Shown piece by piece: positions 1 through 64,000 of a stretch of DNA of 64,000 nucleotides. Position numbers and translations under genes: made by a program. The DNA is from a virus. The stretch covers positions 4,750-68,749 of the IMG/VR virus record IMGVR_UViG_3300045963_000147, one strand, 5' to 3'. Numbering within the stretch: the stretch's first letter is position 1; each line of letters opens with the position of its first letter. A model generated the notes under the pieces. That model was not told where the DNA came from. It did not search any database and was given only the letters and a program-made list of their open reading frames with translations.

Positions 1-104
1 CAAGCGGCCCGTGAACTACCCGGATACTCGTCGTGCAGTCGTACAGGTCTTGATGGAGCGTGACCCAGTCCGGCCAGGAGCGGTATTCGATGGACACGCC
101 CATC

Positions 105-2243
105 TCACTTGCTGTAGTTGTGCGCGTGCCCGCCTTCAGCGGACAACGGCAGATTGGCGTACCAATCCTTGCCTGTCGTCATCACCTTCATCATCCGCTG
201 GAAGGCGAAGTCGGCTTCGGCCTTCTTGACGCGTAGCACGATTTCATCGTGGGTGGTCAACACCACGCGATACGTCTTGCTCAGTTCGAGGAGCTGATAC
301 ATGACGATGATGCGGGCGAGTGCCTGGACGATGTTCTCGCACAGCAGACCACCATAAATCTTCTTGCGGATCGGCGTGCCGTTGAGGGTTGACCCATAGG
401 TCCACTCCTCGTACCCATTCTGGCCCATGGCCTTCTTGAGGTCCGGGTAGTGCAGGCACATCCCGTTGGGCAACCAGATTTTGTTGGCTTCCCAACTGAT
501 CGGGCCATGGGCACCGGCGCGGCCCGCGGCCATGTCTTCGATGATGCCGTTGCAGATACCCCAGCCGGCCTCGATCTTGCGATTCTTGGCGCGGTAGATA
601 TTGACCCAGCGCTGAGCTTCGGGCCGCGTGATGAACACGGGCGGGCCACCCAGCGCACCCTTTGCCAGGGTCATCTGGAGTTTGTCCGGCCCCATCTGGA
701 AGCCCAGGCCGAGGGTCAGCACCTTGCCGACGAAGCGCTCGATGATGTCGGCCTTCGTAATCGTGCGGCCATACGCCAGGGTGGCCATGGTGCAGTACGG
801 GTCGCCCTTGGCGCGGAAGATGTCCAGGAGGTCGTCCTGGCCCCAGAGGAAGGCGTTGATCCGGCACTCGATCTGACCCGAGTCGCCGACGACCAGGACA
901 TGCCCGTCGCCGGCTTCGATAGATTGGCGCAGTTCGCCGGTTCCAGGTATTGGCTTTTTGTTCTCGTCGTACTTCGGGCGTCTGAGGTTTTGTAGGTTGC
1001 GCTTGTCGCCGCCACCCAGCCGGTGGGTGTGGGCGCGGCTGTAGGCGTAGTAGGCGGGCAGGCACCAGCCGTTGACTGAGGCTGTCAGCAGCCGCTCGGC
1101 CCGGGTGATGTTCGTTGTGGACTTGACGGCGAGGCGGGCGTCGACCAGGGCGCGCAGGCGTTCGGACTTCCTGGCTGCGGCCTTGACGCCACTGACCTTG
1201 CCCGTGTCGCACTTGGTCGTCCAGCGGTCCTGCACGTCAGGCAGGTTGTTGAACTCGATGTCGTCCTTGGCGTAGGCGTAGGACCACTTGTCTTCTTCGT
1301 TGGCTTCGCGTTCCTCCTTCGTCTTCTTCATCCAGGCCGGGCTGAGCTTGACGGGCGGGTCGACGCCTTCGTCGAGCAGCAGGCCGGTGAACTTCGGGTT
1401 GCTGCCGATGATGCGGCGGGCGATCAACAGGTCGCGCTCAGTGCCGGTCAGTGCGCGCTCGGCCTTCATCTTGAGGACAGTCTTGTCCTCGTAGTAGGCC
1501 GACGGGTCTTTGATGATCGAGATGAGCAGATCGTCGCGCTCTTTGATTTCGCGGGCCAGCTCGACCTCGACGCGCGGGATGTTCACCTTCAGGACCGGAT
1601 CGCAGAACATGCGCACGATGACGTCGATCAGGTCGACTTCTTGTTCCGGCAGCGCGTAGATCATCTCGGTGAAGACGCGCAGGGTCTCGTCGCCGTCGCG
1701 CAGGCAGTACGGTGTGACCTTGCCGAAAAGCGCGGGCGACCATTCGAGAACGCCTTTCGTGGTCTCCAGGACGTCGTGAATCTTGCCGGCGCCGCCGTAG
1801 TAGAGGGATACCTCGTCTAGGCCGGCGCCAATCTCGTTGCTGTGCAGGCCGCGAGCCATGGACAGAGTGTCGTAGTAGAAACTCGGTACCACACCATAGT
1901 GGTGAGAAAGAATGAGACCGTCGAACTGGGTGTGATGACAGAGCAGGGCATGGGTGCTCCAGTTGATCTTCTTCAGCTCGGCTGCGATCCTCTTGGGCGG
2001 CACGATCTTGGGCGCCTTGGTACCGACCTTGAGGTACATCATCTGAGCCTTGAACCGCGGGTCGCGGACATACTCAGATGTCGACAACTTGGACAGGGTG
2101 TACTGGTCGTCGTAGTATGTCTCGAAGTCGATCGTGACGAGGCGCTTCCAGTCCACGTCCTTGGACAAGAAGTGCGGGCGCTTGAATTCAGGGATGATGC
2201 GCTGGGTGACCTTGCGCAGAGCGGTTTGCCAAGCGTTGCTCAT
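105..2243 (-). CDS. Family A DNA polymerase with 3'-5' exonuclease domain
   Basis: 712 aa; ExoI IDFETYY, motif A GDSGQIECR, motif B RFVGKVLTLGLGFQMG, motif C TTHDEIV. Confidence 0.95.
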   Translation of the reverse strand: MSNAWQTALRKVTQRIIPEFKRPHFLSKDVDWKRLVTIDFETYYDDQYTLSKLSTSEYVRDPRFKAQMMYLKVGTKAPKIVPPKRIAAELKKINWSTHALLCHHTQFDGLILSHHYGVVPSFYYDTLSMARGLHSNEIGAGLDEVSLYYGGAGKIHDVLETTKGVLEWSPALFGKVTPYCLRDGDETLRVFTEMIYALPEQEVDLIDVIVRMFCDPVLKVNIPRVEVELAREIKERDDLLISIIKDPSAYYEDKTVLKMKAERALTGTERDLLIARRIIGSNPKFTGLLLDEGVDPPVKLSPAWMKKTKEEREANEEDKWSYAYAKDDIEFNNLPDVQDRWTTKCDTGKVSGVKAAARKSERLRALVDARLAVKSTTNITRAERLLTASVNGWCLPAYYAYSRAHTHRLGGGDKRNLQNLRRPKYDENKKPIPGTGELRQSIEAGDGHVLVVGDSGQIECRINAFLWGQDDLLDIFRAKGDPYCTMATLAYGRTITKADIIERFVGKVLTLGLGFQMGPDKLQMTLAKGALGGPPVFITRPEAQRWVNIYRAKNRKIEAGWGICNGIIEDMAAGRAGAHGPISWEANKIWLPNGMCLHYPDLKKAMGQNGYEEWTYGSTLNGTPIRKKIYGGLLCENIVQALARIIVMYQLLELSKTYRVVLTTHDEIVLRVKKAEADFAFQRMMKVMTTGKDWYANLPLSAEGGHAHNYSK

Positions 2244-2602
2244 TCTAAGTACACCAAAAAAGTGATGTTCTGACCAGGAGACAGCGTCAGTGGGTGTTGG
2301 AGATTCTCGGTCAGCAGGAGCAGACCATCCCTATAGAGCAGGATTTCTGTTCCTCTCCAACTGAAGATAGCGTTGCCTGTAAATTCCCACTCGCTGGGAG
2401 ATTTCCTGTGCGCTTTGACGGGCAAAATGTCTGCCAACGTCTTGTTGGAATTTGGCAGCTTTATATAGAACCCTCGTACTTGGCCGAGGAGTTTTGCAGT
2501 GACCGCGTGTACGGCCATCTCCTCCTTGGTGAGTTTCGCGAAGGGGTCTATATCGGGGTCGAAGACTTCGTTGAATACCCCCGGCGCGAAGACCGCCATC
2601 AC
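2240..2602 (-). CDS. Hypothetical protein (lower GC)
   Basis: 120-aa ORF overlapping both neighbours by 4 nt. Confidence 0.6.
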   Translation of the reverse strand: MMAVFAPGVFNEVFDPDIDPFAKLTKEEMAVHAVTAKLLGQVRGFYIKLPNSNKTLADILPVKAHRKSPSEWEFTGNAIFSWRGTEILLYRDGLLLLTENLQHPLTLSPGQNITFLVYLE

Positions 2603-2793
2603 GTACTCCGTTGAGGCGGGAGGACGTACGACCGCTCACCGGCGTGGGTGTGGCGGTAGCAGGCGCGCTGGGCGTCGACCGGGTCTTTGAAGCGCTCGAC
2701 GGAGGTCATGCCGCCGAGCTTGTCGAACACCACGGTCCAGAGCGTCTCGTGCCACAGGCGCACTGGGGCTTGTTGCTGGTGCCACGTGCTCAT
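2599..2793 (-). CDS. Hypothetical protein
   Basis: MSTWHQQQAP..., ATGA-coupled to the helicase stop. Confidence 0.6.
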   Translation of the reverse strand: MSTWHQQQAPVRLWHETLWTVVFDKLGGMTSVERFKDPVDAQRACYRHTHAGERSYVLPPQRST

Positions 2794-4190
2794 GCTGTCA
2801 CCTTGCCGCGCGTCTTCTTGGCCGGCGGTGGGGCGGTATTGACCGCGAACATCTCCAACAGGTTCTTCATGCGCCCGTCCTTGTTCATGCAGTTTTCGTA
2901 GACCCACTCGTCCTTCGTGCCCTCGGCGATGACGACGATCGTCTCAGTCTTCTCGGTCTGGCCGATACGCCGTTGACGCGACGAGGCCTGGACGAACTGG
3001 GATGCGATGTGCGTCGGCGAGGCCCAGATCGTCGAGGTGCCACGGGTCAGGGTCAGGCCGTGGCCCACGGTCTTGGGGTGAGCGAACAGCACGTCGTACT
3101 GGCCGCGCTGGTAGCGCTGCACGATGTCGAACCGGTCGTCGTCGCTGGTGTCGCCGTCGAACACGGCGTAGCTCAGGCTGCGCTTGTCGGCCTCGGCCAC
3201 CAGGAGGTCGCGCTGGTGCTTCCACAGGAATAGCACGAGCGGGTGCTTGCGCTGCTCGCAGAGGTCGAGGATCAGCTCATAGCGGCTGGTGTCCAGGACG
3301 ACGTACTTGTCGGGTGACGTGTAGACCGCACCAGAGGCCACCTGGAGCAGTTTGGTGGCCACGGCAGCGGCGTTGACGGCCGTGAGCCCGCCGAGCTTGT
3401 TCAGCTCCAGCACGCGGGTCGTCTCCAGCTCCATGTACGCCTTCTTCTGCGTCGAGGACATCTCGTACATCAGCGGGTACTGGTGGTTCTCGGGGATGTC
3501 GGCGCAGTCGTCCAGGCGGTGTCGGACGACGATGTCGGCGAGCAGGCCGAAGACCGCTTCCTCGGCGCCGTCCTTGTCGCGCCACTGGACCATCTTGCTG
3601 TCCTTGCCGACCTGGACCGGCGTAGCCACGGACTGCCGGAACGGGAAGTACAGCTTGCCCAGGCGCTGCCCGCCGTCGAGCAGCAGGGCCTGATGCCACA
3701 CGTCGACGATCGTGTTGTCGTTGGGCGTGGCCGTCATGCACGTGCGGTACTTGAAGTGCTTGATGATCTTCAAGAGCGCCCGGCTGCGCTTGCTGTTGTA
3801 GTGCTTGAAGAACTCGGACTCGTCGATGACGATTTCGTCGAACTTCTTGAAGAAGGCCGGCGACTTCTTGCCGAGCCAGTTCACGGCGTCGTGGTTGGTG
3901 ATGTAGACGTCGACGTCCTTGGCGAACGCAGCTTCACGGTTGGCCGCGGTGGCGACAGATGTGGTGATGGTCGGAGCGAACTTCTTGAAATCGCTCTCCC
4001 ACACCGAGCGCAGAGTCGAGCGCAGGCCCAGAACGAGCAGCCGGCCGGCTTTCTTGGCCTTGCGTTTGGCGAAGCGGAAGATGCGCACGCCGGTCTTGCC
4101 TGTGCCTGCATCGGAGCAGTCGAAGACGATGTCAGTCGTGTCGTTGTGCTTCAGGCTGACGAGCTGGTGAGCGTAGGGTTTGAAGGTCAT
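2790..4190 (-). CDS. SNF2/DEAD-like superfamily 2 helicase
   Basis: PYAHQ Q-motif, DAGTGKT Walker A, IVIDESE, MTATP, GHGLTL, QASSRQRRIGQ; start set at MTFKPY. Confidence 0.92.
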   Translation of the reverse strand: MTFKPYAHQLVSLKHNDTTDIVFDCSDAGTGKTGVRIFRFAKRKAKKAGRLLVLGLRSTLRSVWESDFKKFAPTITTSVATAANREAAFAKDVDVYITNHDAVNWLGKKSPAFFKKFDEIVIDESEFFKHYNSKRSRALLKIIKHFKYRTCMTATPNDNTIVDVWHQALLLDGGQRLGKLYFPFRQSVATPVQVGKDSKMVQWRDKDGAEEAVFGLLADIVVRHRLDDCADIPENHQYPLMYEMSSTQKKAYMELETTRVLELNKLGGLTAVNAAAVATKLLQVASGAVYTSPDKYVVLDTSRYELILDLCEQRKHPLVLFLWKHQRDLLVAEADKRSLSYAVFDGDTSDDDRFDIVQRYQRGQYDVLFAHPKTVGHGLTLTRGTSTIWASPTHIASQFVQASSRQRRIGQTEKTETIVVIAEGTKDEWVYENCMNKDGRMKNLLEMFAVNTAPPPAKKTRGKVTA

Positions 4191-4447
4191 TGGGTTAGTT
4201 TCTCCGTGACCATGAGAACGGTGTATGCGTCGATGAGCTGACGGCACATCGACACGATGCTGCGGGTGTTGTGGACAGTGCCGGTGGCTTGTTCAAGCCA
4301 GCGCACTTGGGACTCTTCGACCTGGATGTGGTTCTCTAGGTTTGCTTGAATCTGTTTGGCGTATCCGCTGGCGTAGGCGATGAACTGGCTGTCGTAGGGG
4401 ACCGGGACGAAGTTCTTCGACATGGCCAACTTGGACACTCCGCTCAT
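4187..4447 (-). CDS. Hypothetical protein
   Basis: MSGVSKLAMSK..., coupled to both neighbours. Confidence 0.6.
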   Translation of the reverse strand: MSGVSKLAMSKNFVPVPYDSQFIAYASGYAKQIQANLENHIQVEESQVRWLEQATGTVHNTRSIVSMCRQLIDAYTVLMVTEKLTQ

Positions 4448-5169
4448 CTCTGAACCCCGTCCTTGCACTGACCGCCGTTCCAGGGGCCGTACTGGCACCA
4501 CTTGCAGGAGTGGATGTTTGGGTTGGGCGACCAGTCCTCGTTGCTGGTCAGCGCGTGGCCGCGCCGGTCCCAGTTCGCCTTGAAGCGCAGAATCTGGCTG
4601 CGCGTGAAGGTGGCCGGCGTGATCTGGTCCTGGTCGAGGTACCACAGCTCGGTCGTCACTTCCTCCAGCTCGGGGTAGCGCAGCACGGCGTTGAGCGCGT
4701 AGAGCTGAGTCTGCTCGGCGTGCTTGATTTCGTTGCCGAACTTCTTGCCCGTCTTGTAGTCAATGACGATGGCGCTGTACTCGTTGGGGAACACGATGGC
4801 GTCGACCTTGCTGCGGTGCCAGCCGGTGCGCCACTCGGTTGGCGACCACTCCTCGTCCATCGCCCACTCGCCTTCGAGGCTCACCTTGCCCAGGCTGAAC
4901 AGGTGGCGAAGCTGATCGAACTCGGGTGCGAAGGCGCGCATCTCGCCGATCTGCTTGGTGACCTTCCCGTTCACGAATTCTTCGGCGTGGGTGTGGACCC
5001 GGGTACCGCGGTCGTTGGCGTGTTCCAGCTTGCCTGGAGGCAACGGACGGTCAGGCTCAGGGACACGGTCGAGGTGCTTGAGCTTGGCCAGGAAGCGGCA
5101 GCGCTCGAAGTCGCTGAGCTTGCTGTGGCTCCAGCTCGTGACACGAACGGGGAAGGGCTTGGTTGCCAT
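4444..5169 (-). CDS. PD-(D/E)XK (Cas4/RecB-like) exonuclease
   Basis: WSHSKL..FERC, RGTRVH, KVDAIV...IDYKTGK, QTQLYA, C-terminal CKWC...C. Confidence 0.9.
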   Translation of the reverse strand: MATKPFPVRVTSWSHSKLSDFERCRFLAKLKHLDRVPEPDRPLPPGKLEHANDRGTRVHTHAEEFVNGKVTKQIGEMRAFAPEFDQLRHLFSLGKVSLEGEWAMDEEWSPTEWRTGWHRSKVDAIVFPNEYSAIVIDYKTGKKFGNEIKHAEQTQLYALNAVLRYPELEEVTTELWYLDQDQITPATFTRSQILRFKANWDRRGHALTSNEDWSPNPNIHSCKWCQYGPWNGGQCKDGVQR

Positions 5170-5207
5170 CGGGAGAGCCTTGAGGGTTGGTAGATCGAAG
5201 AAAGAGC

Positions 5208-5485
5208 TTAGACTAAAACGCCGTCCTCGTCGAACTCATCGTCGGCCAAGCGCTCATCGACGTATTCGTCGGAGTGGAGATAGTCGTTCTCGGCTTCGAG
5301 CTGCTCATAAATCCAGTCGGCGAAGCGACACAGGAGGGCCTGGAGGTCGTTCTCCAGGTCTGCGTCGTAGTAGGCCCTGCTGCCGTCACCCTCGAACTCG
5401 ATGCTGACGCTCATCGTCCCTGAGTGGCTGTAGTGCCCAGAGGTTGTGATTTCAGCGCCGACGTGCGCTCAACGATTCGTGGCAT
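5208..5485 (-). pseudogene. Internally deleted/frameshifted conserved phage protein
   Basis: N-terminus MPRIVERT (ATG 5485) is out of frame with ...GHYSHSGTMSVSIE...WIYEQLEAENDYLHSDEYVDE...EFDEDG (stop 5208). Confidence 0.5.
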
Positions 5486-5658
5486 TCGAAGGTCTCCAGG
5501 TAAGTGCGCAGCTCGATGGTGCGGGTCTGCACCAGCTCTTCGGCCTGCTGGATCGCTGCCGCGCCGCCATTGCGGCTGTTGGCGATGAGGCGCTGACAGC
5601 GCGCGGTGGCGAGCATGCTGGCGAGGCGCATGACCTCGGTGATCTGGGTGGGGGTCAA
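5452..5658 (-). CDS. Hypothetical protein
   Basis: TTGA-coupled to the VWA gene stop; MTPTQITEVMRLASML... Confidence 0.5.
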   Translation of the reverse strand: MTPTQITEVMRLASMLATARCQRLIANSRNGGAAAIQQAEELVQTRTIELRTYLETFECHESLSARRR

Positions 5659-6776
5659 AGTTCGATCCTGATGGTTTCGCCAAAGGGCGCGATGATGTCT
5701 GTCGTCATCACCCACATGACGGGATAGGGAGGAGGTTCTTTCGGGAACGTGCCCTCACCGTCGGTGAGGTAGATCATGCAGGCCGGCTTCAAATCCTTGT
5801 CCCGCACGTACTTGAACGGCGGGCGGAAGTCTGTGCCGCCGCCGCCGCACATCTTGTAGGTCGGCTCGTCGAACTCGCCGAACTCGTCGACGCGGTTGAC
5901 TCGCGCGTCGCAGTAGATGTTGATCATGCGCTGCGGCCGGCACTGGTTCTTGATGGCCGTCAGCTCAGCGCCGAACACGTTGAGGGTGTGCTGGTCGATC
6001 GAGCCGCTGGTGTCGATGTCGTTGACGATCAGGCCCATCGCCTCGCTGTAGAGGCTGGGCATGATGATGCCGAAGGCCAGCATGCGGCGGTTCGGCCGCG
6101 ACCAGGAGTAGTCGTTCTTGGTGTGCTCGGTGGCGAAGCGGCGCAGGCGCTCCTGCCAGGACACTTTGTTCGTCTGGAGCTGCTCGACAAAGCGCTCCAT
6201 GGACTTTGGCAACGTGCCCTGCTTTTTGCACTCGTTGGCTGCGCTGCTGACCGCCATCTCCCAGTCGATCTTGTTCTTTTCCATGGCGTCGGCGTCACCC
6301 TCACCGGCGCGCATCTCGTCGAGCGCACCCCATCCGCCTTCACCATCAGGGCCTTTGCCGTCAGGATCGCCGTCAGGTAGCAGGGTGTAGACGTGGTCTG
6401 CACTCATGCCGTTGTAGGCTGAGTTGAAGAGCCACGTCTTGCCGATCGACAGGTTGTCGCGCTTGAGGTTTGCGTTGATCACGTAGTCGCAGGCCGCGTT
6501 CCATTTCTTCGGAATTCGGCTCTCGGTGCGGTTCATGTGATCCAGCATGCAGTGCTGGACCTCGTGCGCCCACAGAGACGGGACGAGTTCTTCGTCGAGC
6601 TTGTTGATGAAGTCGGGGTTGTAGTAGAGCGTGGTGTTGCTGACGCAGGCCGTCGGGATTGACCTGTCCTGCTGCTTCACAAGACGCAGGCTCAGGATGC
6701 CGTAGAACGGGTGCTCGATGTACAGAGCGATCCGGCCGCGGGTGAGTTTGTCTTCAGCTTCTTGGTCGTGGTTCAT
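5655..6776 (-). CDS. Metallopeptidase + VWA-like domain protein (DUF2201-like)
   Basis: WAHEVQHC zincin motif, WNAACDYVIN, YSWSRPNRR, DTSGS MIDAS, GGGGTDF, YLTDGEG. Confidence 0.9.
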   Translation of the reverse strand: MNHDQEAEDKLTRGRIALYIEHPFYGILSLRLVKQQDRSIPTACVSNTTLYYNPDFINKLDEELVPSLWAHEVQHCMLDHMNRTESRIPKKWNAACDYVINANLKRDNLSIGKTWLFNSAYNGMSADHVYTLLPDGDPDGKGPDGEGGWGALDEMRAGEGDADAMEKNKIDWEMAVSSAANECKKQGTLPKSMERFVEQLQTNKVSWQERLRRFATEHTKNDYSWSRPNRRMLAFGIIMPSLYSEAMGLIVNDIDTSGSIDQHTLNVFGAELTAIKNQCRPQRMINIYCDARVNRVDEFGEFDEPTYKMCGGGGTDFRPPFKYVRDKDLKPACMIYLTDGEGTFPKEPPPYPVMWVMTTDIIAPFGETIRIEL

Positions 6777-6973
6777 CGTGTGAGCTTCAAAGTGACGACC
6801 TTGGCGCGCAGTTCTTGCCAAGTCGGGATGTCGATCTTCTGCACAACGCGCCACCACCACTCCCGCCACTCGGGATCTTTCTGGAGGTACATGTAGTGCA
6901 GGTTCTTCCAGGCCTTGTTGTTGTGGCTGAGTTCGAACAGTGCCTGGGCGATCAGGGCCTCGTCTTCAGACAT
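6773..6973 (-). CDS. Hypothetical protein
   Basis: MSEDEALIAQ... overlapping both neighbours; ends TLKLTR like 7806..8087. Confidence 0.55.
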   Translation of the reverse strand: MSEDEALIAQALFELSHNNKAWKNLHYMYLQKDPEWREWWWRVVQKIDIPTWQELRAKVVTLKLTR

Positions 6974-7799
6974 ACCCCGCCATCTTGGCAACGATGGCGT
7001 CGGCGGCGTCGGCCGTGCGCTGGCGCGTGGTCGGGCTGGTGCGCAGCGCGTCGGGGTGGGGCAGCATGGCGTCCAGGTCTGCGGCCAGTTCAGTGATGAA
7101 CGGGTCGTTCGTCAGGTTCAGGCCGGGCAGGCAGGCGATGAGATTCTTCGCGTTGTTCACGAGGCTGTCGAAGATGCGCGGGTCTTCCTTGTTCAGCGTC
7201 TCGCTGATGTGCTTGACCTGATCGTGAATGCGGCTGTACACGTCCTTCATCGCGAGTTCGAACTTGCGGTCGTTCTCGGCGGTGAGTTCGGCGCGGATGA
7301 TGGCCGCTGCCTCGTTGCCGACGTCGACCCGGAAGTCCTTGGCGTCGGGGATGGGCTTCATGAACATCTTGATGGCGAACTTGTCGCCGATGACCGACGG
7401 GTCCGGGAAGTCCTTGGGGTCGTACATCGAGCCCAGCCGGCCGCGCGCACCGTTCACCAAGCTGGGGTAGAGGGCGATGAACTCACGGCGCAGTTGTTCG
7501 TCGGCCAGCTTCAGCTTGCTGTGCGTCTGGGTGTACTCGGGGAACAGGGCCGAGGGCAGCAGGCGGTCGCCGTCGTCTTCCCATGGCAGAGCGAGTCGGT
7601 AGTGGTTGGCGCGCATGGCGCTCTCGGACTTCTTCAGCGCAGCCAAGTGAGCCTTGTCGACCAGGGTCTTGCGGAAGTCGCCGGCGTCGTCGGTGGCCCC
7701 ATGGGCGCGCGTCACTTCACGGGTGACCTTCTTGTCGGTCTTCTTCGCTGCCCACCGGGAGATGGACAGGTTGACGAGCATGGCTTTGTTCTGGAGCAT
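6966..7799 (-). CDS. DUF3150-like protein of the MoxR/VWA cluster
   Basis: MLVNLSISRW...K.D, LPWEDDGDRLLP, RLGSMYDPKDFP, LPGLNLTND motifs; position between the AAA and VWA genes. Confidence 0.7.
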   Translation of the reverse strand: MLQNKAMLVNLSISRWAAKKTDKKVTREVTRAHGATDDAGDFRKTLVDKAHLAALKKSESAMRANHYRLALPWEDDGDRLLPSALFPEYTQTHSKLKLADEQLRREFIALYPSLVNGARGRLGSMYDPKDFPDPSVIGDKFAIKMFMKPIPDAKDFRVDVGNEAAAIIRAELTAENDRKFELAMKDVYSRIHDQVKHISETLNKEDPRIFDSLVNNAKNLIACLPGLNLTNDPFITELAADLDAMLPHPDALRTSPTTRQRTADAADAIVAKMAGYV

Positions 7800-7805
7800 G
7801 AGGGT

Positions 7806-8087
7806 TCACCTTGTGAGCTTTGCCGTTGTGATGGCGACGATGAATACGCGCATGGCTTTGAGGGCCATCTTGTCGCCCTTGAGGGCGGCGGTGTGCGTGT
7901 CGTAGAGCGAGCCGTTGATCTGGTTGAACGGAGAGACTTTGTTGAACCAGAGGTCCACAAAAGTCTGTTGAGCCACGTTCACCGCCATCGCGTACTCAAT
8001 GAACGAGTTGAACGGCTTCTTCCAAAGCCAGTCAGGCGGCTCGTACGCCTTTACACACCAAGCATCTTCTGGTTCTTCAGACACCAT
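7806..8087 (-). CDS. Hypothetical protein
   Basis: 93-aa ORF inside the operon. Confidence 0.55.
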   Translation of the reverse strand: MVSEEPEDAWCVKAYEPPDWLWKKPFNSFIEYAMAVNVAQQTFVDLWFNKVSPFNQINGSLYDTHTAALKGDKMALKAMRVFIVAITTAKLTR

Positions 8088-9049
8088 GCGACGTACTCCT
8101 TGATGCCGGTGATGTTCGCGTCCTTGATGACGACGTGGCGGTTGAACACCATCTGAATCTCGTCAGGCAGGCGCGACACGTACAGCATCATTCGCGTGTA
8201 GTTGCTGGCCTTCGTCTTGTCGACCAGTGTCGTGATGACGGCGTGCATCACCGGCTGCGAACCGGGCAGCTTGGCCTCCTTCGGGTTCAGCAGGATGCTG
8301 TCGATGTCGGGCATGTCCTTCAGGTCTTTGATGAACCCGTAGAACTCGACGCCAGCGCCCTCGCCGATCGTGCCCTTGATCAGCTCGATCTTCGTGGCCA
8401 GCTTGTACTTGTCGTTCTTGAAGAGCTTGTCCACGGTGTACCAAGCGCGCGGTGAGGGGAAGGCCCGCGGATTGACGGCAGGGTCGAACACGTGCAGCGC
8501 TGCGGTCTTCGTGCGCAGGTAGGCGCGGATGTACGGGTGGATGTCATCGGCGCTGGCGCGGCGCTGGAAGTCCTCGGCGTCCAGCTCGTAGTCGATGTGC
8601 AGCAGCCGGTTGTTCAGCGGCGCCGGCATGGTGTGGATCACGCCGCGGTCACCGACCGTGTTGCCGGCAGCGACAAGGCCGCAGTTGTCGGGCAGCTCGT
8701 AGTTGCCGATGCGGCGGTCCAGGATGAGCTGGTAGGCCGTGGCCAGGACGCTGGGGTGGGCAGCGTTCATCTCGTCGAGGAACAGGATCGACGGCTTGGC
8801 GTTCGGCTTGGGCAGGAAGTCCGGCGGGTACCAGCACATCTGCTTGGTCTTCGCGTCGGGCATCGGGAAGCCGCGGAAGTCGACCTCGCTGAGCTGGCTC
8901 ATGCGGACGTCGATGAACGACCTTGCCATGGACTCGGTGGTCTGCTTCACGACCGACGACTTGCCGATGCCGGACTTGCCGTGGATGAAGACGGAGATGC
9001 CGTCGTTGATGAGTTCGGGCAGGGCAATGGCGACTTCAGAGGGTTTCAT
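8051..9049 (-). CDS. MoxR-type AAA+ ATPase
   Basis: GKSGIGKS Walker A, LFLDEMN Walker B, AAGN, PLNNR, FPSPRAW. Confidence 0.92.
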   Translation of the reverse strand: MKPSEVAIALPELINDGISVFIHGKSGIGKSSVVKQTTESMARSFIDVRMSQLSEVDFRGFPMPDAKTKQMCWYPPDFLPKPNAKPSILFLDEMNAAHPSVLATAYQLILDRRIGNYELPDNCGLVAAGNTVGDRGVIHTMPAPLNNRLLHIDYELDAEDFQRRASADDIHPYIRAYLRTKTAALHVFDPAVNPRAFPSPRAWYTVDKLFKNDKYKLATKIELIKGTIGEGAGVEFYGFIKDLKDMPDIDSILLNPKEAKLPGSQPVMHAVITTLVDKTKASNYTRMMLYVSRLPDEIQMVFNRHVVIKDANITGIKEYVAWCLKNQKMLGV

Positions 9050-9059
9050 CGAGTGGTGC

Positions 9060-9200
9060 TCAGTTGAAGGATTCGGGGAAGGCGTAGCCGATCGTGAAGA
9101 ACATGAGGGTCACGATCAGGCCGGCCAGGAGGAAGTCGAGGACGTACTGGCGGTAGCGAGCGCGTCGCGAACGGGTGCGGTTGAGGAAGATTGGGCGCAT
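9060..9200 (-). CDS. Small single-TM membrane protein
   Basis: MRPIFLNRTRSRRARYRQYVLDFLLAGLIVTLMFFTIGYAFPESFN (46 aa, read by hand; absent from ORF track). Confidence 0.55.
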   Translation of the reverse strand: MRPIFLNRTRSRRARYRQYVLDFLLAGLIVTLMFFTIGYAFPESFN

Positions 9201-9257
9201 AGATCGAAGATAGATCGTAGAGGTTGAGACGCAGAGATGGCCAATAGGAATTGGCTA

Positions 9258-9461
9258 TCAGGTGATCGTCGGCGTGCGAATCGTTTTGGCGCACCATTCG
9301 ACGGTGGAGTTCCAAGTTTGGTCGAAGGCTTCGTCGCACACCCTCGCGCACCGCTCGCGCTCTTCAGCGACCCGCGCGTCACCGTACGCTTGGATGGCTT
9401 CGAGTTCGAGCTTCGTCCAGGTGTAGGTGTGTGGCTCGGGGTGGCCTGGAAGCGGGATCAC
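9258..9461 (-). CDS. Hypothetical protein (MIPLP...EERERC family)
   Basis: Paralogous to 9458..9730. Confidence 0.65.
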   Translation of the reverse strand: MIPLPGHPEPHTYTWTKLELEAIQAYGDARVAEERERCARVCDEAFDQTWNSTVEWCAKTIRTPTIT

Positions 9462-9730
9462 GGCCAGTCACCTTCAGCGCAAATCGCCTCGATGCAGTCT
9501 TCGGCACCACATGCCTCGCTGTCCACAAACGCTTGCTCAAGTTCATCGGCGTTCTTTGGCTTGCCTTGGTGGTGTGCCTGCACTTTTCGGCACCACTCCA
9601 AGCACCGATCGCGCTCTTCCTCCACGCGGGCAGCGGCGTAGGCTCTGACCTGTGACTCGGTATAGACGCGCTCTGCCTTGACCAGTCCAAGGCGCACTGA
9701 TAGGTATAGGGGCTCTGGCAGCGGGATCAT
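9458..9730 (-). CDS. Hypothetical protein (MIPLP...EERDRC family)
   Basis: Paralogous to 9258..9461; 4-nt overlaps. Confidence 0.65.
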   Translation of the reverse strand: MIPLPEPLYLSVRLGLVKAERVYTESQVRAYAAARVEEERDRCLEWCRKVQAHHQGKPKNADELEQAFVDSEACGAEDCIEAICAEGDWP

Positions 9731-9945
9731 TTCCCACCCCCTGTAGCCCGTTCGATTTCCTCACGCACGATGCGGCGCACAGCATCTTCTGTCAGGCCGA
9801 AGTTGTACGGTTGGGGGCGTGGTTGGAATGGCTGCGAAGGAACCGGCCATTCTCTGCGCGGAAGATAGCCGCACTTGCACATCGGCCCGACATAGCCCGA
9901 GACGCCATCGAACTGCGGAAGGTTGCAGCGGTTGCAGTGATTCAT
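9727..9945 (-). CDS. Small Cys-rich hypothetical protein
   Basis: CNRC...CKC; ATGA coupling. Confidence 0.6.
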   Translation of the reverse strand: MNHCNRCNLPQFDGVSGYVGPMCKCGYLPRREWPVPSQPFQPRPQPYNFGLTEDAVRRIVREEIERATGGGK

Positions 9946-10592
9946 TTCTCACCCCCAATCTGCGCCGCAGCGCCAATTCCGTGGGCGGCTTCGACGGCAC
10001 GGGCGAACTCCACAAACCAAGAGTCCTCATCCTTCCGGTCGAACGGCGTGCGCCACAACTTCACAATCTCCTGCTTTGTCAGCGGCTGCGCCACCCGCTG
10101 CGGGGCGGTGATGGTTGGCGCGCTGAGGGCCTTAACGAGAATCTTTTGGCCCATCAGCATCGTGAATGGCAGAGCCTCGCGGATGGCGATTCGCAGGCGT
10201 TCAGAATCATCGGGCTGCGCTACCCGCTGCGGGGCTGCGAGATAGACGGGCACTGAGCGATCCGGGCCGGCTCCATTCCAATGGCGCGGCGAGAATTCAC
10301 GGTGCAGGCCAAACGCCGAGTGGTATTCGTAGACGTAGCAATAGGGCTCACCCTGCGGCTGGGTGGGCTGCGCCAGGACGGCGCGGAGGGCATTCTGTGC
10401 CGCCTCGATTTTCTGAACAGCGCGAACATCGTCCCAGTACCCGATTACTTTGTCGGCTGCGGATAACCAATCGCGCTCAAGATCATGGCGTTTTGGATGG
10501 CAGCGAATGTGTTGCAGTAGCTTAAGTGCTTCGTGTGCTGGGTGCAGCGCTTCCAGTGCCGCCATGCAGGCGGCTCGCTCGTGGTCAGTCAT
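9942..10592 (-). CDS. Mosaic hypothetical protein
   Basis: MTDHERAACMAALEAL...VEAAHGIG; paralog of the next gene. Confidence 0.7.
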   Translation of the reverse strand: MTDHERAACMAALEALHPAHEALKLLQHIRCHPKRHDLERDWLSAADKVIGYWDDVRAVQKIEAAQNALRAVLAQPTQPQGEPYCYVYEYHSAFGLHREFSPRHWNGAGPDRSVPVYLAAPQRVAQPDDSERLRIAIREALPFTMLMGQKILVKALSAPTITAPQRVAQPLTKQEIVKLWRTPFDRKDEDSWFVEFARAVEAAHGIGAAAQIGGEK

Positions 10593-11178
10593 GCTCGCCT
10601 CCAATTCCGTGGGCGGCTTCTGCTGCTTCAACGCCAGCTTCAAACCAGTCAAATGAGTGCCAAGTGTGGCCTTTCCTGTATGCGATACGCCACGCTGCGT
10701 CAGTCTGTTCCAACGTCAGTGGAGTCAGCGGCTGCACTGCCGGCCCATCCTGCGGCTGGGTGGGCCGATACTCCACTTCTTCCGGCCCATCGCCCAAGCG
10801 TATCCACACGCGGCCGGCAACGCCTTCAGCCGATGCGCCGCCGGAATAGCGGCTCACGACAGGCCACGGCACAGTGTCGGGCTGCGCCGGCTCAGTAGCG
10901 ACGCCAAGCGACATCGACCCGATGACCTTGTCAGCGAGTTCACGCATCGCATAATTGATGGCAACCGTTTCCCGAACGCCGCTGATCCGCTGTGCGTTTT
11001 CGATCATGCGCCAGATCAGCTTGTCGCTGGGCGCAAGCATCACGGTGGTGGGCTGCGCCAGGACGGCGCGAAGGCCAAGAATCGCAGCCTCCGTGCGTTG
11101 TATAGGCCGCGTCTGCTGAGTGTGATATTCCAGCGCTTCCAGTGCCGCCTGTGCGGCTGCTCGTTCTTGGGTGTTCAC
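10585..11178 (-). CDS. Mosaic hypothetical protein
   Basis: MNTQERAAAQAALEAL...AEAAHGIG. Confidence 0.7.
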   Translation of the reverse strand: MNTQERAAAQAALEALEYHTQQTRPIQRTEAAILGLRAVLAQPTTVMLAPSDKLIWRMIENAQRISGVRETVAINYAMRELADKVIGSMSLGVATEPAQPDTVPWPVVSRYSGGASAEGVAGRVWIRLGDGPEEVEYRPTQPQDGPAVQPLTPLTLEQTDAAWRIAYRKGHTWHSFDWFEAGVEAAEAAHGIGGEHD

Positions 11179-11369
11179 TTCGGCTCCTTGTCCAGCGAGG
11201 TGTCGCGAAATAGCCGGTAGAAGCTCATGTTGTTCTTCGAGGCGCAGAGCACCATGAAGTCGAAGTCTTCTTTGCGGCGTCGAGCGAGGTCGGCTTTCTC
11301 AGCGGCGGTCGGCTCGCCTTTGATGGCCTTGGCCCAGGCGTTGTTGAGGCCGGTGGCGGTGTGGGTCAC
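11175..11369 (-). CDS. Hypothetical protein
   Basis: GTG start VTHTATGLNNAWAK..., coupled to neighbours. Confidence 0.5.
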   Translation of the reverse strand: MTHTATGLNNAWAKAIKGEPTAAEKADLARRRKEDFDFMVLCASKNNMSFYRLFRDTSLDKEPK

Positions 11370-11472
11370 AGCAGCTCGGCGTCGGTCAGCAGGTTCGGGT
11401 TCAGGTGCTGCTTGGCCTCGTAGACGTACATGGCCATCACCATGGCCATCAGGAAACTGTGAGAGAGGTGGG

Positions 11473-11814
11473 TCATGCTTGTGCTCCTGTGCTGAGCCCC
11501 TGGATCGCGGCGGCGTTGTGCTTGGCGCGCACCCGTGCCCAGCGCTGGCTGGACGTCTGGGGCAGTGGGCGCTTCTTGTCCTGCTTGTCGCCGGCCGCAT
11601 ACATGGGTATGGACCAGCGGCCCATGGCGTCTTGTGCCCAGCCGCAGATGTGGGCCATCTTGCGCCGGCGCATCACCAGGATGAGCTTGCGCACGGTGTT
11701 GAAGTGCAGCCCCGTCTCTTCGACGAGGTCAGGTACGGTGCCGCCTTCCGCGGCCATCAGCTCGAAGAACGTGACGACAGCGGCGGCGTGGGCGAGGTGG
11801 CGGTTGAGGCCCAT
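11473..11814 (-). CDS. Winged-helix/HTH DNA-binding protein
   Basis: GTVPDLVEETGLHFNTVRKLI helix-turn-helix pattern followed by a HICGW wing. Confidence 0.65.
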   Translation of the reverse strand: MGLNRHLAHAAAVVTFFELMAAEGGTVPDLVEETGLHFNTVRKLILVMRRRKMAHICGWAQDAMGRWSIPMYAAGDKQDKKRPLPQTSSQRWARVRAKHNAAAIQGLSTGAQA

Positions 11815-12632
11815 CAGGGTGTGGCTTTCTTTGTGGGCTTGGTGCGTTTGGCTTTGGTCAGCGGGTACATGTCCTCGCTGACAGACTTGATCGTCATCAA
11901 CTTCTTGCTGCGCATGAAGTAATGCACCGCGTTCTGGCACTTGAGGAACGTATCCCGCCACAGGGCGGTGCTTGAGGCCACGGCGCCTTTGGTCAGCAGG
12001 TAGTTGCGCAGCGTGATGGCGGCGGTCTCGTCCTGGCCCTCATAGAACCCGGTGCCCAGCACGTCGCAGAAGCGTTGTAGCCGGGCGTGGTCGGTCTCGT
12101 GGACATAGGCCCGACCAACAGCACCCATGACGACAGCGCCGCACAAGAGCTGGCGACGGCGTACAGCACTGGCGGCGAAGCTCGCAGCTTCACGGTGTCG
12201 ATTGACGACCTCTAGAGTTTCGCTGTTTGAGACTGTGCGGTTGAGGGCTATCGTGCCGAATTCGATGGCCTTTGCGGCTGCGATCAGCGTGAACGACAGC
12301 CCGGTGTCGGTACCGCTGATACGTGCGTTGTCCACCACGCTGCGGCCCAGGCCTGTGTTGAGGTTCAGGCCGTCGATGCGCAAGAGTCCTCGTGCCACGG
12401 GGAAGGTCTGAATGGTGTTGCTGTCGACGATGGCCCACAGCCGGTGCTGGCCGTCGGCCAAGTCGCCATCCACGTAGAAGCTGATGGGCTCGGGGCACAC
12501 GGTCCACCGTCCGCTGCGCATGTCGTCAGCGTATTTCTCGGCGACGCCATCGCGCATCTTGCGGTTGCTCTTGTTGGCGTTGAGCCAAGCTTCTGCGATC
12601 GTTGGTGTGATGGTCTCGACGATGATGTTCAT
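11814..12632 (-). CDS. ParB/Srx-like DGQHR-domain protein
   Basis: ITPTIAEAWL..N..NR, YADDMRSGRW, LADGQHRLWAI. Confidence 0.8.
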   Translation of the reverse strand: MNIIVETITPTIAEAWLNANKSNRKMRDGVAEKYADDMRSGRWTVCPEPISFYVDGDLADGQHRLWAIVDSNTIQTFPVARGLLRIDGLNLNTGLGRSVVDNARISGTDTGLSFTLIAAAKAIEFGTIALNRTVSNSETLEVVNRHREAASFAASAVRRRQLLCGAVVMGAVGRAYVHETDHARLQRFCDVLGTGFYEGQDETAAITLRNYLLTKGAVASSTALWRDTFLKCQNAVHYFMRSKKLMTIKSVSEDMYPLTKAKRTKPTKKATP

Positions 12633-15040
12633 GGCTTCGCTTTCATGGGCTTGGCGGGCACTTTCGCTGCCGGCTTGGGCGGGGCAGGGAAGTGGGTGGT
12701 GGCATAGGTGCCGAAGTCCTTGACGTCCTTGAACGTCGTCTTGATGCCGTAAACGGCCTTGGCGTCGACCCACACCCGTGAGGTGCGGATGCGGTGGTGC
12801 TTCAACAAGGACGTGAACTTGTTCGGGCTCTCGGGCATGTTGCCCACCACGTACTCAAAGATCACGTGCAGCTCGTCGCGACTGATCGTGCAGTCGCCGC
12901 TCTTGAGGTCTGTGCGCACCATGATCGTCTGCACGGCGTGCTTGTAGTCGGCGATCTTGTTGGCCTTGTTCGCGTTGCCGCTGTAGGCCATGGTGGCAGG
13001 GAGCTGGTCGAGCAGGAACTCCATGTCACCGCCCAGCACTGCGTCGGCGACGGTGTCGACGCTTGACTGGGACACGGCGATCATGGCCGTGCGGTCTTCG
13101 TTGTCCAGAGGCGTGGCGACAGCCTGCTTGTCCACTGGGTAGGAGAGCAGGAAGTCGTGGAAGCTCTGCATCTCGGTGGCGACGAGGTCGAGCTGCTTGT
13201 CCGTCATGCCCAGCTTGTTGGGCTGGTACTTGCCCACGTTGAAGCGGCGGTCACCTGTCGGTATGACGACAGGCTCCGCGCGGTTGGAGGCAAATATCCA
13301 GTTGGTGAAGTTCTCCCACTCCACGGCGTTGGAGTACATCTGACGAATCTGGATGTCGGGCTCGACGATGAAGTTGCGCAGCTTGGCCATCACGCCTTTC
13401 TCGTTCGTGAAGGCCTTGGCCTCGACCTCGTCCACGAACACGATGAAGCACTGCTTCATGAAGGCGTTGTAGGGCTCGTTGAACTCTTCCATGCGGCGCA
13501 TGGTGGTCTGGTTGCGGCCGAACAATGGGCGCAGGATGCGGTTCATCAGCACGCCCTTGCCTGTACCCTCGGTCCCGTGCAGCACCCAGGCCGTGAGCGT
13601 GCGTGTGCGCTCTTGCAGGATGAAGGCCAGCCAGTTGAGGAAGTGGGTGGTGCAGTCCACGTCAGAGCCGAGGACGTGGTGGATGATCTTGAAGATCGTT
13701 GTCGGGCAGCGCACGACCTTCTTGGCTGGTGTGCGCATGTACTCGGTGAGCTGGAACGTGTTGATCGTCTTGTTGTCGAAGTCCACGCGCACAGAGTCAT
13801 GTGGGTCGAATGTCATGTCCCACTCGGCGATGTAGGAGCCAAGCGGCACGCCGTACTGCTCAGCGAAGTGCCTGATCTGTGTCTCGTTCTTGGCCGGGTT
13901 GAGGTCAAGGGTGTCGGTCGAGGCCTCGTAGGTGCCACGGTAATAGGCCCCAGAGCGACGATCGAGGAAGGCGAGGTAGGTGAGGCCCTGGCTCGTGGTG
14001 CGCGAGGCTTTGGAGGTCAGCGTGGCCCAGTAGGCAGGCAGCAGCTCCTTGGTCAGGTAGACCGGCTCACCCTTGAAGTTGTGGATGTAGTCCGGGTTGT
14101 CCTCGGGGTGGTAGTAGGCCCAGGAGTCACCGCCGTTCAGGTTGAAGTACACGAAGCCACGTTCGGTGCGCGTCTCGGTGACCTCGCACGCATCGGGCTT
14201 GGGCAGAATCTCGTGGGTGCCCGACATCTTGGTGACGAGCTTGCGTGCAGGTAGGCCAGCGAGATTGCGCAGATCAGCGATGACCTTGTCGGTCAGCGTC
14301 TTGTTGACAGCCACGGTGTTGGTGGCGCTGGGGAATGAGAACGTCTCGTCGGTCTTCTTCACGTACGAGATGCGCGCAGCACGACCCAGCGGGTACTTGA
14401 TGCCCTTGAGGATGGGCGGCGCGATGTAGATCAGCTTGTCGTTCTGGCACGCGGTCACGTCGAGGGGCCAGGACAGAGCGTTGCCCGTCTTGGTGAGCTT
14501 GAGGGACTCGGCCAGGAGGGGCGTGGTGTGGTTGAGCTGGATCAGCCACTGCTTGATGACGGGCGCTGCGATCGGGGCAGTCAATCGGATGAAGATATGG
14601 CAGCGCAGATAGCCAGGGGCACCGATGTTGTGGGACGCAGACCACTGAAGCACGTACGAGCAGTTCCCCATCCCGATTGCGTCGAGGATCGTGTCAGGCG
14701 TCACCTTCACAGGTGTCGGTGGCGTGGTGCCGGTGTCGAGGTACGTGTCGGGCAAGCCGTCGATGTCGAGGCAGAGCCAGTCGGTCACGTCTGCGGTGTT
14801 CGTGGAGCCGGCACGGGATTCGTTGACCAACTTGCGGTGGATCAGGCCCTTGACCAGACAGTCGCCAGCGGCTGCGTGGGCGTCCAGCTTGAGAGCCAGC
14901 TCGGACGTCGTGTTGATGACCTTTTCGACGCTCGTGACGTTGTACACGTTGGGGTACGGCGTCTTCTCGATGGACCCGTCAGGGGCTCGGGAATAGGTCT
15001 TGGTGAGGGGCTGAGACGTTTGCAAAAAGAAAACACGCAT
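12629..15040 (-). CDS. Primase-helicase (AEP-like N-terminus + SF3/DUF5906-like helicase)
   Basis: LCLDIDG and SASH...RCHIF primase motifs; LHGTEGTGKG Walker A, VFVDEV Walker B, IFASN, GDRRF. Confidence 0.88.
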   Translation of the reverse strand: MRVFFLQTSQPLTKTYSRAPDGSIEKTPYPNVYNVTSVEKVINTTSELALKLDAHAAAGDCLVKGLIHRKLVNESRAGSTNTADVTDWLCLDIDGLPDTYLDTGTTPPTPVKVTPDTILDAIGMGNCSYVLQWSASHNIGAPGYLRCHIFIRLTAPIAAPVIKQWLIQLNHTTPLLAESLKLTKTGNALSWPLDVTACQNDKLIYIAPPILKGIKYPLGRAARISYVKKTDETFSFPSATNTVAVNKTLTDKVIADLRNLAGLPARKLVTKMSGTHEILPKPDACEVTETRTERGFVYFNLNGGDSWAYYHPEDNPDYIHNFKGEPVYLTKELLPAYWATLTSKASRTTSQGLTYLAFLDRRSGAYYRGTYEASTDTLDLNPAKNETQIRHFAEQYGVPLGSYIAEWDMTFDPHDSVRVDFDNKTINTFQLTEYMRTPAKKVVRCPTTIFKIIHHVLGSDVDCTTHFLNWLAFILQERTRTLTAWVLHGTEGTGKGVLMNRILRPLFGRNQTTMRRMEEFNEPYNAFMKQCFIVFVDEVEAKAFTNEKGVMAKLRNFIVEPDIQIRQMYSNAVEWENFTNWIFASNRAEPVVIPTGDRRFNVGKYQPNKLGMTDKQLDLVATEMQSFHDFLLSYPVDKQAVATPLDNEDRTAMIAVSQSSVDTVADAVLGGDMEFLLDQLPATMAYSGNANKANKIADYKHAVQTIMVRTDLKSGDCTISRDELHVIFEYVVGNMPESPNKFTSLLKHHRIRTSRVWVDAKAVYGIKTTFKDVKDFGTYATTHFPAPPKPAAKVPAKPMKAKP

Positions 15041-15098
15041 TTTTGGTCCGCAGCAGGGGTGGGTGGGCAGTGTAGCTCTATCTTAGACGTGCGACAAT

Positions 15099-15235
15099 GG
15101 CAGGGGTTCGGAAGGCTCTTTTTCATAGGTATTCCTTCTATTCTTCCATTCTTCCAATCTTTTCTTTTAGAAAGTAAAAGAAGAAGAGAAGAAGAGGAGT
15201 AAGAAAGAGAGAGAGTGTTTCCTATAGAAAAGGTT
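15099..15235. repeat. Copy A of a long-range inverted repeat (candidate replication origin)
   Basis: First 36 nt are 35/36 identical to the reverse complement of 57882-57917; three TTCTTC(C/T)A-type octamers; purine tract; TTCCT(A/G)TAGAAAAGGTT end box. Confidence 0.85.
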
Positions 15236-15307
15236 GGCGCCGGCCAGCGGAAGCGGCCAGTCATATAGATGACTTGATCCCCATGCCTTTCGCTGCGTGA
15301 AGGACAA

Positions 15308-15335
15308 AAGGACACCGCCTTGCGGCGATGTCCTT
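15308..15335 (-). terminator. Probable intrinsic terminator after 15342..16442
   Basis: Minus strand AAGGACATCGCC-GCAA-GGCGGTGTCCTT then TTG. Confidence 0.7.
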
Positions 15336-15341
15336 GCCCGA

Positions 15342-16442
15342 TCAGGGCATGTCGTTGGGCTGTTCCGCCAGGGACAGTTCAGCCTTCAGGTTCTCCTGCT
15401 TCACCACCCGGGCTTTGGGCTTGGCCTTGCTTGCCTTGGCGTCGAGCTTGGCCTCCTTCTCCACCGACTCACCGACTTGCGCTACGAACTTGCCCACCGG
15501 CGAGTTGTCCTTGCGCAGCGACGGCACAGGCTTGCCGGTGGGTTCGATCTTCGGCACCAGCTTGTCACCGATGTTCGCGTAGCGGTGGTGCGTCGTGGCC
15601 AGATGGCAGGCTTCGACGAAGGCGACGTGCAGGCGCAGCGTGGCATCGAATTCGAACGCACTGCGCGCACGCTTCATGATGCTGGCGCGGAACTTGGCCA
15701 GACGTTCCGGCGTCGCGTAGCTGTTGAGCAGCGACAGTTGCGTTTGCACGTCGAGCTTGTCGAACTCGATAGCATCGCCACGGTCGGCCAAGTCGATGAT
15801 GTTCATCACCGAGCTGACGTGCTTGCCCCAGGCTGCGTGCTGACCGGACAGTTCACGCACGTTGAGCACGTCGTACTCCTGGCGCGTCATCAGCGGCTTG
15901 TTGCCGGTTTCGCTGAGGTAGCACACCCACAGGTGGTCCAATTTCCAGTGATCCACCGGCGCAGGCTTGGCGACAGCGTCCAGCGTGGACAGCCAGTTGG
16001 TGACAGGCGCCTTGGATTCACCCATCAGGCTGACGAGGTAGTCGTCGCACGTGCGCTTGTAATGCAGCAACTTGCTCAGGTCATCGCACATCGAGCGCCG
16101 CGTGCCGCCGGCTTCTTCGAAGGATTGGGCGGCAGCTTCGAGGGAGTCGAGGTGCGACATTGCGTCGTTGTACGTGTCGATCGAGCCGATGCCGTCGCGC
16201 TTGTTGGCCCACGAGTCGGCTTTGCCGTACGGTTCGTCGCAGTTGCGCAGGTCGGATGCGAAGCCGTTGGCAACCATGCCGGCCAGCCGTCCGATGCGGA
16301 ACGCCAGACCGCCGGTGACGCTGAACATCACGGCGACGCCGGCTTCGGCCGGCAGGAACTTCTTGATCAGGTCGAGAAGGTCGGGGTGGGGGATGATGAT
16401 GGATTTGGTCATGTCGCCGGTTTTCACTTGATGGGTAGCCAT
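15342..16442 (-). CDS. Hypothetical early protein
   Basis: 366-aa ORF with phage-like codon usage; no recognised motif. Confidence 0.8.
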   Translation of the reverse strand: MATHQVKTGDMTKSIIIPHPDLLDLIKKFLPAEAGVAVMFSVTGGLAFRIGRLAGMVANGFASDLRNCDEPYGKADSWANKRDGIGSIDTYNDAMSHLDSLEAAAQSFEEAGGTRRSMCDDLSKLLHYKRTCDDYLVSLMGESKAPVTNWLSTLDAVAKPAPVDHWKLDHLWVCYLSETGNKPLMTRQEYDVLNVRELSGQHAAWGKHVSSVMNIIDLADRGDAIEFDKLDVQTQLSLLNSYATPERLAKFRASIMKRARSAFEFDATLRLHVAFVEACHLATTHHRYANIGDKLVPKIEPTGKPVPSLRKDNSPVGKFVAQVGESVEKEAKLDAKASKAKPKARVVKQENLKAELSLAEQPNDMP

Positions 16443-16675
16443 GGTTTGCTTTCGAGAGAGTTGAGGTTTGAGACGATGTGCTGGTTACGGTGTCCAGCAT
16501 GCAGTGGGTGCATCGCTTGACGGTCTGAGCTGATTCCCAAGATCAACTCGTGAGCGTTGCGTAGCTCACAGCCCCTGTGCTTCGCGCTGCGGGTAAACGT
16601 CCTGGGTTCATTTATCACTCGCTCAGGCGTGCGAGTTGTCAGAGCGCTGGAGTTGGATGTCCAGCGCTTACTGAT

Positions 16676-16891
16676 TCAGATGCGACTCAAGATGATCTTG
16701 GTCGCTTCGGCCTCGGTGCAGTTCAGCAGCTCGGCGAGGTGTTCGACTTTCTTGTCGAACATCACGTCAGGCGAGTCCGCGGCTTCGTAGATTTCAAACG
16801 CCTTCTGGTCGGCGAGTGACAGATGGCTGAAGGGGACGACGCTGATGGCAACGGGTTGGCGCTTCACGCGCAGGGCGGCGAGTCTGGACAT
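16676..16891 (-). CDS. Small early protein (follows element copy 1)
   Basis: AGGAG RBS; MSRLAALRVK... 71 aa. Confidence 0.7.
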   Translation of the reverse strand: MSRLAALRVKRQPVAISVVPFSHLSLADQKAFEIYEAADSPDVMFDKKVEHLAELLNCTEAEATKIILSRI

Positions 16892-16901
16892 GGAATCTCC
16901 T

Positions 16902-16955
16902 AAGCAGCACACGCTGCACAAAGCCAAAAAGAAAGGCCCGCGCAAGCGGGCCTAT
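16902..16955 (-). promoter_or_regulatory. Double-hairpin early element, copy 1
   Basis: GCAGC-acac-GCTGC, CAC, 14 nt, AGGCCCGC-GCAA-GCGGGCCT; 44 bp identical to 17272-17315. Confidence 0.8.
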
Positions 16956-16956
16956 T

Positions 16957-17250
16957 TCAATAGCCGCGACTGGCGTAGTCCCAGCCCAGGCGTCGTACCT
17001 TGTCCATGTGCAAGTTGTCGTTGCACGTGTAGCGACGATCAGCGTTGTGGCTGCGCGCAAGCTCGATCAATTGAGCGTGCGTGCGGAAACGCCAACCGAG
17101 TGAACTCCAGCCGTTGATCGTGGATTCGCTGGGGCAACCCCACGGCGTTGACAGTTCGACGATTGAGCCATCCGTCATTTCGGCGAGGACTTTGTAGTCG
17201 ACGCATATCAGCACGTTGCTGACGATGGTTGGTTGATTGGTGTAGGTCAT
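16957..17250 (-). CDS. Small early protein (follows element copy 2)
   Basis: 97 aa; fills the gap between element copies 1 and 2. Confidence 0.7.
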   Translation of the reverse strand: MTYTNQPTIVSNVLICVDYKVLAEMTDGSIVELSTPWGCPSESTINGWSSLGWRFRTHAQLIELARSHNADRRYTCNDNLHMDKVRRLGWDYASRGY

Positions 17251-17260
17251 AAGCTTCCAA

Positions 17261-17315
17261 GCAGCGACGACCGCTGCACAAAGCCAAAAAGAAAGGCCCG
17301 CGCAAGCGGGCCTAT
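17261..17315 (-). promoter_or_regulatory. Double-hairpin early element, copy 2
   Basis: GCAGCG-acgac-CGCTGC, CAC, 14 nt, AGGCCCGC-GCAA-GCGGGCCT. Confidence 0.8.
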
Positions 17316-17455
17316 CAGACGGTGCGCACAGGTCTACATCAATGTGCAGACCTGTGCGTACACAGGAGGGAGTGCTGCACGCTCCCCTACGGATACCAAC
17401 CCGCTTGATCGGTCTGTTGAGTCATCGCATTTGTGTTCTCCGGTAGCCCTGGTGT

Positions 17456-17719
17456 TCACGAGCCGTTGAGCGAGCCGGTCAGCGACTGGGCCTGATCGAC
17501 CGCCTTGTTCATGGCCTCGTTCAACTCCAGGATGGCGTTGAGTGCTTCGTGCTTGTTGGCGCAGTTGAAGTGCGCCTTCATCGCTTCCCAATAGAGGTCC
17601 AGGATCGACGCGCCGAGCGCGCTGCGGATGTGGATTGGGTCATCGCCCTTGTGCAGGCCGTTGGCATACAGCAGGTTGAGGGCGGTGACTTCGTCCAGGT
17701 CGGGGCGATGGATGCTCAT
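17456..17719 (-). CDS. Hypothetical protein
   Basis: MSIHRPDLDEV..., ATGA-coupled. Confidence 0.7.
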   Translation of the reverse strand: MSIHRPDLDEVTALNLLYANGLHKGDDPIHIRSALGASILDLYWEAMKAHFNCANKHEALNAILELNEAMNKAVDQAQSLTGSLNGS

Positions 17720-18030
17720 AACAGTAACTCCTCGGTTGCGTAACCAACAATTCCACGTCTTGTTCTCACGTCGTCGACGATCGTGCCGTATATCACCTTG
17801 GCTATTTCGACGGTGATCATTGATACCACGAACGCGCCTGTCGCGCTCATGGTGCCGGTTACAGTTCCCCAGTGGATCCAGAGATTGAGCATTAACATAA
17901 ATACGTGGACAGTAATACATCCACCCTTATTCCCCAGCAGCCGCAGCCTATATCTTGGCGGCACCATGCTGAGTATCACGAATTCAAACACGCTGAGCAG
18001 CGCGCCGAATATCAATACTGCTTCGACCAT
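17716..18030 (-). CDS. Multi-pass membrane protein
   Basis: GAGGAG RBS; MVEAVLIFGALLSVFEFVILSM...LRLLG...IHWGTVTGTMSA, three hydrophobic segments; AT-rich. Confidence 0.75.
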   Translation of the reverse strand: MVEAVLIFGALLSVFEFVILSMVPPRYRLRLLGNKGGCITVHVFMLMLNLWIHWGTVTGTMSATGAFVVSMITVEIAKVIYGTIVDDVRTRRGIVGYATEELLL

Positions 18031-18222
18031 AATTAAATTCTCCTCGTCCCCCGTGCAGGGTACTGAGTTATTCGTGTGATGGTTGAGTTTCGCCAATCAT
18101 CACGCCTCGTTTGGTTTGGCTTCGCCAAACCTCACGACCCATGAGGTGCCCCATGCAGCCTCCGGGTTTGACGTCGCGCAGCGACGAGCCGGGCCGGGCT
18201 TTCGCCCAACCCCGGCCCGCCG

Positions 18223-18489
18223 TCACACCGCCTTCGCCGCCTTGCGCGACGGCGCTGCGCCGATGGGCGCCGCGCGTTGCGCCTTCAGCGCCTGGGCCTC
18301 GGCCTTCAGCGCACGGCGCTGATCGACGGGCAGCGCGAGGTACGCGCTCTTCTCGTCGTAGCCCTCTTCGATGCCGGTGACGACGTTGCCGCCGAATTCA
18401 CCCAGCCCCTCGAACCCTGCCACAACGCCGTGCGCGGTCAGCGCGCCGACCGTGCCAATGGCGCGGCCAAGTTTGATACCGATGGACAT
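18223..18489 (-). CDS. Small early protein (follows element copy 3)
   Basis: GGAG RBS; MSIGIKLGRAIG... 88 aa. Confidence 0.7.
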   Translation of the reverse strand: MSIGIKLGRAIGTVGALTAHGVVAGFEGLGEFGGNVVTGIEEGYDEKSAYLALPVDQRRALKAEAQALKAQRAAPIGAAPSRKAAKAV

Positions 18490-18505
18490 TTCGCTCTCCA
18501 GTAGT

Positions 18506-18563
18506 GACCGACGACATGCCGGTCTGCACAAAGACGAGAAGAAAGGACCGCGCAAGCGGTCCT
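18506..18563 (-). promoter_or_regulatory. Double-hairpin early element, copy 3
   Basis: GACCG-N9-CGGTC, CAC, 14 nt, AGGACCGC-GCAA-GCGGTCCT (compensatory change relative to copies 1 and 2). Confidence 0.8.
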
Positions 18564-18571
18564 CACCTAGC

Positions 18572-18895
18572 TCAACCCTGAGCCGCAGCGGCCTTAGCCG
18601 CCATGCGCTGCACCGCAGCCTTGGCGCCCTGCACCGCGCAGTCAACGCGGCGATCCAACGCCTTGGCGACGATGTCCGCAGACACGAAGCGCTCGGTGGA
18701 CTCGCCGTCGTTGCCGCGCAGCTCCAACAGCGCCGCGTCGTACTCGCCGCGAGGCACGGTCGACGGCGCCTCAACGGACGTGCGGCGCAGCAGCCGTGTG
18801 ACGAGCAGCGCCAGCACGTCCAGCCGACGCTCTGCGTCGGCGAGGCTGGTGGTGAGTGAGGCGACGGTGGATTCGAGTTCAGCTTTCGTGGCCAT
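18572..18895 (-). CDS. Small early coiled-coil protein (follows element copy 4)
   Basis: GGAG RBS; MATKAELESTVASL... 107 aa. Confidence 0.7.
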   Translation of the reverse strand: MATKAELESTVASLTTSLADAERRLDVLALLVTRLLRRTSVEAPSTVPRGEYDAALLELRGNDGESTERFVSADIVAKALDRRVDCAVQGAKAAVQRMAAKAAAAQG

Positions 18896-18915
18896 GGGGC
18901 GCTCCAGATCAAGGA

Positions 18916-18968
18916 CAGCCAAAGCGGCTGCACAAAGACGAGAAGGAAGGCCCGCGCAAGCGGACCTT
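18916..18968 (-). promoter_or_regulatory. Double-hairpin early element, copy 4
   Basis: CAGCC-aaagc-GGCTG, CAC, 14 nt, AGGCCCGC-GCAA-GCGGACCT. Confidence 0.8.
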
Positions 18969-18972
18969 GTTC

Positions 18973-19146
18973 TCAGCGGCGCTGCCCGGCCAACGCTGCA
19001 ATGAAGCAGCCGATGCTCGCCATGAACGCGAGCAGGTACGGCACCGGCACTGTCCACGGGAAGGTGACGTAGAGCACCGGGTAGATGAACAGCGCCGTCA
19101 TGACGATGAACGACAGGGCTGCGATGAGGGCGTTGTGCTTGTGCAT
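18973..19146 (-). CDS. Small two-TM membrane protein (follows element copy 5)
   Basis: AAGGAG RBS; MHKHNALIAALSFIVMTALFIYPVLYVTFPWTVPVPYLLAFMASIGCFIAALAGQRR (read by hand). Confidence 0.7.
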   Translation of the reverse strand: MHKHNALIAALSFIVMTALFIYPVLYVTFPWTVPVPYLLAFMASIGCFIAALAGQRR

Positions 19147-19160
19147 GGTGTTCTCCTTGA

Positions 19161-19212
19161 TGAGCGAGATTGCTCACAGAGCCAGGAGCAAAGGGCGGCG
19201 CACGCCGTCCTT
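19161..19212 (-). promoter_or_regulatory. Double-hairpin early element, copy 5 (divergent)
   Basis: TGAGC-N6-GCTCA, CAC, 14 nt, AGGGCGGC-GCAC-GCCGTCCT. Confidence 0.65.
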
Positions 19213-19219
19213 GGTGTAG

Positions 19220-19380
19220 CTGCACTGCATGCATACGCGCTGCACGCTGTGCATGTGCATGTGTATGAGGACATGTGTATGCATGCACGCATCACTGCAT
19301 CCTTGTGCTGCTGCATGAGTGCATGCGTGTGCATGCACGCAAGGGCATGTCAACGCTGCGCCTGTAGCCATGTGCATGGC
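19220..19380. repeat. Alternating purine/pyrimidine (GCATG/TGCA) tract; candidate packaging or terminus region
   Basis: Dense GCATG/GTGCAT repeats between the divergent early and late arms, upstream of terS. Confidence 0.6.
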
Positions 19381-19543
19381 TGTTCGGGCGCGGGTCCATG
19401 AAAAGAGACTCCTTTTCGTGGCCGTGGAGCCCGAATCCGAAGTCGGTACCCCGACGAGGAGAGGGCTGGGTAGGAGGCTCCGTGCCCGTACGCGTCAAAA
19501 ATTTATAGAAAATTTCCTGAGCTGATTTACACTCCGCTCTAAG

Positions 19544-20125
19544 ATGTCTCGCACTTCGATCTTAGATCACAAGCCCCAGCACAAGCTGCCCAAACGGGGT
19601 TCCCAAATCGCCACGCCGGTCGAGAAGTCCGTCCGCAAATACCTCGACACCAGCGACCACGCCGCAGCGGAACTGATCGACCCGAACAAGCCGCTGACCT
19701 CTCAGCAGCTTGCCTTCGCGAAAGCCAAGGCCACCGGCGAATCCACCGCGTCCGCAGCCCTCCGCGCCGGGTACTCCCAGGAGGCCATCGGCTTCCGCCT
19801 GATCCGCATGCCCAACGTCTTGCGCGCCGTCGAAGCGGAACGCCGCCTCTACGAAGAGGCCTGCCAGATGTCCCGCAAGAAGGTCATGGACATGCTCATC
19901 GAGTCCTTCGACATGGCCAAGCTGATGGCCGAGCCTGCGTCCATGGTCAGCGCCGCCCGAGAAATCGGGAAGATGTGCGGCTACTACGAGCCGGTCAAGA
20001 TCAAGATGGACATGACCGTCAATGGCGAGGTGGCCGTGCGCCAGCTCAACGCCATGAGCGACTCCGACCTCCTGAAGCTCATCACCGGCGGCGTCCAGCC
20101 GGTCCTGCCCGGCCCAGCAGCATGA
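19544..20125 (+). CDS. terS: Terminase small subunit
   Basis: LTSQQLAF...ASAALRAGYS HTH, SAAREIGKMCGYY; first late gene. Confidence 0.85.
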   Translation: MSRTSILDHKPQHKLPKRGSQIATPVEKSVRKYLDTSDHAAAELIDPNKPLTSQQLAFAKAKATGESTASAALRAGYSQEAIGFRLIRMPNVLRAVEAERRLYEEACQMSRKKVMDMLIESFDMAKLMAEPASMVSAAREIGKMCGYYEPVKIKMDMTVNGEVAVRQLNAMSDSDLLKLITGGVQPVLPGPAA

Positions 20126-20457
20126 GCTGGATGGACATCAACAACCCAGAGTTGTGGGTCCAGGTGGTGCGCCGCCCCGCACCCATCGAGACGCGGATCG
20201 AGTGGGCTGATTACGACCAAGAATTCGGCCAGCGCAAAGTCCTGACCGGCACCCTCCGCTTGCACTGCGGTCATGTGATCGCCGTCCAGTCGACCGTCGA
20301 CCGCCGCGATTGGCGCGATGCCGGCCCGCTGCTGAAGGAGAGCCTGACCCGGCGGCTCCGCCACGCCGAGGAACACCACGACTGCGAAGCCTTCGAGCAG
20401 GCAGAGACAGTCAGGCGCGTCACCGAGAAGCTCACCCGGAGAACCCATGCGCACTGA
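20122..20457 (+). CDS. Hypothetical protein
   Basis: MSWMDINNP..., ATGA-coupled. Confidence 0.6.
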   Translation: MSWMDINNPELWVQVVRRPAPIETRIEWADYDQEFGQRKVLTGTLRLHCGHVIAVQSTVDRRDWRDAGPLLKESLTRRLRHAEEHHDCEAFEQAETVRRVTEKLTRRTHAH

Positions 20458-20983
20458 CCGAGCCCGCCGCCAGCGCCAGCTTGACGACATCACTGCCGCG
20501 CGGCTCAAGCGCGACAAGCGCGACCAGCGCGAGAGAGCGCGCATTCGAGAGCACGCCCACAACGCCCAGGTCGTCGCCGCCGTCACTGCCAAGCTGACTG
20601 CCGCCCGGCCCAAGACCATGTTCGAAGAGGGCGGGGCGTTCGGACAGCCCCTGTCCAACTCGTTCATCGCCAAGATGTACGCGAACATAGTCGCCAACAA
20701 GATGGCCGGCAAGTCGATCTTCGCGAACGCGAACGTGAGCAGCGGTGCAGCAATTCAGGCCATGATCCACCGCCCGCGCACCCTGGTCATCGACGACCTC
20801 ATCGCGGCCGACAAGCTCATCGACTACGGCACCGCGAAGAACCCCAGCTTCAGCCAGCGCCAGGGCCTGAAGCCGCTCGACGAGGCCGTCCACGACAACT
20901 GGGCGGACGCCTCGAAGTACCTCATCGGCTGGGACTTCGGCGTCAAGGGCTCCCCGGCCGTCGTCATCGCCAGTGGCAGCTAA
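20447..20983 (+). CDS. Hypothetical protein with TerL-like motif fragments
   Basis: 178 aa; LVIDDL and LIGWDFG segments match terL at DNA level. Confidence 0.65.
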   Translation: MRTDRARRQRQLDDITAARLKRDKRDQRERARIREHAHNAQVVAAVTAKLTAARPKTMFEEGGAFGQPLSNSFIAKMYANIVANKMAGKSIFANANVSSGAAIQAMIHRPRTLVIDDLIAADKLIDYGTAKNPSFSQRQGLKPLDEAVHDNWADASKYLIGWDFGVKGSPAVVIASGS

Positions 20984-22694
20984 GCCCAAGCCGAAACCCG
21001 CCCCCAAAGCCAAAGCTCCGCCTCTCGAAGCCCCTGACCGCTTCGATCCCGACCAGGAAGCGCAGCGCGCCTACGCCGCCCAGAGCCCCGAGGCCACACA
21101 AGCTCTGCCGCCGCTGACCCCGGCCCACCTCTCCGCCCAGAAGGAGATGGCCAGCCGGGTGCTGTCCCGCCGCCGGCTGCTGCCGTTCGTGCAGCGGATG
21201 AACGAGCGCTACGACGCCGGGTGGGTTCACGCCGACATCTGCCGGCGCCTGGAGAAGTTCAGCGACGACGTCGCCGCCGGCCTCAGCCCCCGCCTGATGA
21301 TCCTGATGCCGCCCCGGCACGGCAAGAGCGAGCTGGCGTCTCGGATGTTCCCGCCCTGGCACCTGGGCCGGCACCCTGACCACGAGTTCATCGCCTGCTC
21401 GTACAACTTGTCCCTGGCGATGGGCTTCAGCCGCAAGGTCAAGCAGATCATCGACGACCCGGTGTACGAGGGCGTGTTCCCGACGAAACTGGACCCGAAC
21501 AACCAGTCCACCGAGGAGTGGGGCATCGCCGGCCAGCGCGGAGGCTACGTCGCAGCCGGTATCGGCGGGCCAATCACCGGCAAGGGCGCGCACGTCCTGG
21601 TCATCGACGACCCGGTGAAGAACGCCGAGGAGGCCGACAGCGCGGACGGCCGCGAGAAGGTGTGGGAGTGGTACCTGTCCACCGCCTACACCCGGCTGGC
21701 CCCTGGCGGCGGCGTGCTGGTCATCCAGACGTGGTGGCACGACGACGACCTCGCCGGCCGGCTCCAGCAGATGATGAAGAGCGGCGAGGAGGACGAGGAC
21801 ATCGACCAGTTCGAGGTCGTCAAGTACCCCGCCATCGCCATCACCGACGAGTTCCTGGCCCCCGACGGCTCGATCGTCGCCGTCCCCGAGGCTGCGAACT
21901 CGGCCCACTACTCCCTCCTGCGCCTGAAGGGCGAGGCGCTGCACCCCGCGCGCTACGACCTGAAGAAGCTGAACAAGATTCGCGCCCTGAACCGCAAGGA
22001 CGACGGGGCGGACGGCCGGTGGTGGAGCGCCCTGTACCAGCAGAACCCGGTCCCTGACGACGGCGGCTATTTCCAGAAGGCCCAGTTCAAGCGCGCGCCG
22101 GTGCCGCACGTGTCGAAAGCCAACGTGTTCATCGCCTGGGACTTCGCCATCAGCGAGAAGAAGCAGAACGACTACACCGTGGGCGTCGTCGGGCTTCAGG
22201 ACGACGACGACATGCTGCACATCGCCGAGGTCGTGAGATTCAAGTCCGGCGATTCGTTCTTCATCGTAGAATCTATTCTGAATCTATGTTCGAGATGGCC
22301 CAGCGCCTCGTTGCAGCTCGGCTTCGAGGACGGTCAGATTTACCGCGCAATCGAATCTCTACTTTCGAAACGGATGAGAGAACGCAGGATGTACCCGGCC
22401 ATCGAGGTGCTCAAGCCCATCACCGACAAGCTCGCTCGTGCCCGCCCGCTCCAGGGCCGGATGCAGCAGGGCATGGTGAGCTTCAGCGCCAACGCCGAGT
22501 GGTACGACGACACGCGCAACGAGATGCTGCGCTTCCCGGCCGGCGTACACGACGACCAAGTGGACGCCCTGGCCTGGATGACCAAGATGGCCGTCGGCCG
22601 CGCTGCGCCGAGGAAGCCGAAGGCCCAACAGCTCAAGTCCTGGCGCGACAAGCTCAAGGGCCTGGGCGGCGCCAACACCCACATGGCCGCATAG
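20973..22694 (+). CDS. terL: Terminase large subunit
   Basis: MPPRHGKS Walker A, ITGKGAHVLVIDDP Walker B, QTWWHDDDLAG, ALYQQNP, AWDFA, HDDQVDA. Confidence 0.97.
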   Translation: MAAKPKPKPAPKAKAPPLEAPDRFDPDQEAQRAYAAQSPEATQALPPLTPAHLSAQKEMASRVLSRRRLLPFVQRMNERYDAGWVHADICRRLEKFSDDVAAGLSPRLMILMPPRHGKSELASRMFPPWHLGRHPDHEFIACSYNLSLAMGFSRKVKQIIDDPVYEGVFPTKLDPNNQSTEEWGIAGQRGGYVAAGIGGPITGKGAHVLVIDDPVKNAEEADSADGREKVWEWYLSTAYTRLAPGGGVLVIQTWWHDDDLAGRLQQMMKSGEEDEDIDQFEVVKYPAIAITDEFLAPDGSIVAVPEAANSAHYSLLRLKGEALHPARYDLKKLNKIRALNRKDDGADGRWWSALYQQNPVPDDGGYFQKAQFKRAPVPHVSKANVFIAWDFAISEKKQNDYTVGVVGLQDDDDMLHIAEVVRFKSGDSFFIVESILNLCSRWPSASLQLGFEDGQIYRAIESLLSKRMRERRMYPAIEVLKPITDKLARARPLQGRMQQGMVSFSANAEWYDDTRNEMLRFPAGVHDDQVDALAWMTKMAVGRAAPRKPKAQQLKSWRDKLKGLGGANTHMAA

Positions 22695-22788
22695 GAGACA
22701 CGATGCACCCACCCTTCGCACCCACACCCGTCGCCCTGGCCGTGAGGCTGATGCTGCGCGACATGATCTTCGCGGCGGAGAAGCTGCG

Positions 22789-23145
22789 GTGATGAGGTCT
22801 TGCCCAACCTGCCACGGCGCCATCGGCGAGCCCGGCGTGGCCTATGGCTACGCCGGCAAGTGGTGCGAATGCACCACGACGCTCCTGAACAGCCTGAAGC
22901 CCGGCCAGATGGTCGGCCCGTTCGACGCCAAGGGCCTGGAGGACTACTTCCGCGCGCAGAGGCAGAAATTCGCCGAGGAGGCCACGAAACCTGCTCCGTT
23001 CACGCTCGCGGACGTGCTGTCTCTCACGCCCGAGCAGTTTGTCTACTGGCTGCGCGGCTATTTCGCTTCGTGCGACCCCGCGAACTGCACCAGGGGTGAC
23101 ACCAAGACCATCGCGGCGCAACTCACCCGGGTGGTGACAAAGTGA
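22789..23145 (+). CDS. Hypothetical protein
   Basis: CPTC..WCEC, LTPEQFVYWLRGYF. Confidence 0.65.
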   Translation: MMRSCPTCHGAIGEPGVAYGYAGKWCECTTTLLNSLKPGQMVGPFDAKGLEDYFRAQRQKFAEEATKPAPFTLADVLSLTPEQFVYWLRGYFASCDPANCTRGDTKTIAAQLTRVVTK

Positions 23146-23555
23146 CCTACCCATGCGCCGAACTGGTAGCCCGATGTTTTGCCGCACGCACCAGCGCGCA
23201 CTTTGCACATCTCAGTACCAAGAGCTATGCGCAGCACATCGCACTCGGCGATTTCTACGACGCTATCGCTTCCGCTGCCGATGAGTACATCGAGTGCTAC
23301 ATGGGCATATTCGGCCAGCTCGACGTGGCCGATTTCCCGGTAATTCGCCCCAGCCAGGGCGGACCAATTCAACAACTGACCGATTTGCGCACCTGGGTCG
23401 CGGACAACCGCGAGGAGTGCAGCGAAGCCGGTGACGACAAGGACGGTGAACAAGCCGAGAGCAACGACGTTGACTGCACGGAGCTGTCGAATCTCATCGA
23501 CAACATCCTGGCCGTCATCGACCGAGCCCTCTACAAGCTGAAATTTTTGAAATGA
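23142..23555 (+). CDS. Ferritin/Dps-like four-helix protein (DUF5856-like)
   Basis: AHFAHLSTKSYAQHIALGDFYD...DEYIECYMG...NLIDNI...LYKLKFLK. Confidence 0.75.
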   Translation: MTYPCAELVARCFAARTSAHFAHLSTKSYAQHIALGDFYDAIASAADEYIECYMGIFGQLDVADFPVIRPSQGGPIQQLTDLRTWVADNREECSEAGDDKDGEQAESNDVDCTELSNLIDNILAVIDRALYKLKFLK

Positions 23556-23562
23556 GGGCGCC

Positions 23563-25719
23563 ATGCCCATAAATACCGCCCTCTGCTCGAAAACCTGGAA
23601 CCGCTACTGCTGGGCTCGTGACAACGGGCACCAGCGCTTCGTCGAGAAGGCCGATTTGTGCGAGCGGTTCTTCGCGGGCGACCAGTGGGAGCCGGCCGAC
23701 GTCGCCCGACTCAAATTAGCCCGCCGCCCGGCGCTGACGATCAACAAAATCATCAGCACGGTGAGTAATGTGCTCGGCGAGCAGATTTACAACCGCTCCG
23801 AGACGAGTTTCCGGCCGCGCGGCGGTGCGCCGAGTGAGGTGGCCGAGGCGCTGACGAAGGTCTACAAGCACATCAGCGACAACAACCAGCTCGATTGGAA
23901 GCGCAGCGATATGTTCGCTGACGGGATCATCACGAGCCGCGGTTTCCTCGACGTCCGGTTGAATTTCACCGACAACATGCAGGGCGAAGTCGTCATCGAC
24001 AACGTCAACCCGAAGAACGTCATCGTCGACCCTGACGGTGAGGAGTACGACCCCGACACCTGGAACGACGTTTTCGTCACGAAGTGGGTCACCGCCGACG
24101 ACATCTGCATTCTGTTCAACAAGGAAGACGGCGAACTGCTGCGCAACCGCGAGCAGAGCTATTTCCCCTACGGCTACGACTCAATCTCGGCCAAGCGTGA
24201 CCGCTTCGGCGACCGGCTAAACCCGCAATACGCCGGCGACTACGACCAGTCGTCCGTGCTGCGCAATATCCGCCTGATTGAGCGCCAGCATCGCGTGCTG
24301 GACCGCCAGAAGCACTTCGTCAGTCCCGAGACCGGCGACATGCGCGCCATTCCGGCCGAATTCGACCGCAACAAGATCGCCTTCTTCGTCGACAAGTTCG
24401 GCTTCCAGGTCACGTCGAAGCTGGTCCACCGCATCCGCTGGACCGCCATCGCCGACAACGTCGAGCTGCACGACGACTGGAGCCCGTACAAGCACTTCAC
24501 GATCGTCCCGTTCTTCCCGTACTTCCGGCGCGGCAACACGATCGGCATGGTCGAGAACCTGCTGGGCTCGCAGGAGCTGCTGAACAAGGTCAGCAGCCAG
24601 GAGCTGCACGTCGTCAACACCACCGCGAACAGCGGCTGGAAAGTGAAGACCGGCGCGCTGACGAACATGACGCCCGAGGAGCTGGAGCAGCGCGGCGCCG
24701 AGACAGGCCTCGTCGTCGAGGTGAACGGCGACCCAGACACGGACCTCGTCAAGATTCAGCCGAATCAGGTGCCGTCCGGCCTGGACCGCATCAGCTACAA
24801 GGCCGAAGAGCACATCAAGACAATCTCGGGCGTGTCCGACTACATGACCGGGCAGGCGCGCGAGGACGTCGCCGCCAAGGCCATCGACAAGAACAAGCAG
24901 AGCGGCGCCACTGGCCTCGCGAAGCCCCTGGACAGCTTGGTTCGCTCGGACTTCATCCTGGCGCGCAACATCGTCGACCTCGTGCAGGAGTACTACACCG
25001 AGGAGCGCCTCATCACGATCACGCACAACCGCGCGACGGGTGAGTCCGAGACGTTCAAGGTCAACGAGGCGACGCCCGAGGGCACGATCGCGTGCGACTT
25101 GACGCTGGGCGAGTACGACATCGTCACCACCTCCGTCCCGCACCGCGAGACGATGGAGGACAGCCAGTTCGATCAGGCCGTCGCCATGAAGGAGATGGGC
25201 GTGGCCATCCCGGACAGCGTCATCATCGACGCCAGCCGCCTGTTGAACAAGAAGGACATCATCAAGCAGATGGAGGGCGACAAGACGTCACCCGAGGCCC
25301 AGGCCGCTGCCCAGCTCCAGCAGCGCGGCCAAGCCGCCGAGGTCAGCAAGCTCGAAGGCGAAGCCGCCCAGAAGCACGCCGACGCCGGCCTGCGCCAAGC
25401 CAAGACGGAAGAGACCCAGGTCAAGACCCAGGTGCTGGCCCACACGCCCATCGAAGACCCGAACGCAGGCAAGGGCGGGAACCCTGAGCTGGAGATGGCC
25501 CAGGCCCAGCACGAGGCCGGCCTGGAGGAGCAGAAGTTCGCCCACGAGCAGCAGATGGACTTCATGAAGCTCGGCATGGAGCGCGAGAAGCAGGGCAGCG
25601 AGCTGCAACTGAAGGCTCAGGACATGGCCATCAAGCGCACTGAGGCGCGCGCCGCCAAGGACGCGCAGATGGCCGCTGCCGCACAGAAACCCCAACCCCA
25701 ACGACAAGGTCTGCGATGA
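23563..25719 (+). CDS. Portal protein (P22-like)
   Basis: FFAGDQW, RPALTINKI, GIITSRGF, QELLNK, GEYDIV; long C-terminal coiled coil; follows terL. Confidence 0.93.
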   Translation: MPINTALCSKTWNRYCWARDNGHQRFVEKADLCERFFAGDQWEPADVARLKLARRPALTINKIISTVSNVLGEQIYNRSETSFRPRGGAPSEVAEALTKVYKHISDNNQLDWKRSDMFADGIITSRGFLDVRLNFTDNMQGEVVIDNVNPKNVIVDPDGEEYDPDTWNDVFVTKWVTADDICILFNKEDGELLRNREQSYFPYGYDSISAKRDRFGDRLNPQYAGDYDQSSVLRNIRLIERQHRVLDRQKHFVSPETGDMRAIPAEFDRNKIAFFVDKFGFQVTSKLVHRIRWTAIADNVELHDDWSPYKHFTIVPFFPYFRRGNTIGMVENLLGSQELLNKVSSQELHVVNTTANSGWKVKTGALTNMTPEELEQRGAETGLVVEVNGDPDTDLVKIQPNQVPSGLDRISYKAEEHIKTISGVSDYMTGQAREDVAAKAIDKNKQSGATGLAKPLDSLVRSDFILARNIVDLVQEYYTEERLITITHNRATGESETFKVNEATPEGTIACDLTLGEYDIVTTSVPHRETMEDSQFDQAVAMKEMGVAIPDSVIIDASRLLNKKDIIKQMEGDKTSPEAQAAAQLQQRGQAAEVSKLEGEAAQKHADAGLRQAKTEETQVKTQVLAHTPIEDPNAGKGGNPELEMAQAQHEAGLEEQKFAHEQQMDFMKLGMEREKQGSELQLKAQDMAIKRTEARAAKDAQMAAAAQKPQPQRQGLR

Positions 25720-26702
25720 AACTGCACTGGATATTCAACCGCTACATGGCCCCCGCCGGCGACGGCGACAGCGGCGGTGCCGTTGACCGCGGCGACGACT
25801 TCACGCCCACCGACGACGCTGACGACGCCGACGAGCCGAAGGTCGAGGACAAGGTCGTCGAGAAGGACGAGCCGAAGGCCGAGGACAAGGACGACGAGGA
25901 CAAGGCTGAGGACGACGACAAGGACGAGGACAAGAAGGACGACAAGAAGAAGGCCCCGAAGCGCATCCCGCTCGACCGCCACGAGGCGATCCTGAACAAG
26001 GAGCGCGAGGCGCGCAAGGAGGCCGAGCGCCAGCTCGCCCAGTACCAGAACGGCAAGGCCGTCGCCGACATCTCCGCCGACCTGACTGCGGCGGAGACGA
26101 AGGTTCTCGCCATGGAGAAGGAGTACACGAAGCTCCTGGCCGACGGCGAGGTCGAGAAGGCCTCGGAGCTGATGCGCGACATCCGCCGGGCCGAGCGCCA
26201 GATGAACGAGCAGCGCAGCGACTTCAAGATCGCTGAGGCGGAAGCCCGCGCTACCGAGCGCGCCCGCTACAACATCAGCCTGGAGCGCGTCGAGCAGGCG
26301 TACCCGGCGCTGAACCCCGACCACGACGACTTCGACGCCGAGCTGCTCGGCGACGTGGCCGACCTGAAGGTCACCTACGAGCGCAAGGGCATGACGCCCA
26401 CCGACGCGCTCCAGAAGGCGGTCAAGAAGCTGGCCGGCACCGAGACGACGAAGCAGGAGGCTGCGACGACCGTGACGCCGAAGGTGGCCGCGAAGGACGT
26501 GGCCGCTGAGCGGAAGAAGGACGCCGTCGGCAAGGCCCTGGACGCCAACAAGAAGACCCCGGCCAACTCGTCGAAGGTCGGCATGGACAGCGACAAGGAC
26601 GGCGGCACCGTCAGCGCCAAGGACGTGATGAAGATGTCCTACAAAGACTTCAGCGCCCTGAACGAGGAACAGCTCGCGCGCATGCGCGGCGACTTGCTCT
26701 GA
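25716..26702 (+). CDS. Capsid scaffolding protein
   Basis: Acidic/Lys-rich helical protein, RIPLDRHE, ends ARMRGD; lies between portal and capsid. Confidence 0.8.
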   Translation: MKLHWIFNRYMAPAGDGDSGGAVDRGDDFTPTDDADDADEPKVEDKVVEKDEPKAEDKDDEDKAEDDDKDEDKKDDKKKAPKRIPLDRHEAILNKEREARKEAERQLAQYQNGKAVADISADLTAAETKVLAMEKEYTKLLADGEVEKASELMRDIRRAERQMNEQRSDFKIAEAEARATERARYNISLERVEQAYPALNPDHDDFDAELLGDVADLKVTYERKGMTPTDALQKAVKKLAGTETTKQEAATTVTPKVAAKDVAAERKKDAVGKALDANKKTPANSSKVGMDSDKDGGTVSAKDVMKMSYKDFSALNEEQLARMRGDLL

Positions 26703-26728
26703 ACCACCACCCCAACCAAGGAACCACG

Positions 26729-27103
26729 ATGCACCACATCCAATCACCGCGCACCGACGACGCAGCCATCGAGCAGCAGATCCAGTCGAAGGGCCTGACC
26801 GCGCCGCGCGTCACGCCGGCCGACATCGAGGCGAACATCCTGATCGCCTACTACTTCACGGGCGAAGAAGCATTGCAGTACGCCGGTCAGAACGGGTCGC
26901 CGTTCGTGCCGCACATCGCTCTCGGACTGCTGACCTTCTGCGTCCTGGTGCTGCGCAACGGCTTCACCGTCACCGGCGAGTCGGCCTGCGCCAGCCCCGA
27001 GAACTTCGACGCCGACGTGGGCCGCAAGATCGCCCGCGAGAACGCCAAGAACAAAATCTGGCCGCTGATGGGCTACGAGCTGCGCAGCAAGCTGGTCGCG
27101 TAA
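26729..27103 (+). CDS. Phage Gp49/66-family protein
   Basis: APRVTPADIE...LTFCVLVLRNGFTVTGESACASPENFDADVGRKIAR...IWPLMGY. Confidence 0.9.
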   Translation: MHHIQSPRTDDAAIEQQIQSKGLTAPRVTPADIEANILIAYYFTGEEALQYAGQNGSPFVPHIALGLLTFCVLVLRNGFTVTGESACASPENFDADVGRKIARENAKNKIWPLMGYELRSKLVA

Positions 27104-27264
27104 TTTCTTTCGCCGGCTCTTGATCTAAGCTCGAACTTAGACTAGAGTCGGCACCATTCGATCAGGCAGGTCTCGACAGCACCTCCACTCGTTCGTCGTG
27201 ACGACACACGGCAAAGGCGCCCCGCAACGGGCATTCGTCTTTGTTCATCGTGTGGAGGCCCGTC

Positions 27265-28410
27265 ATGGCCGTTACCAATTTCTCGCTGCTCACGTCCGAG
27301 CAGAAGACCGTGTGGTCCATGGACCTGTGGAAGCAGGCCCGCAACATGAGCTTCGTCAACAAGTTCCTGGGCAAAGGCCCGAACTCGCTGATCCAGCACA
27401 TCACCGAATTGAAGAAGTCCGAGAAGGGCGCCCGCGCTGTCATCACGCTGCTGGCCGACCTGACCGGTGACGGCGTCGCCGGGGACCGCACCCTGGAAGG
27501 CAACGAAGAAGCGATGCAGACCTTCGATCAGGTCATCCGCATCGACCAGTTGCGCCACGCCAACCGCCACGAAGGCAAGATGGCCGACCAGAAGTCGGTG
27601 GTCGAATTCCGCGGCAACAGCCGCGACGTGCTGGCCTACTGGCTGGCCGACCGCATCGACCAGATGGCCTTCAGCACCCTCGGTGGCCGCAGCTTCGCCA
27701 CCCGCCCGAACGGCTCGACCCGCGTCGGCAGCGACCTGGGCAACCTGGAGTTCGCCGCCGATGTGACCGCGCCGTCCACCAAGCGCATGCTGCGCTGGGA
27801 CAACGTGAACAAGGTGCTGAAGGACAGCTCGTCGGGCAGCAACACCAGCTCGGCGATCGTCAACACCGGTGCCGTCGCCGGCAGCGACTTCCCGGCGTGG
27901 CAGACCTTCGTTCAGCTCAAGGCCTACGCCAAGGACCGCTACATCCGTGGCGTGACGGGTGAGGGCGGCGAAGAGACGTACCACGCCTTCCTGACCCCGC
28001 AGGCGTTCGCCAAGCTGAAGGCCGACAACGACTACAACCTGAACCTGCGCCACTCGATCCAGACCGACAAGAACAGCAGCCTGTTCACCGGTTCGAGCGT
28101 CAAGATCGACGGCATCTACCTGCACGAGTTCCGGCACGTGCCGAACGTGTCGGCCGGCATCAGCGGCACGAATATGTACGGCTCGGGCCTGAACCTGCCG
28201 GGCTCGCAGATTCTGTTCTGCGGCGCCCAGTCACTCGGCATGGCCGACATCGGCGCACCGGACTGGAACGAGAAGGGCTTCGACTACGAGAACAGCCAGG
28301 GCATCGCCATCGGCAAGATTCTCGGTTTCCTGAAGCCCAAGTTCGGGACCATCTACGAAGCGAACACCGTCGAAGACTTCGGCGTGCTGTCCTGCTACGT
28401 CGCTCAATAA
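27265..28410 (+). CDS. Major capsid protein (N4-gp56/DUF4043-like)
   Basis: GGAGG RBS; GDRTLEGNEE, IRIDQLRHA, LAYWLADRIDQ, LFCGAQSLG. Confidence 0.92.
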   Translation: MAVTNFSLLTSEQKTVWSMDLWKQARNMSFVNKFLGKGPNSLIQHITELKKSEKGARAVITLLADLTGDGVAGDRTLEGNEEAMQTFDQVIRIDQLRHANRHEGKMADQKSVVEFRGNSRDVLAYWLADRIDQMAFSTLGGRSFATRPNGSTRVGSDLGNLEFAADVTAPSTKRMLRWDNVNKVLKDSSSGSNTSSAIVNTGAVAGSDFPAWQTFVQLKAYAKDRYIRGVTGEGGEETYHAFLTPQAFAKLKADNDYNLNLRHSIQTDKNSSLFTGSSVKIDGIYLHEFRHVPNVSAGISGTNMYGSGLNLPGSQILFCGAQSLGMADIGAPDWNEKGFDYENSQGIAIGKILGFLKPKFGTIYEANTVEDFGVLSCYVAQ

Positions 28411-28422
28411 GGAGAGCACGCC

Positions 28423-28920
28423 ATGACCAAGCTCACTGCCGCTCGCGGCTCGCAATACCTCCTGGAGCAGGAGTTCACCTTCAACTGGAACAACTGGGTC
28501 GTCGACTCGGCGGACCTGACGAAGAAGACTCTCGGCTCGACGGTGGCTCTGGCCACCGACCCGAACGAGACGGGCCTGCTCGGCCCGGTCGCCAACACGA
28601 TCACCTTCGACGGCCTGAACCTGCCGCCCGGCGCGGTCATCATGGGCGGCGCGGTGATCGTCGAGACGGCCTACGCCGGCTCGACCGCAGCGACGGTCTC
28701 GGTGGGCATCACCGGCTCGCTGACCACGCTGGCCAACGCGGTGGACATGAAGACCGTGGCCCGTACCGCGTTGACGCTGACGTCGCCGCTCCTGTGCAAC
28801 ACGGGGACCAACGTGCGCTTGACCATCGCCTACACGGTCGCCAACGCGACCGCCGGCAAGGTGCGCGTGCGCGTCGACTACACGATCGACGGTCGCGTCA
28901 ACGAAGTCCAGGCCTCCTGA
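28423..28920 (+). CDS. Putative capsid decoration protein
   Basis: Beta-rich, LPPGAVIMGG..VETAY, TAGKVRV; directly after the capsid gene. Confidence 0.7.
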   Translation: MTKLTAARGSQYLLEQEFTFNWNNWVVDSADLTKKTLGSTVALATDPNETGLLGPVANTITFDGLNLPPGAVIMGGAVIVETAYAGSTAATVSVGITGSLTTLANAVDMKTVARTALTLTSPLLCNTGTNVRLTIAYTVANATAGKVRVRVDYTIDGRVNEVQAS

Positions 28921-28941
28921 TCGCAGGGTGCCCTGACCGCA

Positions 28942-28969
28942 AAGAACGGGGCCTGACGGCCCCGTTCTT
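28942..28969 (+). terminator. Hairpin terminator after capsid genes
   Basis: AAGAACGGGGCC-tgac-GGCCCCGTTCTT. Confidence 0.7.
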
Positions 28970-29004
28970 CCATCCCCTCCACCACAACCCTCAAGGACAA
29001 CACG

Positions 29005-29376
29005 ATGCGCTTCATGCTCCACCGCAACCGGACGATCGCCTCCACCTGTGGCATCTCCATCGAATTCACCAAGGGCGAGTTCCACCTCGTCCCGCCGGCC
29101 ATGTACGCCGAGGTCATCGCCGCAGGCGGTGTGCCCGAGTCCGAGCTGGCCGACGACGAGCAGCCGTTGAAGCCTGCCACGCCCGAAGCCGCCGCCGAGC
29201 GCGAGAAGGCGCTCTTCACCGCCTTCACGACCATCGCCAAGCGCAACGCCCGCAACGACTTCACCGCCGGCGGCATGCCGCACCTGAGCGTGCTGTCGAA
29301 GCTGATCACCTTCGAAATCGAGGCGAAGGAACGCGACGCTGCCTGGACGAAGTTTCAGTCCGCCGCCAACGAGTAA
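29005..29376 (+). CDS. Virion-associated hypothetical protein
   Basis: DFTAGGMPHL...ERDAAW. Confidence 0.75.
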   Translation: MRFMLHRNRTIASTCGISIEFTKGEFHLVPPAMYAEVIAAGGVPESELADDEQPLKPATPEAAAEREKALFTAFTTIAKRNARNDFTAGGMPHLSVLSKLITFEIEAKERDAAWTKFQSAANE

Positions 29377-29379
29377 GCC

Positions 29380-30036
29380 ATGACGTCGTCCGACCTCCTC
29401 GCCCTGTTCCGCTCGGAGATAGCCGATACGGCTGAGCCGTACCTGTGGAGCGACGAGGACGTGTTCGGCTACATGGACGACGCGCAGACGATGTTCTGCC
29501 GCAAGACCGACGGCATCCTCGACGCCAGCACCGACGCGGTGACGAAGATCGCCGTCGTGCCCGGCAGCGACCGCATCGCGCTGCACCAGAAGATCAAGCG
29601 CATCCGCGCCATCACCCGCGAAGACACGGGGCGCGGCATCGACATCATCAACCGCGACGACATGGTGCTGCGCAAGTGGTACTTCGACGGCACGGTCGGC
29701 ATCGTCAAGGCCCTGGTGATCGGCGTCGAGGCGCACAAGGCGCGCGTCTTCCCCGTGTCGAGCGAGACGGTGAACCTCCGCCTGGAGGTGCAGCGCCTGC
29801 CGCTCATCACCATCACCTCGGACGGCGATCAGGCCTTCGAGATTGACGACGAACACCACCGCCATCTGCTGCACTGGATGAAGAGCTTGGCCTACATGAA
29901 GCAGGACTCCGAGACCTTCAACCGCACGAAGGCCGAGGAGTTCGAGACGAAGGCCCTGGCGTACTTCGCTCAGGTCAAGGAAGAAGAGCGCCGCAAGGCT
30001 TTCAAGGTCCGAACCGTCGCCTACGGCGGCATCTGA
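29380..30036 (+). CDS. Head-tail adaptor protein
   Basis: FRSEIAD..EPYLWSDEDVFGYMDDAQ, EIDDEHHRHLL. Confidence 0.8.
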   Translation: MTSSDLLALFRSEIADTAEPYLWSDEDVFGYMDDAQTMFCRKTDGILDASTDAVTKIAVVPGSDRIALHQKIKRIRAITREDTGRGIDIINRDDMVLRKWYFDGTVGIVKALVIGVEAHKARVFPVSSETVNLRLEVQRLPLITITSDGDQAFEIDDEHHRHLLHWMKSLAYMKQDSETFNRTKAEEFETKALAYFAQVKEEERRKAFKVRTVAYGGI

Positions 30037-30075
30037 AATCGAAGATCGAAGAACGATCGAACTTAGGAGCCCACC

Positions 30076-30555
30076 ATGGCCGCTTTTACCGACTTTGCCG
30101 AAAACAAGCTGATCGACTGGTTCTTCCGAGCCCAGGCCATCGGCATCACGGGCGCCACAGCGGCTGCGGCCACCGGCCCCGCCACGCTGTACGTCGCGCT
30201 GTTCACCGCGAACCCGACCGACACCGGCGGCGGTACCGAAGTGACCGGCGGCAGCTACGCCCGCGTGGCCGTGACGTCGAGCTTGACGGCCTGGGCCGCG
30301 ACGCAGTCGACGAACCCGACCCCGACGAACACGGCCAGCACCGGTACCAGCGGCACGACGTTCAACAGCGCCGTGGTCACGTTCCCGGCGCCGACCGCCA
30401 ACTGGGGAACGATCACCGGCTTCGCGGTGTTCGACGCCACCACGGCCGGCAACCCGCTGTTCTACAGCGCGCTGACGACCAGCAAGACCGTGAACAACGG
30501 CGACGCGGCACCGAGCTTCGCAGTCGGCGCGCTCACCTTCCAGATCGACAACTGA
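30076..30555 (+). CDS. Fibre subunit protein (module 1)
   Basis: FAENKLID, LYVALFTANPTD.GGGTEVTGGSYARVAV, TFPAPTANWGTITGFAVFDA..AGN. Confidence 0.8.
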   Translation: MAAFTDFAENKLIDWFFRAQAIGITGATAAAATGPATLYVALFTANPTDTGGGTEVTGGSYARVAVTSSLTAWAATQSTNPTPTNTASTGTSGTTFNSAVVTFPAPTANWGTITGFAVFDATTAGNPLFYSALTTSKTVNNGDAAPSFAVGALTFQIDN

Positions 30556-30768
30556 TCGTGACGGGTGGCCGCGTACCACTTGACCACCCGCTGCTCGAAG
30601 CCATGGCCCAAAAGCGCGACAACTACTTGGAGAGGCACCTGCACCGCGAGGCACACGGCGTCGCTACATCCATGAGCATCACCCTGGCATGGCTGAAGAA
30701 GCAGAGCAGGGCGCCGAATCTGCACTCGGGATTCGCGCCGCTCTCTGACCCTGAACTGAAGGACTGAA

Positions 30769-31311
30769 ATGCTCACCACCGCCCAACTCTCGGTCATCAA
30801 GGCCGCGATCCTGGCCGAGACGAATGCCGCCGTCGTCGCCGCCCGCGCAGCCGGCGACATGGGCATCCTGGCCACGTTCTACAACGCAGCCAGCGCCGTC
30901 ACAGTCTGGCGGACCTACACCAGCGGCGACGTGATCCGCAATGCAATCGTGTGGGCCAACATGACGCCAAACATGGCGCCCGACGGGACGACGCTCTGGA
31001 CCCAGCGGTCCTACTACTCAGCCGCCAAGCAGCTTAGCTTGCAAACGCTCGTTCAGGGCCAGTCGCAGATCGCGTCTGGCATGGTGAACGTCCGCGTCGG
31101 CCTGCAGGATTGCCTGACCGCGCTGCCGACAGGAAGCACGGGCCAGAACATCGCGGCAGGTTGGACGGCCGTGCAGACGGCAATGCAGCGTCAGGCCACA
31201 GTCGGGGAAGCCCTCTTCATCAACACCGGCACTGGCGCTGCCCCGTGGGATCTGGTGTGGGAGGGCGTGCTCGGCGTGAATGACCTGTCAAACGCGCTGA
31301 ACGGGGCCTGA
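30769..31311 (+). CDS. Virion fibre-associated protein
   Basis: MLTTAQLSVIKAAI..., in the structural operon. Confidence 0.7.
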   Translation: MLTTAQLSVIKAAILAETNAAVVAARAAGDMGILATFYNAASAVTVWRTYTSGDVIRNAIVWANMTPNMAPDGTTLWTQRSYYSAAKQLSLQTLVQGQSQIASGMVNVRVGLQDCLTALPTGSTGQNIAAGWTAVQTAMQRQATVGEALFINTGTGAAPWDLVWEGVLGVNDLSNALNGA

Positions 31312-31312
31312 T

Positions 31313-31741
31313 ATGCCGACGCCCATCTACCGCCAAGCGGCAACAGCCGTCACCAGCGGGTCGCTCTCGGCGACCAACAACGCATGGTCTGGAGCCCTGC
31401 GCGTGCAGCAGTCTACGCTGTCCATCGCTGGCGCGCTGCTGGGCGACTTTCGCATCACGGGCGGCACATGGTCGGGTGCGCCCACTGGCGGCAGCATTCA
31501 ACTGGTGGCCGTGGACCGAGACTTTGCTGGGACGGCAGGCGGCACGCCGGGCAGCACCATTCCGCCGCGCTTCGTCGGGACGTTTACGCCGGCAGGGCAG
31601 ACAACAGCTACCTTCGGTGCGCTCGCCCTCAACAGCGTGGCCCTGTCGCCCGACTGCGACTATTACGTCTACAACAACGGCACGGGGGTATCGCTCAGCA
31701 CGTTCACCCTGACCTGCACGCCGTGGACGCCGGGCACCTAA
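31313..31741 (+). CDS. Virion fibre-associated beta-sandwich protein
   Basis: Thr/Gly-rich, YVYNNGTGVSL. Confidence 0.7.
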   Translation: MPTPIYRQAATAVTSGSLSATNNAWSGALRVQQSTLSIAGALLGDFRITGGTWSGAPTGGSIQLVAVDRDFAGTAGGTPGSTIPPRFVGTFTPAGQTTATFGALALNSVALSPDCDYYVYNNGTGVSLSTFTLTCTPWTPGT

Positions 31742-32872
31742 ATGCCGGCTGACCTGGGTCAATTCATCTGGCCGGATGTGGCGCAGGGGCGTCAGCCACA
31801 GGGTTCGGTCCAGCTGAAACCAGACTTCCCGTGGGCGCATCTGTGGTTGCCGTCGCTTGGCTATAGCGACTTGATCACGGGATACACGGCAACGCAAGGG
31901 TTTGGTGGCCAAGGTCTTTCACCCTCGCAGAATGGAGTCGCCTACGGCAAAGGGACCGGCCAGGGCGACGTGTACTTTCTGACAGACGGGGGGCCTGGAG
32001 CGGCGATACCCCAGGGGCCAATGACGCTGGTGATCCAGGGATATTCGCTGGATACGGCGCAACAGGCGACGTTCAACTACACCACCACCGTACCGGTGAG
32101 ACTGTTCGGTGTTTATTTCCCTGCCAATGACGGCAAGGCGTACATCCAGTACGGAGGGGGCACTGAGGGGTCCACGCAGATCTCATTGACGCCACCGGCC
32201 TTAAGCCCCAACGATGTGTGGGTCTACACGGTCGGCGCACGCGGAATGGAGATTTGGCAAAACAGCATCTTGCTCGGGTCCAACGGCGGGAACCCGACGC
32301 GCACGAATAGTGGCATCGACAGTTGGGGCCTGACGCTGAACGTCGGCGGATTGATAACGGCGGCGAGTCGCGTGTCCTTCATCGGCCTCGTCAATTCGCA
32401 GCTTTCCGCGAAAGAGATCGCCGCCCTCGGCGCGAGTCCTGCGGAACTGTACCGAGCCGTATTCGCCACCCCCGTCCTGCTCTTCGCAGCAGGCATCACC
32501 GGCACCATCAGCCGCCCCGGCAGCGATGTCTCGGTGAGCGGCTGGACGTTCACGGGTGCGAGCCTGAGCGCCAGCATCAACGAGGCGACCTTCAGCGACG
32601 CCAGTTACGCCCAGGCGGCATACGGCGTGGCCGGCGGCATCACCGATCTGGACATCCCCCGCGCACCGGGCAACCACGTCATCAACTTCCGCGGCGAGTA
32701 TCTGACCGGCTTCGCAACGAGCGGCCAATTCAGATTCACGCTGATGGACAGCAGCAATACCAGCCTGGGCGTGAGCGCGTGGCAATCCGTCAGCAGCAGC
32801 GTCGTGCAATACGACGTGCCCATCACGATCAGTGGCACTGCCACCCGAATCAAGATTGAGATCCAAGCATGA
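31742..32872 (+). CDS. Putative lectin/LamG-like receptor-binding protein
   Basis: Beta-rich; EIWQN and QLSAKEIAAL resemble a ConA/LamG C-terminus; lower-GC core. Confidence 0.55.
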   Translation: MPADLGQFIWPDVAQGRQPQGSVQLKPDFPWAHLWLPSLGYSDLITGYTATQGFGGQGLSPSQNGVAYGKGTGQGDVYFLTDGGPGAAIPQGPMTLVIQGYSLDTAQQATFNYTTTVPVRLFGVYFPANDGKAYIQYGGGTEGSTQISLTPPALSPNDVWVYTVGARGMEIWQNSILLGSNGGNPTRTNSGIDSWGLTLNVGGLITAASRVSFIGLVNSQLSAKEIAALGASPAELYRAVFATPVLLFAAGITGTISRPGSDVSVSGWTFTGASLSASINEATFSDASYAQAAYGVAGGITDLDIPRAPGNHVINFRGEYLTGFATSGQFRFTLMDSSNTSLGVSAWQSVSSSVVQYDVPITISGTATRIKIEIQA

Positions 32873-34500
32873 CCGCAACCGTCACCACACTCAATGCTGG
32901 CTCGGGCGGCGCGTCCGTTCTGGTCGATTCCCTCTCCACTGTCGATGGCGGTGCTGCACCGGGCAGTTCCATTGCGCAGATGGTGAAAATCGGCTTCGGC
33001 GCAGCCAGCGACTTCAAGACCCCAAGCACCGCCACGCCGCTGCCCACGTCAGCGGGGTCAATGCTCACCACAGTACCGGCCGCTGCGGAGCCCGCTAACC
33101 CGGTGCGTGCGGTCGGCGGCGACCAGTGGGTGTGCTCGTTTGCTGGCTCGGGTTCGTCGGTTCTATCGACTGACCTCACAACGCCCATCGTCGGCACGGG
33201 AGTCACGTACAACCAGACGTCTGGCTCGCTGAACATCCTGACGGGCACGACCGTCAATGCCGAGTGGCTGAGCCGGTCCACCGTGAGCTTCAAGGCCACG
33301 ATGCGGTTGCGCGCGTCCATCGTGGCATCGCAGCGTATCGCCAACCAGAACTTGCAGATCGTGCTGGCCGACCTGATCGGCGAGGGTCTGGCCTTCACGA
33401 TGGTCAGTGCGACCCAGGTCAACGTGACGAAGACGGCTCACGGTTTCACGACACAGAACGTCGGCCAGTTCATGAACCTCGCCGGCATCACGACTGTCGC
33501 CGGGGTTCCGGGGCGTTACGCGATTGCCTCGATCATCGACGTGAACACCATTCAGTTCACTGTTGCTGCGTGGCCGGCGACGGGCAGCGGCACCCTGACC
33601 CTGTTCGGCTGGAACAGCGTCCGCAATCTGTTCAACGGCACCACAGCCACTGCCATGGCGTGGGACTCGCAACGCAAGGGCTGGGCCACTGGCGACACCA
33701 CCGCGACGATCAACACCACCGCGACGCCCGGCACGATCATCGAATGCGACCTCAACGGCCGCGACGCATTCTTGCAAGACTCGCTGCGGGCGACGAACAC
33801 GAGTTCGAACTTCACGACCCGCGCCAGCCGATACGAGAATCTGCCCGACGAAGACACGTCGCTGTACCTGTGGGTCTGGTCCTACAACGGCTCCACAGCG
33901 CCGGCCAGCACGACGACCTGGACCCTTGGCTTTGTTGCTGTCGAGACGTTCGCAAACACTGACGTGTACCTGCGTGGCATCCGCACCCAAGGCACTGCAA
34001 ACACACTGACCATCAACGCGCTGATCGCTGCGGCACAGACTTTGGCAACGGTGACGACGGTCAACACAGTCAATACGCTGACCACGATCACCACGGCGCC
34101 CGCATTGGTCGCCAGCACTGCGGCCATCGGTGACGTCGGCATCCAGATTCGGGCCAACGCGACGGGTGCGGCAACCGTCTTCAAGTTCACCGCCGCCGCG
34201 ACAGCCAACCCTGCATCGGTCAAGGCAACGGCGGGCCGTGTGGTGGGCTGGAACCTCTACAACACCACCGCCGCGATCAAAGTGTTCAGGTTCTACAACC
34301 TTGCCGTCGCACCAACCGTGGGTACCTCGGTGCCAACTTTCGTCGTCCCCATCGCTCCCAACTCGGCGTCGAATGTTTCGATCCCCGTCGGTATTAGCTT
34401 TGCCACGGGCATCGCAATCGCCTGCACGGGCGCCATTGCCGACCTTGACACAACGGTAACCGCAGCCAACGACGTGCTCGGCGAGATCTTCTACGCCTGA
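32869..34500 (+). CDS. Tail/fibre protein
   Basis: 543 aa Thr-rich; C-terminal VKATAGRVVGWNLYN...FYN...PTVGT...ISFATGIAIA module. Confidence 0.75.
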   Translation: MTATVTTLNAGSGGASVLVDSLSTVDGGAAPGSSIAQMVKIGFGAASDFKTPSTATPLPTSAGSMLTTVPAAAEPANPVRAVGGDQWVCSFAGSGSSVLSTDLTTPIVGTGVTYNQTSGSLNILTGTTVNAEWLSRSTVSFKATMRLRASIVASQRIANQNLQIVLADLIGEGLAFTMVSATQVNVTKTAHGFTTQNVGQFMNLAGITTVAGVPGRYAIASIIDVNTIQFTVAAWPATGSGTLTLFGWNSVRNLFNGTTATAMAWDSQRKGWATGDTTATINTTATPGTIIECDLNGRDAFLQDSLRATNTSSNFTTRASRYENLPDEDTSLYLWVWSYNGSTAPASTTTWTLGFVAVETFANTDVYLRGIRTQGTANTLTINALIAAAQTLATVTTVNTVNTLTTITTAPALVASTAAIGDVGIQIRANATGAATVFKFTAAATANPASVKATAGRVVGWNLYNTTAAIKVFRFYNLAVAPTVGTSVPTFVVPIAPNSASNVSIPVGISFATGIAIACTGAIADLDTTVTAANDVLGEIFYA

Positions 34501-34506
34501 CGCGCC

Positions 34507-36696
34507 ATGCTGCTGACGCTACTTCAGCTAGATCTTGCGACAGCCGGCGGTGGCGCTGCCGCCCTGGCCGCTACGCCCGCAGCCGTCGCCACGGCCACGT
34601 CAGCCCTGTCGACGTCGATCACCCTTGTCGCCGCGCCCGCAGCCGTCGCCACGGCCACGTCAGCCCTGTCGACGTCGATCACCCTTGTCGCCGCGCCTAC
34701 CGCCGCAGCGACTGCCACCGCAGCGCTGACGACGAGCATCAAGCTCGCCGCGACTCCAGCAGCCGTCGCCACGGCCACGACGGCGCTGTCGACTGCCATC
34801 AAACTCGCCGCTGCGCCCGCAGCCGCAGCGTCCGCCACCTCGGCACTGACGACGGCCATCAAGCTCGCCGCAGCACCTGCTGCTGTCGCAACCGCCACCT
34901 CGGACCTCACGGCGAGCGGTGCGGCTGCGCAGGCGCGCATCACGTGGCTTCAGATCGCGCCGTCCGCACCCGCAGCGGCGCTGGCAGCTACCCCGTCTTC
35001 ATCGGCGACGGCCACAGCGGCACTGACGACAAGCATTACTCTCGCCGCCGCACCCGCAGCCGTTGCGACTGCCACCTCGGCCCTGACCGCGTCGATCCAG
35101 CTCGCCGCCGCACCCGCAGCCGTTGCGACTGCCACCTCGGCCCTGACCGCGTCGATCCAGCTCGCCGCCGCACCCGCAGCCGTTGCGACTGCCACCTCGG
35201 CCCTGACCGCGTCGATCCAGCTCGCCGCCGCGCCCGCAGCCGTGGCCACGGCAACATCGGCTCTGTCGACGGCCATCACCATGGCGGCTGCGCCCGCAGC
35301 CGTTGCGACATCGACCGCAGCCATCACCACCGCGATCCAGCTCGCGACCAGCCCGGCAGCAGTCGCTACGGCCACTGCTGCGTTCGCTGGCGGTGCTGCG
35401 GCTCTCGCTGCCGATGCCGCTGCTGCCGCGACGGCCGCCGCTGCACTCAGCACGACGATCACCCTGGCTGCGGCCCCAGCGGCTGCGGCTACGGCCACGG
35501 CCACGCTGACCAGCACCTCGGCCGCGCTGGCGAGTGCCGCCCAGGCTCAGGCCTCGGCGACCTCAGCCCTCACCACGGCGATCACCCTCGCCGCGAATGC
35601 CCAGGCCCAGGCAACTGCCGTCGCAGCGATGGCCGGCAACGCGGCAGCGCTGGCCTCGGACGCCGCTGCCACGGCAACAGGCGCTGCCGCCCTGACGACG
35701 GCGATCAGGCTCGCTGCCGCGCCCGCAGCCACCTCGACGGCCGCGGGCACGATCATCGGCTCTGCCGCAGCCCTGGCCGCTGCACCCGCAGCCCAGGCGA
35801 CGGGCACTGCCGCGCTGACGACAGCGATCCAGCTCGCAGCCACTGCTGCTGCCCAGGCGACCGCCACCCCGACGCTGACCTCGACGAGCGCCGCCCTGGC
35901 AGCGGCAGCAGCGGGGCAGGGCACGGCCACGGGTGCCCTGACGACGGTCATCGCCCTGGTGGCTGCGCCTGCTGCCGTAGCGACCTCGACCGCAGCCCTG
36001 ACCGCGCCGGTAGGCTTCAACGCAGCGCCTGCTGCCTCGGCCACCGCCACCGCTGCGCTGACGGCCAGCATCCGCCTCGCAGCCGCGCCTGCGGCTGTGG
36101 CGACGGTCACGGTCGACCTCACGGCTCTGCGCCCGATCAACGCCACACCAGCGGCGAGCGCAACGGCCACCGCTGCGCTGACGACGAGCATCCGGGTCGT
36201 TGCCGCGCCGGCAGCGTCGTCGTCTGCCACTGGCGCCCTGACGACGAGCATCCGCTTCGTTGCCCAGGCCCAGGCCCAGGCGACAACCACTGGGACCGTT
36301 TCCGGTCTGGCAGCGAGCTTCGCTGCCTCGGCCATCGCCCAGGCCCAGGCCACGGCAGCGCTGACGACGAACATCACGATGCGCGCGGCGGCAGCGAGCG
36401 CAGTCGCAGCCACGGCCACGCTGTTGACCCAACTGCGCTTCAACGCCGCTGCCACCGCCCAGGCGACCGTGCTGAACGCCTACCTCGGCACCGGCAGCGC
36501 GACGCAGACCGACCGCATCTACACGGTCATTCCGGAGCTGCGCAGCTACCTGCTGCCCGCCGAGAACCGCATCAGCACAGTCGAGCCCGAGCAGCGCAGC
36601 CTACTGCTCGCCGCAGAGGACCGGACCGAACACATCGTCGCGGAGGACCGCGTCTTTGATGCGCCCATCGTGCTGCGCACCCTGACACCCCACTGA
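34507..36696 (+). CDS. Ala/Thr-rich 20-aa-repeat fibre protein
   Basis: About 30 repeats of TSIxLAAAPAAVATATSALT. Confidence 0.85.
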   Translation: MLLTLLQLDLATAGGGAAALAATPAAVATATSALSTSITLVAAPAAVATATSALSTSITLVAAPTAAATATAALTTSIKLAATPAAVATATTALSTAIKLAAAPAAAASATSALTTAIKLAAAPAAVATATSDLTASGAAAQARITWLQIAPSAPAAALAATPSSSATATAALTTSITLAAAPAAVATATSALTASIQLAAAPAAVATATSALTASIQLAAAPAAVATATSALTASIQLAAAPAAVATATSALSTAITMAAAPAAVATSTAAITTAIQLATSPAAVATATAAFAGGAAALAADAAAAATAAAALSTTITLAAAPAAAATATATLTSTSAALASAAQAQASATSALTTAITLAANAQAQATAVAAMAGNAAALASDAAATATGAAALTTAIRLAAAPAATSTAAGTIIGSAAALAAAPAAQATGTAALTTAIQLAATAAAQATATPTLTSTSAALAAAAAGQGTATGALTTVIALVAAPAAVATSTAALTAPVGFNAAPAASATATAALTASIRLAAAPAAVATVTVDLTALRPINATPAASATATAALTTSIRVVAAPAASSSATGALTTSIRFVAQAQAQATTTGTVSGLAASFAASAIAQAQATAALTTNITMRAAAASAVAATATLLTQLRFNAAATAQATVLNAYLGTGSATQTDRIYTVIPELRSYLLPAENRISTVEPEQRSLLLAAEDRTEHIVAEDRVFDAPIVLRTLTPH
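35041..35220 (+). repeat. Three exact 60-bp tandem repeats (a further exact pair at ~34576-34697)
   Basis: Sequence lines 35041, 35101 and 35161 are identical. Confidence 0.95.
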
Positions 36697-36703
36697 GGAC
36701 GCC

Positions 36704-37009
36704 ATGACCGAAACCTACGTCACCGTCGCTGGCAAGCCGACGATCATCAAAGACCCGAACGCGGTCCTCGACTACACGTTCAACTTCACGGACTGGCTCG
36801 CCACGGTGGGCGACACGATCACCTCCGTGACGTTCCCGAACACCGTCGGCGTCACCGTCGCGGGGAGCGGCATCGTGGCTGGAGCAAAGGTCGCTGTCTG
36901 GGTCTCAGGCGGCACGGCCGGCTCACCGGCCTCAGTCACCGCCCGCATCGTGACCGTCGGTGGCCGCACCGACGACCGCACCATCTACTTCAAGATCAAG
37001 GAGCGATGA
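36704..37009 (+). CDS. Fibre adaptor protein
   Basis: KDPNAVLDYTFNFTDWL..GDTI...VWVSGGTAG...GRTDDRTIYFKIKER. Confidence 0.8.
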   Translation: MTETYVTVAGKPTIIKDPNAVLDYTFNFTDWLATVGDTITSVTFPNTVGVTVAGSGIVAGAKVAVWVSGGTAGSPASVTARIVTVGGRTDDRTIYFKIKER

Positions 37010-37010
37010 A

Positions 37011-37289
37011 ATGACTCTCGACCACGAAGACGGTTGGCACCTCGATAAAAAGGTACCGATCAGCATCATCGCAGCCATGCTCGTTCAGCTTGCCGCTGCG
37101 CTGTGGTTTGTCTCCAAGCTCGACGCCCGCGTCATCGCACTGGAGACAGCACTGATCGCACAGCACGAGCGCGACGCGCTCCAGGACAAGGCAAGCAACG
37201 ATTCCGACACGCTGATACGGATGCAGCTCACGCGCATCGACGACAAGCTGGACCGATTGCTTGCCGGCGCACAGAGGAACAAGCCATGA
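37011..37289 (+). CDS. Single-TM + coiled-coil protein (holin/antiholin-like)
   Basis: WHLDKKVPISIIAAMLVQLAAALWF; precedes the endolysin. Confidence 0.7.
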   Translation: MTLDHEDGWHLDKKVPISIIAAMLVQLAAALWFVSKLDARVIALETALIAQHERDALQDKASNDSDTLIRMQLTRIDDKLDRLLAGAQRNKP

Positions 37290-37717
37290 GCCTCGCCAAG
37301 ATGCTCGAAGACGAAGAAGGGCGCAAGGGCAGCGCCTATCAGGACAGCCTCGGGTTCTGGACCATCGGCATCGGCCGGCTGATCGACGCACGCAAAGGCG
37401 GGCGTTTGACCGATGACGAAATCGACTATCTACTTGCGAACGACATCAGAGAGAAGACCGCGGAGTGCCGTGCAGCTATCGACTGGTTCGACGAGCTGGA
37501 TGCACCGCGCCAGGAGGTCCTCGTCGGCATGGCCTTCCAGATGGGCGTCGCCGGGCTGATGCAGTTTCACCAGACGCTGGCCTACATGCGCGATCAGCGC
37601 TGGGCTCAGGCCGCTGGTCAGATGCTTGCGAGCACGTGGGCAAAGCAGACACCCGCCCGTGCTCAGCGGATGGCCCACCAGATCGAAACAGGAGAACGTC
37701 AATGGCCTTCGACATAA
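37286..37717 (+). CDS. Endolysin, GH24 (T4-lysozyme-like)
   Basis: E-x8-D-x5-T triad in EEGRKGSAYQDSLGFWTIGIG; MAFQMG; WAKQTPARA. Confidence 0.93.
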   Translation: MSLAKMLEDEEGRKGSAYQDSLGFWTIGIGRLIDARKGGRLTDDEIDYLLANDIREKTAECRAAIDWFDELDAPRQEVLVGMAFQMGVAGLMQFHQTLAYMRDQRWAQAAGQMLASTWAKQTPARAQRMAHQIETGERQWPST

Positions 37718-38265
37718 AGACAGCCCTCGCGGGCATTGCTCCGACCATCGCCACCATGCTCGGCGGGCCGCTGGCCGGCACTGCCGTGGCTGCGCTGGAG
37801 AGCGCCCTCGGGCTGAGCCCTGGCGCCGGCGCCGACGAGGTGACGAAGGCTGTGTCCGCCGGCATGACGCCCGACGCCATCGCGGCTGTACGCAAGGCCG
37901 ACCAGGAGCATGCCGAGAAGCTCAAGCAGCAGGACATCGACGTCCTGAAGCTCAACCAGGACTACTCGAAGGCGATGGTGGAAGCCGCCAACGCCAACCA
38001 GGACAGCGCCCGCAAAGCCAACGTGGCTGGGGGAGTGCAGATGCCGTTGTTCTGGTTGTCCTTGTTCCTCCTGGCCATCGGCTTGGGCGCCGAAGGGTTC
38101 GTGCTGTTCCATGGCGTGCCAGACAACGTCCACGACATTGTCATCGGCCGGATACTCGGTCTGCTCGATGCTGTCGTGATGATGGTGCTGGGCTACTGGT
38201 ACGGCACCACGAACGGCAGCGCGCAAAAGACGGACCTCCTGGCCGCAAGCTCGCCACCGAAATGA
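37702..38265 (+). CDS. Holin-like membrane protein
   Basis: APTIATMLGGPLAG, DSARK, two C-terminal TM helices, YWYGTTNGS. Confidence 0.75.
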   Translation: MAFDIKTALAGIAPTIATMLGGPLAGTAVAALESALGLSPGAGADEVTKAVSAGMTPDAIAAVRKADQEHAEKLKQQDIDVLKLNQDYSKAMVEAANANQDSARKANVAGGVQMPLFWLSLFLLAIGLGAEGFVLFHGVPDNVHDIVIGRILGLLDAVVMMVLGYWYGTTNGSAQKTDLLAASSPPK

Positions 38266-38423
38266 AGAACATGCGGCATCGGCCATGGCAGGGATGCCGC
38301 CGCTGTACGGAACCATCGACCGTTACCCAATCCCTGCCACTGTGGGCGGGGCTGTTCCCTTGTCAGCTTCGCCCACACCCACGGTTCTAACCTCTACAAT
38401 CGACCGAACTTAGAAAGACCGCC

Positions 38424-38852
38424 ATGGCAAACGCACTCTATGGGCTCGGCAAGCAGAAGCTGCTCAGTAGCACCTCTGCCATCAGCCTGGACACCGACAC
38501 CATCAAGGCCTGCTTAGTCACCACCAGCTACATCCCGAATCTGGCCACGGACGAGTTCTACACGTCCATCTCAGCGTACTTGGCTGGCGGGGCCAGCGCG
38601 ACGATGAACACACAGACAATGGGCACCAAGACCATCACGCTGGGCGTCTTCGATGCGGCCGACCTGACGTTTCCGGCGGTGACTGCCGCGGTGGTGGCCA
38701 AGTACGTCGTGATCTGGAAAGACACCGGCACCGCCGGCACGTCGCCGCTGCTTGCGTGCATTGACACGATCACGGGCTTTCCGCTGACCACGAATGGCGG
38801 CGACGTGACCGTACAGTGGGACAACGGCGCATACAAAATCTTTAGCCTGTAA
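38424..38852 (+). CDS. Fibre subunit protein (module 2)
   Basis: MANALY..GKQK, GVFDAADLTFPAV, VVIWKDTG..TSPLLACID, NGGDVTVQWDNG. Confidence 0.8.
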   Translation: MANALYGLGKQKLLSSTSAISLDTDTIKACLVTTSYIPNLATDEFYTSISAYLAGGASATMNTQTMGTKTITLGVFDAADLTFPAVTAAVVAKYVVIWKDTGTAGTSPLLACIDTITGFPLTTNGGDVTVQWDNGAYKIFSL

Positions 38853-38861
38853 GCCGGTGAC

Positions 38862-39611
38862 ATGGCCCTCATAGCGTCGGGGTGGGCTGGCACAAACTTC
38901 GGCACGGCGGCGATCTTGCCGATCGCCGTCGGGTTTGTTTCAAGCGCTTTCGGCACTCCGAAGTTCGGCACGACAGGCATCGCCACTGCGATCCACGCAA
39001 CGACATTCGGCGCCGCCACCGCGCCACCCTACGCTACACCGATCAACAGCACGGTGTTCGGCCTGCCGAATTCGCCGTACTTGCAGACCGGCACCGTTTC
39101 TGGGATCGCCAGCACCGCGCTCGGCTCACCCCGACTCAACACGCGCTGCTACGCCGCCACGATCACGCCTAACACGGTCGTGTCGCGGGCCTACACCGCG
39201 ACGAATCGGACGGCAATGGCATCGGGGGCGACAAGCACGCTCTTCAGTACGCCGACCGCCACCGGGCGGCGCTCCGGGGGCTTGGGCACCCTGACCGCAA
39301 CAGGCGGCTTCAGCGCCAGCGCGTTCGGCACTCCCGTTGCCGCAGTGGCGCAGAGCGCGAGCGTGAACGCGATCTACAGCACGAGTTTCGGTGCGCCAAC
39401 GTCGCGCGGCGGGCGGGTGGCTACCGGTTTCAACAGGACGCGGATGGGGACCCAACACAGAGCGGTATCGGTCATCGGTGCGAAGTACGCCAGCGGGTTC
39501 ATTGTCGGCAACTTCGGGACGCCGGCCGGCGCGATCAGGGACCGCGCAACCGCGATGGAGCCGACGGTCAGGTTCGGGACGCCGCTGCTGACAAGGAGCA
39601 CCACATGCTGA
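38862..39611 (+). CDS. FGTP-repeat fibre-like protein (module 2)
   Basis: Recurring (S/T)xxFG(T/A)P at roughly 15-25-aa spacing. Confidence 0.75.
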   Translation: MALIASGWAGTNFGTAAILPIAVGFVSSAFGTPKFGTTGIATAIHATTFGAATAPPYATPINSTVFGLPNSPYLQTGTVSGIASTALGSPRLNTRCYAATITPNTVVSRAYTATNRTAMASGATSTLFSTPTATGRRSGGLGTLTATGGFSASAFGTPVAAVAQSASVNAIYSTSFGAPTSRGGRVATGFNRTRMGTQHRAVSVIGAKYASGFIVGNFGTPAGAIRDRATAMEPTVRFGTPLLTRSTTC

Positions 39612-40777
39612 CTTTCAAGGCCTTCACGGGCATCAACAACGCACAGCCCACACACCGGTTGGGCACCAGCGAGCTGACGGCGGCGCTCAACGTGGACGTG
39701 GGGCTGTCGGGCGAGGTGTCGCGACGTGCGGGCTACTCGCAGCTCTACGGGACGTGTCACAAGAATCTCTGGCAGGCCAACGGGTTCAAGCTGGCCACCA
39801 TCGCTGGCAACGACCTATACGCCATCAGCCCGTCGTGGGCCTACACCCTGGTGTCAGCGTCGTTGGGCACTTCGCGGGTCTGGTACTGCAACCTGCCCGA
39901 CGGGCGTACCACCTTCAGCAACGGTGCCATCAACGGCATCACGAGTGGCGGCGCATCCGTTGGCTGGGGCGTCCCGATCCCCACCAGCTTGGGCGCGATT
40001 GCCGACGTGTCCGGTTCGCTGTTTGCCGGCGACTACCAGTACCAGTTGACCTACCGGCGCACGGCGGACGGCCTGGAGAGCGGGCCGCTGTACTCCAACC
40101 CGAACACGATCACGGCTGGTGGCATCGCGCTGACCGGCCTCCCTACCCTGACCGGGCACACGATCAACGTCTACATCACCGGGCACAACGGTGGCACGGC
40201 CTACTACGCGGGCAACACCGCGACGAGCACGTTCAGCTACACCGGCACCAATGCCACGCTCGTGAAACCCTGCCGCACCGAGATGCTGTCCCCTGCACCC
40301 GTCGGCACAGTGACGGCTTTCTGGCGCGGCCGTGTGCTGGTCGCGCAGGGCTCGGTCTTGCGGGCGTCGATGGCGGGCCGCTGGCAGCACTTCAACATGC
40401 GCCGCGACTTCAAGCAGTTCAGCGCGCCGATCACGTTGATTCAGCCCGTCGACGGCGGCATCTTCGTTGGCACGACCAAGGAGCTGTGCTTCTTGGCCGG
40501 AACCGAGTTCGACAAGCTCACCTACGTTCAGGTTATCAACGGCTCGACGGTGTTGGGCAGTGGGGTCACTGTGCGCGGCGAGCTGCTTAAACAGGGCGAG
40601 GGCGCTGGCCTGGGCAGCGCGATGGTCTGCATCGCCGACAGCGTGGTGGTGGCCGGCTTTAGCGACGGCCAGATCGTGCGGCTGACAGAGGGGCGCTACA
40701 GCACGGCGGTTACCGAAGTTGCCGCGACCTTCCGTATGAACGGCCGTATCCCGCAGTACATCGCTGTTCCGCAATGA
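39605..40777 (+). CDS. Tail structural protein
   Basis: FTGINN..ALNVDV..GEVSRRAGY N-terminus; beta-propeller-like pattern. Confidence 0.75.
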   Translation: MLTFKAFTGINNAQPTHRLGTSELTAALNVDVGLSGEVSRRAGYSQLYGTCHKNLWQANGFKLATIAGNDLYAISPSWAYTLVSASLGTSRVWYCNLPDGRTTFSNGAINGITSGGASVGWGVPIPTSLGAIADVSGSLFAGDYQYQLTYRRTADGLESGPLYSNPNTITAGGIALTGLPTLTGHTINVYITGHNGGTAYYAGNTATSTFSYTGTNATLVKPCRTEMLSPAPVGTVTAFWRGRVLVAQGSVLRASMAGRWQHFNMRRDFKQFSAPITLIQPVDGGIFVGTTKELCFLAGTEFDKLTYVQVINGSTVLGSGVTVRGELLKQGEGAGLGSAMVCIADSVVVAGFSDGQIVRLTEGRYSTAVTEVAATFRMNGRIPQYIAVPQ

Positions 40778-43119
40778 CGCTGTTCAACCAGAACTGGGCC
40801 TCCTTCGACGGCGTGCCGATCACCGGTCGCACCCCGACGAACTTGCGCATCCACTCCGAAACGGGCCAACCGCTGACGCCCGAGCAGCAGGGCGCGGTGG
40901 CGCACGCTTTCAAACTGTTCTGCGACGCAGTCAAACTCTCGTCGGCCCCGGACGCTTTCCACGTCCAGCACCGCATCCTGGCCGACGGCTCGCGCGTGCA
41001 GATGAACGCAAACACCGGCATCTTCACCGTGGACGTGTGGCCGAACACCGGCGGCCCGAAGCAGGGCGTGTTTCGCGGATTCGTCATCAAACCAAAATCA
41101 GTTGGGGGCGTACCGTTCACCTGGGCGCCTGTTTCTACGTTACTGAAGGTAGTTGGCTTCTGGAAGAAGTGGATAAACAACTACAGGCCCGATAAACTGC
41201 CGGTCGGCCCGACGTACTGGGTCGATACGACTAAATACACAAAAGAGGCTGTGCCGGTCTCAGAAGATTACCCGTATTGCGACGTCTACACATTGAGCAA
41301 AGGCACGGTGTACCGCAACGACATTCCACGATTTACAGTGGCTGGTGGTACGTCGGGTGTTCCGATCTATTTCAGTTCGCTTGCGGACAATCGCGCGCTG
41401 TTCGATGCCAGCGATAGCGGGCTGAAACATTTCGCTACCGTTTCCGGGGTACCGACAGCCGTACCGTTGTGGGCCAGAGATACTGCACTAGCACCGCACG
41501 TAGTCGGTTATCTCTACTTAGCCGGCGCGCGCTACACACTCCTGTCGCAAGTCCTTTCATACTTAAATATCCTGGTAACGCCAGCAGGCGCGTGTCAGTT
41601 TTATCGAGCCGACCTCGTCCTCCAGGAGACGAGCCCATGGTACACAGTTTCGCCGACGTACTTTTACCAGATCAACGTACCGGGCGATCTGTCTGGCACC
41701 GGCGGATATACATCCTCAACAACGGCGGTGCCCGACGCGCCGTGGGTTCCGATCGCCGACCCAGAAGCCAATGTTACTTGGTGGCAGTATGACAATAGTC
41801 CGGCCAGCGGATTCCTGAGAAAAATATACGGAACGAGGGTGTCTACTTCAGACCTCTTAGGCACCTACGTCTATAACAAGTCACCTTTCAGCCCAGACGA
41901 GACCTTCGATATTTATGCGGACATGAGTGCGGTTATCCAGAGGGGATTGACGATCCAGTCCAAGCTCGTTCAGGGAACGGCGAACTGGTATAACTTATGG
42001 GACGGACCGTTAGGTATTTGGGGCACGTACGGAAATTTATTTTCTACTTTCGCCGACTCCCTCTCTTACCAAGCGCACGAGGTTCCACCCGGAGGGGGTG
42101 TGATTTCTCCTGGCGCCACCGTCACTCTTGCGGCCCAGCAGGTCGGCGGTAAACTTGTGAACTTCGACTGGTCGATGTCCGCGGCACAAATAACGGACGT
42201 CGGTGAAATATTTCGCACAGAGACTCAGCATGACTACACCTATGTTGAGTCTACCTCGTACGAGCTTTATTCTAATGCCCCACCAGCAACATATAGCGCC
42301 GGTAACGGGTCTGGATATTACGTCCCGCCGACCTACTATTTCGCGGTCATCCCATTAGACAACCTCGTGCATATCACGCAGTCCTACCGAACCCCGTATA
42401 CCAGGGTGGACAGGACCGAGAAGTACAGTGCCGCTGGCAGTGCCAAGGATTACATTTACTACGACAGTAAAAATCGCGTCAGTGTATTCTTCGAAAGTAT
42501 CCTCACTGCATCGTCGTCCGCAGCTACCACTACCATCGACAGCGTGACGACGTCAGACTCGCTGACCATGAGTTTTAGGCTGGACGTGAAAGTCCGTCTC
42601 GAAAGCCCACAGCTCAGCGCTCATTCAAACACTCTGAGCTTCAGATTCACTAATTTAGCGCTGTCGCCCAGGACTATCGCGCCGGCTGACCTCAGTTTCG
42701 GCTCCAGTAATTTCGCTTGGAAGCACGTCACCCCAATTAAGGTATTTCCGATTTTCACACCGAAGTGGTTTGAGCAAGGCCTTTGCCCCTACCTCGCGTA
42801 CACCACAGCCGCTGAAAACGAGTACGCATACTCGCACGGTATTCCAACAATGCCTCGCCTCACAGCGTCTTTCCGGCTGCAAGCGTTGTTTATCGCCCGT
42901 TCCGATTTCGCCCCCATACCCGATCTTGGCGGCGCCACCCAAGTGCAGCTTCCCATGATGGAGCAAATGCTGGGACAATACGTCCCTATCTACCGGGGTA
43001 TTTTTGCCGCCCTCGAATCGACGCCGTTCATCCTCAACGCATCAACGCCCGACAACCTGCTGCACGAACACATCGGCATTACCGACCCTGACCCGCACTC
43101 GGAGTTCTACCGCACATGA
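40774..43119 (+). CDS. Putative tail/receptor-binding protein with low-GC variable core
   Basis: 781 aa, Tyr/Ser/Thr-rich; codon usage shifts at ~41090-43020. Confidence 0.7.
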   Translation: MTLFNQNWASFDGVPITGRTPTNLRIHSETGQPLTPEQQGAVAHAFKLFCDAVKLSSAPDAFHVQHRILADGSRVQMNANTGIFTVDVWPNTGGPKQGVFRGFVIKPKSVGGVPFTWAPVSTLLKVVGFWKKWINNYRPDKLPVGPTYWVDTTKYTKEAVPVSEDYPYCDVYTLSKGTVYRNDIPRFTVAGGTSGVPIYFSSLADNRALFDASDSGLKHFATVSGVPTAVPLWARDTALAPHVVGYLYLAGARYTLLSQVLSYLNILVTPAGACQFYRADLVLQETSPWYTVSPTYFYQINVPGDLSGTGGYTSSTTAVPDAPWVPIADPEANVTWWQYDNSPASGFLRKIYGTRVSTSDLLGTYVYNKSPFSPDETFDIYADMSAVIQRGLTIQSKLVQGTANWYNLWDGPLGIWGTYGNLFSTFADSLSYQAHEVPPGGGVISPGATVTLAAQQVGGKLVNFDWSMSAAQITDVGEIFRTETQHDYTYVESTSYELYSNAPPATYSAGNGSGYYVPPTYYFAVIPLDNLVHITQSYRTPYTRVDRTEKYSAAGSAKDYIYYDSKNRVSVFFESILTASSSAATTTIDSVTTSDSLTMSFRLDVKVRLESPQLSAHSNTLSFRFTNLALSPRTIAPADLSFGSSNFAWKHVTPIKVFPIFTPKWFEQGLCPYLAYTTAAENEYAYSHGIPTMPRLTASFRLQALFIARSDFAPIPDLGGATQVQLPMMEQMLGQYVPIYRGIFAALESTPFILNASTPDNLLHEHIGITDPDPHSEFYRT

Positions 43120-43553
43120 ACACCATCGTCGTCAACACGCTTACTGGCGCTGTGTCGGAGTACGACTTCAGTTTCCAGTCCATCACCGATACGCACGCCG
43201 GCTCGGCGCTGGGTCTGTATGCGTTGGGTGGCGACCTTGACGTGTTGGCACCGGTCATCGCCAACGTGGTGACAGGCCGCACGCTGCTGGACGAGTCGGC
43301 CAAGAAAACCCTGGACATGTTGTACTTCTCGATGACCGGCAGCGGGGTCAGTACAGCCGGCGTCTACACTGAGTCGACGAGCTACAGCTACCAATTCGCG
43401 GTGCGCGCAGCCGGTGAGTCGCGCTGCAAACCGGGCCGCGGTATCCGTGAGAACTATTTTGGCTTCGGCTACAGCAATACCGATGGTGCAGCTTTCAGCA
43501 TTGACCGGATCGAAGTGCTCGTAAACGTATCGCCCAAACGAAAGGTCGCATAA
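43116..43553 (+). CDS. Tail structural protein
   Basis: IVVNTLTGAVSEY..F.S, GRGIRENYFGF..SN.DG. Confidence 0.75.
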   Translation: MNTIVVNTLTGAVSEYDFSFQSITDTHAGSALGLYALGGDLDVLAPVIANVVTGRTLLDESAKKTLDMLYFSMTGSGVSTAGVYTESTSYSYQFAVRAAGESRCKPGRGIRENYFGFGYSNTDGAAFSIDRIEVLVNVSPKRKVA

Positions 43554-44714
43554 ATGGCCACGCCATCAGAACTTGTCACGACATCGTTCGCTCAGGCGCA
43601 AGACTACGCAGCCATCGCGCAGTCCAGCCTGACCGGGTTTACCGCTGCGCTGAACGCGGCCATCTACAGCCCGCCCACGATCAGCGTGGTGTGGAACTCC
43701 ATCGCCACGCCCAGCCTGCCGTCGCTGCCCAGCGTGCCGACGATGCCGACGATCACCTACAACGCGCCAACGGCGGTGGCCGACTTCATTGACGTCGCGC
43801 CGACGGCCCAAGCGCTCGACTCGTTTGACCTCAACCCGCCGCTTGTCTCCGACCTGATTACCGGCCTGTCGGCCGATTTGAAAAGCATGGTCAGCTACCG
43901 CATGGCGCACAGCACAGGGCTTTCTGTGGACGTCGAAGCAGCGATCTGGGCTCGCGCACGAGACCGCGCGACGGCACTGGCTCTGGCCAACGAGGACGAC
44001 ATCGCCCGCACGTCCGAGGCGATGGGGTTCATGATGCCGGCCGGCGTGATGGTGGACCAGTTGCGCATGGCTCAGCAGCACTACTACGATGAGGTTTCAG
44101 AACTGTCACGCGACATCGCAATCAAGCAGGCCGAACTGGAACAAAAGAACAACACTGACACTCTGACGGTCGGGAACGCCCTGAACGGTGAACTCATCAA
44201 CGTCTACAAAACAACCGCCGACGCGTACGGCATACTCACCTCGGCCAAGGCTGAATACTCCAAGCTGGGCATGTCCCGCTACGAGAGCCTGATCCGTGCC
44301 TACGAGGCCAGCGTGAGCGCGTACAAGACCAAGGTGGACGCGGAGCGCAGCCGCATCGAGGCCTTGACGGCGCAGTCGACGACGATGCTCGACGGCTACA
44401 AGGCCGGCGCGCAGGCGTTGGAGGCCACGGCCAGCATGTACTCGCGGCTGTACGAGACGCAGATCAAGGACTATGAGGCCGGGCAGCAAATTGTGATCCA
44501 GGCCGCGAAGATCAACGCCGACAACGTGAACTTCGCCAACAGCACGCGCACCGATGCAGCCAAGGCCGGCGCCCAGGTCTACGCGCAATTGGTCAGCAGC
44601 GCCTACAGCATGATCCACGCGAGCGCTGGTGTGTCGGCCGGCGCCCAGATGGGCGTGAACTACAGCTACAGCAACGACACGACGTCGACGGTGTCGCCGA
44701 TCACTTCAGTCTGA
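43554..44714 (+). CDS. Virion (ejection-type) coiled-coil protein
   Basis: VEAAIWARARDR, GFMMPAG, SRDIAIKQAELEQ; Ala-rich helical. Confidence 0.75.
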   Translation: MATPSELVTTSFAQAQDYAAIAQSSLTGFTAALNAAIYSPPTISVVWNSIATPSLPSLPSVPTMPTITYNAPTAVADFIDVAPTAQALDSFDLNPPLVSDLITGLSADLKSMVSYRMAHSTGLSVDVEAAIWARARDRATALALANEDDIARTSEAMGFMMPAGVMVDQLRMAQQHYYDEVSELSRDIAIKQAELEQKNNTDTLTVGNALNGELINVYKTTADAYGILTSAKAEYSKLGMSRYESLIRAYEASVSAYKTKVDAERSRIEALTAQSTTMLDGYKAGAQALEATASMYSRLYETQIKDYEAGQQIVIQAAKINADNVNFANSTRTDAAKAGAQVYAQLVSSAYSMIHASAGVSAGAQMGVNYSYSNDTTSTVSPITSV

Positions 44715-44753
44715 GCCCGAGGCATACTGGCGCCCGGGTAACAGGAGAAGCTC

Positions 44754-44954
44754 ATGATGTGGTCTTTTTTGTGGCGGGCGGCGTTGTATGCGCCGGTGTT
44801 CGCTTTCGCTGCGACCGCGATCTACGGCTTTGCCATGGGGCTGTTCGGCAACACGTATGCCGACATCCGCACGTCAGCGATGGTGGTGCAGGTACTCGCC
44901 GGCCTGTGGGGTCTGAGCGGGGCCTACGAAGGCGCACGTCGAGCGCAGCCGTAA
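44754..44954 (+). CDS. Small two-TM membrane protein (moron-like)
   Basis: AGGAG RBS, upstream CATACT, 66 aa hydrophobic. Confidence 0.6.
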   Translation: MMWSFLWRAALYAPVFAFAATAIYGFAMGLFGNTYADIRTSAMVVQVLAGLWGLSGAYEGARRAQP

Positions 44955-45025
44955 GGCGGGTGGGCGCTATGCCTGCCCGCTGTCGCGACCTACAATCGAA
45001 GCTCTAACACAGATCGGACGAAGAT

Positions 45026-47590
45026 ATGGCAACCCCATCGCAACGGCTACGGCAAGGGGCTTTCGGCGACATGGCCGATCAACTGACGCCTGAGCTGGGC
45101 GGTCCGACGATGGGGCCGAACGAGGGTCCGCAAACTCCCCGCGTGTGGAACCCACCGAAACCGACGCTTTACGGCGCCCCTGAAGGCGTCGCCACTGACC
45201 AGGGTGCTGCTGAAGGACTGCGGCGCAGCCGGCTTGCCATGCCGCCGAACGCCGGCCCTCAAACCCCGCGCGTGTGGAACCAGCCCGGCCCCACGTTGTT
45301 CGGGACGCCGGCCGGACCGACTGCGGACCTTGGCGCTGCCCAGGCAGTGTTGAGGGAAGGCGCCCGTATGGGGCCGAACGCCGGCCCGTCGCTCCCCGGC
45401 GGGATGGGGCCGAACACTGGCCCGACAGCTCCGTTGCCAATGGGGCCGAACTCTGGCCCTTCGATTCCAGGCGGGATGGGGCCAAACTCTGGTCCGTCGG
45501 TTCCTGGTGGAATGGGGCCGAACACAGGTCCGGTGCCGCAGGCCCCGTCGTCCGGTTGGTTCCGCAAGAACGCGCCCAGGACGGCGGCTTTCGGTGACGC
45601 CGCTGCCGGCTTTGCCGGCGACAAGCTGCGCATGGTGGCCAAGGGTGCTTCTGCCCTCGCCCCTGCCGTGCTGCCTCTCGTTGGCGGCTACGGCGCCTCG
45701 AAGTTCATCGACGCCGCCACCGACCGCGCCAACGCGAACACGCCCGACGCGCCCGCGCCTCAAGGCCCCGGGCAGATCCCCATCGACCCGAACGGCCCCA
45801 AGGCGCCGCAGGCCCAGCCGAGCAACTGGCTGCGCGACACCGAAACCGGCCGCAACATCGCCGCCGCCACGAACGCGCTCGGCCCGGTCGCTCCTGTCGC
45901 CAGCGAAGCGCTGCGCACAGGCACGGCCCTGGCCAACACATTCAGCGGCGTGTCGAAAGTGAGCGCACCGGCGCTGTCTGCGGCCACGCGCGCCGCGCCG
46001 ATGGTCGGAGCCGCAGCGGTGGGCGCCGGCATGGCGTCGCCTGAGCCGCAGTCGTTTGGTGGCGCCCCTGGCAAACCAAATCCGAACACCTACCTGCCGA
46101 ACTGGCGCGCCCTTGAATCCGGTGCGCGCGGCGACAACGATCTGCGCCGCAGTGACCGCGTCGGCGGCTACGTTCCGACGAACTTCGACGAGAACGGCAA
46201 GCCTGCGGGCAACCTGTCCAGCTACCTCGCTGGCGGCGGCGACGGCACGCCGTTCGACCCGATGGGTGGGCGCGGAGGTGGCAAAGATGGGCGCCTGCCC
46301 ACTGACCTCTTTCAGCTCCAGCAGGGTAGCGTCTACAAGACCGTGGACCCGAAGACCGGCCGCACCGTCTACAGCGGCGTCAACGTCAAAGAGAACGCCG
46401 ACATCCGCAACGGCAGCGGCGCCATGACCGGCCGGCTGCGCAACGGTCCCGACCAGAACGTAATTGACGGCGTCCCAATGGCCGCAGCAGGGATGGGTTT
46501 CAACCCGGGTGGTGCGGCGGCGACGCAGAAGGAACTCGCCGGGCTGGTGGCTGAGCGCAAGCTCCGCGAAGCCGATCAGGCCGCGCACATGCAGACCGAG
46601 CCCATCGGCTTCAGCGGCGAGACGATCTTCGACCGCCCCAACAAGAACAGCGGCAGTGGCTCGATGCCCAAGGGCATGTCCGGCCGGCAGCAGGTCGCGT
46701 GGCAGACACAGCAGGAAGCTCACGCTATCCAGCGCGAGCAGATGGGCCAGCAGCTACGCCTGGGCGTGATGGGCAACAACACCCAGATGCAAGTCGCGGG
46801 GATGAACAACGCCACGTCCCGGTCGAACAACACCGTCAACAACGACACCGCTCTGCGCGCGCAGGACATCCACCAGCAGACGGCGTTGGCGCCGCTCATG
46901 TTGGCTGCGCAGCAGCGCGCTGCTGCCGCACAGATTTACCAGAAGCTCGGCGCCGGCGGCAAAGACGGCAAGGCGGCGATCACCCCTGACCAGCACCGAC
47001 AGGCCGGCGACATGATGCACGCCTACGGCCTAACCGACCTCGGCGACAAGGCCTACGCCGCCGCTACCTCGGGGCAGGCGATCAAGGGCACCCAGTCGAA
47101 GCAGGCGCGCGACGACCACGACGACCTTGTCGGAGCCTTCCAGGACGATCCGCGCTTCAACACGCCGGACCCGAAAGACCCGAACAAGACCGTGTTCGAC
47201 AAAGCCGGTGCAGAGCGCGCGGCGACGGCGATGCAGAACGCCTACGGCCCGAAGCTCGACAACCTGTCACAGGACGAGAAGAAGGCAGCGAAGGGCGACA
47301 TCGTGGCTGAACAGCAGCTCACCGACCGGCTGCGCCAGCCTGAGATGGGGTTCGGCGACCACATTGCGAGCGTCTTCGGCCAGTACCGCAAGCCGCAGGA
47401 CAACACCGTGCTGCCGAACCTGCGCGACCTGACGCCGCGCCGACGGGGATTTAGCGTCATCCCGGGCCACGACCAGAACGACATCCTGCTGGAGAAACCA
47501 AACGGCCCGACCTACAACGCCGGCAACCTGACCGACGCGCAGATCAAAGCGCTCGAAACACGCGGTCTGAACGCGAAAGGCCTCCGCTGA
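45026..47590 (+). CDS. Putative DNA ejection/internal virion protein with Pro/Gly repeats
   Basis: 854 aa; MGPNxGP repeats; precedes the giant virion gene. Confidence 0.75.
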   Translation: MATPSQRLRQGAFGDMADQLTPELGGPTMGPNEGPQTPRVWNPPKPTLYGAPEGVATDQGAAEGLRRSRLAMPPNAGPQTPRVWNQPGPTLFGTPAGPTADLGAAQAVLREGARMGPNAGPSLPGGMGPNTGPTAPLPMGPNSGPSIPGGMGPNSGPSVPGGMGPNTGPVPQAPSSGWFRKNAPRTAAFGDAAAGFAGDKLRMVAKGASALAPAVLPLVGGYGASKFIDAATDRANANTPDAPAPQGPGQIPIDPNGPKAPQAQPSNWLRDTETGRNIAAATNALGPVAPVASEALRTGTALANTFSGVSKVSAPALSAATRAAPMVGAAAVGAGMASPEPQSFGGAPGKPNPNTYLPNWRALESGARGDNDLRRSDRVGGYVPTNFDENGKPAGNLSSYLAGGGDGTPFDPMGGRGGGKDGRLPTDLFQLQQGSVYKTVDPKTGRTVYSGVNVKENADIRNGSGAMTGRLRNGPDQNVIDGVPMAAAGMGFNPGGAAATQKELAGLVAERKLREADQAAHMQTEPIGFSGETIFDRPNKNSGSGSMPKGMSGRQQVAWQTQQEAHAIQREQMGQQLRLGVMGNNTQMQVAGMNNATSRSNNTVNNDTALRAQDIHQQTALAPLMLAAQQRAAAAQIYQKLGAGGKDGKAAITPDQHRQAGDMMHAYGLTDLGDKAYAAATSGQAIKGTQSKQARDDHDDLVGAFQDDPRFNTPDPKDPNKTVFDKAGAERAATAMQNAYGPKLDNLSQDEKKAAKGDIVAEQQLTDRLRQPEMGFGDHIASVFGQYRKPQDNTVLPNLRDLTPRRRGFSVIPGHDQNDILLEKPNGPTYNAGNLTDAQIKALETRGLNAKGLR

Positions 47591-50500
47591 TGGCCACGCT
47601 GCGCGACCTGGGCGTTACCCCCACCAGCCCGCAGGGGCCTACGACTCTGCGCGACCTGGGCGTCGTGGCTAACGCTCCGATGGATGCCGCCAGCCAGCAG
47701 TTCATGGACCAGTCCGCCGCCAACGGGATGGGCCAGCTCCGCAAGGGCTTCACCTCTGGCCTCTACGGCGGCGACGCCAACGCCCTGGCGTCTCAGGTCT
47801 CGTCGCTGCGCGCGTCGGGCCGCACCGCTGAGGCCGACGCCCTGATGCCGCAGATCGAAGCGGCGAATCAGCGCGCAGCCACGTTCGCGCCGGCCGAGCC
47901 CAGCCTCTACAACATCGGCCTGGACGGCGCACTGCGCAACCCGGGCCGGGTGCTGGACTGGGGCCTGGGCGCCGCAGGGCAGGGCACGGCCAGCATGGTC
48001 GAGCCGATCGGCGCTGAACTCGTCGTCGCTGGCGCCGGCAAGGTGCTGGGTGCGCTGCCGTGGGCGCCGGCCAAGATGCTGGGCAAGGGCCTCCAGTACG
48101 CTGCGCCGCTCGCCGCCGGGGCGCTGAACTACCGCCAGAACAAGGGCGAGTTCGTGCAGGACGCCTGGAAAGACCCGGCGATCATGGCGAAGACGCCGCA
48201 GGAGATTGAGAACGCCGCCATGGTCCACGGCGCCCTGGCTGGCTCGCTGGACACGGCCCTGCCGCACATGGTCTCGAACCGGCTGCTGGGTAAGGGCGGC
48301 ATCAAGGCCCTGGAGGGCCTCTCCAAGCCCGCGAAGGTGGGTCTGGACCTGTTGGGTGAGGGTACGACCGAAACGATGCAGGAGGGCATCAAGAAGGGCG
48401 CGCTGAGCTACCTGAACCCCAACCGGGACAAGAGCGGCGACCTGGGCGACTACGTGGACTCGTTCGCGGGTGGCGTGGCCGGCGCCGGCCCGGTCAGCGG
48501 GCTGAGTCACCTCGCCGCTTCCGGCCACGCCCGGGTGGCCACGCCCGACGGCGCGAGCAACGACGTGAGCGGCAAGCCCGCTGCGCCAGCACCCGAGGAC
48601 AAGAGCCTCAAGGGCACGATCCTGAAGCGCGCCAAGGAGCAGAAGGTCGACGGGAAAGAGCTGGACGACTGGCACAACCTGATGAGCGGGCAGGACGCCG
48701 AGGGGAACGTCTCTGGCGCGACCATCCTGGCACAGGAGGACGCGGTCAAGAAGGAGCTGGAGGCCCGCGCGGGTCGCGGCGACCAGGAAGCAGCGAAGCA
48801 CCTGGACACCATCAACAACGACCCGGGCGACGGGTCTGCGGACGGCGCGGTCCACAACGCCGCGACCTACATCAAGGGCGACGGCTCGCCGGCCGCACGC
48901 GCCAAGCTCATCGAGGCTTTCAACGGCCGCAAGAAGAACGAGCAGGGCGCGAAGTCCTCGCCCGAGGAAGAGCTGGCCGCGCGCCTCGCCGAGGACGCTG
49001 TTCCTGAGCGAATGAAGTACGAGTCGGACGACAAGGGCTACTTCACGAACCTGCGGGCGAAGGCACGCGACATCGGCGAGAACATCGCTGTGCTGGCGCG
49101 CAGCTACAAGACCGAGAAGGTCGACTCGTTCTCCGACGGCCTGCTCGACTCCGTGGCCCATGAGGCGGTGGACCTGTGGGGCGGCAAGAACGCCCAGGCC
49201 ACCGTTGCCAGGATCGCCACGGCGCTGGGCGTCGAGAAGACCCCGGCGATGCAGCAGCTCCAGCAGGCGCTGGCCGGGTCTGAGCAGCGCAAGCAGTGGA
49301 ACGAGACGCGCACCACGAACCGCACCAACGCGGCGGAGCGCATCGTCAAGCTCATCCCGACTGAGCAGAAGCTCAAGCTCCACAAGGCCGGCATCGACCT
49401 GACGGACCCGGGCGTGGCCGACTCGATGCTCCACGCGACGCAGAAGTTCCTGGCGAAGGACAGCCCGCACGCGCGCATCGAGTTCAACAAGTTGATGGGC
49501 GGCGCGAAGGTCGCCGACGCGGTGCTGAACTTCGTCAAGACTTCGAAGATCGAAGAACGAGACCCGGCAGAACACAAGCCGGGAGACTCCCGGGAAAAGG
49601 ACGGGAAAGAGGACACGACCCCCGCCGAGAGCGACGACGTGACCCAGCCCGGGGCTTCGCCGTCAGACGACTTGTCGAACGAGAACGAAGACGACAAGTG
49701 GGTGCTGGACGGCGCCAACAAGAACATGGCGAAGGCCCCTGGTGCCAAGCTGTACGGTCTGCGCGGTGAGACCCACCTTCGCGACGGCCTGGAGTCCCAC
49801 CCCTTCACCGAGAACGCCAACAAGCGCCTGCCATCGCTCGTCACCGAGGACCAGACCGACGAAGGCGACGGCAAGAACTCACTGCTCGGCATGCAGGAGC
49901 GGGCGCACAAGTCGCTGGGTGGCGTGCTGGACGACGAGGTCAAGCAGAGCGGCACGTTCGGCGTGGGCTCGTACCGGGTCCGCGCCGTCTCTGCGAAGGA
50001 GGTCATGGACAACCACCGCGTCTCGATCCCCCAGCGGATCAACCTGCTGCGCCGGTACCTCGCCCAAGAGCCTGCCTCGAAGCTCGCTACCGAAGCCGCG
50101 AAGAAAGCCAAGGCTGCGGGCGCTCCCGACAAGGAGGTGCGTAAAGTACGTGAGGCGGCGTACAACAAGGCCTACGACGAGGCGTTCAACAGTGAACACT
50201 TCGACGCCGTGCGCAGGCTCGGCCTGGAGATTTACAAGGGCCACGTCGCCCCGACGATCGGCGAAGACCGTGGCACCTCCGACGACATCAAGCGCGCGGG
50301 TGACAGCAAGATCACTGCTGCCAAGCGTGAGCGGCTCCGCCAGGAGCTGACACGCATGGCGACGCAGGTAGGCGTCGAAGAATTCGGCGGCGAGAACGCC
50401 GACCTCTCGACCCTGGCAAACGGTTTCTTCAGCAACCGCTTCCTCGTCACGGCCGAGCAGATGGCTGAGAAGGATCAGCTCCGTCTGAACGTGGCTGAAG

Positions 50501-53500
50501 TCGTGAGCATGATCCGCCACGGTGCTGAGTTGGAGAACTACACCGACCAGTTCGGGGACACGAAGGCCGACGTCCTGGCCGGCATGAACCTGATTCGCTT
50601 TCCGTCCCCCTACGCCACGGCCAAGGACGGCATTGCGGTGGTGCCAGCAGGCGACCTCGTGTCGTGGGCGAACCGCAATCGCACTGAGTTCGAAGACGAC
50701 GACAGCGGCTCGAAGAAGCCGTATGCCTACCGCGACTCGTTGATGGAAGCCATCGGGGCGCTGGTGGTTGACGACTTTGCCACTGCGCTGCCGCACGTCA
50801 TCAACGCCAAAGGGAAAGAGGAACACTTCGGCAACAAGAAGCACCCGTTCCCGCCGTCGATGAAGCTGGGCCGCTCCGAGCAGTGGCGCCTGGACTACAG
50901 GGATGAGATGCGGCAGGCCGAAGCTGCCGAGCGGTCCGCCGCCGAAGCCCGTGACGGTCGCCCGATGAAGGCCGGCGAGAACACACGTGATGCACGCAGC
51001 GGGCTGCTGCACCAGGAGCGGATGGCGAAGGAGCAGGGGCCTGACCCGGCAGTCGACAAAGACAGTGGTGTCCCCGACGAGTTCCGACACCCTGGTGCTG
51101 AACGCGGTGCAGCGGAACGTCGCGCCACGCCGCCTGAAGCCGGCGCACAGGGTGAGATGTTCGAGGGCGGCACGAAGTCGAACAATGGCGCTCTGAAGAG
51201 CTACCGAAGCGGCAGCGAGATTCGCCAAGAGCATGCCGGCGTCCCAGAGACCGCAACTCACGAGCCTCGCGGCTCAGCCGAGCGCTTCTGGGACGCACCC
51301 GAGCTGGACGACAAGCGCACCGATCGCGCCGACGCTGTGCCGTCCGAGCGAGTGCGCAAGCAGAAGAAGGGTGTGCCGACGGAGTTCACCGATCAGCAGC
51401 AACAGTCTTCTGTCGCCCGCTCGGCTCAAGACAAGGTCGAGACCTTGACGGCCACCAACGCGATGAGTCGTGCGGCAGTGATCGCCGGGCACGTGCTGCG
51501 CATGTTCGACATGCTCCAGCCGACGCCGATGAAAGTCGGCAAGGAAGACCGCGTCATCAAGAGCGACGTGCAGGCGGACCCGGCTCGTGCGTACGAGATG
51601 CTGAAGCAGTTGGGCCGTGCGCTCGACCGCCCGAGCTACATCGACGAGAAAAGCTCGAAGGGGTTGGAGGGCAAGGACCAGCTCGCCGGTGGCAAGTTCT
51701 ACGCTGCCCCGCTCGCGCACATCTTGACGCCGAAGAACTCGAACGTCCTGGTGAGCATAGCGCGCGACCCAGCGAAGGCGAAGGCCACGCTGCGGGCAAT
51801 GCGCGGCAAGGTCGCCCAGGCTCTGCTGGACGCTAAGCAGAGCGAGATTGCTGCGCACGACCGGCTGACGCTGGCGAAGTTGTTGACCGGCCAGGAAGAC
51901 CTGAAGTTCGGCAAGCCGATGAAGGAGGCGCTGGAGAAGCTGCTGCCGGCGCCGAAGGTCGAGGTGAAGACTGAGTCCGCTGCTGCGTCGGCGCCGCGCA
52001 CCCAGGCTGAGTCGGCTGCACATCAGGCGAAGGTGAACGACCCAGCGAACATCGCCAGGACCAAGGCGGCGCGCGTCGACGATGAGCCGGCGTTTGCGCC
52101 CTCCCTTGCGAAGCAGACATCCTGGGTCGCCGACAAACTGAACCAGTCCCTCGGCGCGCTCACCGCCGCCATCAAAGGCTTCACGGGCGAGCAACTGCTG
52201 GCCCTGGGCGACGTGATGCAGCAGGACGTGCCGGCGGGCGCCAGCAAGGTGCGCTGGGGCAACGCCCGGCAGCACATCGAGGACCGCATCTACGACACGG
52301 TGACTGCTGAGCAGGTGCTTGCGCACGAGGCGAAGACGGCCGAGCCCGCCCCTTCAAAGGGCGACGTCTCCGAACAAGCCCGCGCGCTTATGGCCGAGAA
52401 GAAACACCTGTGGAGCCCTGAAGCATTCGACGACCAGGGACACAGCGCCTACAACACGGGCGTCGATTCCCTCCTGCAAGACGCTGAGGATGACACCTTC
52501 GCGTTCGACCGCAAGACCGGCGCCCCAAACATGACCGTCTACAAGAAGTTCATGGTCGCTGTCGAGAAGCGCAAGCCTGAACTGAAGGCTTTTGCCCAGG
52601 CCGTCTGGGACCGCTCGGCCGCTCAAGCAGCACACGTCGCCAAGGCAGATGCGTTCTTCCTGAAGAACCGCGAAGCGCTCGCCAACCACCCCGACGCGAT
52701 GAAGAACTTCGCCGGGGACATCAAGCGCGTCGGGCAAGCACAAGCGCGCGGGAACGAAGGGAAGGTGTGGGGCATCCACGCCGACCTGATGCAGCAGATG
52801 TTCGAGCGCCGTGGAGATGAGGCGTGGCGCAAGGCTCAGATCGCGGACAAGGAAAAGCGCCTCGCGAAGTACATGGCCGAGAGCGGCAAGGCGACCAGCG
52901 CGACCGGGTTCATGAGCATCATCCAGAAGGAAATTGACCTGTTGAAGGCCAACGACCTCCAGGGGATGATTACTTCTGCGGCTAAGTTCCGGGAGCCGAA
53001 CGATTTCCGCCGCAGCAATTACCCAGGTTTCCCCGAGCCGAACCTCAAGGCCGAACCGACGACGAAGCCCGCCCCTCTCTCCGAGATGGAGCGCGACGCG
53101 AGTGCGCGCAAGCTGAACGAGATGGGCGCCCACCCGCTGCTGACCGGCGTCACTGCCACGGTCGCTGACACCCAGTCGATCATGCGCATGCTGGGCTTCA
53201 AGGCTGCGCCGCCGAAGTTCGCAGACGTGGCCGGCAAGCTCCTGGCCGACCCGAACATCAACATCGCCAAGTTCGTCAAGGACAGCGCCGAGGCGTTGAG
53301 CCACATCCTGACGAAGGGGCCGCAGGCCAAAGAACTGCGCGAGGCTCTGTCCAGCGACACGTGGTTCGCGCAGCGCGCCAAGATTACTGCCAACCTCGTG
53401 AAGGGCGGGATGATGCGCGGCGATGCACTCGTCGAGTCCTACCGCGTCCTGACCGAACAGGCGCTGATGGGCGAGTTGGCCGCACGCACGAAAGCAGACC

Positions 53501-56500
53501 AGAGCGTCATCGCCCGCCTGATGCAGGCGGTGCAGGACTTCGTCTCGCGCTTCAAGGAGATGACGGGCTCAGCCGAGTTCGCCGACCTCGTGCGCAACCA
53601 CCTGAACAAGGCCGTCGAAGCTGCCAACACGCCGGCGCAGTTGAAGGAGGGCTACAAGAAGGTCTCGTTCCAGGAGGCGATTGACGCTGACAAGCAGTCG
53701 GCCCGGGTGCTGGCGCACATGAGCCTGAACCCGAATGTCGCCATCACCGGCAGCATCGTCCTGGCCGAGAGCGGCTCGATCTACCGCGACGCGAAGAACA
53801 TGCTGCACGACCTGGACTTCCTGGTCACGGGCACGAAGGACGCAGCCGAAGCGTGGCTGCGCAAGGGCTTCCCCGACGCCACCCAGGTCTACGACTTCAA
53901 CACCAGCAACGGCAAGGTGGACAGCTTCCTCGTGCCGCCGGCCGGCGCGACGATCGAGAACATCAAGCGCGAGTTCGGAGAGAAGGGCCGGGTGCTGGGC
54001 TTCGAGGTCCACAAGGACGGCAAGGTGATCGGCCGCACGTGGAACGACGAGAAGGGCGAGCACAAGGAGGGCGATGCCGGCACGTTCGTTGACCTGTTCA
54101 CGAACAGCGGCACCGAAGTTGCCTCGACCATCCCCTTCACGGTCGGCGGCAAGCAGTTGTCGATCAAGGCTGCGAACCCGGCGGCGATCTTCAACGCGAA
54201 GCTCAACATGGGCCGCGAGAAGGACATGAACGACTACGGCCGCTACGTGCCGAATGTCGGGCGCCAGCTCAACGAGCAAGCTGCGCCGACCGCAGCCGAC
54301 ATTCAGTCCTCAGCCAACGCCGCCCCCAAAGACGAGGCCATCGCCAAAGTCAAGGCCTACGTCGCCAAGGTGCTTGGCCCGAAAGTCCGTGTCGCCTTCG
54401 AGGAAGTCTTCGACGCCGCTGGCGAGTGGATCGACGCCGAGAACCTGATGAAGATCGCCCTCAACGGCGGGCCGGGCATGGAGACCGTCGCCCACCACGA
54501 GGCGATGCACGCCTTCTTCAGCCGGCTGATGAAGCACAACCCCGAAGCCGCCGAGAAGCTCAAGCGCGTGCTGGGTGAGGGTGAGACCTACGAGCGCCTG
54601 AAGGCCCTGCTCCACGGCGAGACGAAGGCCCTGGAAGCCATGGCCCGTGACCCTGAGGAGCGCGTCGCCTACGCATTCCAGTTCTGGGCTGCTGGCCGGC
54701 TCGAAGTGGACAAGCCGGCGACGACGATGTTCGCCAAGTTTCGCCGGCTGCTGCGCAAGGTGTTCGGCATGGTGCGCGAAAGCGAGACCGCGCTGGACAT
54801 CATGACCGCCTTCCACGACGGCAAGCTGGCCGACGAGAACGCCGCCGGCAAGGCCATCAAGAAGATCATGGACCGCGAGACGTGGAACGAGGACCAGAAG
54901 CGCAAAGCCGACCGTCTGTTCCAGCGCATGCACTACGAGCTGGACCCGTCGATCGACATCTTCCGCAAGGAAGACCTCAGCTCGATCATCCGTGACCTGG
55001 GCAACTCGTTCTTCACCAACCCGGGCGAAGAGGCTGACGGCCAGCACGAGCCGGGCTTCATCAATGCGCGCGGCACGATGATGCGCAAGTTCTCGAACTG
55101 GCTCGACCGGGCCGTCGGCACGCGCACGACGCTGAACGACTCGGACCGCTTGGCGGTGATCGAGGCGCTGCAAGGTGAGAACGGCCCGAAGAACCTTCAC
55201 CTCGCCGCGCAGAAGCAGGCCTACGCCGACGTCCACGCGCTGCTGGAGCGCTTCCACAAGTACGCCACGAGCCGCGGCATGAAGCTGGAGTACATCAGCG
55301 ACTACTTCCCGCGCGTCTGGGACTTGTCGAAGCTCATCGAAGGTGGCGGCAAGGAGAAGTTCGCCGCGATGGTGAACCAGAGCAAGTACGACAAGATCGT
55401 CGCCGACATGCTGGCCGGCATCAACCAGAAGCTGCCTGCTGCACAGCACAAGACGAAGGAGCAGTTGATCGAGGCCATGCACCGGCAGTTGATCGACCGC
55501 AACGGCGTGGACGAGAACGACATGCTGGCCGAGTCCGACATGGGCGACCTGATCTTCAAGCCGTTCTTCGCGTCAGGCAAGGAGCGCAACTTCAAGTGGC
55601 TCGACAAGAACGATGTCCGGGATTTCCTGGAGAAAGACCTCATCGGTGCCATGTCGCGCTACCTCCAGCAGGGCGTGCGCGCCGCTGAGTTCTCGCACAA
55701 GTTCGGCGAGGGTGGCCAGAAGCTGAAGAAGGCGCTCGTGATGAAGGGCGACCTGGAGATGGACCCCTCGACCGGCAAGCTGGAGCCGCGCCCCACGTAC
55801 GGCCCGGCCGAGAACCAGATGTACAGCGCCCTGGCCGAGAAGGGCATCAAGGGCGACGAGGCGAAGGCCATGGTGGACCGCCGCATGCGCAACGCGCGCA
55901 ACGCCGCTGCGGCCATGGAGGGCTCGCTGGGCGGTGACATCAGCGACAGCTTCCGCAAGGCCTCCAGCGCCATGATCGCCTACCAGAACCTGCGCCTGCT
56001 GCCGCTGAGCCTGTTCGCTGCCTTCGGCGACATCGCCGGCATTGCAGCGCGCAACGACAAGGACGGCTGGACGGGCGCCTACGAGGCCTTCATCGGCGGC
56101 ATGAAGGACGTGTTCGCCAACTGGAAGCGCAACGCCAGCGACATGCCCGGCCCGCGCAAGGTGAGCGTCATGGAGAACATCGCTGAGGCCATCGGCGCGG
56201 TGGACAGCCATATGTTCCTCGAACAGGTCGGCAAGGCCCACACCAGCGAGTTCATGACCGACACGGCGCGCAACATCGGCCGCAAGCTGTTCATGGTCAA
56301 CGGCTTGACCGCCTGGGACCGCAGCATGCGCGTGACGGCCACGAAGTTCGCCATGCAGTTCCTGGAGCGCCACAAGAGCCTGCCCGACAAGCAGCACAGC
56401 GCCCGGTGGTTGGCCGAGGTCGGCCTGAAGCCCGAGGACATCACCCTGAATGCCGACGGGAAGCTGGTCTGGGACCGCCGAGAGTTGGCCGCGATGCGCA

Positions 56501-57087
56501 TGAAGCCCGGCATGAACGAGAAGCAGCAGAGCGCGGTCATGGAGCAGGCCACAGCAGATACTGAGAAGGTCCACAACGCCCTGGTGCGGTGGGTCGAGGG
56601 TGCTGTGCTGTCGCCCAATGCCGGCCTGCGCCCGAGCCGCGCCAGCGACCCGCACTTCGCGGTGCTGTACCACCTCAAGCAGTTCACCTACGCGATGCAC
56701 CACGTCGTCCTGAAGCGCGCCTGGAACGAGGCACGTCAGGGGAACTCGAACCCGATCGGCGCCCTGGCCGGCGTCATCCCCGTGATGATCGTGTCGGACA
56801 TCACCAAGGGCCTGCTCACCGGCGGCGGCTCGTTGCCGGACTACATGAAGTCGTGGAACGCAGCCGACTGGATCGAGCACGGCGCGAACCGTGGCGGGCT
56901 GGCCGGCAAGTACCAGCTCGCGCTCGACGCGGTGCGCGACCCGGTGAGCATCATGGGGCCGACGGTGGAGCAGTTCAGCAAGCTGGTGATGAACCCGGGC
57001 GACATCGGCAAGAACCTGCTCGACGCGGTGCCGGGTGTGCGCATGGTTAGCGGCGCTGCCAGCCACATCAGAGAAGTGGCGGACTGA
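47590..57087 (+). CDS. Giant polyvalent virion/ejection protein (nucleotidyltransferase + zincin domains)
   Basis: 3165 aa; TGSIVL...HDLDF, HHEAMH, DYFPRVWD; last late gene. Confidence 0.85.
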   Translation: MATLRDLGVTPTSPQGPTTLRDLGVVANAPMDAASQQFMDQSAANGMGQLRKGFTSGLYGGDANALASQVSSLRASGRTAEADALMPQIEAANQRAATFAPAEPSLYNIGLDGALRNPGRVLDWGLGAAGQGTASMVEPIGAELVVAGAGKVLGALPWAPAKMLGKGLQYAAPLAAGALNYRQNKGEFVQDAWKDPAIMAKTPQEIENAAMVHGALAGSLDTALPHMVSNRLLGKGGIKALEGLSKPAKVGLDLLGEGTTETMQEGIKKGALSYLNPNRDKSGDLGDYVDSFAGGVAGAGPVSGLSHLAASGHARVATPDGASNDVSGKPAAPAPEDKSLKGTILKRAKEQKVDGKELDDWHNLMSGQDAEGNVSGATILAQEDAVKKELEARAGRGDQEAAKHLDTINNDPGDGSADGAVHNAATYIKGDGSPAARAKLIEAFNGRKKNEQGAKSSPEEELAARLAEDAVPERMKYESDDKGYFTNLRAKARDIGENIAVLARSYKTEKVDSFSDGLLDSVAHEAVDLWGGKNAQATVARIATALGVEKTPAMQQLQQALAGSEQRKQWNETRTTNRTNAAERIVKLIPTEQKLKLHKAGIDLTDPGVADSMLHATQKFLAKDSPHARIEFNKLMGGAKVADAVLNFVKTSKIEERDPAEHKPGDSREKDGKEDTTPAESDDVTQPGASPSDDLSNENEDDKWVLDGANKNMAKAPGAKLYGLRGETHLRDGLESHPFTENANKRLPSLVTEDQTDEGDGKNSLLGMQERAHKSLGGVLDDEVKQSGTFGVGSYRVRAVSAKEVMDNHRVSIPQRINLLRRYLAQEPASKLATEAAKKAKAAGAPDKEVRKVREAAYNKAYDEAFNSEHFDAVRRLGLEIYKGHVAPTIGEDRGTSDDIKRAGDSKITAAKRERLRQELTRMATQVGVEEFGGENADLSTLANGFFSNRFLVTAEQMAEKDQLRLNVAEVVSMIRHGAELENYTDQFGDTKADVLAGMNLIRFPSPYATAKDGIAVVPAGDLVSWANRNRTEFEDDDSGSKKPYAYRDSLMEAIGALVVDDFATALPHVINAKGKEEHFGNKKHPFPPSMKLGRSEQWRLDYRDEMRQAEAAERSAAEARDGRPMKAGENTRDARSGLLHQERMAKEQGPDPAVDKDSGVPDEFRHPGAERGAAERRATPPEAGAQGEMFEGGTKSNNGALKSYRSGSEIRQEHAGVPETATHEPRGSAERFWDAPELDDKRTDRADAVPSERVRKQKKGVPTEFTDQQQQSSVARSAQDKVETLTATNAMSRAAVIAGHVLRMFDMLQPTPMKVGKEDRVIKSDVQADPARAYEMLKQLGRALDRPSYIDEKSSKGLEGKDQLAGGKFYAAPLAHILTPKNSNVLVSIARDPAKAKATLRAMRGKVAQALLDAKQSEIAAHDRLTLAKLLTGQEDLKFGKPMKEALEKLLPAPKVEVKTESAAASAPRTQAESAAHQAKVNDPANIARTKAARVDDEPAFAPSLAKQTSWVADKLNQSLGALTAAIKGFTGEQLLALGDVMQQDVPAGASKVRWGNARQHIEDRIYDTVTAEQVLAHEAKTAEPAPSKGDVSEQARALMAEKKHLWSPEAFDDQGHSAYNTGVDSLLQDAEDDTFAFDRKTGAPNMTVYKKFMVAVEKRKPELKAFAQAVWDRSAAQAAHVAKADAFFLKNREALANHPDAMKNFAGDIKRVGQAQARGNEGKVWGIHADLMQQMFERRGDEAWRKAQIADKEKRLAKYMAESGKATSATGFMSIIQKEIDLLKANDLQGMITSAAKFREPNDFRRSNYPGFPEPNLKAEPTTKPAPLSEMERDASARKLNEMGAHPLLTGVTATVADTQSIMRMLGFKAAPPKFADVAGKLLADPNINIAKFVKDSAEALSHILTKGPQAKELREALSSDTWFAQRAKITANLVKGGMMRGDALVESYRVLTEQALMGELAARTKADQSVIARLMQAVQDFVSRFKEMTGSAEFADLVRNHLNKAVEAANTPAQLKEGYKKVSFQEAIDADKQSARVLAHMSLNPNVAITGSIVLAESGSIYRDAKNMLHDLDFLVTGTKDAAEAWLRKGFPDATQVYDFNTSNGKVDSFLVPPAGATIENIKREFGEKGRVLGFEVHKDGKVIGRTWNDEKGEHKEGDAGTFVDLFTNSGTEVASTIPFTVGGKQLSIKAANPAAIFNAKLNMGREKDMNDYGRYVPNVGRQLNEQAAPTAADIQSSANAAPKDEAIAKVKAYVAKVLGPKVRVAFEEVFDAAGEWIDAENLMKIALNGGPGMETVAHHEAMHAFFSRLMKHNPEAAEKLKRVLGEGETYERLKALLHGETKALEAMARDPEERVAYAFQFWAAGRLEVDKPATTMFAKFRRLLRKVFGMVRESETALDIMTAFHDGKLADENAAGKAIKKIMDRETWNEDQKRKADRLFQRMHYELDPSIDIFRKEDLSSIIRDLGNSFFTNPGEEADGQHEPGFINARGTMMRKFSNWLDRAVGTRTTLNDSDRLAVIEALQGENGPKNLHLAAQKQAYADVHALLERFHKYATSRGMKLEYISDYFPRVWDLSKLIEGGGKEKFAAMVNQSKYDKIVADMLAGINQKLPAAQHKTKEQLIEAMHRQLIDRNGVDENDMLAESDMGDLIFKPFFASGKERNFKWLDKNDVRDFLEKDLIGAMSRYLQQGVRAAEFSHKFGEGGQKLKKALVMKGDLEMDPSTGKLEPRPTYGPAENQMYSALAEKGIKGDEAKAMVDRRMRNARNAAAAMEGSLGGDISDSFRKASSAMIAYQNLRLLPLSLFAAFGDIAGIAARNDKDGWTGAYEAFIGGMKDVFANWKRNASDMPGPRKVSVMENIAEAIGAVDSHMFLEQVGKAHTSEFMTDTARNIGRKLFMVNGLTAWDRSMRVTATKFAMQFLERHKSLPDKQHSARWLAEVGLKPEDITLNADGKLVWDRRELAAMRMKPGMNEKQQSAVMEQATADTEKVHNALVRWVEGAVLSPNAGLRPSRASDPHFAVLYHLKQFTYAMHHVVLKRAWNEARQGNSNPIGALAGVIPVMIVSDITKGLLTGGGSLPDYMKSWNAADWIEHGANRGGLAGKYQLALDAVRDPVSIMGPTVEQFSKLVMNPGDIGKNLLDAVPGVRMVSGAASHIREVAD

Positions 57088-57131
57088 TCGCCCACAAGCG
57101 ATAAAGCCTCGCCGCAGGGCCTGTGCGCTCA

Positions 57132-57174
57132 ATCGCCTCTGGCCGATAAAGTGCGTTTATCGGCCAGAGGCGAT
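57132..57174. terminator. Perfect 19-bp inverted repeat at the convergence of the late and early arms
   Basis: ATCGCCTCTGGCCGATAAA-gtgcg-TTTATCGGCCAGAGGCGAT. Confidence 0.6.
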
Positions 57175-57242
57175 ACCCTTTCCCCGCGCCCCATTCCCAG
57201 AGAGTACGAAGAAAAGAGAACCGGCGCTGAGGCCGGCGTGGA

Positions 57243-57485
57243 TCAGAGGAAGGCTTCGGTGATGGCAATCTCGACGATGATGCGGGGAAGCCAGGACCGT
57301 GGATACAGAGCGAAGCAGTGCGAGCCCGGCCCCATGGTCTTCGGGCGATTCTCCTTGGGCGGCTGGCGACCGCTCTCAAGGAAATAGATTTCCTGCATGC
57401 GGTTGCCGACGGCCCATGACAATCTCTTGCTGGGGACTCGCTTCAGCATAGAGAACACTTCAGGGACGGTGATGCGAGTGTCCAT
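57243..57485 (-). CDS. Hypothetical protein
   Basis: 80 aa; KT..PGSHCFALYP; followed by a CCGGC hairpin + T tract at 57205-57237. Confidence 0.65.
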   Translation of the reverse strand: MDTRITVPEVFSMLKRVPSKRLSWAVGNRMQEIYFLESGRQPPKENRPKTMGPGSHCFALYPRSWLPRIIVEIAITEAFL

Positions 57486-57488
57486 GAG

Positions 57489-57758
57489 TTATTCCAGGTC
57501 GATGGTGGTGGACTCCCAAGTCTCGTCGGTCTGAACGACGACGTACTTGGTGCGAGGGTTGGTGGGGTCAGCCTTGTAGCGCGACTTGATCGGCCCGATG
57601 GTCTTCATGCTCATCTCGTTGATCGCGAGCTGGCGCTTTGAAATCTCGCCGTGGTCATTGATCGCGTGCCGACAGACAAGGTCGTAGGGCACACGCTTGA
57701 GCGCCATGCGGGCCTCTGGCGTCATGCGCAAGGTGCCGAGGAGGAAGTTCGTCTGCAT
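57489..57758 (-). CDS. Conserved mobile-element small protein
   Basis: F.LG.L.MTP.A...L..RH...DHG...S.Y...T...ESTTI pattern recalled from plasmid/phage proteins. Confidence 0.65.
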   Translation of the reverse strand: MQTNFLLGTLRMTPEARMALKRVPYDLVCRHAINDHGEISKRQLAINEMSMKTIGPIKSRYKADPTNPRTKYVVVQTDETWESTTIDLE

Positions 57759-57787
57759 GCCTAAGTTGCTTCCCTTTTTGGCGCGGG

Positions 57788-57917
57788 AACCTTTTCTACA
57801 GGAATACTACTACCCTCTCTCCTTCTACTCTTCTTCTTTCTCTTGACTCAGAGTTTAGATTGGAAGAATAGAAGAATGGAAGAATACCTATAAAAAAGAG
57901 CCTTCCGAACCCCTGCC
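57788..57917. repeat. Copy B of the long-range inverted repeat (candidate replication origin)
   Basis: Reverse complement aligns with 15099-15235; T(G/A)GAAGAA x3. Confidence 0.85.
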
Positions 57918-57934
57918 GAAAGGGAGGCAAGACC

Positions 57935-58150
57935 TTAGCCGATGAGCCCGTTCAGGAACTGCAAAAGTCCGTCCTTTTTTGCAAACACTTCCACGGCAAT
58001 TGTGGCCGGCTTGGAGTCCTTGTCCGCGGCCTTCAGCGCCGACCGTGTCTTGCTCGCCGCGGTGGCTGAGCCGTCGAACTTGATGCCGGTGGCGACGGTG
58101 CCGTCATGGAGGATGTGCTGCTTGAAGTACGTTGTCTTGTAGAGCTTCAT
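57935..58150 (-). CDS. Hypothetical protein
   Basis: 71 aa MKLYKTTY...KDGLLQFLN. Confidence 0.7.
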   Translation of the reverse strand: MKLYKTTYFKQHILHDGTVATGIKFDGSATAASKTRSALKAADKDSKPATIAVEVFAKKDGLLQFLNGLIG

Positions 58151-58381
58151 GGTTGCCTTTCAGGCGGTTGGTCTGAGGAGATGAGCTGCGCAACTTCTCG
58201 GGTGATGGCGCGTAGAGCGAATTCTTTGATGCGCGGGCTGCTGGCGCACGTCAGCTTTCTTTTCGCGCCCTGAAGGCAGCGCCAGCAGGAAGCGCAAGTG
58301 GCCATCGGCCTTGAGCCGCTCGATGACTTTGCAGCCGCCCTGAGCGATGGCTTGCTGGACTTGCCGCTCCCACTTCTTCAC
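58147..58381 (-). pseudogene. HicA-like small protein with an apparent 1-nt frameshift
   Basis: ...DGHLRFLLALPSGREKK continues in the +1 frame as LTCASSPRIKEFALRAITREV and ends ATGA-coupled to 58150. Confidence 0.5.
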
Positions 58382-58737
58382 GGGTCGAGTTCCGTGAAGT
58401 CGGTGTCAGCCTCCTCGGGGGAGTAGACCCAGACCCAGGCCATGACGTAGTCGCCAGGGCCGTCGCTGCCCGAGCGCACCGTGATGTCGTCGATTTCAAT
58501 CTCGCCATCACGGTGGTACTGAAGCCGAGCTGCTTCGATGATCGGATCGTCTTCGACTCCGAAGGCTTCGACGCAGTCGCCGAAGGTCACGCCTGCGTCG
58601 TCGAAGACCGAGCGCAGCTCGGCCGGTGACATCTTGGCCGGCGGTGGTGCGGTGACGTCCTTGAAGATGTCATCGGGCTCAGTCAGGATGCCGGCCATCG
58701 CCATGCCGGCAGCTTCAATCTCTTGGGTGGTGGGCAT
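58378..58737 (-). CDS. Hypothetical acidic protein
   Basis: DGEIEIDD...GDYVMAWVWV. Confidence 0.7.
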   Translation of the reverse strand: MPTTQEIEAAGMAMAGILTEPDDIFKDVTAPPPAKMSPAELRSVFDDAGVTFGDCVEAFGVEDDPIIEAARLQYHRDGEIEIDDITVRSGSDGPGDYVMAWVWVYSPEEADTDFTELDP

Positions 58738-58739
58738 GG

Positions 58740-58955
58740 TCAGACCTCGCTGTACTTGCCGTCTTCCAGGCGGTCGACGAGCGGGCCGATGTCTTCCCAC
58801 AAGGCGTCGGGCATGGCCTTGGCGTGCAGCCTGAGCAATTGCCTTTCGGTCTTGGTTCTGCGCTCACGGACGACTTGGATGAGTGCGTTGAGCACGCAGC
58901 CGTTTTCAGGGTGCAGCTTGATGGGAGCAGTGCAGTTCGGGCATTGGCGGGCCAT
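58740..58955 (-). CDS. Small Cys/His protein
   Basis: CPNC...H...C. Confidence 0.6.
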   Translation of the reverse strand: MARQCPNCTAPIKLHPENGCVLNALIQVVRERRTKTERQLLRLHAKAMPDALWEDIGPLVDRLEDGKYSEV

Positions 58956-58969
58956 GGGCAAATCTCACG

Positions 58970-59186
58970 GTCACAGTTTTGGGCACAGTGCCCAGGAAAC
59001 CCGCGCCGTTCCTAGCGTTTGGACCCAGCCCGCAACCTTGACATGGTGGGGGTCGATGGTTCGAGTCCATTCGCGCCTACCAGTTTTCATAGGTAAGCAG
59101 GGCAACCTGCTCGAAGTGAAATCTGGCGTAGAACAGTCATGGGGACGTTAGATCAGGGGTGGTGTGTCACAGACGGTGGCACAGTG
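58970..59186 (+). other. attP: core = 3' half of tRNA-Val(GAC) (59035-59082) flanked by arm-type repeats
   Basis: ACC-TTGACAT-GGT anticodon arm, GGTTCGAGTCC T-arm, ends CCA; GTCACAG-N5-GGCACAGTG on both sides (58970, 59166); next to the integrase. Confidence 0.9.
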
Positions 59187-59274
59187 GGCGTTTCGGTGCC
59201 CAGGAAGGCCTCCGCCTTGTTCTCCGCCCTGAAGGTTTCGACGACGGTCTTCTGCAACTTGATGGTGTAGTAGT

Positions 59275-60312
59275 TCATCCTTCTTTCCTTGTGTTGCCGG
59301 CATAGCCAGCGATGAAACCAGGGGCGTGGTGGGCGTAATTCGAGACCATCCGCGGATCACTCCACCCGCCCAGCTTCTGCAACACCTCCATGGGCGTGCC
59401 GTTCTGCGCGTGCCACGTCGCCCAGGTGTGCCGCAGGCCGTGCCACGTGAAGCCCTCGTAGTGGGTGATGTCGCCTGAGACATAGGCGCCCAGGCCGGCG
59501 CGGATGCAGGCAGCGATGAAGGCCGTCTTCACGTCGTTGATGGACAGGCCACGGAACGTGAAGACGCAGGGGTTGGGCTTGGCCCTGGCGCCGCGCTTGG
59601 AGACGTAGACCGGCGCCTCCTTCTGGGCCTTCAGCACGGCCACGGCGGCGTCGTTCAAGGGGATCGCCAGGGCGGCGTCTGCCTTCGTGTCCTCGGCCTC
59701 GATCCACACCACCCGGCGGTCCAGGTCCACGCGGTCCCAGGTGAGGTTCAGGACGTTGGACTGGCGCAGGCCCGTCTCCACAGCGAACAGGGCTGTAGGC
59801 TTGAGGTGGGGTGGCAGCTCGGCGTACAGGGCGTCCCACTGCTCGCGAGTGAGCCAGTCGCGCTTCTTCTTCTTCTTGTCCCTCCTGACGGCCAGCAGGG
59901 GCACCACAGGAAGCCAGCCAGCGACCTTGGCGAGGTTCAGGACGGCCGCAATCATCGTCCGGTACCGCATGTAGGTGCCGGGCGTTTTGCAGAAGCTCAG
60001 GGCCTCATCTATGGCCTCCCTGGACACCTCGCCGAGGGGCCGGTCGGGGAAGACCCGGCCGAATTTGGCCAGTGATAGGAGTTCGCTATCGCTGCGCGTC
60101 TCCACATTGAGCCACGCTATCACGGCCTGCCCCCAGGTGTAGCCGGCAGCGGGGTCGGGCCTTGCTGTCCAGACCTCTATCTGGATTTCGCGTTCGCGCT
60201 TTTCCGCCGCAGCGCGATCTGTTGTTCCAGTAGACCGACGTACCCGAGGCTGGCCGGGCTCGCTGATCGAGACCCACCAGACTTCCGAGCCTTCGCGCTT
60301 GTAGAGCGGCAT
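59275..60312 (-). CDS. int: Tyrosine integrase
   Basis: TGLRQSN, HGLRHTWATW, LGGW, SNY catalytic residues; N-terminal arm-binding RRSTGT. Confidence 0.96.
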   Translation of the reverse strand: MPLYKREGSEVWWVSISEPGQPRVRRSTGTTDRAAAEKREREIQIEVWTARPDPAAGYTWGQAVIAWLNVETRSDSELLSLAKFGRVFPDRPLGEVSREAIDEALSFCKTPGTYMRYRTMIAAVLNLAKVAGWLPVVPLLAVRRDKKKKKRDWLTREQWDALYAELPPHLKPTALFAVETGLRQSNVLNLTWDRVDLDRRVVWIEAEDTKADAALAIPLNDAAVAVLKAQKEAPVYVSKRGARAKPNPCVFTFRGLSINDVKTAFIAACIRAGLGAYVSGDITHYEGFTWHGLRHTWATWHAQNGTPMEVLQKLGGWSDPRMVSNYAHHAPGFIAGYAGNTRKEG

Positions 60313-60485
60313 GGTGCTTTCTCCACGTACTGCCCGCGCATCCAGGCGAGCAGATCATCTTCGATGAAGACCCAGGCGCGAGCTGGCTTGGCACCGGGCG
60401 CACGCCCGCTCGCCGCCATCTCGCGCAGGGTGTTGGGGTGCATGCCGCACAGGGCAGCAGCAGCGGGGAGGTCCAGGGTCACCAT
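60177..60485 (-). CDS. xis: Excisionase (MerR-like HTH)
   Basis: LDLPAAAALCGMHPNTLREMAASGRAPGAK...WVFIEDDLLAW; overlaps the int start. Confidence 0.85.
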   Translation of the reverse strand: MVTLDLPAAAALCGMHPNTLREMAASGRAPGAKPARAWVFIEDDLLAWMRGQYVEKAPCRSTSAKARKSGGSRSASPASLGYVGLLEQQIALRRKSANAKSR

Positions 60486-60724
60486 GGCAGCTTCGTCAAG
60501 TTGACCTGCATGGGCCGGTGCGTCAGGCGCTCTCGGCGCTCACGCAGGCGGGCTGCGATGGCGTCCCGAATCTCCTGCGGGAACGTCATGGTCTTGCTGG
60601 TGCTCTCGCATGAGATGAAGTTCTCGCCGCAGCCCAGGCACTTGCGCCGGCGGTAGATGCCCGAGCTGCACGTCCGGGTCTCGGCCACCTTGTTCTCTTC
60701 GCGACCGCAATGAGGGCACTGCAT
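60479..60724 (-). CDS. NrdR-like zinc-ribbon protein (no ATP cone)
   Basis: MQCPHCG...KVAETR...IYRRRKCLGCGENFISCE. Confidence 0.8.
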   Translation of the reverse strand: MQCPHCGREENKVAETRTCSSGIYRRRKCLGCGENFISCESTSKTMTFPQEIRDAIAARLRERRERLTHRPMQVNLTKLPW

Positions 60725-60725
60725 G

Positions 60726-60920
60726 TCAGTTCAGCTTTCCACGGTTGACCAGCTCGGTGGCCAGATGATCTTCGAGCTTCTTGCGCACCTCCATCAGCGT
60801 CTCGAAGGTCATGGGCACCCGGGCGGGTAGGCTCAGCCCCGTGCGCTCAGCAGCCTGGGCCAGCCGTATCTTGATGATGCTGATGCGACGAATGCGGATC
60901 ATGTCTTTGAGGCTGTCCAC
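60726..60920 (-). CDS. Hypothetical protein
   Basis: VDSLKDMIRIRR...; start uncertain. Confidence 0.5.
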   Translation of the reverse strand: MDSLKDMIRIRRISIIKIRLAQAAERTGLSLPARVPMTFETLMEVRKKLEDHLATELVNRGKLN

Positions 60921-61117
60921 AGGGCTTCCTTGGTCTTGTCGCGTTTGGGGAGCGGGCACCAGCCCATGTACCTGCCGTCGTTGTTCCAGGGGCCGCGGAC
61001 GCAGATGCCGCCCACGGTCAAGAGGTGAACGTCAGCGCCGCCGGGCGGCGTCGGGTCGCCGGCCCGTGGGTAGAGGAAGCGGAGGTCAGACGTCGTGACG
61101 ACTGGGGTTTCGTTCAC
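60899..61117 (-). CDS. DUF551-like hypothetical protein
   Basis: PPGGADVHLLT.GG...GWCPLPKR. Confidence 0.65.
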   Translation of the reverse strand: MNETPVVTTSDLRFLYPRAGDPTPPGGADVHLLTVGGICVRGPWNNDGRYMGWCPLPKRDKTKEALWTASKT

Positions 61118-61263
61118 AGCGAATTGCCTTCCGTTGCGTAGATGTCCCCGAGGTACTTGTTGTAGGGCGGCGGTGCCTTGCGCACAGCGGCGTGTGCGGT
61201 CATGGCCTCGACGACGGCGAACGGTCGGCCTTCAGGCGACCACCAGAGGGTCCAGGTCTTCAT
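61114..61263 (-). CDS. Hypothetical protein
   Basis: MKTWTLWWSPEGRP... 49 aa. Confidence 0.55.
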   Translation of the reverse strand: MKTWTLWWSPEGRPFAVVEAMTAHAAVRKAPPPYNKYLGDIYATEGNSL

Positions 61264-61265
61264 GG

Positions 61266-61637
61266 TCAGTCCACGTAGACTTCTTTGACTTCCGGCTTCA
61301 CGTGGGAGTAGAGGTGCGGGTACTCGCGCATGTTGGCCCAATGCGTGTTGTCGGTGGACTTGACACGTTCCGGCCCTCTCCGGGCTCTCCACCAGACCAT
61401 CTCTCCAGGGATGACATCCCCGTCCTTGATGAGTTGGCTACCCGGGCGCTGGCTCCGAACTTCAACCAGCGTGGGCAGGCCGACCAGCTCGTCGGCGTCA
61501 GCCTCGGCGACAGCCGGGTTGAGCAGCTTCAGCAGGAACTGGGTCTCGGCCTCGCCGGTCGTCTGGCACAGCATTTCGCCGTGCATGTCTTCGATGGCGT
61601 GGCCGTGCCACGTGCGGCGGGTGAAGGGTGCTTTCAT
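61266..61637 (-). CDS. Hypothetical protein
   Basis: 123 aa, operon-coupled. Confidence 0.65.
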   Translation of the reverse strand: MKAPFTRRTWHGHAIEDMHGEMLCQTTGEAETQFLLKLLNPAVAEADADELVGLPTLVEVRSQRPGSQLIKDGDVIPGEMVWWRARRGPERVKSTDNTHWANMREYPHLYSHVKPEVKEVYVD

Positions 61638-62104
61638 GGACGTCCTTTGTCATCGACCCAGCCCATCGAGCGCGGGTCTTCGTCTTGTTCCAGCCAGGGC
61701 TCGAACTGTTCGAGGGCGGCTTTGGCGTCGAGCCAAGTCTGGTATTCGGTGTGGTCGGGGCAGTCGCTCACGTCGAAGCACTGGACCATGTCCCTGAGTG
61801 CCTGCACCAGCGCCAGGAGGTCGCGGTTGTAGGCCTCGGCGGGGTTGTCGGCCGCGGACGCATAGGCCTCGTCGAGGGCTTTGGCTTCGGCCAGGAGCTT
61901 GGAGTCGGGGAACGCCGCGTCGTACTGCTTGTTGAAAGCGGCGAGAGCGGTGTAGTTCTCCATGACGAACACCATCTGCTCGCGCATGAGTCCAGCGGCC
62001 GATGCAGCGCGAGGGTCGAGCATGTTGAAGCGGTTGGACATCTGCACCTTGACATAGGCGAGAAACCAGTTCACTTCTTGCGGACTGAAAAAGGTTCTGC
62101 TCAT
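61634..62104 (-). CDS. Hypothetical protein
   Basis: 156 aa, ends DPRSMGWVDDKGRP. Confidence 0.7.
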   Translation of the reverse strand: MSRTFFSPQEVNWFLAYVKVQMSNRFNMLDPRAASAAGLMREQMVFVMENYTALAAFNKQYDAAFPDSKLLAEAKALDEAYASAADNPAEAYNRDLLALVQALRDMVQCFDVSDCPDHTEYQTWLDAKAALEQFEPWLEQDEDPRSMGWVDDKGRP

Positions 62105-62105
62105 C

Positions 62106-62996
62106 TCACGCTCCCGCCGGCCGCAGGCCCAGGTACACCGGGTGGCGCGGCTTGTCCTTGACGCCCACGGGAAAGGACTTGTACTTGACGGTCTTGGAGT
62201 CGCCGAAGCGCTCGTTCCACCAGTACACCCGGTCGGCCATCGTGAAGCCCGTGCCGATGTTGAACTCGACGCCGGTCTTCACGTCGCGCACGACGAGCGC
62301 GCCCATCGTGCCCTTGCCAACCAGACCGGCCTGGGCCGTGCTGCGCTTCGTACGGCCCAGCTCGTTCGTCTGCGCCTCGTTGCCGTTGAACATCTCTTCC
62401 TCGACGCCGATGACCACGGCCTCGCTGTCCTCGAAGCGCTTGACCTTCAGCAGCTCGCCGCCTTTCGTGGTGGCGCGGCCGAACTTGTAGGTGGCGTTCG
62501 GGTCGGCCAGCATGATGCCCTCGTGGCCGGCGGCGACCATCTCGGCCTCGTAGGCGTCGAGCTGTTCGCGGTTTTTGATCAGGAGATGCCCGGTGTAGGC
62601 GATGGGCAAGCTGTGAGCCATCGCTAGTCCCATTGCCGTCAGCATCACGACATTGCGCCGGGTTTCGAACGGGCGCGGGTCATCCCACTTGTCGAACACG
62701 TAGTACGTGAAGGCGAACACCTTGTTGTCGGCCATCACCATGCTGACCGTGTTGCGGTAGCAGCTCGGCGACGTCAGGGCGCCGACGATCAGCTCGCCGT
62801 CGAGGCCTTCGAGGGTGGGGTTGCTCAGCACGTTGAACACGTGCCGGGACGGGATTTCTTTCAGCGTGCGGCTGAGTGCCTTGCCGCCGACAATGGAGCA
62901 CCGGATGCCGTCGAGCTTGGGGCTGGCGAAGATCGGGTAGCGGATGGCGTCGAGGTCGGCCGGGGACGCGAGCTGGGGCTTGAAGGGCTTGCTCAT
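62106..62996 (-). CDS. ATP-dependent DNA ligase
   Basis: SPKLDGIR motif I, LDGEL, YVFD, HEGIML, LLKVK, GTGF, PRHPVY. Confidence 0.95.
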   Translation of the reverse strand: MSKPFKPQLASPADLDAIRYPIFASPKLDGIRCSIVGGKALSRTLKEIPSRHVFNVLSNPTLEGLDGELIVGALTSPSCYRNTVSMVMADNKVFAFTYYVFDKWDDPRPFETRRNVVMLTAMGLAMAHSLPIAYTGHLLIKNREQLDAYEAEMVAAGHEGIMLADPNATYKFGRATTKGGELLKVKRFEDSEAVVIGVEEEMFNGNEAQTNELGRTKRSTAQAGLVGKGTMGALVVRDVKTGVEFNIGTGFTMADRVYWWNERFGDSKTVKYKSFPVGVKDKPRHPVYLGLRPAGA

Positions 62997-62997
62997 G

Positions 62998-63456
62998 TCA
63001 GTACCGGCTGAACTCGACGTTGAACGAGCCGGCGCGGATCACGTCGGCGACGCGGTCGGTGATGTCGTCGAGGCCGACGCTCTTGATCTTGTCGATCAGT
63101 TCGTCATCGAGGTTGTCGATGACGTCGGACGAGCGGTCTTCGATGACGCCCAGAACGGCCGTGTCGAATTCCTCGGAGGCCAGCACGGCGCTGACTGCTT
63201 TCTCGATGAACTCGTCGGCCGGAGCGCGCTTGTCGATTTCTTCGGCCAGGAAGTCCACGACGGCGCCGGGCTGATTGCGGATCGCCGTCATCACGGCGGC
63301 GTCGAACTTCGCGGTGTTGTCTTTCGGGTAACGCAGCTCGTTTTCGAGCGCGTCGATGCGCTCGACCAGCGGCGTAGCCAGTTGTGAGAAGACGGAGGCC
63401 AGTGCGTTCTCGATGAGTGACGCGATGGCGAGTGCGGCGGGGGATGGTGTGGCCAT
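62998..63456 (-). CDS. Hypothetical acidic helical protein
   Basis: 152 aa. Confidence 0.7.
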   Translation of the reverse strand: MATPSPAALAIASLIENALASVFSQLATPLVERIDALENELRYPKDNTAKFDAAVMTAIRNQPGAVVDFLAEEIDKRAPADEFIEKAVSAVLASEEFDTAVLGVIEDRSSDVIDNLDDELIDKIKSVGLDDITDRVADVIRAGSFNVEFSRY

Positions 63457-63457
63457 G

Positions 63458-63643
63458 TCAGTCCTTGACGTGTGGGTAGAGAGCTTTGTCTTCGTCGCTG
63501 GCCGGACCGATGTCGATCCAGCCGATCGCGACCCAGTCCTTGCGGATGCCGTTGTCGATGACGACGGGGTAGACGTCTTCGTTGCCCGAGACCATCTTCC
63601 AGGGGTTGAGGTGGTCGCGGGGTACGGTCTTGGGTTCGTTCAT
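63458..63643 (-). CDS. Hypothetical protein
   Basis: 61 aa, KDWVAIGWI. Confidence 0.65.
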   Translation of the reverse strand: MNEPKTVPRDHLNPWKMVSGNEDVYPVVIDNGIRKDWVAIGWIDIGPASDEDKALYPHVKD

Positions 63644-63990
63644 GCGTAGGCCTTTTCAGTGATGCGGTTGGTGACGCGCACGACGGTTTGAGCGTCGCGG
63701 TAGGCCGCGTCGCCGTGCTCGATGCGGGCACGAAGTTCAGAAGAGCTTCGGTACTGAGACCCTGGCAGTGAGCTGACCGAGGTCTTGCTCTGCTGGATCG
63801 TGGTGCTGGGGCTGTAGCTGTCGCTGTTGACGAGCCAGCCTTCTTCGGGGCAGAACACGGCGAGCGGGAAGTGGTAGCCGTAGCTGTAGGCCGCGTAGAG
63901 GCCGTTGCTGATTTCGGCGAAGACGTTGCCCGTCCTGAAGGTCTTCCGCTGCCGGATGAGGTGGCCGGCTTCACGTTGAGAAATCGCCAT
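63640..63990 (-). CDS. Hypothetical protein
   Basis: 116 aa, YSYGYHFPLA...N.DSYSPST. Confidence 0.7.
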   Translation of the reverse strand: MAISQREAGHLIRQRKTFRTGNVFAEISNGLYAAYSYGYHFPLAVFCPEEGWLVNSDSYSPSTTIQQSKTSVSSLPGSQYRSSSELRARIEHGDAAYRDAQTVVRVTNRITEKAYA

Positions 63991-64000
63991 TTACTTCAGT

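Follow-up and report, generated by a model that had tools for sequence, protein, structure and literature searches.

Repeated double-hairpin elements ahead of small early genes in a wetland phage distantly related to Pseudomonas phage KPP25

The five elements of the early gene array

The window analysed here, 64,000 nucleotides of a 68.7-kb virus record, belongs to a wetland phage that is distantly related to Pseudomonas phage KPP25 and has relatives in Comamonadaceae genomes. Its genome organisation is KPP25-like and not N4-like, its integrase matches generic phage tyrosine recombinases, and the phage is probably temperate. The early region contains an array of minus-strand ORFans (A, B, C, (D), E, F, G and H; 16676–19146), for whose small proteins no family assignment was found; the sequences of the A and E proteins look like those of membrane proteins. 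Five genes of the array are each headed by one copy of an element, always in the same orientation: H (16676–16891), G (16957–17250), C (18223–18489), B (18572–18895) and A (18973–19146). Upstream of the last copy lies a divergent leader (19214–19543, minus strand) with blocks conserved in relatives, a TGCATG-rich insert (19220–19390) and an AT-rich block, in which TATAAA at about 19502–19507 might serve as the −10 box of an early promoter; it is a weak candidate that the promoter scan did not pick up. At the other end, the module is closed after a 366-aa gene by a strong, ordinary terminator-like hairpin (15308–15335, minus strand) of 12 pairs, which carries its GCAA loop in the mRNA sense. 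A blastn search of 15300–20500 against 50,697 phage records returned no match, Rfam gave none for the whole window at gathering thresholds, and a metagenome scan yielded only relatives of about 52% identity.

The repeat search recovered a 44-nt repeat family at 16912–16955, 17272–17315 (100%), 18522–18565 (80%), 18926–18969 (82%) and 19170–19213 (61%), in a single orientation and without indels, which reproduces the five positions given in a preliminary description of this DNA as well as the identity of copies 1 and 2 over 44 bp. A degenerate pattern of the element matched five times on the forward strand of the whole 68,749-bp record, never on the reverse strand and never as a reversed-pattern control. 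On the plus strand, each copy consists of the small hairpin, CAC, exactly 14 purine-rich nucleotides, AGG and an 8-bp stem with the loop GCAA (copies 1–4) or GCAC (copy 5), the layout that had been described before. Read as mRNA, the order is an 8-bp GC hairpin, a pyrimidine/U tract, a TTGTGYA box, the small hairpin, the Shine–Dalgarno sequence (SD) and the ATG, with a fixed distance of 11–12 nt between the main hairpin and the box. All five copies fold into both hairpins (minus-strand fold z −1.3 to −4.6), so that the earlier claim of a small hairpin paired in every copy holds. The start codons (16891, 17250, 18489, 18895 and 19146, minus strand) follow about 25–45 nt past the box. Copies 1, 3 and 4, the three said to abut the previous stop, begin 2–8 nt after it.

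Copy 1 (16889–16955, minus strand as all copies) heads gene H and is made up of the main hairpin (16934–16953), the spacer (16922–16933), the box (16914–16921) and the small hairpin (16904–16917), followed by the SD (16897–16901) and the ATG (16889–16891); it was identified by repeat search, folding and a covariance model (64.7 bits). Copy 2 (17248–17315) heads gene G, has its main hairpin at 17294–17313, its box at 17274–17281 and its small hairpin at 17261–17277, and shows a fold z of −4.6. In copy 3 (18487–18565; main hairpin 18544–18563, box 18524–18531, small hairpin 18506–18524), which heads gene C, A-T replaces C-G at stem position 4, the compensatory change noted in the preliminary description. 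The same position is mismatched in copies 4 and 5. Copy 4 (18893–18969; main hairpin 18948–18967, box 18928–18935, small hairpin 18916–18930) heads gene B and contains a U·G wobble in the mRNA-sense main hairpin. The most diverged copy 5 (19144–19213; main hairpin 19192–19211, box 19172–19179, small hairpin 19161–19176) heads the first early gene, A; its main hairpin has an A·C mismatch in the mRNA sense, which is retained in the orthologous copies of the relatives L008 and L019. The terminator scan called copies 1 and 2 terminator-like on the minus strand and did not call copies 3–5. The T tract of the latter is degraded, as had been stated, and the loop of the 15308 terminator does lie on the strand opposite to that of the GCAA loops of the elements.

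Recurrence of the architecture and variation of its cargo

The architecture recurs with other sequences in dozens of related phages, again in their early regions. KPP25 and a Variovorax prophage are among them, and more copies were found in metagenome loci and a Variovorax brevis genome. In 1.35 Mb, comprising the window, KPP25 and 78 IMG/VR loci, a pattern of hairpin, 8–14 nt, TTGTG-type box, SD and ATG gave 56 sense versus 11 antisense matches, nearly all of them 0–6 kb upstream of the primase gene when the list was read by eye. A first loose regular expression and a loose hairpin scan had been uninformative (109 sense versus 108 antisense); the SD–ATG rule separated the strands. The only match of the IMG/VR pattern scan, in L006, was judged to be due to chance and sits in an integrase-like gene of an unrelated contig.

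Across completely different sequences, the hairpin and the box are spaced by 8–14 nt with a mode of 11–12 nt. The stems comprise 8–12 bp and the hairpins 20–28 nt; the loops are mostly of 4 nt and varied, with TGGC, CAAG and TGAA among the sense loops of relatives. The spacer is nearly free of A, T-rich spacers are common across the family, and the copies of L019 and many other family members have no T tract. A supposed difference between first copies without and internal copies with a T tract was dropped (3.74 versus 3.29 T per 9 nt in 31 versus 24 elements, with a noisy ORF criterion). Variants of the box are genome-specific, and that of the window differs from the box of L011, L014 and L024. 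In the window, L008, L019, KPP25 and L091, the first early gene too has a copy ahead of it. In the covariance-model search proposed in the preliminary description, the model built from eight seed copies matched, besides its seeds, only L019 in three weak copies (21.7, 20.9 and 15.7 bits) and L057 in a single hit (18.9 bits), and it found nothing in KPP25. The primary sequence of the element is thus lineage-specific. The box at its fixed spacing and the second hairpin, whose absence from relatives had been named among the signs of duplicated terminators, are kept in relatives, with covariation.

The genes between the copies vary among relatives, as the preliminary description had proposed to check. 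No relative of gene G, which lies between two identical copies, was found in 96 loci, and relatives of A, B, C and H were found in 1, 1, 14 and 13 of these, respectively. Genes A and G are both absent from L008, each along with one copy. Of the protein clusters encoded downstream of elements, 23 of 31 are singletons. Among phages of 55–86% primase identity, an element is retained at the orthologous genes C and H. Copies are more alike within a genome than orthologues are between genomes, which, like the identity of copies 1 and 2, hints at exchange between copies; L091 contains two identical 22-nt hairpins. The 44-nt repeat is the place where the assembly breaks in Logan contigs of three runs, and in another contig the 33-nt core stands between unrelated flanks. 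Both are weak observations, as the runs may be the source samples themselves, and the depth steps across the repeat are not usable as a measure of abundance.

Covariation, strand preference and searches for promoters and polymerases

Over eight copies (five of the window and three of L008), the main stem is 96.4% paired, four of the eight pairs are altered on both sides, and none of 500 shuffles reached the observed score. The small hairpin shows a compensatory change from C-G to G-C between copy 4 of the window and L008 6660–6676, and that of L008 8005–8017 contains a G·U pair. Compensatory changes in both hairpins are carried by two close relatives. The pattern suggests that the hairpin structure is under selection.

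The isolated non-Watson–Crick positions of 55 main hairpins, read in the mRNA sense, comprise six G·T (in six elements), three A·C, all from one orthologous first-copy lineage, and two others. Because G·T wobbles outnumber A·C in this sense, the mRNA strand appears to be favoured over the template strand, though the numbers from these 55 hairpins are small and not decisive. The earlier statement that the active strand was unresolved was fair on five copies; with the larger set, the sense strand leads to this limited degree. A hairpin directly after the box was found in about half of the elements (MFE ≤ −5 in 31/54; z < −1.5 in 21/54), which agrees with a protected 5′ end.

The promoter scan detected no sigma70-like site in 15,000–19,600 and three in 9000–21000, where 2.0 were expected. 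Neither by eye nor by the scan was a −10/−35, ECF-like or sigma54-like motif found at workable spacing in the copies. Comparison by eye with consensus sequences from general knowledge gave no fit across copies for an extended −10, sigma54 (−24/−12) or ECF-type site; the same was true of DnaA boxes, CRP/FNR half-sites, the RfaH ops element and the T7 class II pause site. A phage RNA polymerase or sigma factor was not found with PHROGs, Pfam, PDB sequences or motif regular expressions. The preliminary description had recognised no N4-type virion RNA polymerase motifs, and the sequence, domain and motif searches agree with it. A virion protein of 3165 aa contains no cysteine and matches only a C-terminal PHROG annotated as 'virion structural protein'. 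It belongs to no Pfam family, PDB sequences gave no match at E ≤ 1, and regular expressions found neither motif B or C nor TxxGR. It has no detectable similarity to the N4 virion RNA polymerase (vRNAP), and none of its homologues bears an RNA polymerase name. Atlas leads point to polyvalent-protein domains, and by its sequence it looks like a polyvalent injected protein. The DxDxD motif of two-barrel polymerases is absent from the four largest virion proteins.

Possible functions of the elements

From the observed anatomy, covariation, family-wide conservation, position and cargo variation, and since neither a sigma70 motif nor a recognisable phage RNA polymerase was found, we infer that the elements may be sites of termination, cleavage, stabilisation and recombination. 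The reading we prefer, at about even confidence, is that the copies are intercistronic cassettes akin to promoter-early stem-loops (PeSLs), which combine an attenuator or terminator, a stabiliser of mRNA ends and a homology patch for ORFan shuffling. That they act mainly as RNA on the minus (mRNA-sense) strand is held with the same balanced degree of belief. Of the options of the preliminary description, the second (RNA processing or antitermination sites) and the third (recombination joints) together make up this reading; antitermination of the nut type by itself is disfavoured (see below). Host RNA polymerase would enter from the divergent region at about 19.2–19.5 kb and read through the ORFan array. 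At each copy, the 8-bp GC hairpin with its pyrimidine/U tract would attenuate or terminate transcription, strongly in copies 1–2 and weakly in copies 3–5, and the main hairpin would cap the 3′ end of the upstream message. The TTGTGYA box, 11–12 nt further on, would mark the start of the leader of the next gene. A new 5′ end would most likely arise by an endonucleolytic cut in the single-stranded, U-rich spacer between the hairpins and less likely by re-initiation; the small hairpin, starting 1–4 nt past the box, would protect it, with SD and ATG next. The early transcript would in this way be split into mRNAs that are separately dosed and separately stable. Because the same 45–60 nt flank every ORFan, the copies could also serve as homology patches for the insertion, loss and exchange of ORFans, like the PeSL cassettes of T4-like phages.

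In the portions consulted of two papers, the PeSLs of T4-like myoviruses are described as stem-loop terminators or attenuators ending in SD and ATG, with strong sigma70-like −35/−10 boxes and an AT-rich upstream part; they are repeated before small ORFans in plastic early regions, show indels between close relatives and have been proposed to recombine with one another (Arbiol et al. 2010, PMC2839356; Comeau et al. 2014, PMC4122927). As far as these portions go, the elements share with PeSLs the intergenic stem-loop composite ending in SD–ATG, the repetition at ORFans and the indels between close relatives, but they have a TTGTGYA box at fixed spacing in place of sigma70-like boxes and occur in KPP25-like podoviruses of 58–65% GC instead of T4-like myoviruses. 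Between the early genes of T7, RNase III cuts long, irregular duplexes of at least about 20 bp. Like these sites and intercistronic stabiliser hairpins, the elements place one structured site at each gene boundary, where a 3′ hairpin left by processing would stabilise the upstream mRNA and the next ribosome site could be freed; in contrast, stems of 8–12 bp are too short for RNase III, and any cut would fall in the single-stranded spacer. The SAS/ESAS of cluster K mycobacteriophages are likewise a repeated motif upstream of many start codons, sometimes after inverted repeats, but they overlap the ribosome site, are not known to be tied to a terminator-like hairpin and are unrelated in sequence and phage group.

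Several observations weaken the cassette reading. The first early gene, upstream of which nothing needs to be terminated or protected, has a full copy as well, and the candidate promoter in the leader is weak. The TTGTGYA box departs from the RN|WUU preference of RNase E, and such conservation is not expected of a degenerate host nuclease site; genome-specific box variants are also compatible with a phage-encoded recognition factor. The first-copy A·C of three phages is a G·T wobble on the other strand, and L019 and many other family members have no T tract. Finally, the fixed spacing of hairpin and box despite divergent sequences suggests that one machine reads both, as in a promoter.

It is possible, though rather unlikely, that hairpin and box form a new structure-dependent promoter, from which transcription of the next gene starts at or just past the box, with the hairpin also terminating the previous unit; the reader would be an unrecognised polymerase, or that of the host helped by a phage factor that is injected or made early. 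This would account for the constant spacing, the copies before the first early gene in five phages and the box variants, which resemble promoter specificities, as well as for copies 1–2, which look like efficient terminators and yet have more genes downstream. As far as the excerpts available describe them, PeSLs join terminator and promoter in the same manner, and injected vRNAPs of the N4 group are cysteine-free like the 3165-aa protein (LUZ7; PMC3715699). Against a promoter stand the lack of −10/−35, ECF-like and sigma54-like motifs and of any polymerase or sigma factor in the searches above, the polyvalent-protein domains among the Atlas leads, and the wobble statistics, which point to a hairpin in RNA sense. 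More doubtful still is a generalised form, a new early-promoter class common to KPP25-like podoviruses and their temperate Comamonadaceae relatives, in which the host RNA polymerase, assisted by an injected phage factor (possibly part of a cysteine-free polyvalent virion protein of 2000–3200 aa), would recognise a hairpin of DNA or nascent RNA at −35 and a genome-specific box.

That the copies are duplicated intrinsic terminators, their downstream similarity being an inherited flank without a function of its own, is improbable. A GC-rich hairpin followed by a U tract after a stop codon resembles a terminator in layout; copies 1 and 2 pass the scan, three copies adjoin a stop codon and T-rich spacers are common. 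However, the elements add a conserved box, a second, co-varying hairpin and a fixed geometry, and the box and its spacing persist despite the divergence of spacer and stem sequences. Copies 3–5, L019 and many others have a weak U tract or none, and the first gene also has a copy ahead. The earlier judgement that these are not plain terminators is supported by the same evidence.

Antitermination sites of the nut or rrn type, in which a boxA/boxC-type Nus site and a boxB-like hairpin render polymerase terminator-resistant, are quite improbable. Some copies hold GCTCTTT or GCTCTGTG, close to boxA, the GT-rich boxes resemble the boxC of lambda and rrn operons, and terminators occur in series. A lambda-type nut site occurs once per operon and consists of a conserved boxA and, after it, a boxB hairpin whose loop is conserved. 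When set against this consensus, the copies lack its features: boxA-like letters occur in some copies only, order and spacing are unlike those of lambda nut, the hairpin loops are not conserved, and a single strand carries five sites within 2.3 kb. We know of no precedent for five antitermination sites on one 2.3-kb transcript.

Selfish or neutral palindromic repeats (REP- or MITE-like), spread intergenically without a role in expression, would fit the homogenisation of copies within a genome and their association with indels. Such an origin is nevertheless highly improbable in view of the strict orientation and position, always in the 5′ leader 25–60 nt before SD–ATG, the retention of the element at the orthologous genes C and H across diverged phages, and the compensatory changes. 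Integron attC sites are long imperfect palindromes with R″/R′ core sites at the 3′ end of the cassette, recombined by the IntI integrase; they were rejected as a match, as the hairpins measure only 20–28 nt, no GTTRRRY-type core was seen and the integrase is a generic tyrosine recombinase.

Early promoters of the N4 type, which supercoiling extrudes as DNA hairpins of the template strand and a virion RNA polymerase recognises, had been the first option of the preliminary description and are now extremely improbable. According to the parts consulted of a review, the three N4 promoters have a 5–7-bp stem and a 3-nt loop with a central purine at −11 and a loop-closing G:C, together with specific −10G/−8G/+1C and dependence on vRNAP, gyrase and SSB (PMC4496689). 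Measured against these parts, the elements are also paired hairpins of variable letters before early genes of a podovirus with a giant cysteine-free protein (PMC4496689; LUZ7/LIT1, PMC3715699); the spacer is purine-rich on the template strand, and four window copies have a template-strand G..A loop (GCAA) closed by C-G, which would make a stable DNA hairpin. They differ in the 8-bp stem (8–12 bp in the family), the 4-nt loop, whose letters change among relatives (TGGC, CAAG and TGAA in sense), and the extra box 11–12 nt downstream; moreover, no vRNAP-like or other polymerase was found, sense-strand wobbles exceed template-strand ones, and the phage is organised like KPP25.

In the part of the KPP25/Kochitakasuvirus literature covered by a text search, no description of early transcription in this group was found. 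The group has cultured members in Pseudomonas aeruginosa phage-therapy work (KPP25, phiR18, A1002 and CRPAP1904) and prophage relatives in Comamonadaceae. A conserved and readily recognised module that heads each host-takeover ORFan is a handle for annotating early genes, a way to ask how a phage without sigma70-type early promoters or a polymerase of its own expresses them, and a test of whether PeSL-style cassette shuffling extends beyond T4-like phages. If the box were a promoter, it would be the second example, after N4, of hairpin-dependent early transcription, and a compact, portable terminator–promoter part; if the promoter class were real, every ORFan cassette would carry such a part of its own.

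Structure of the five elements

A repeat search identified a single repeat family with five co-oriented 44-nt copies, located at 16912-16955 (copy 1), 17272-17315 (copy 2), 18522-18565 (copy 3), 18926-18969 (copy 4), and 19170-19213 (copy 5). Copies 1 and 2 are identical, and indels are absent from all five. In the whole 68,749-bp virus record, a degenerate pattern matched exactly these 5 copies on the forward strand and nothing on the reverse strand, and the reversed control pattern gave 0 matches. The plus-strand order given in the preliminary description (small hairpin, CAC, 14 purine-rich nt, AGG, 8-bp stem) was confirmed, as were the GCAA loop (GCAC in copy 5), the change from C-G to A-T in the stem of copy 3, the degraded T tract of copies 3-5, and the GCAA loop on the opposite strand in the terminator at 15308-15335. 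Mismatches at stem position 4 are present in copies 4 and 5.

The genes of the array are encoded on the minus strand, which is the mRNA-sense reading of the copies. In this sense, the stop codon of the previous gene adjoins copies 1, 3, and 4, and the main hairpin (8 bp, GC, TTGC loop) is followed by a pyrimidine/U tract and by a TTGTGCAG box (CTGTGAGC in copy 5) starting 11-12 nt past the stem. A second hairpin of 5-7 bp starts within the box or 1-3 nt past it, and each copy ends with an SD and ATG. The genes headed by a copy are A (18973-19146, 57 aa), B (18572-18895, 107 aa), C (18223-18489, 88 aa), G (16957-17250, 97 aa), and H (16676-16891, 71 aa), all on the minus strand. RNA folding recovered both hairpins in 5/5 copies, and a simple scan scored copies 1 and 2 as terminator-like on the minus strand. 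A box-like CTGTGAGC with a 6-bp hairpin, resembling the 3' half of copy 5, was also found at 16545-16585 (minus sense). The main hairpin is absent upstream of this site, which is located within a 230-nt stretch ahead of the gene for a 366-aa protein, overlaps a doubtful ORF (16424-16618), and is kept in two related loci, L008 and L019.

Genomic context of the early region

The window comprises most of one IMG/VR virus record. Genes for the small and large terminase, portal, and structural proteins are encoded on the plus strand from 19544, the last being a 3165-aa virion protein. The minus strand from 19146 downwards encodes the ORFan array, the 366-aa protein, a D5/DUF5906-type primase-helicase, an SNF2 helicase, an exonuclease, and a family A DNA polymerase. 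A tyrosine integrase (59275-60312) and an ATP-dependent DNA ligase (62106-62996) are found at 59-63 kb. From the divergent junction, leftward transcription first reaches the genes headed by the copies, and the region bearing them is the early, host-takeover ORFan region. No credible Pfam or PHROG function was found for any of the small array proteins.

The phage shares its divergent layout with Pseudomonas phage KPP25/phiR18 (Kochitakasuvirus), and the two portals are 45% identical. Relatives of the primase (54-56% identity) were found in the genome of a Variovorax brevis isolate and in MAGs of Verminephrobacter and Polaromonas (L091-L094). From these host genomes, the lineage is probably temperate in Comamonadaceae, in contrast to the lytic image of KPP25.

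Upstream of copy 5, blocks of the non-coding leader are conserved from KPP25 through the Variovorax prophage (window 19395-19510, minus sense; L008 6080-6200; L019 4100-4240; L091 4170-4300; L007 ~7860-7960). They consist of an AT-rich block, GAGCCTCC, a small hairpin, TTCGGATTCGGG, and the inverted repeat GAAAAG..CTTTTC, and may serve as early promoter or leader or mark a genome end. The AT-rich block carries TATAAA at ~19502-19507, a possible, weakly called host promoter. Between these blocks and copy 5, a TGCATG-rich stretch (19220-19390) is dense in short direct and inverted repeats, including an 11-nt perfect inverted pair (19226-19236/19277-19287); the corresponding site in L008 and L019 is free of this insert. 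Gene F and copy 2 are separated by 140 nt of non-coding sequence (17316-17455) with two hairpins, one of which has a 12-bp stem; this stretch may be a small RNA or operator. It is kept in L019 (5780-5885) with a different loop; L008 has another gene instead. Separating the strong terminator (15308-15335) from the primase gene, the AT-rich region at 15100-15300 has a long polypyrimidine tract and then a polypurine tract and is a candidate middle-promoter region or origin. Equivalent AT-rich gaps are present in relatives (L091 7800-7930; L007 4981-5656), with direct repeats in KPP25.

Conservation and probable exchange of the elements

A primase-based search of IMG/VR yielded 78 loci. One of them, L008 (primase 86% identical), contains three copies; the one orthologous to copy 5 heads gene B directly, and the other two head C and H. 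Across the eight aligned copies of the window and L008, the main stem is 96.4% paired, with both-side changes in 4/8 pairs, and none of the shuffles and slid registers came near the observed score. The small hairpin covaries as well: its inner pair reads C-G in copy 4 of the window but G-C in the L008 element that heads C. In the L008 element that heads H, the small hairpin contains a G.U, for which the opposite strand would give A.C. L019 (primase 70% identical) has three diverged copies scoring 15.7-21.7 bits with a covariance model. Their stems differ yet still pair, the loops are CAAG or CGAG, the T tract is absent, and the box TTTGAGC (CTCTGCG in the third copy) keeps its distance from the hairpin. 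In ordinary terminators, the spacer and second hairpin would be unconserved; given their conservation and the covariation in L008 and L019, the preliminary description was right in regarding the elements as more than a terminator. The module is real, conserved, and structured.

The same plan was recovered by repeat searches in distant loci with other sequence families, for example, in five copies of L011 (hairpin, TTTT-containing spacer, GTGTGTATCAACC box). A combined 1.35 Mb, made up of the window, KPP25, and the 78 loci, was scanned for a hairpin of >=6 pairs, 8-14 nt, TTGTG/TGTGTA/TTTGAG/CTGTG, and an SD and ATG within 70 nt. This resulted in 56 gene-sense versus 11 antisense matches, the former partly redundant (L036/L059 near-duplicates, an internal duplicate in L014) and including four that appear unrelated (L030, L055, L076, L080). 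According to the match list, the other sense matches are situated 0-6 kb upstream of the primase gene. KPP25 has two elements, one ahead of the first early gene, and the Variovorax prophage has two copies sharing an identical 22-nt hairpin. After removal of seven matches (the four unrelated, the L014 duplicate, and two L059 duplicates), a box-anchored alignment of 49 curated copies gave the consensus yTTGTGYAK, with a T-rich spacer nearly devoid of A and a spacing mode of 11-12. The box variants are specific to the genome: TTGTGCAGC in the window and L008, GTGTGTATC in L011, L014, and L024, TTGTGTTCTTC in L033, L036, and L054, TGTGTAGKT in L056, L061, L065, L066, and L071, and TTTGAGC-loop-GCTC in L019, L031, and many first copies. 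Around half of the elements have a hairpin directly behind the box (MFE <= -5 kcal/mol in 31/54; z < -1.5 in 21/54, mean z -1.0); the remaining leaders are unstructured and CA-rich.

The genes between the elements were found to vary between relatives. Gene G, which lies between two identical copies, has relatives in 0/96 loci, and relatives of A, B, and F were each found in 1, of C in 14, of E in 29, and of H in 13. L008 lacks A and G, and one copy is missing together with each; in L019, A is present, yet no copy lies between A and an unrelated second gene. The 54 proteins downstream of elements formed 31 clusters with 23 singletons. The C and H families retain an element across distant phages, its sequence being swapped for the genome's own type. 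Together with the identity of copies within a genome, these patterns indicate that the copies exchange sequence with one another. In Logan contigs from three wetland runs, which are possibly the source of the window DNA, the 44-nt repeat interrupts the assembly, gene G together with half-copies makes up a contig of its own (376 nt), and a further contig carries a 33-nt core flanked by unrelated sequence; for exchange, this is a hint only. A co-occurring relative in the three runs, whose flank matches L019, joins 16476-16527 to 17347-17414 through 517 letters of different sequence that replace H, copy 1, G, and copy 2. The cassette block has here been replaced in nature. Arbiol et al. (PMC2839356) describe such a pattern of cargo variation and exchange for PeSLs, the promoter-early stem-loop cassettes of T4-like phages. 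The window module shares their varying cargo and may share their recombination between copies but lacks the sigma70 promoter part.

Transcriptional signals and proposed function

The strand on which the main hairpin folds was assessed by re-detecting stems from Watson-Crick seeds only and classifying isolated non-Watson-Crick positions. Among 55 main hairpins, 6 G.T in mRNA sense (in six different elements), 3 A.C, and 2 other positions were found. All three A.C cases come from first copies that are orthologous between the window, L008, and L019 and thus count as one event. The distribution leans towards the main hairpin acting as an RNA (or non-template) structure; however, the retention of A.C in these three first copies is at odds with this. 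A universal GNRA loop is absent on both strands, so the GCAA loop of the template strand is a lineage feature.

A sigma70 scan detected 3 sites in 9000-21000 (2.0 expected) and none within 15,000-19,600. The distance from the hairpin to the ATG is only ~45-65 nt, and no -10 hexamer can be placed because the spacer lacks A. Extended -10, sigma54, ECF, and other consensus motifs, compared by eye, did not fit across the copies. As the main alternative to the best reading below, hairpin and box might constitute a new kind of promoter, which would suit their fixed spacing, the genome-specific boxes, and the copy preceding the first gene. We consider this unlikely, since profile, sequence, and motif searches of the window's phage revealed no candidate RNA polymerase or sigma factor and the wobbles lean towards the sense strand.

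The 3165-aa virion protein (47590-57087) matched no Pfam family and, in PHROG, only a C-terminal 'virion structural protein'; a PDB sequence search gave no match, and the DxDxD motif and T7-type motifs B, C, and TxxGR are absent. Its language-model neighbours contain polyvalent-protein (LPD) domains at lead-level scores, and its homologues are mosaic and unnamed, each spanning only 15-54% of residues 800-2300. It is free of cysteine, as has been noted for the virion RNA polymerases of the N4 group, a trait that fits any ejected protein. In these features, it resembles polyvalent injected proteins. The N4-type promoter proposed as an option in the preliminary description is not supported, as the copies, with their 8-bp stem, do not show the features described for N4 promoters (PMC4496689): a stem of 5-7 bp, a 3-nt loop carrying a purine at -11, -10G/-8G/+1C, and a hairpin end at ~-5.

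The best reading, to which we assign an intermediate probability, is a PeSL-like intercistronic cassette devoid of the sigma70 promoter part. The main RNA hairpin would attenuate transcription and cap the upstream mRNA. After the U-rich spacer, the box would set where the following leader begins, with cleavage as the most likely mechanism, and the 5' hairpin behind the box would provide optional protection. The whole module may also serve as a recombination patch for the early genes.
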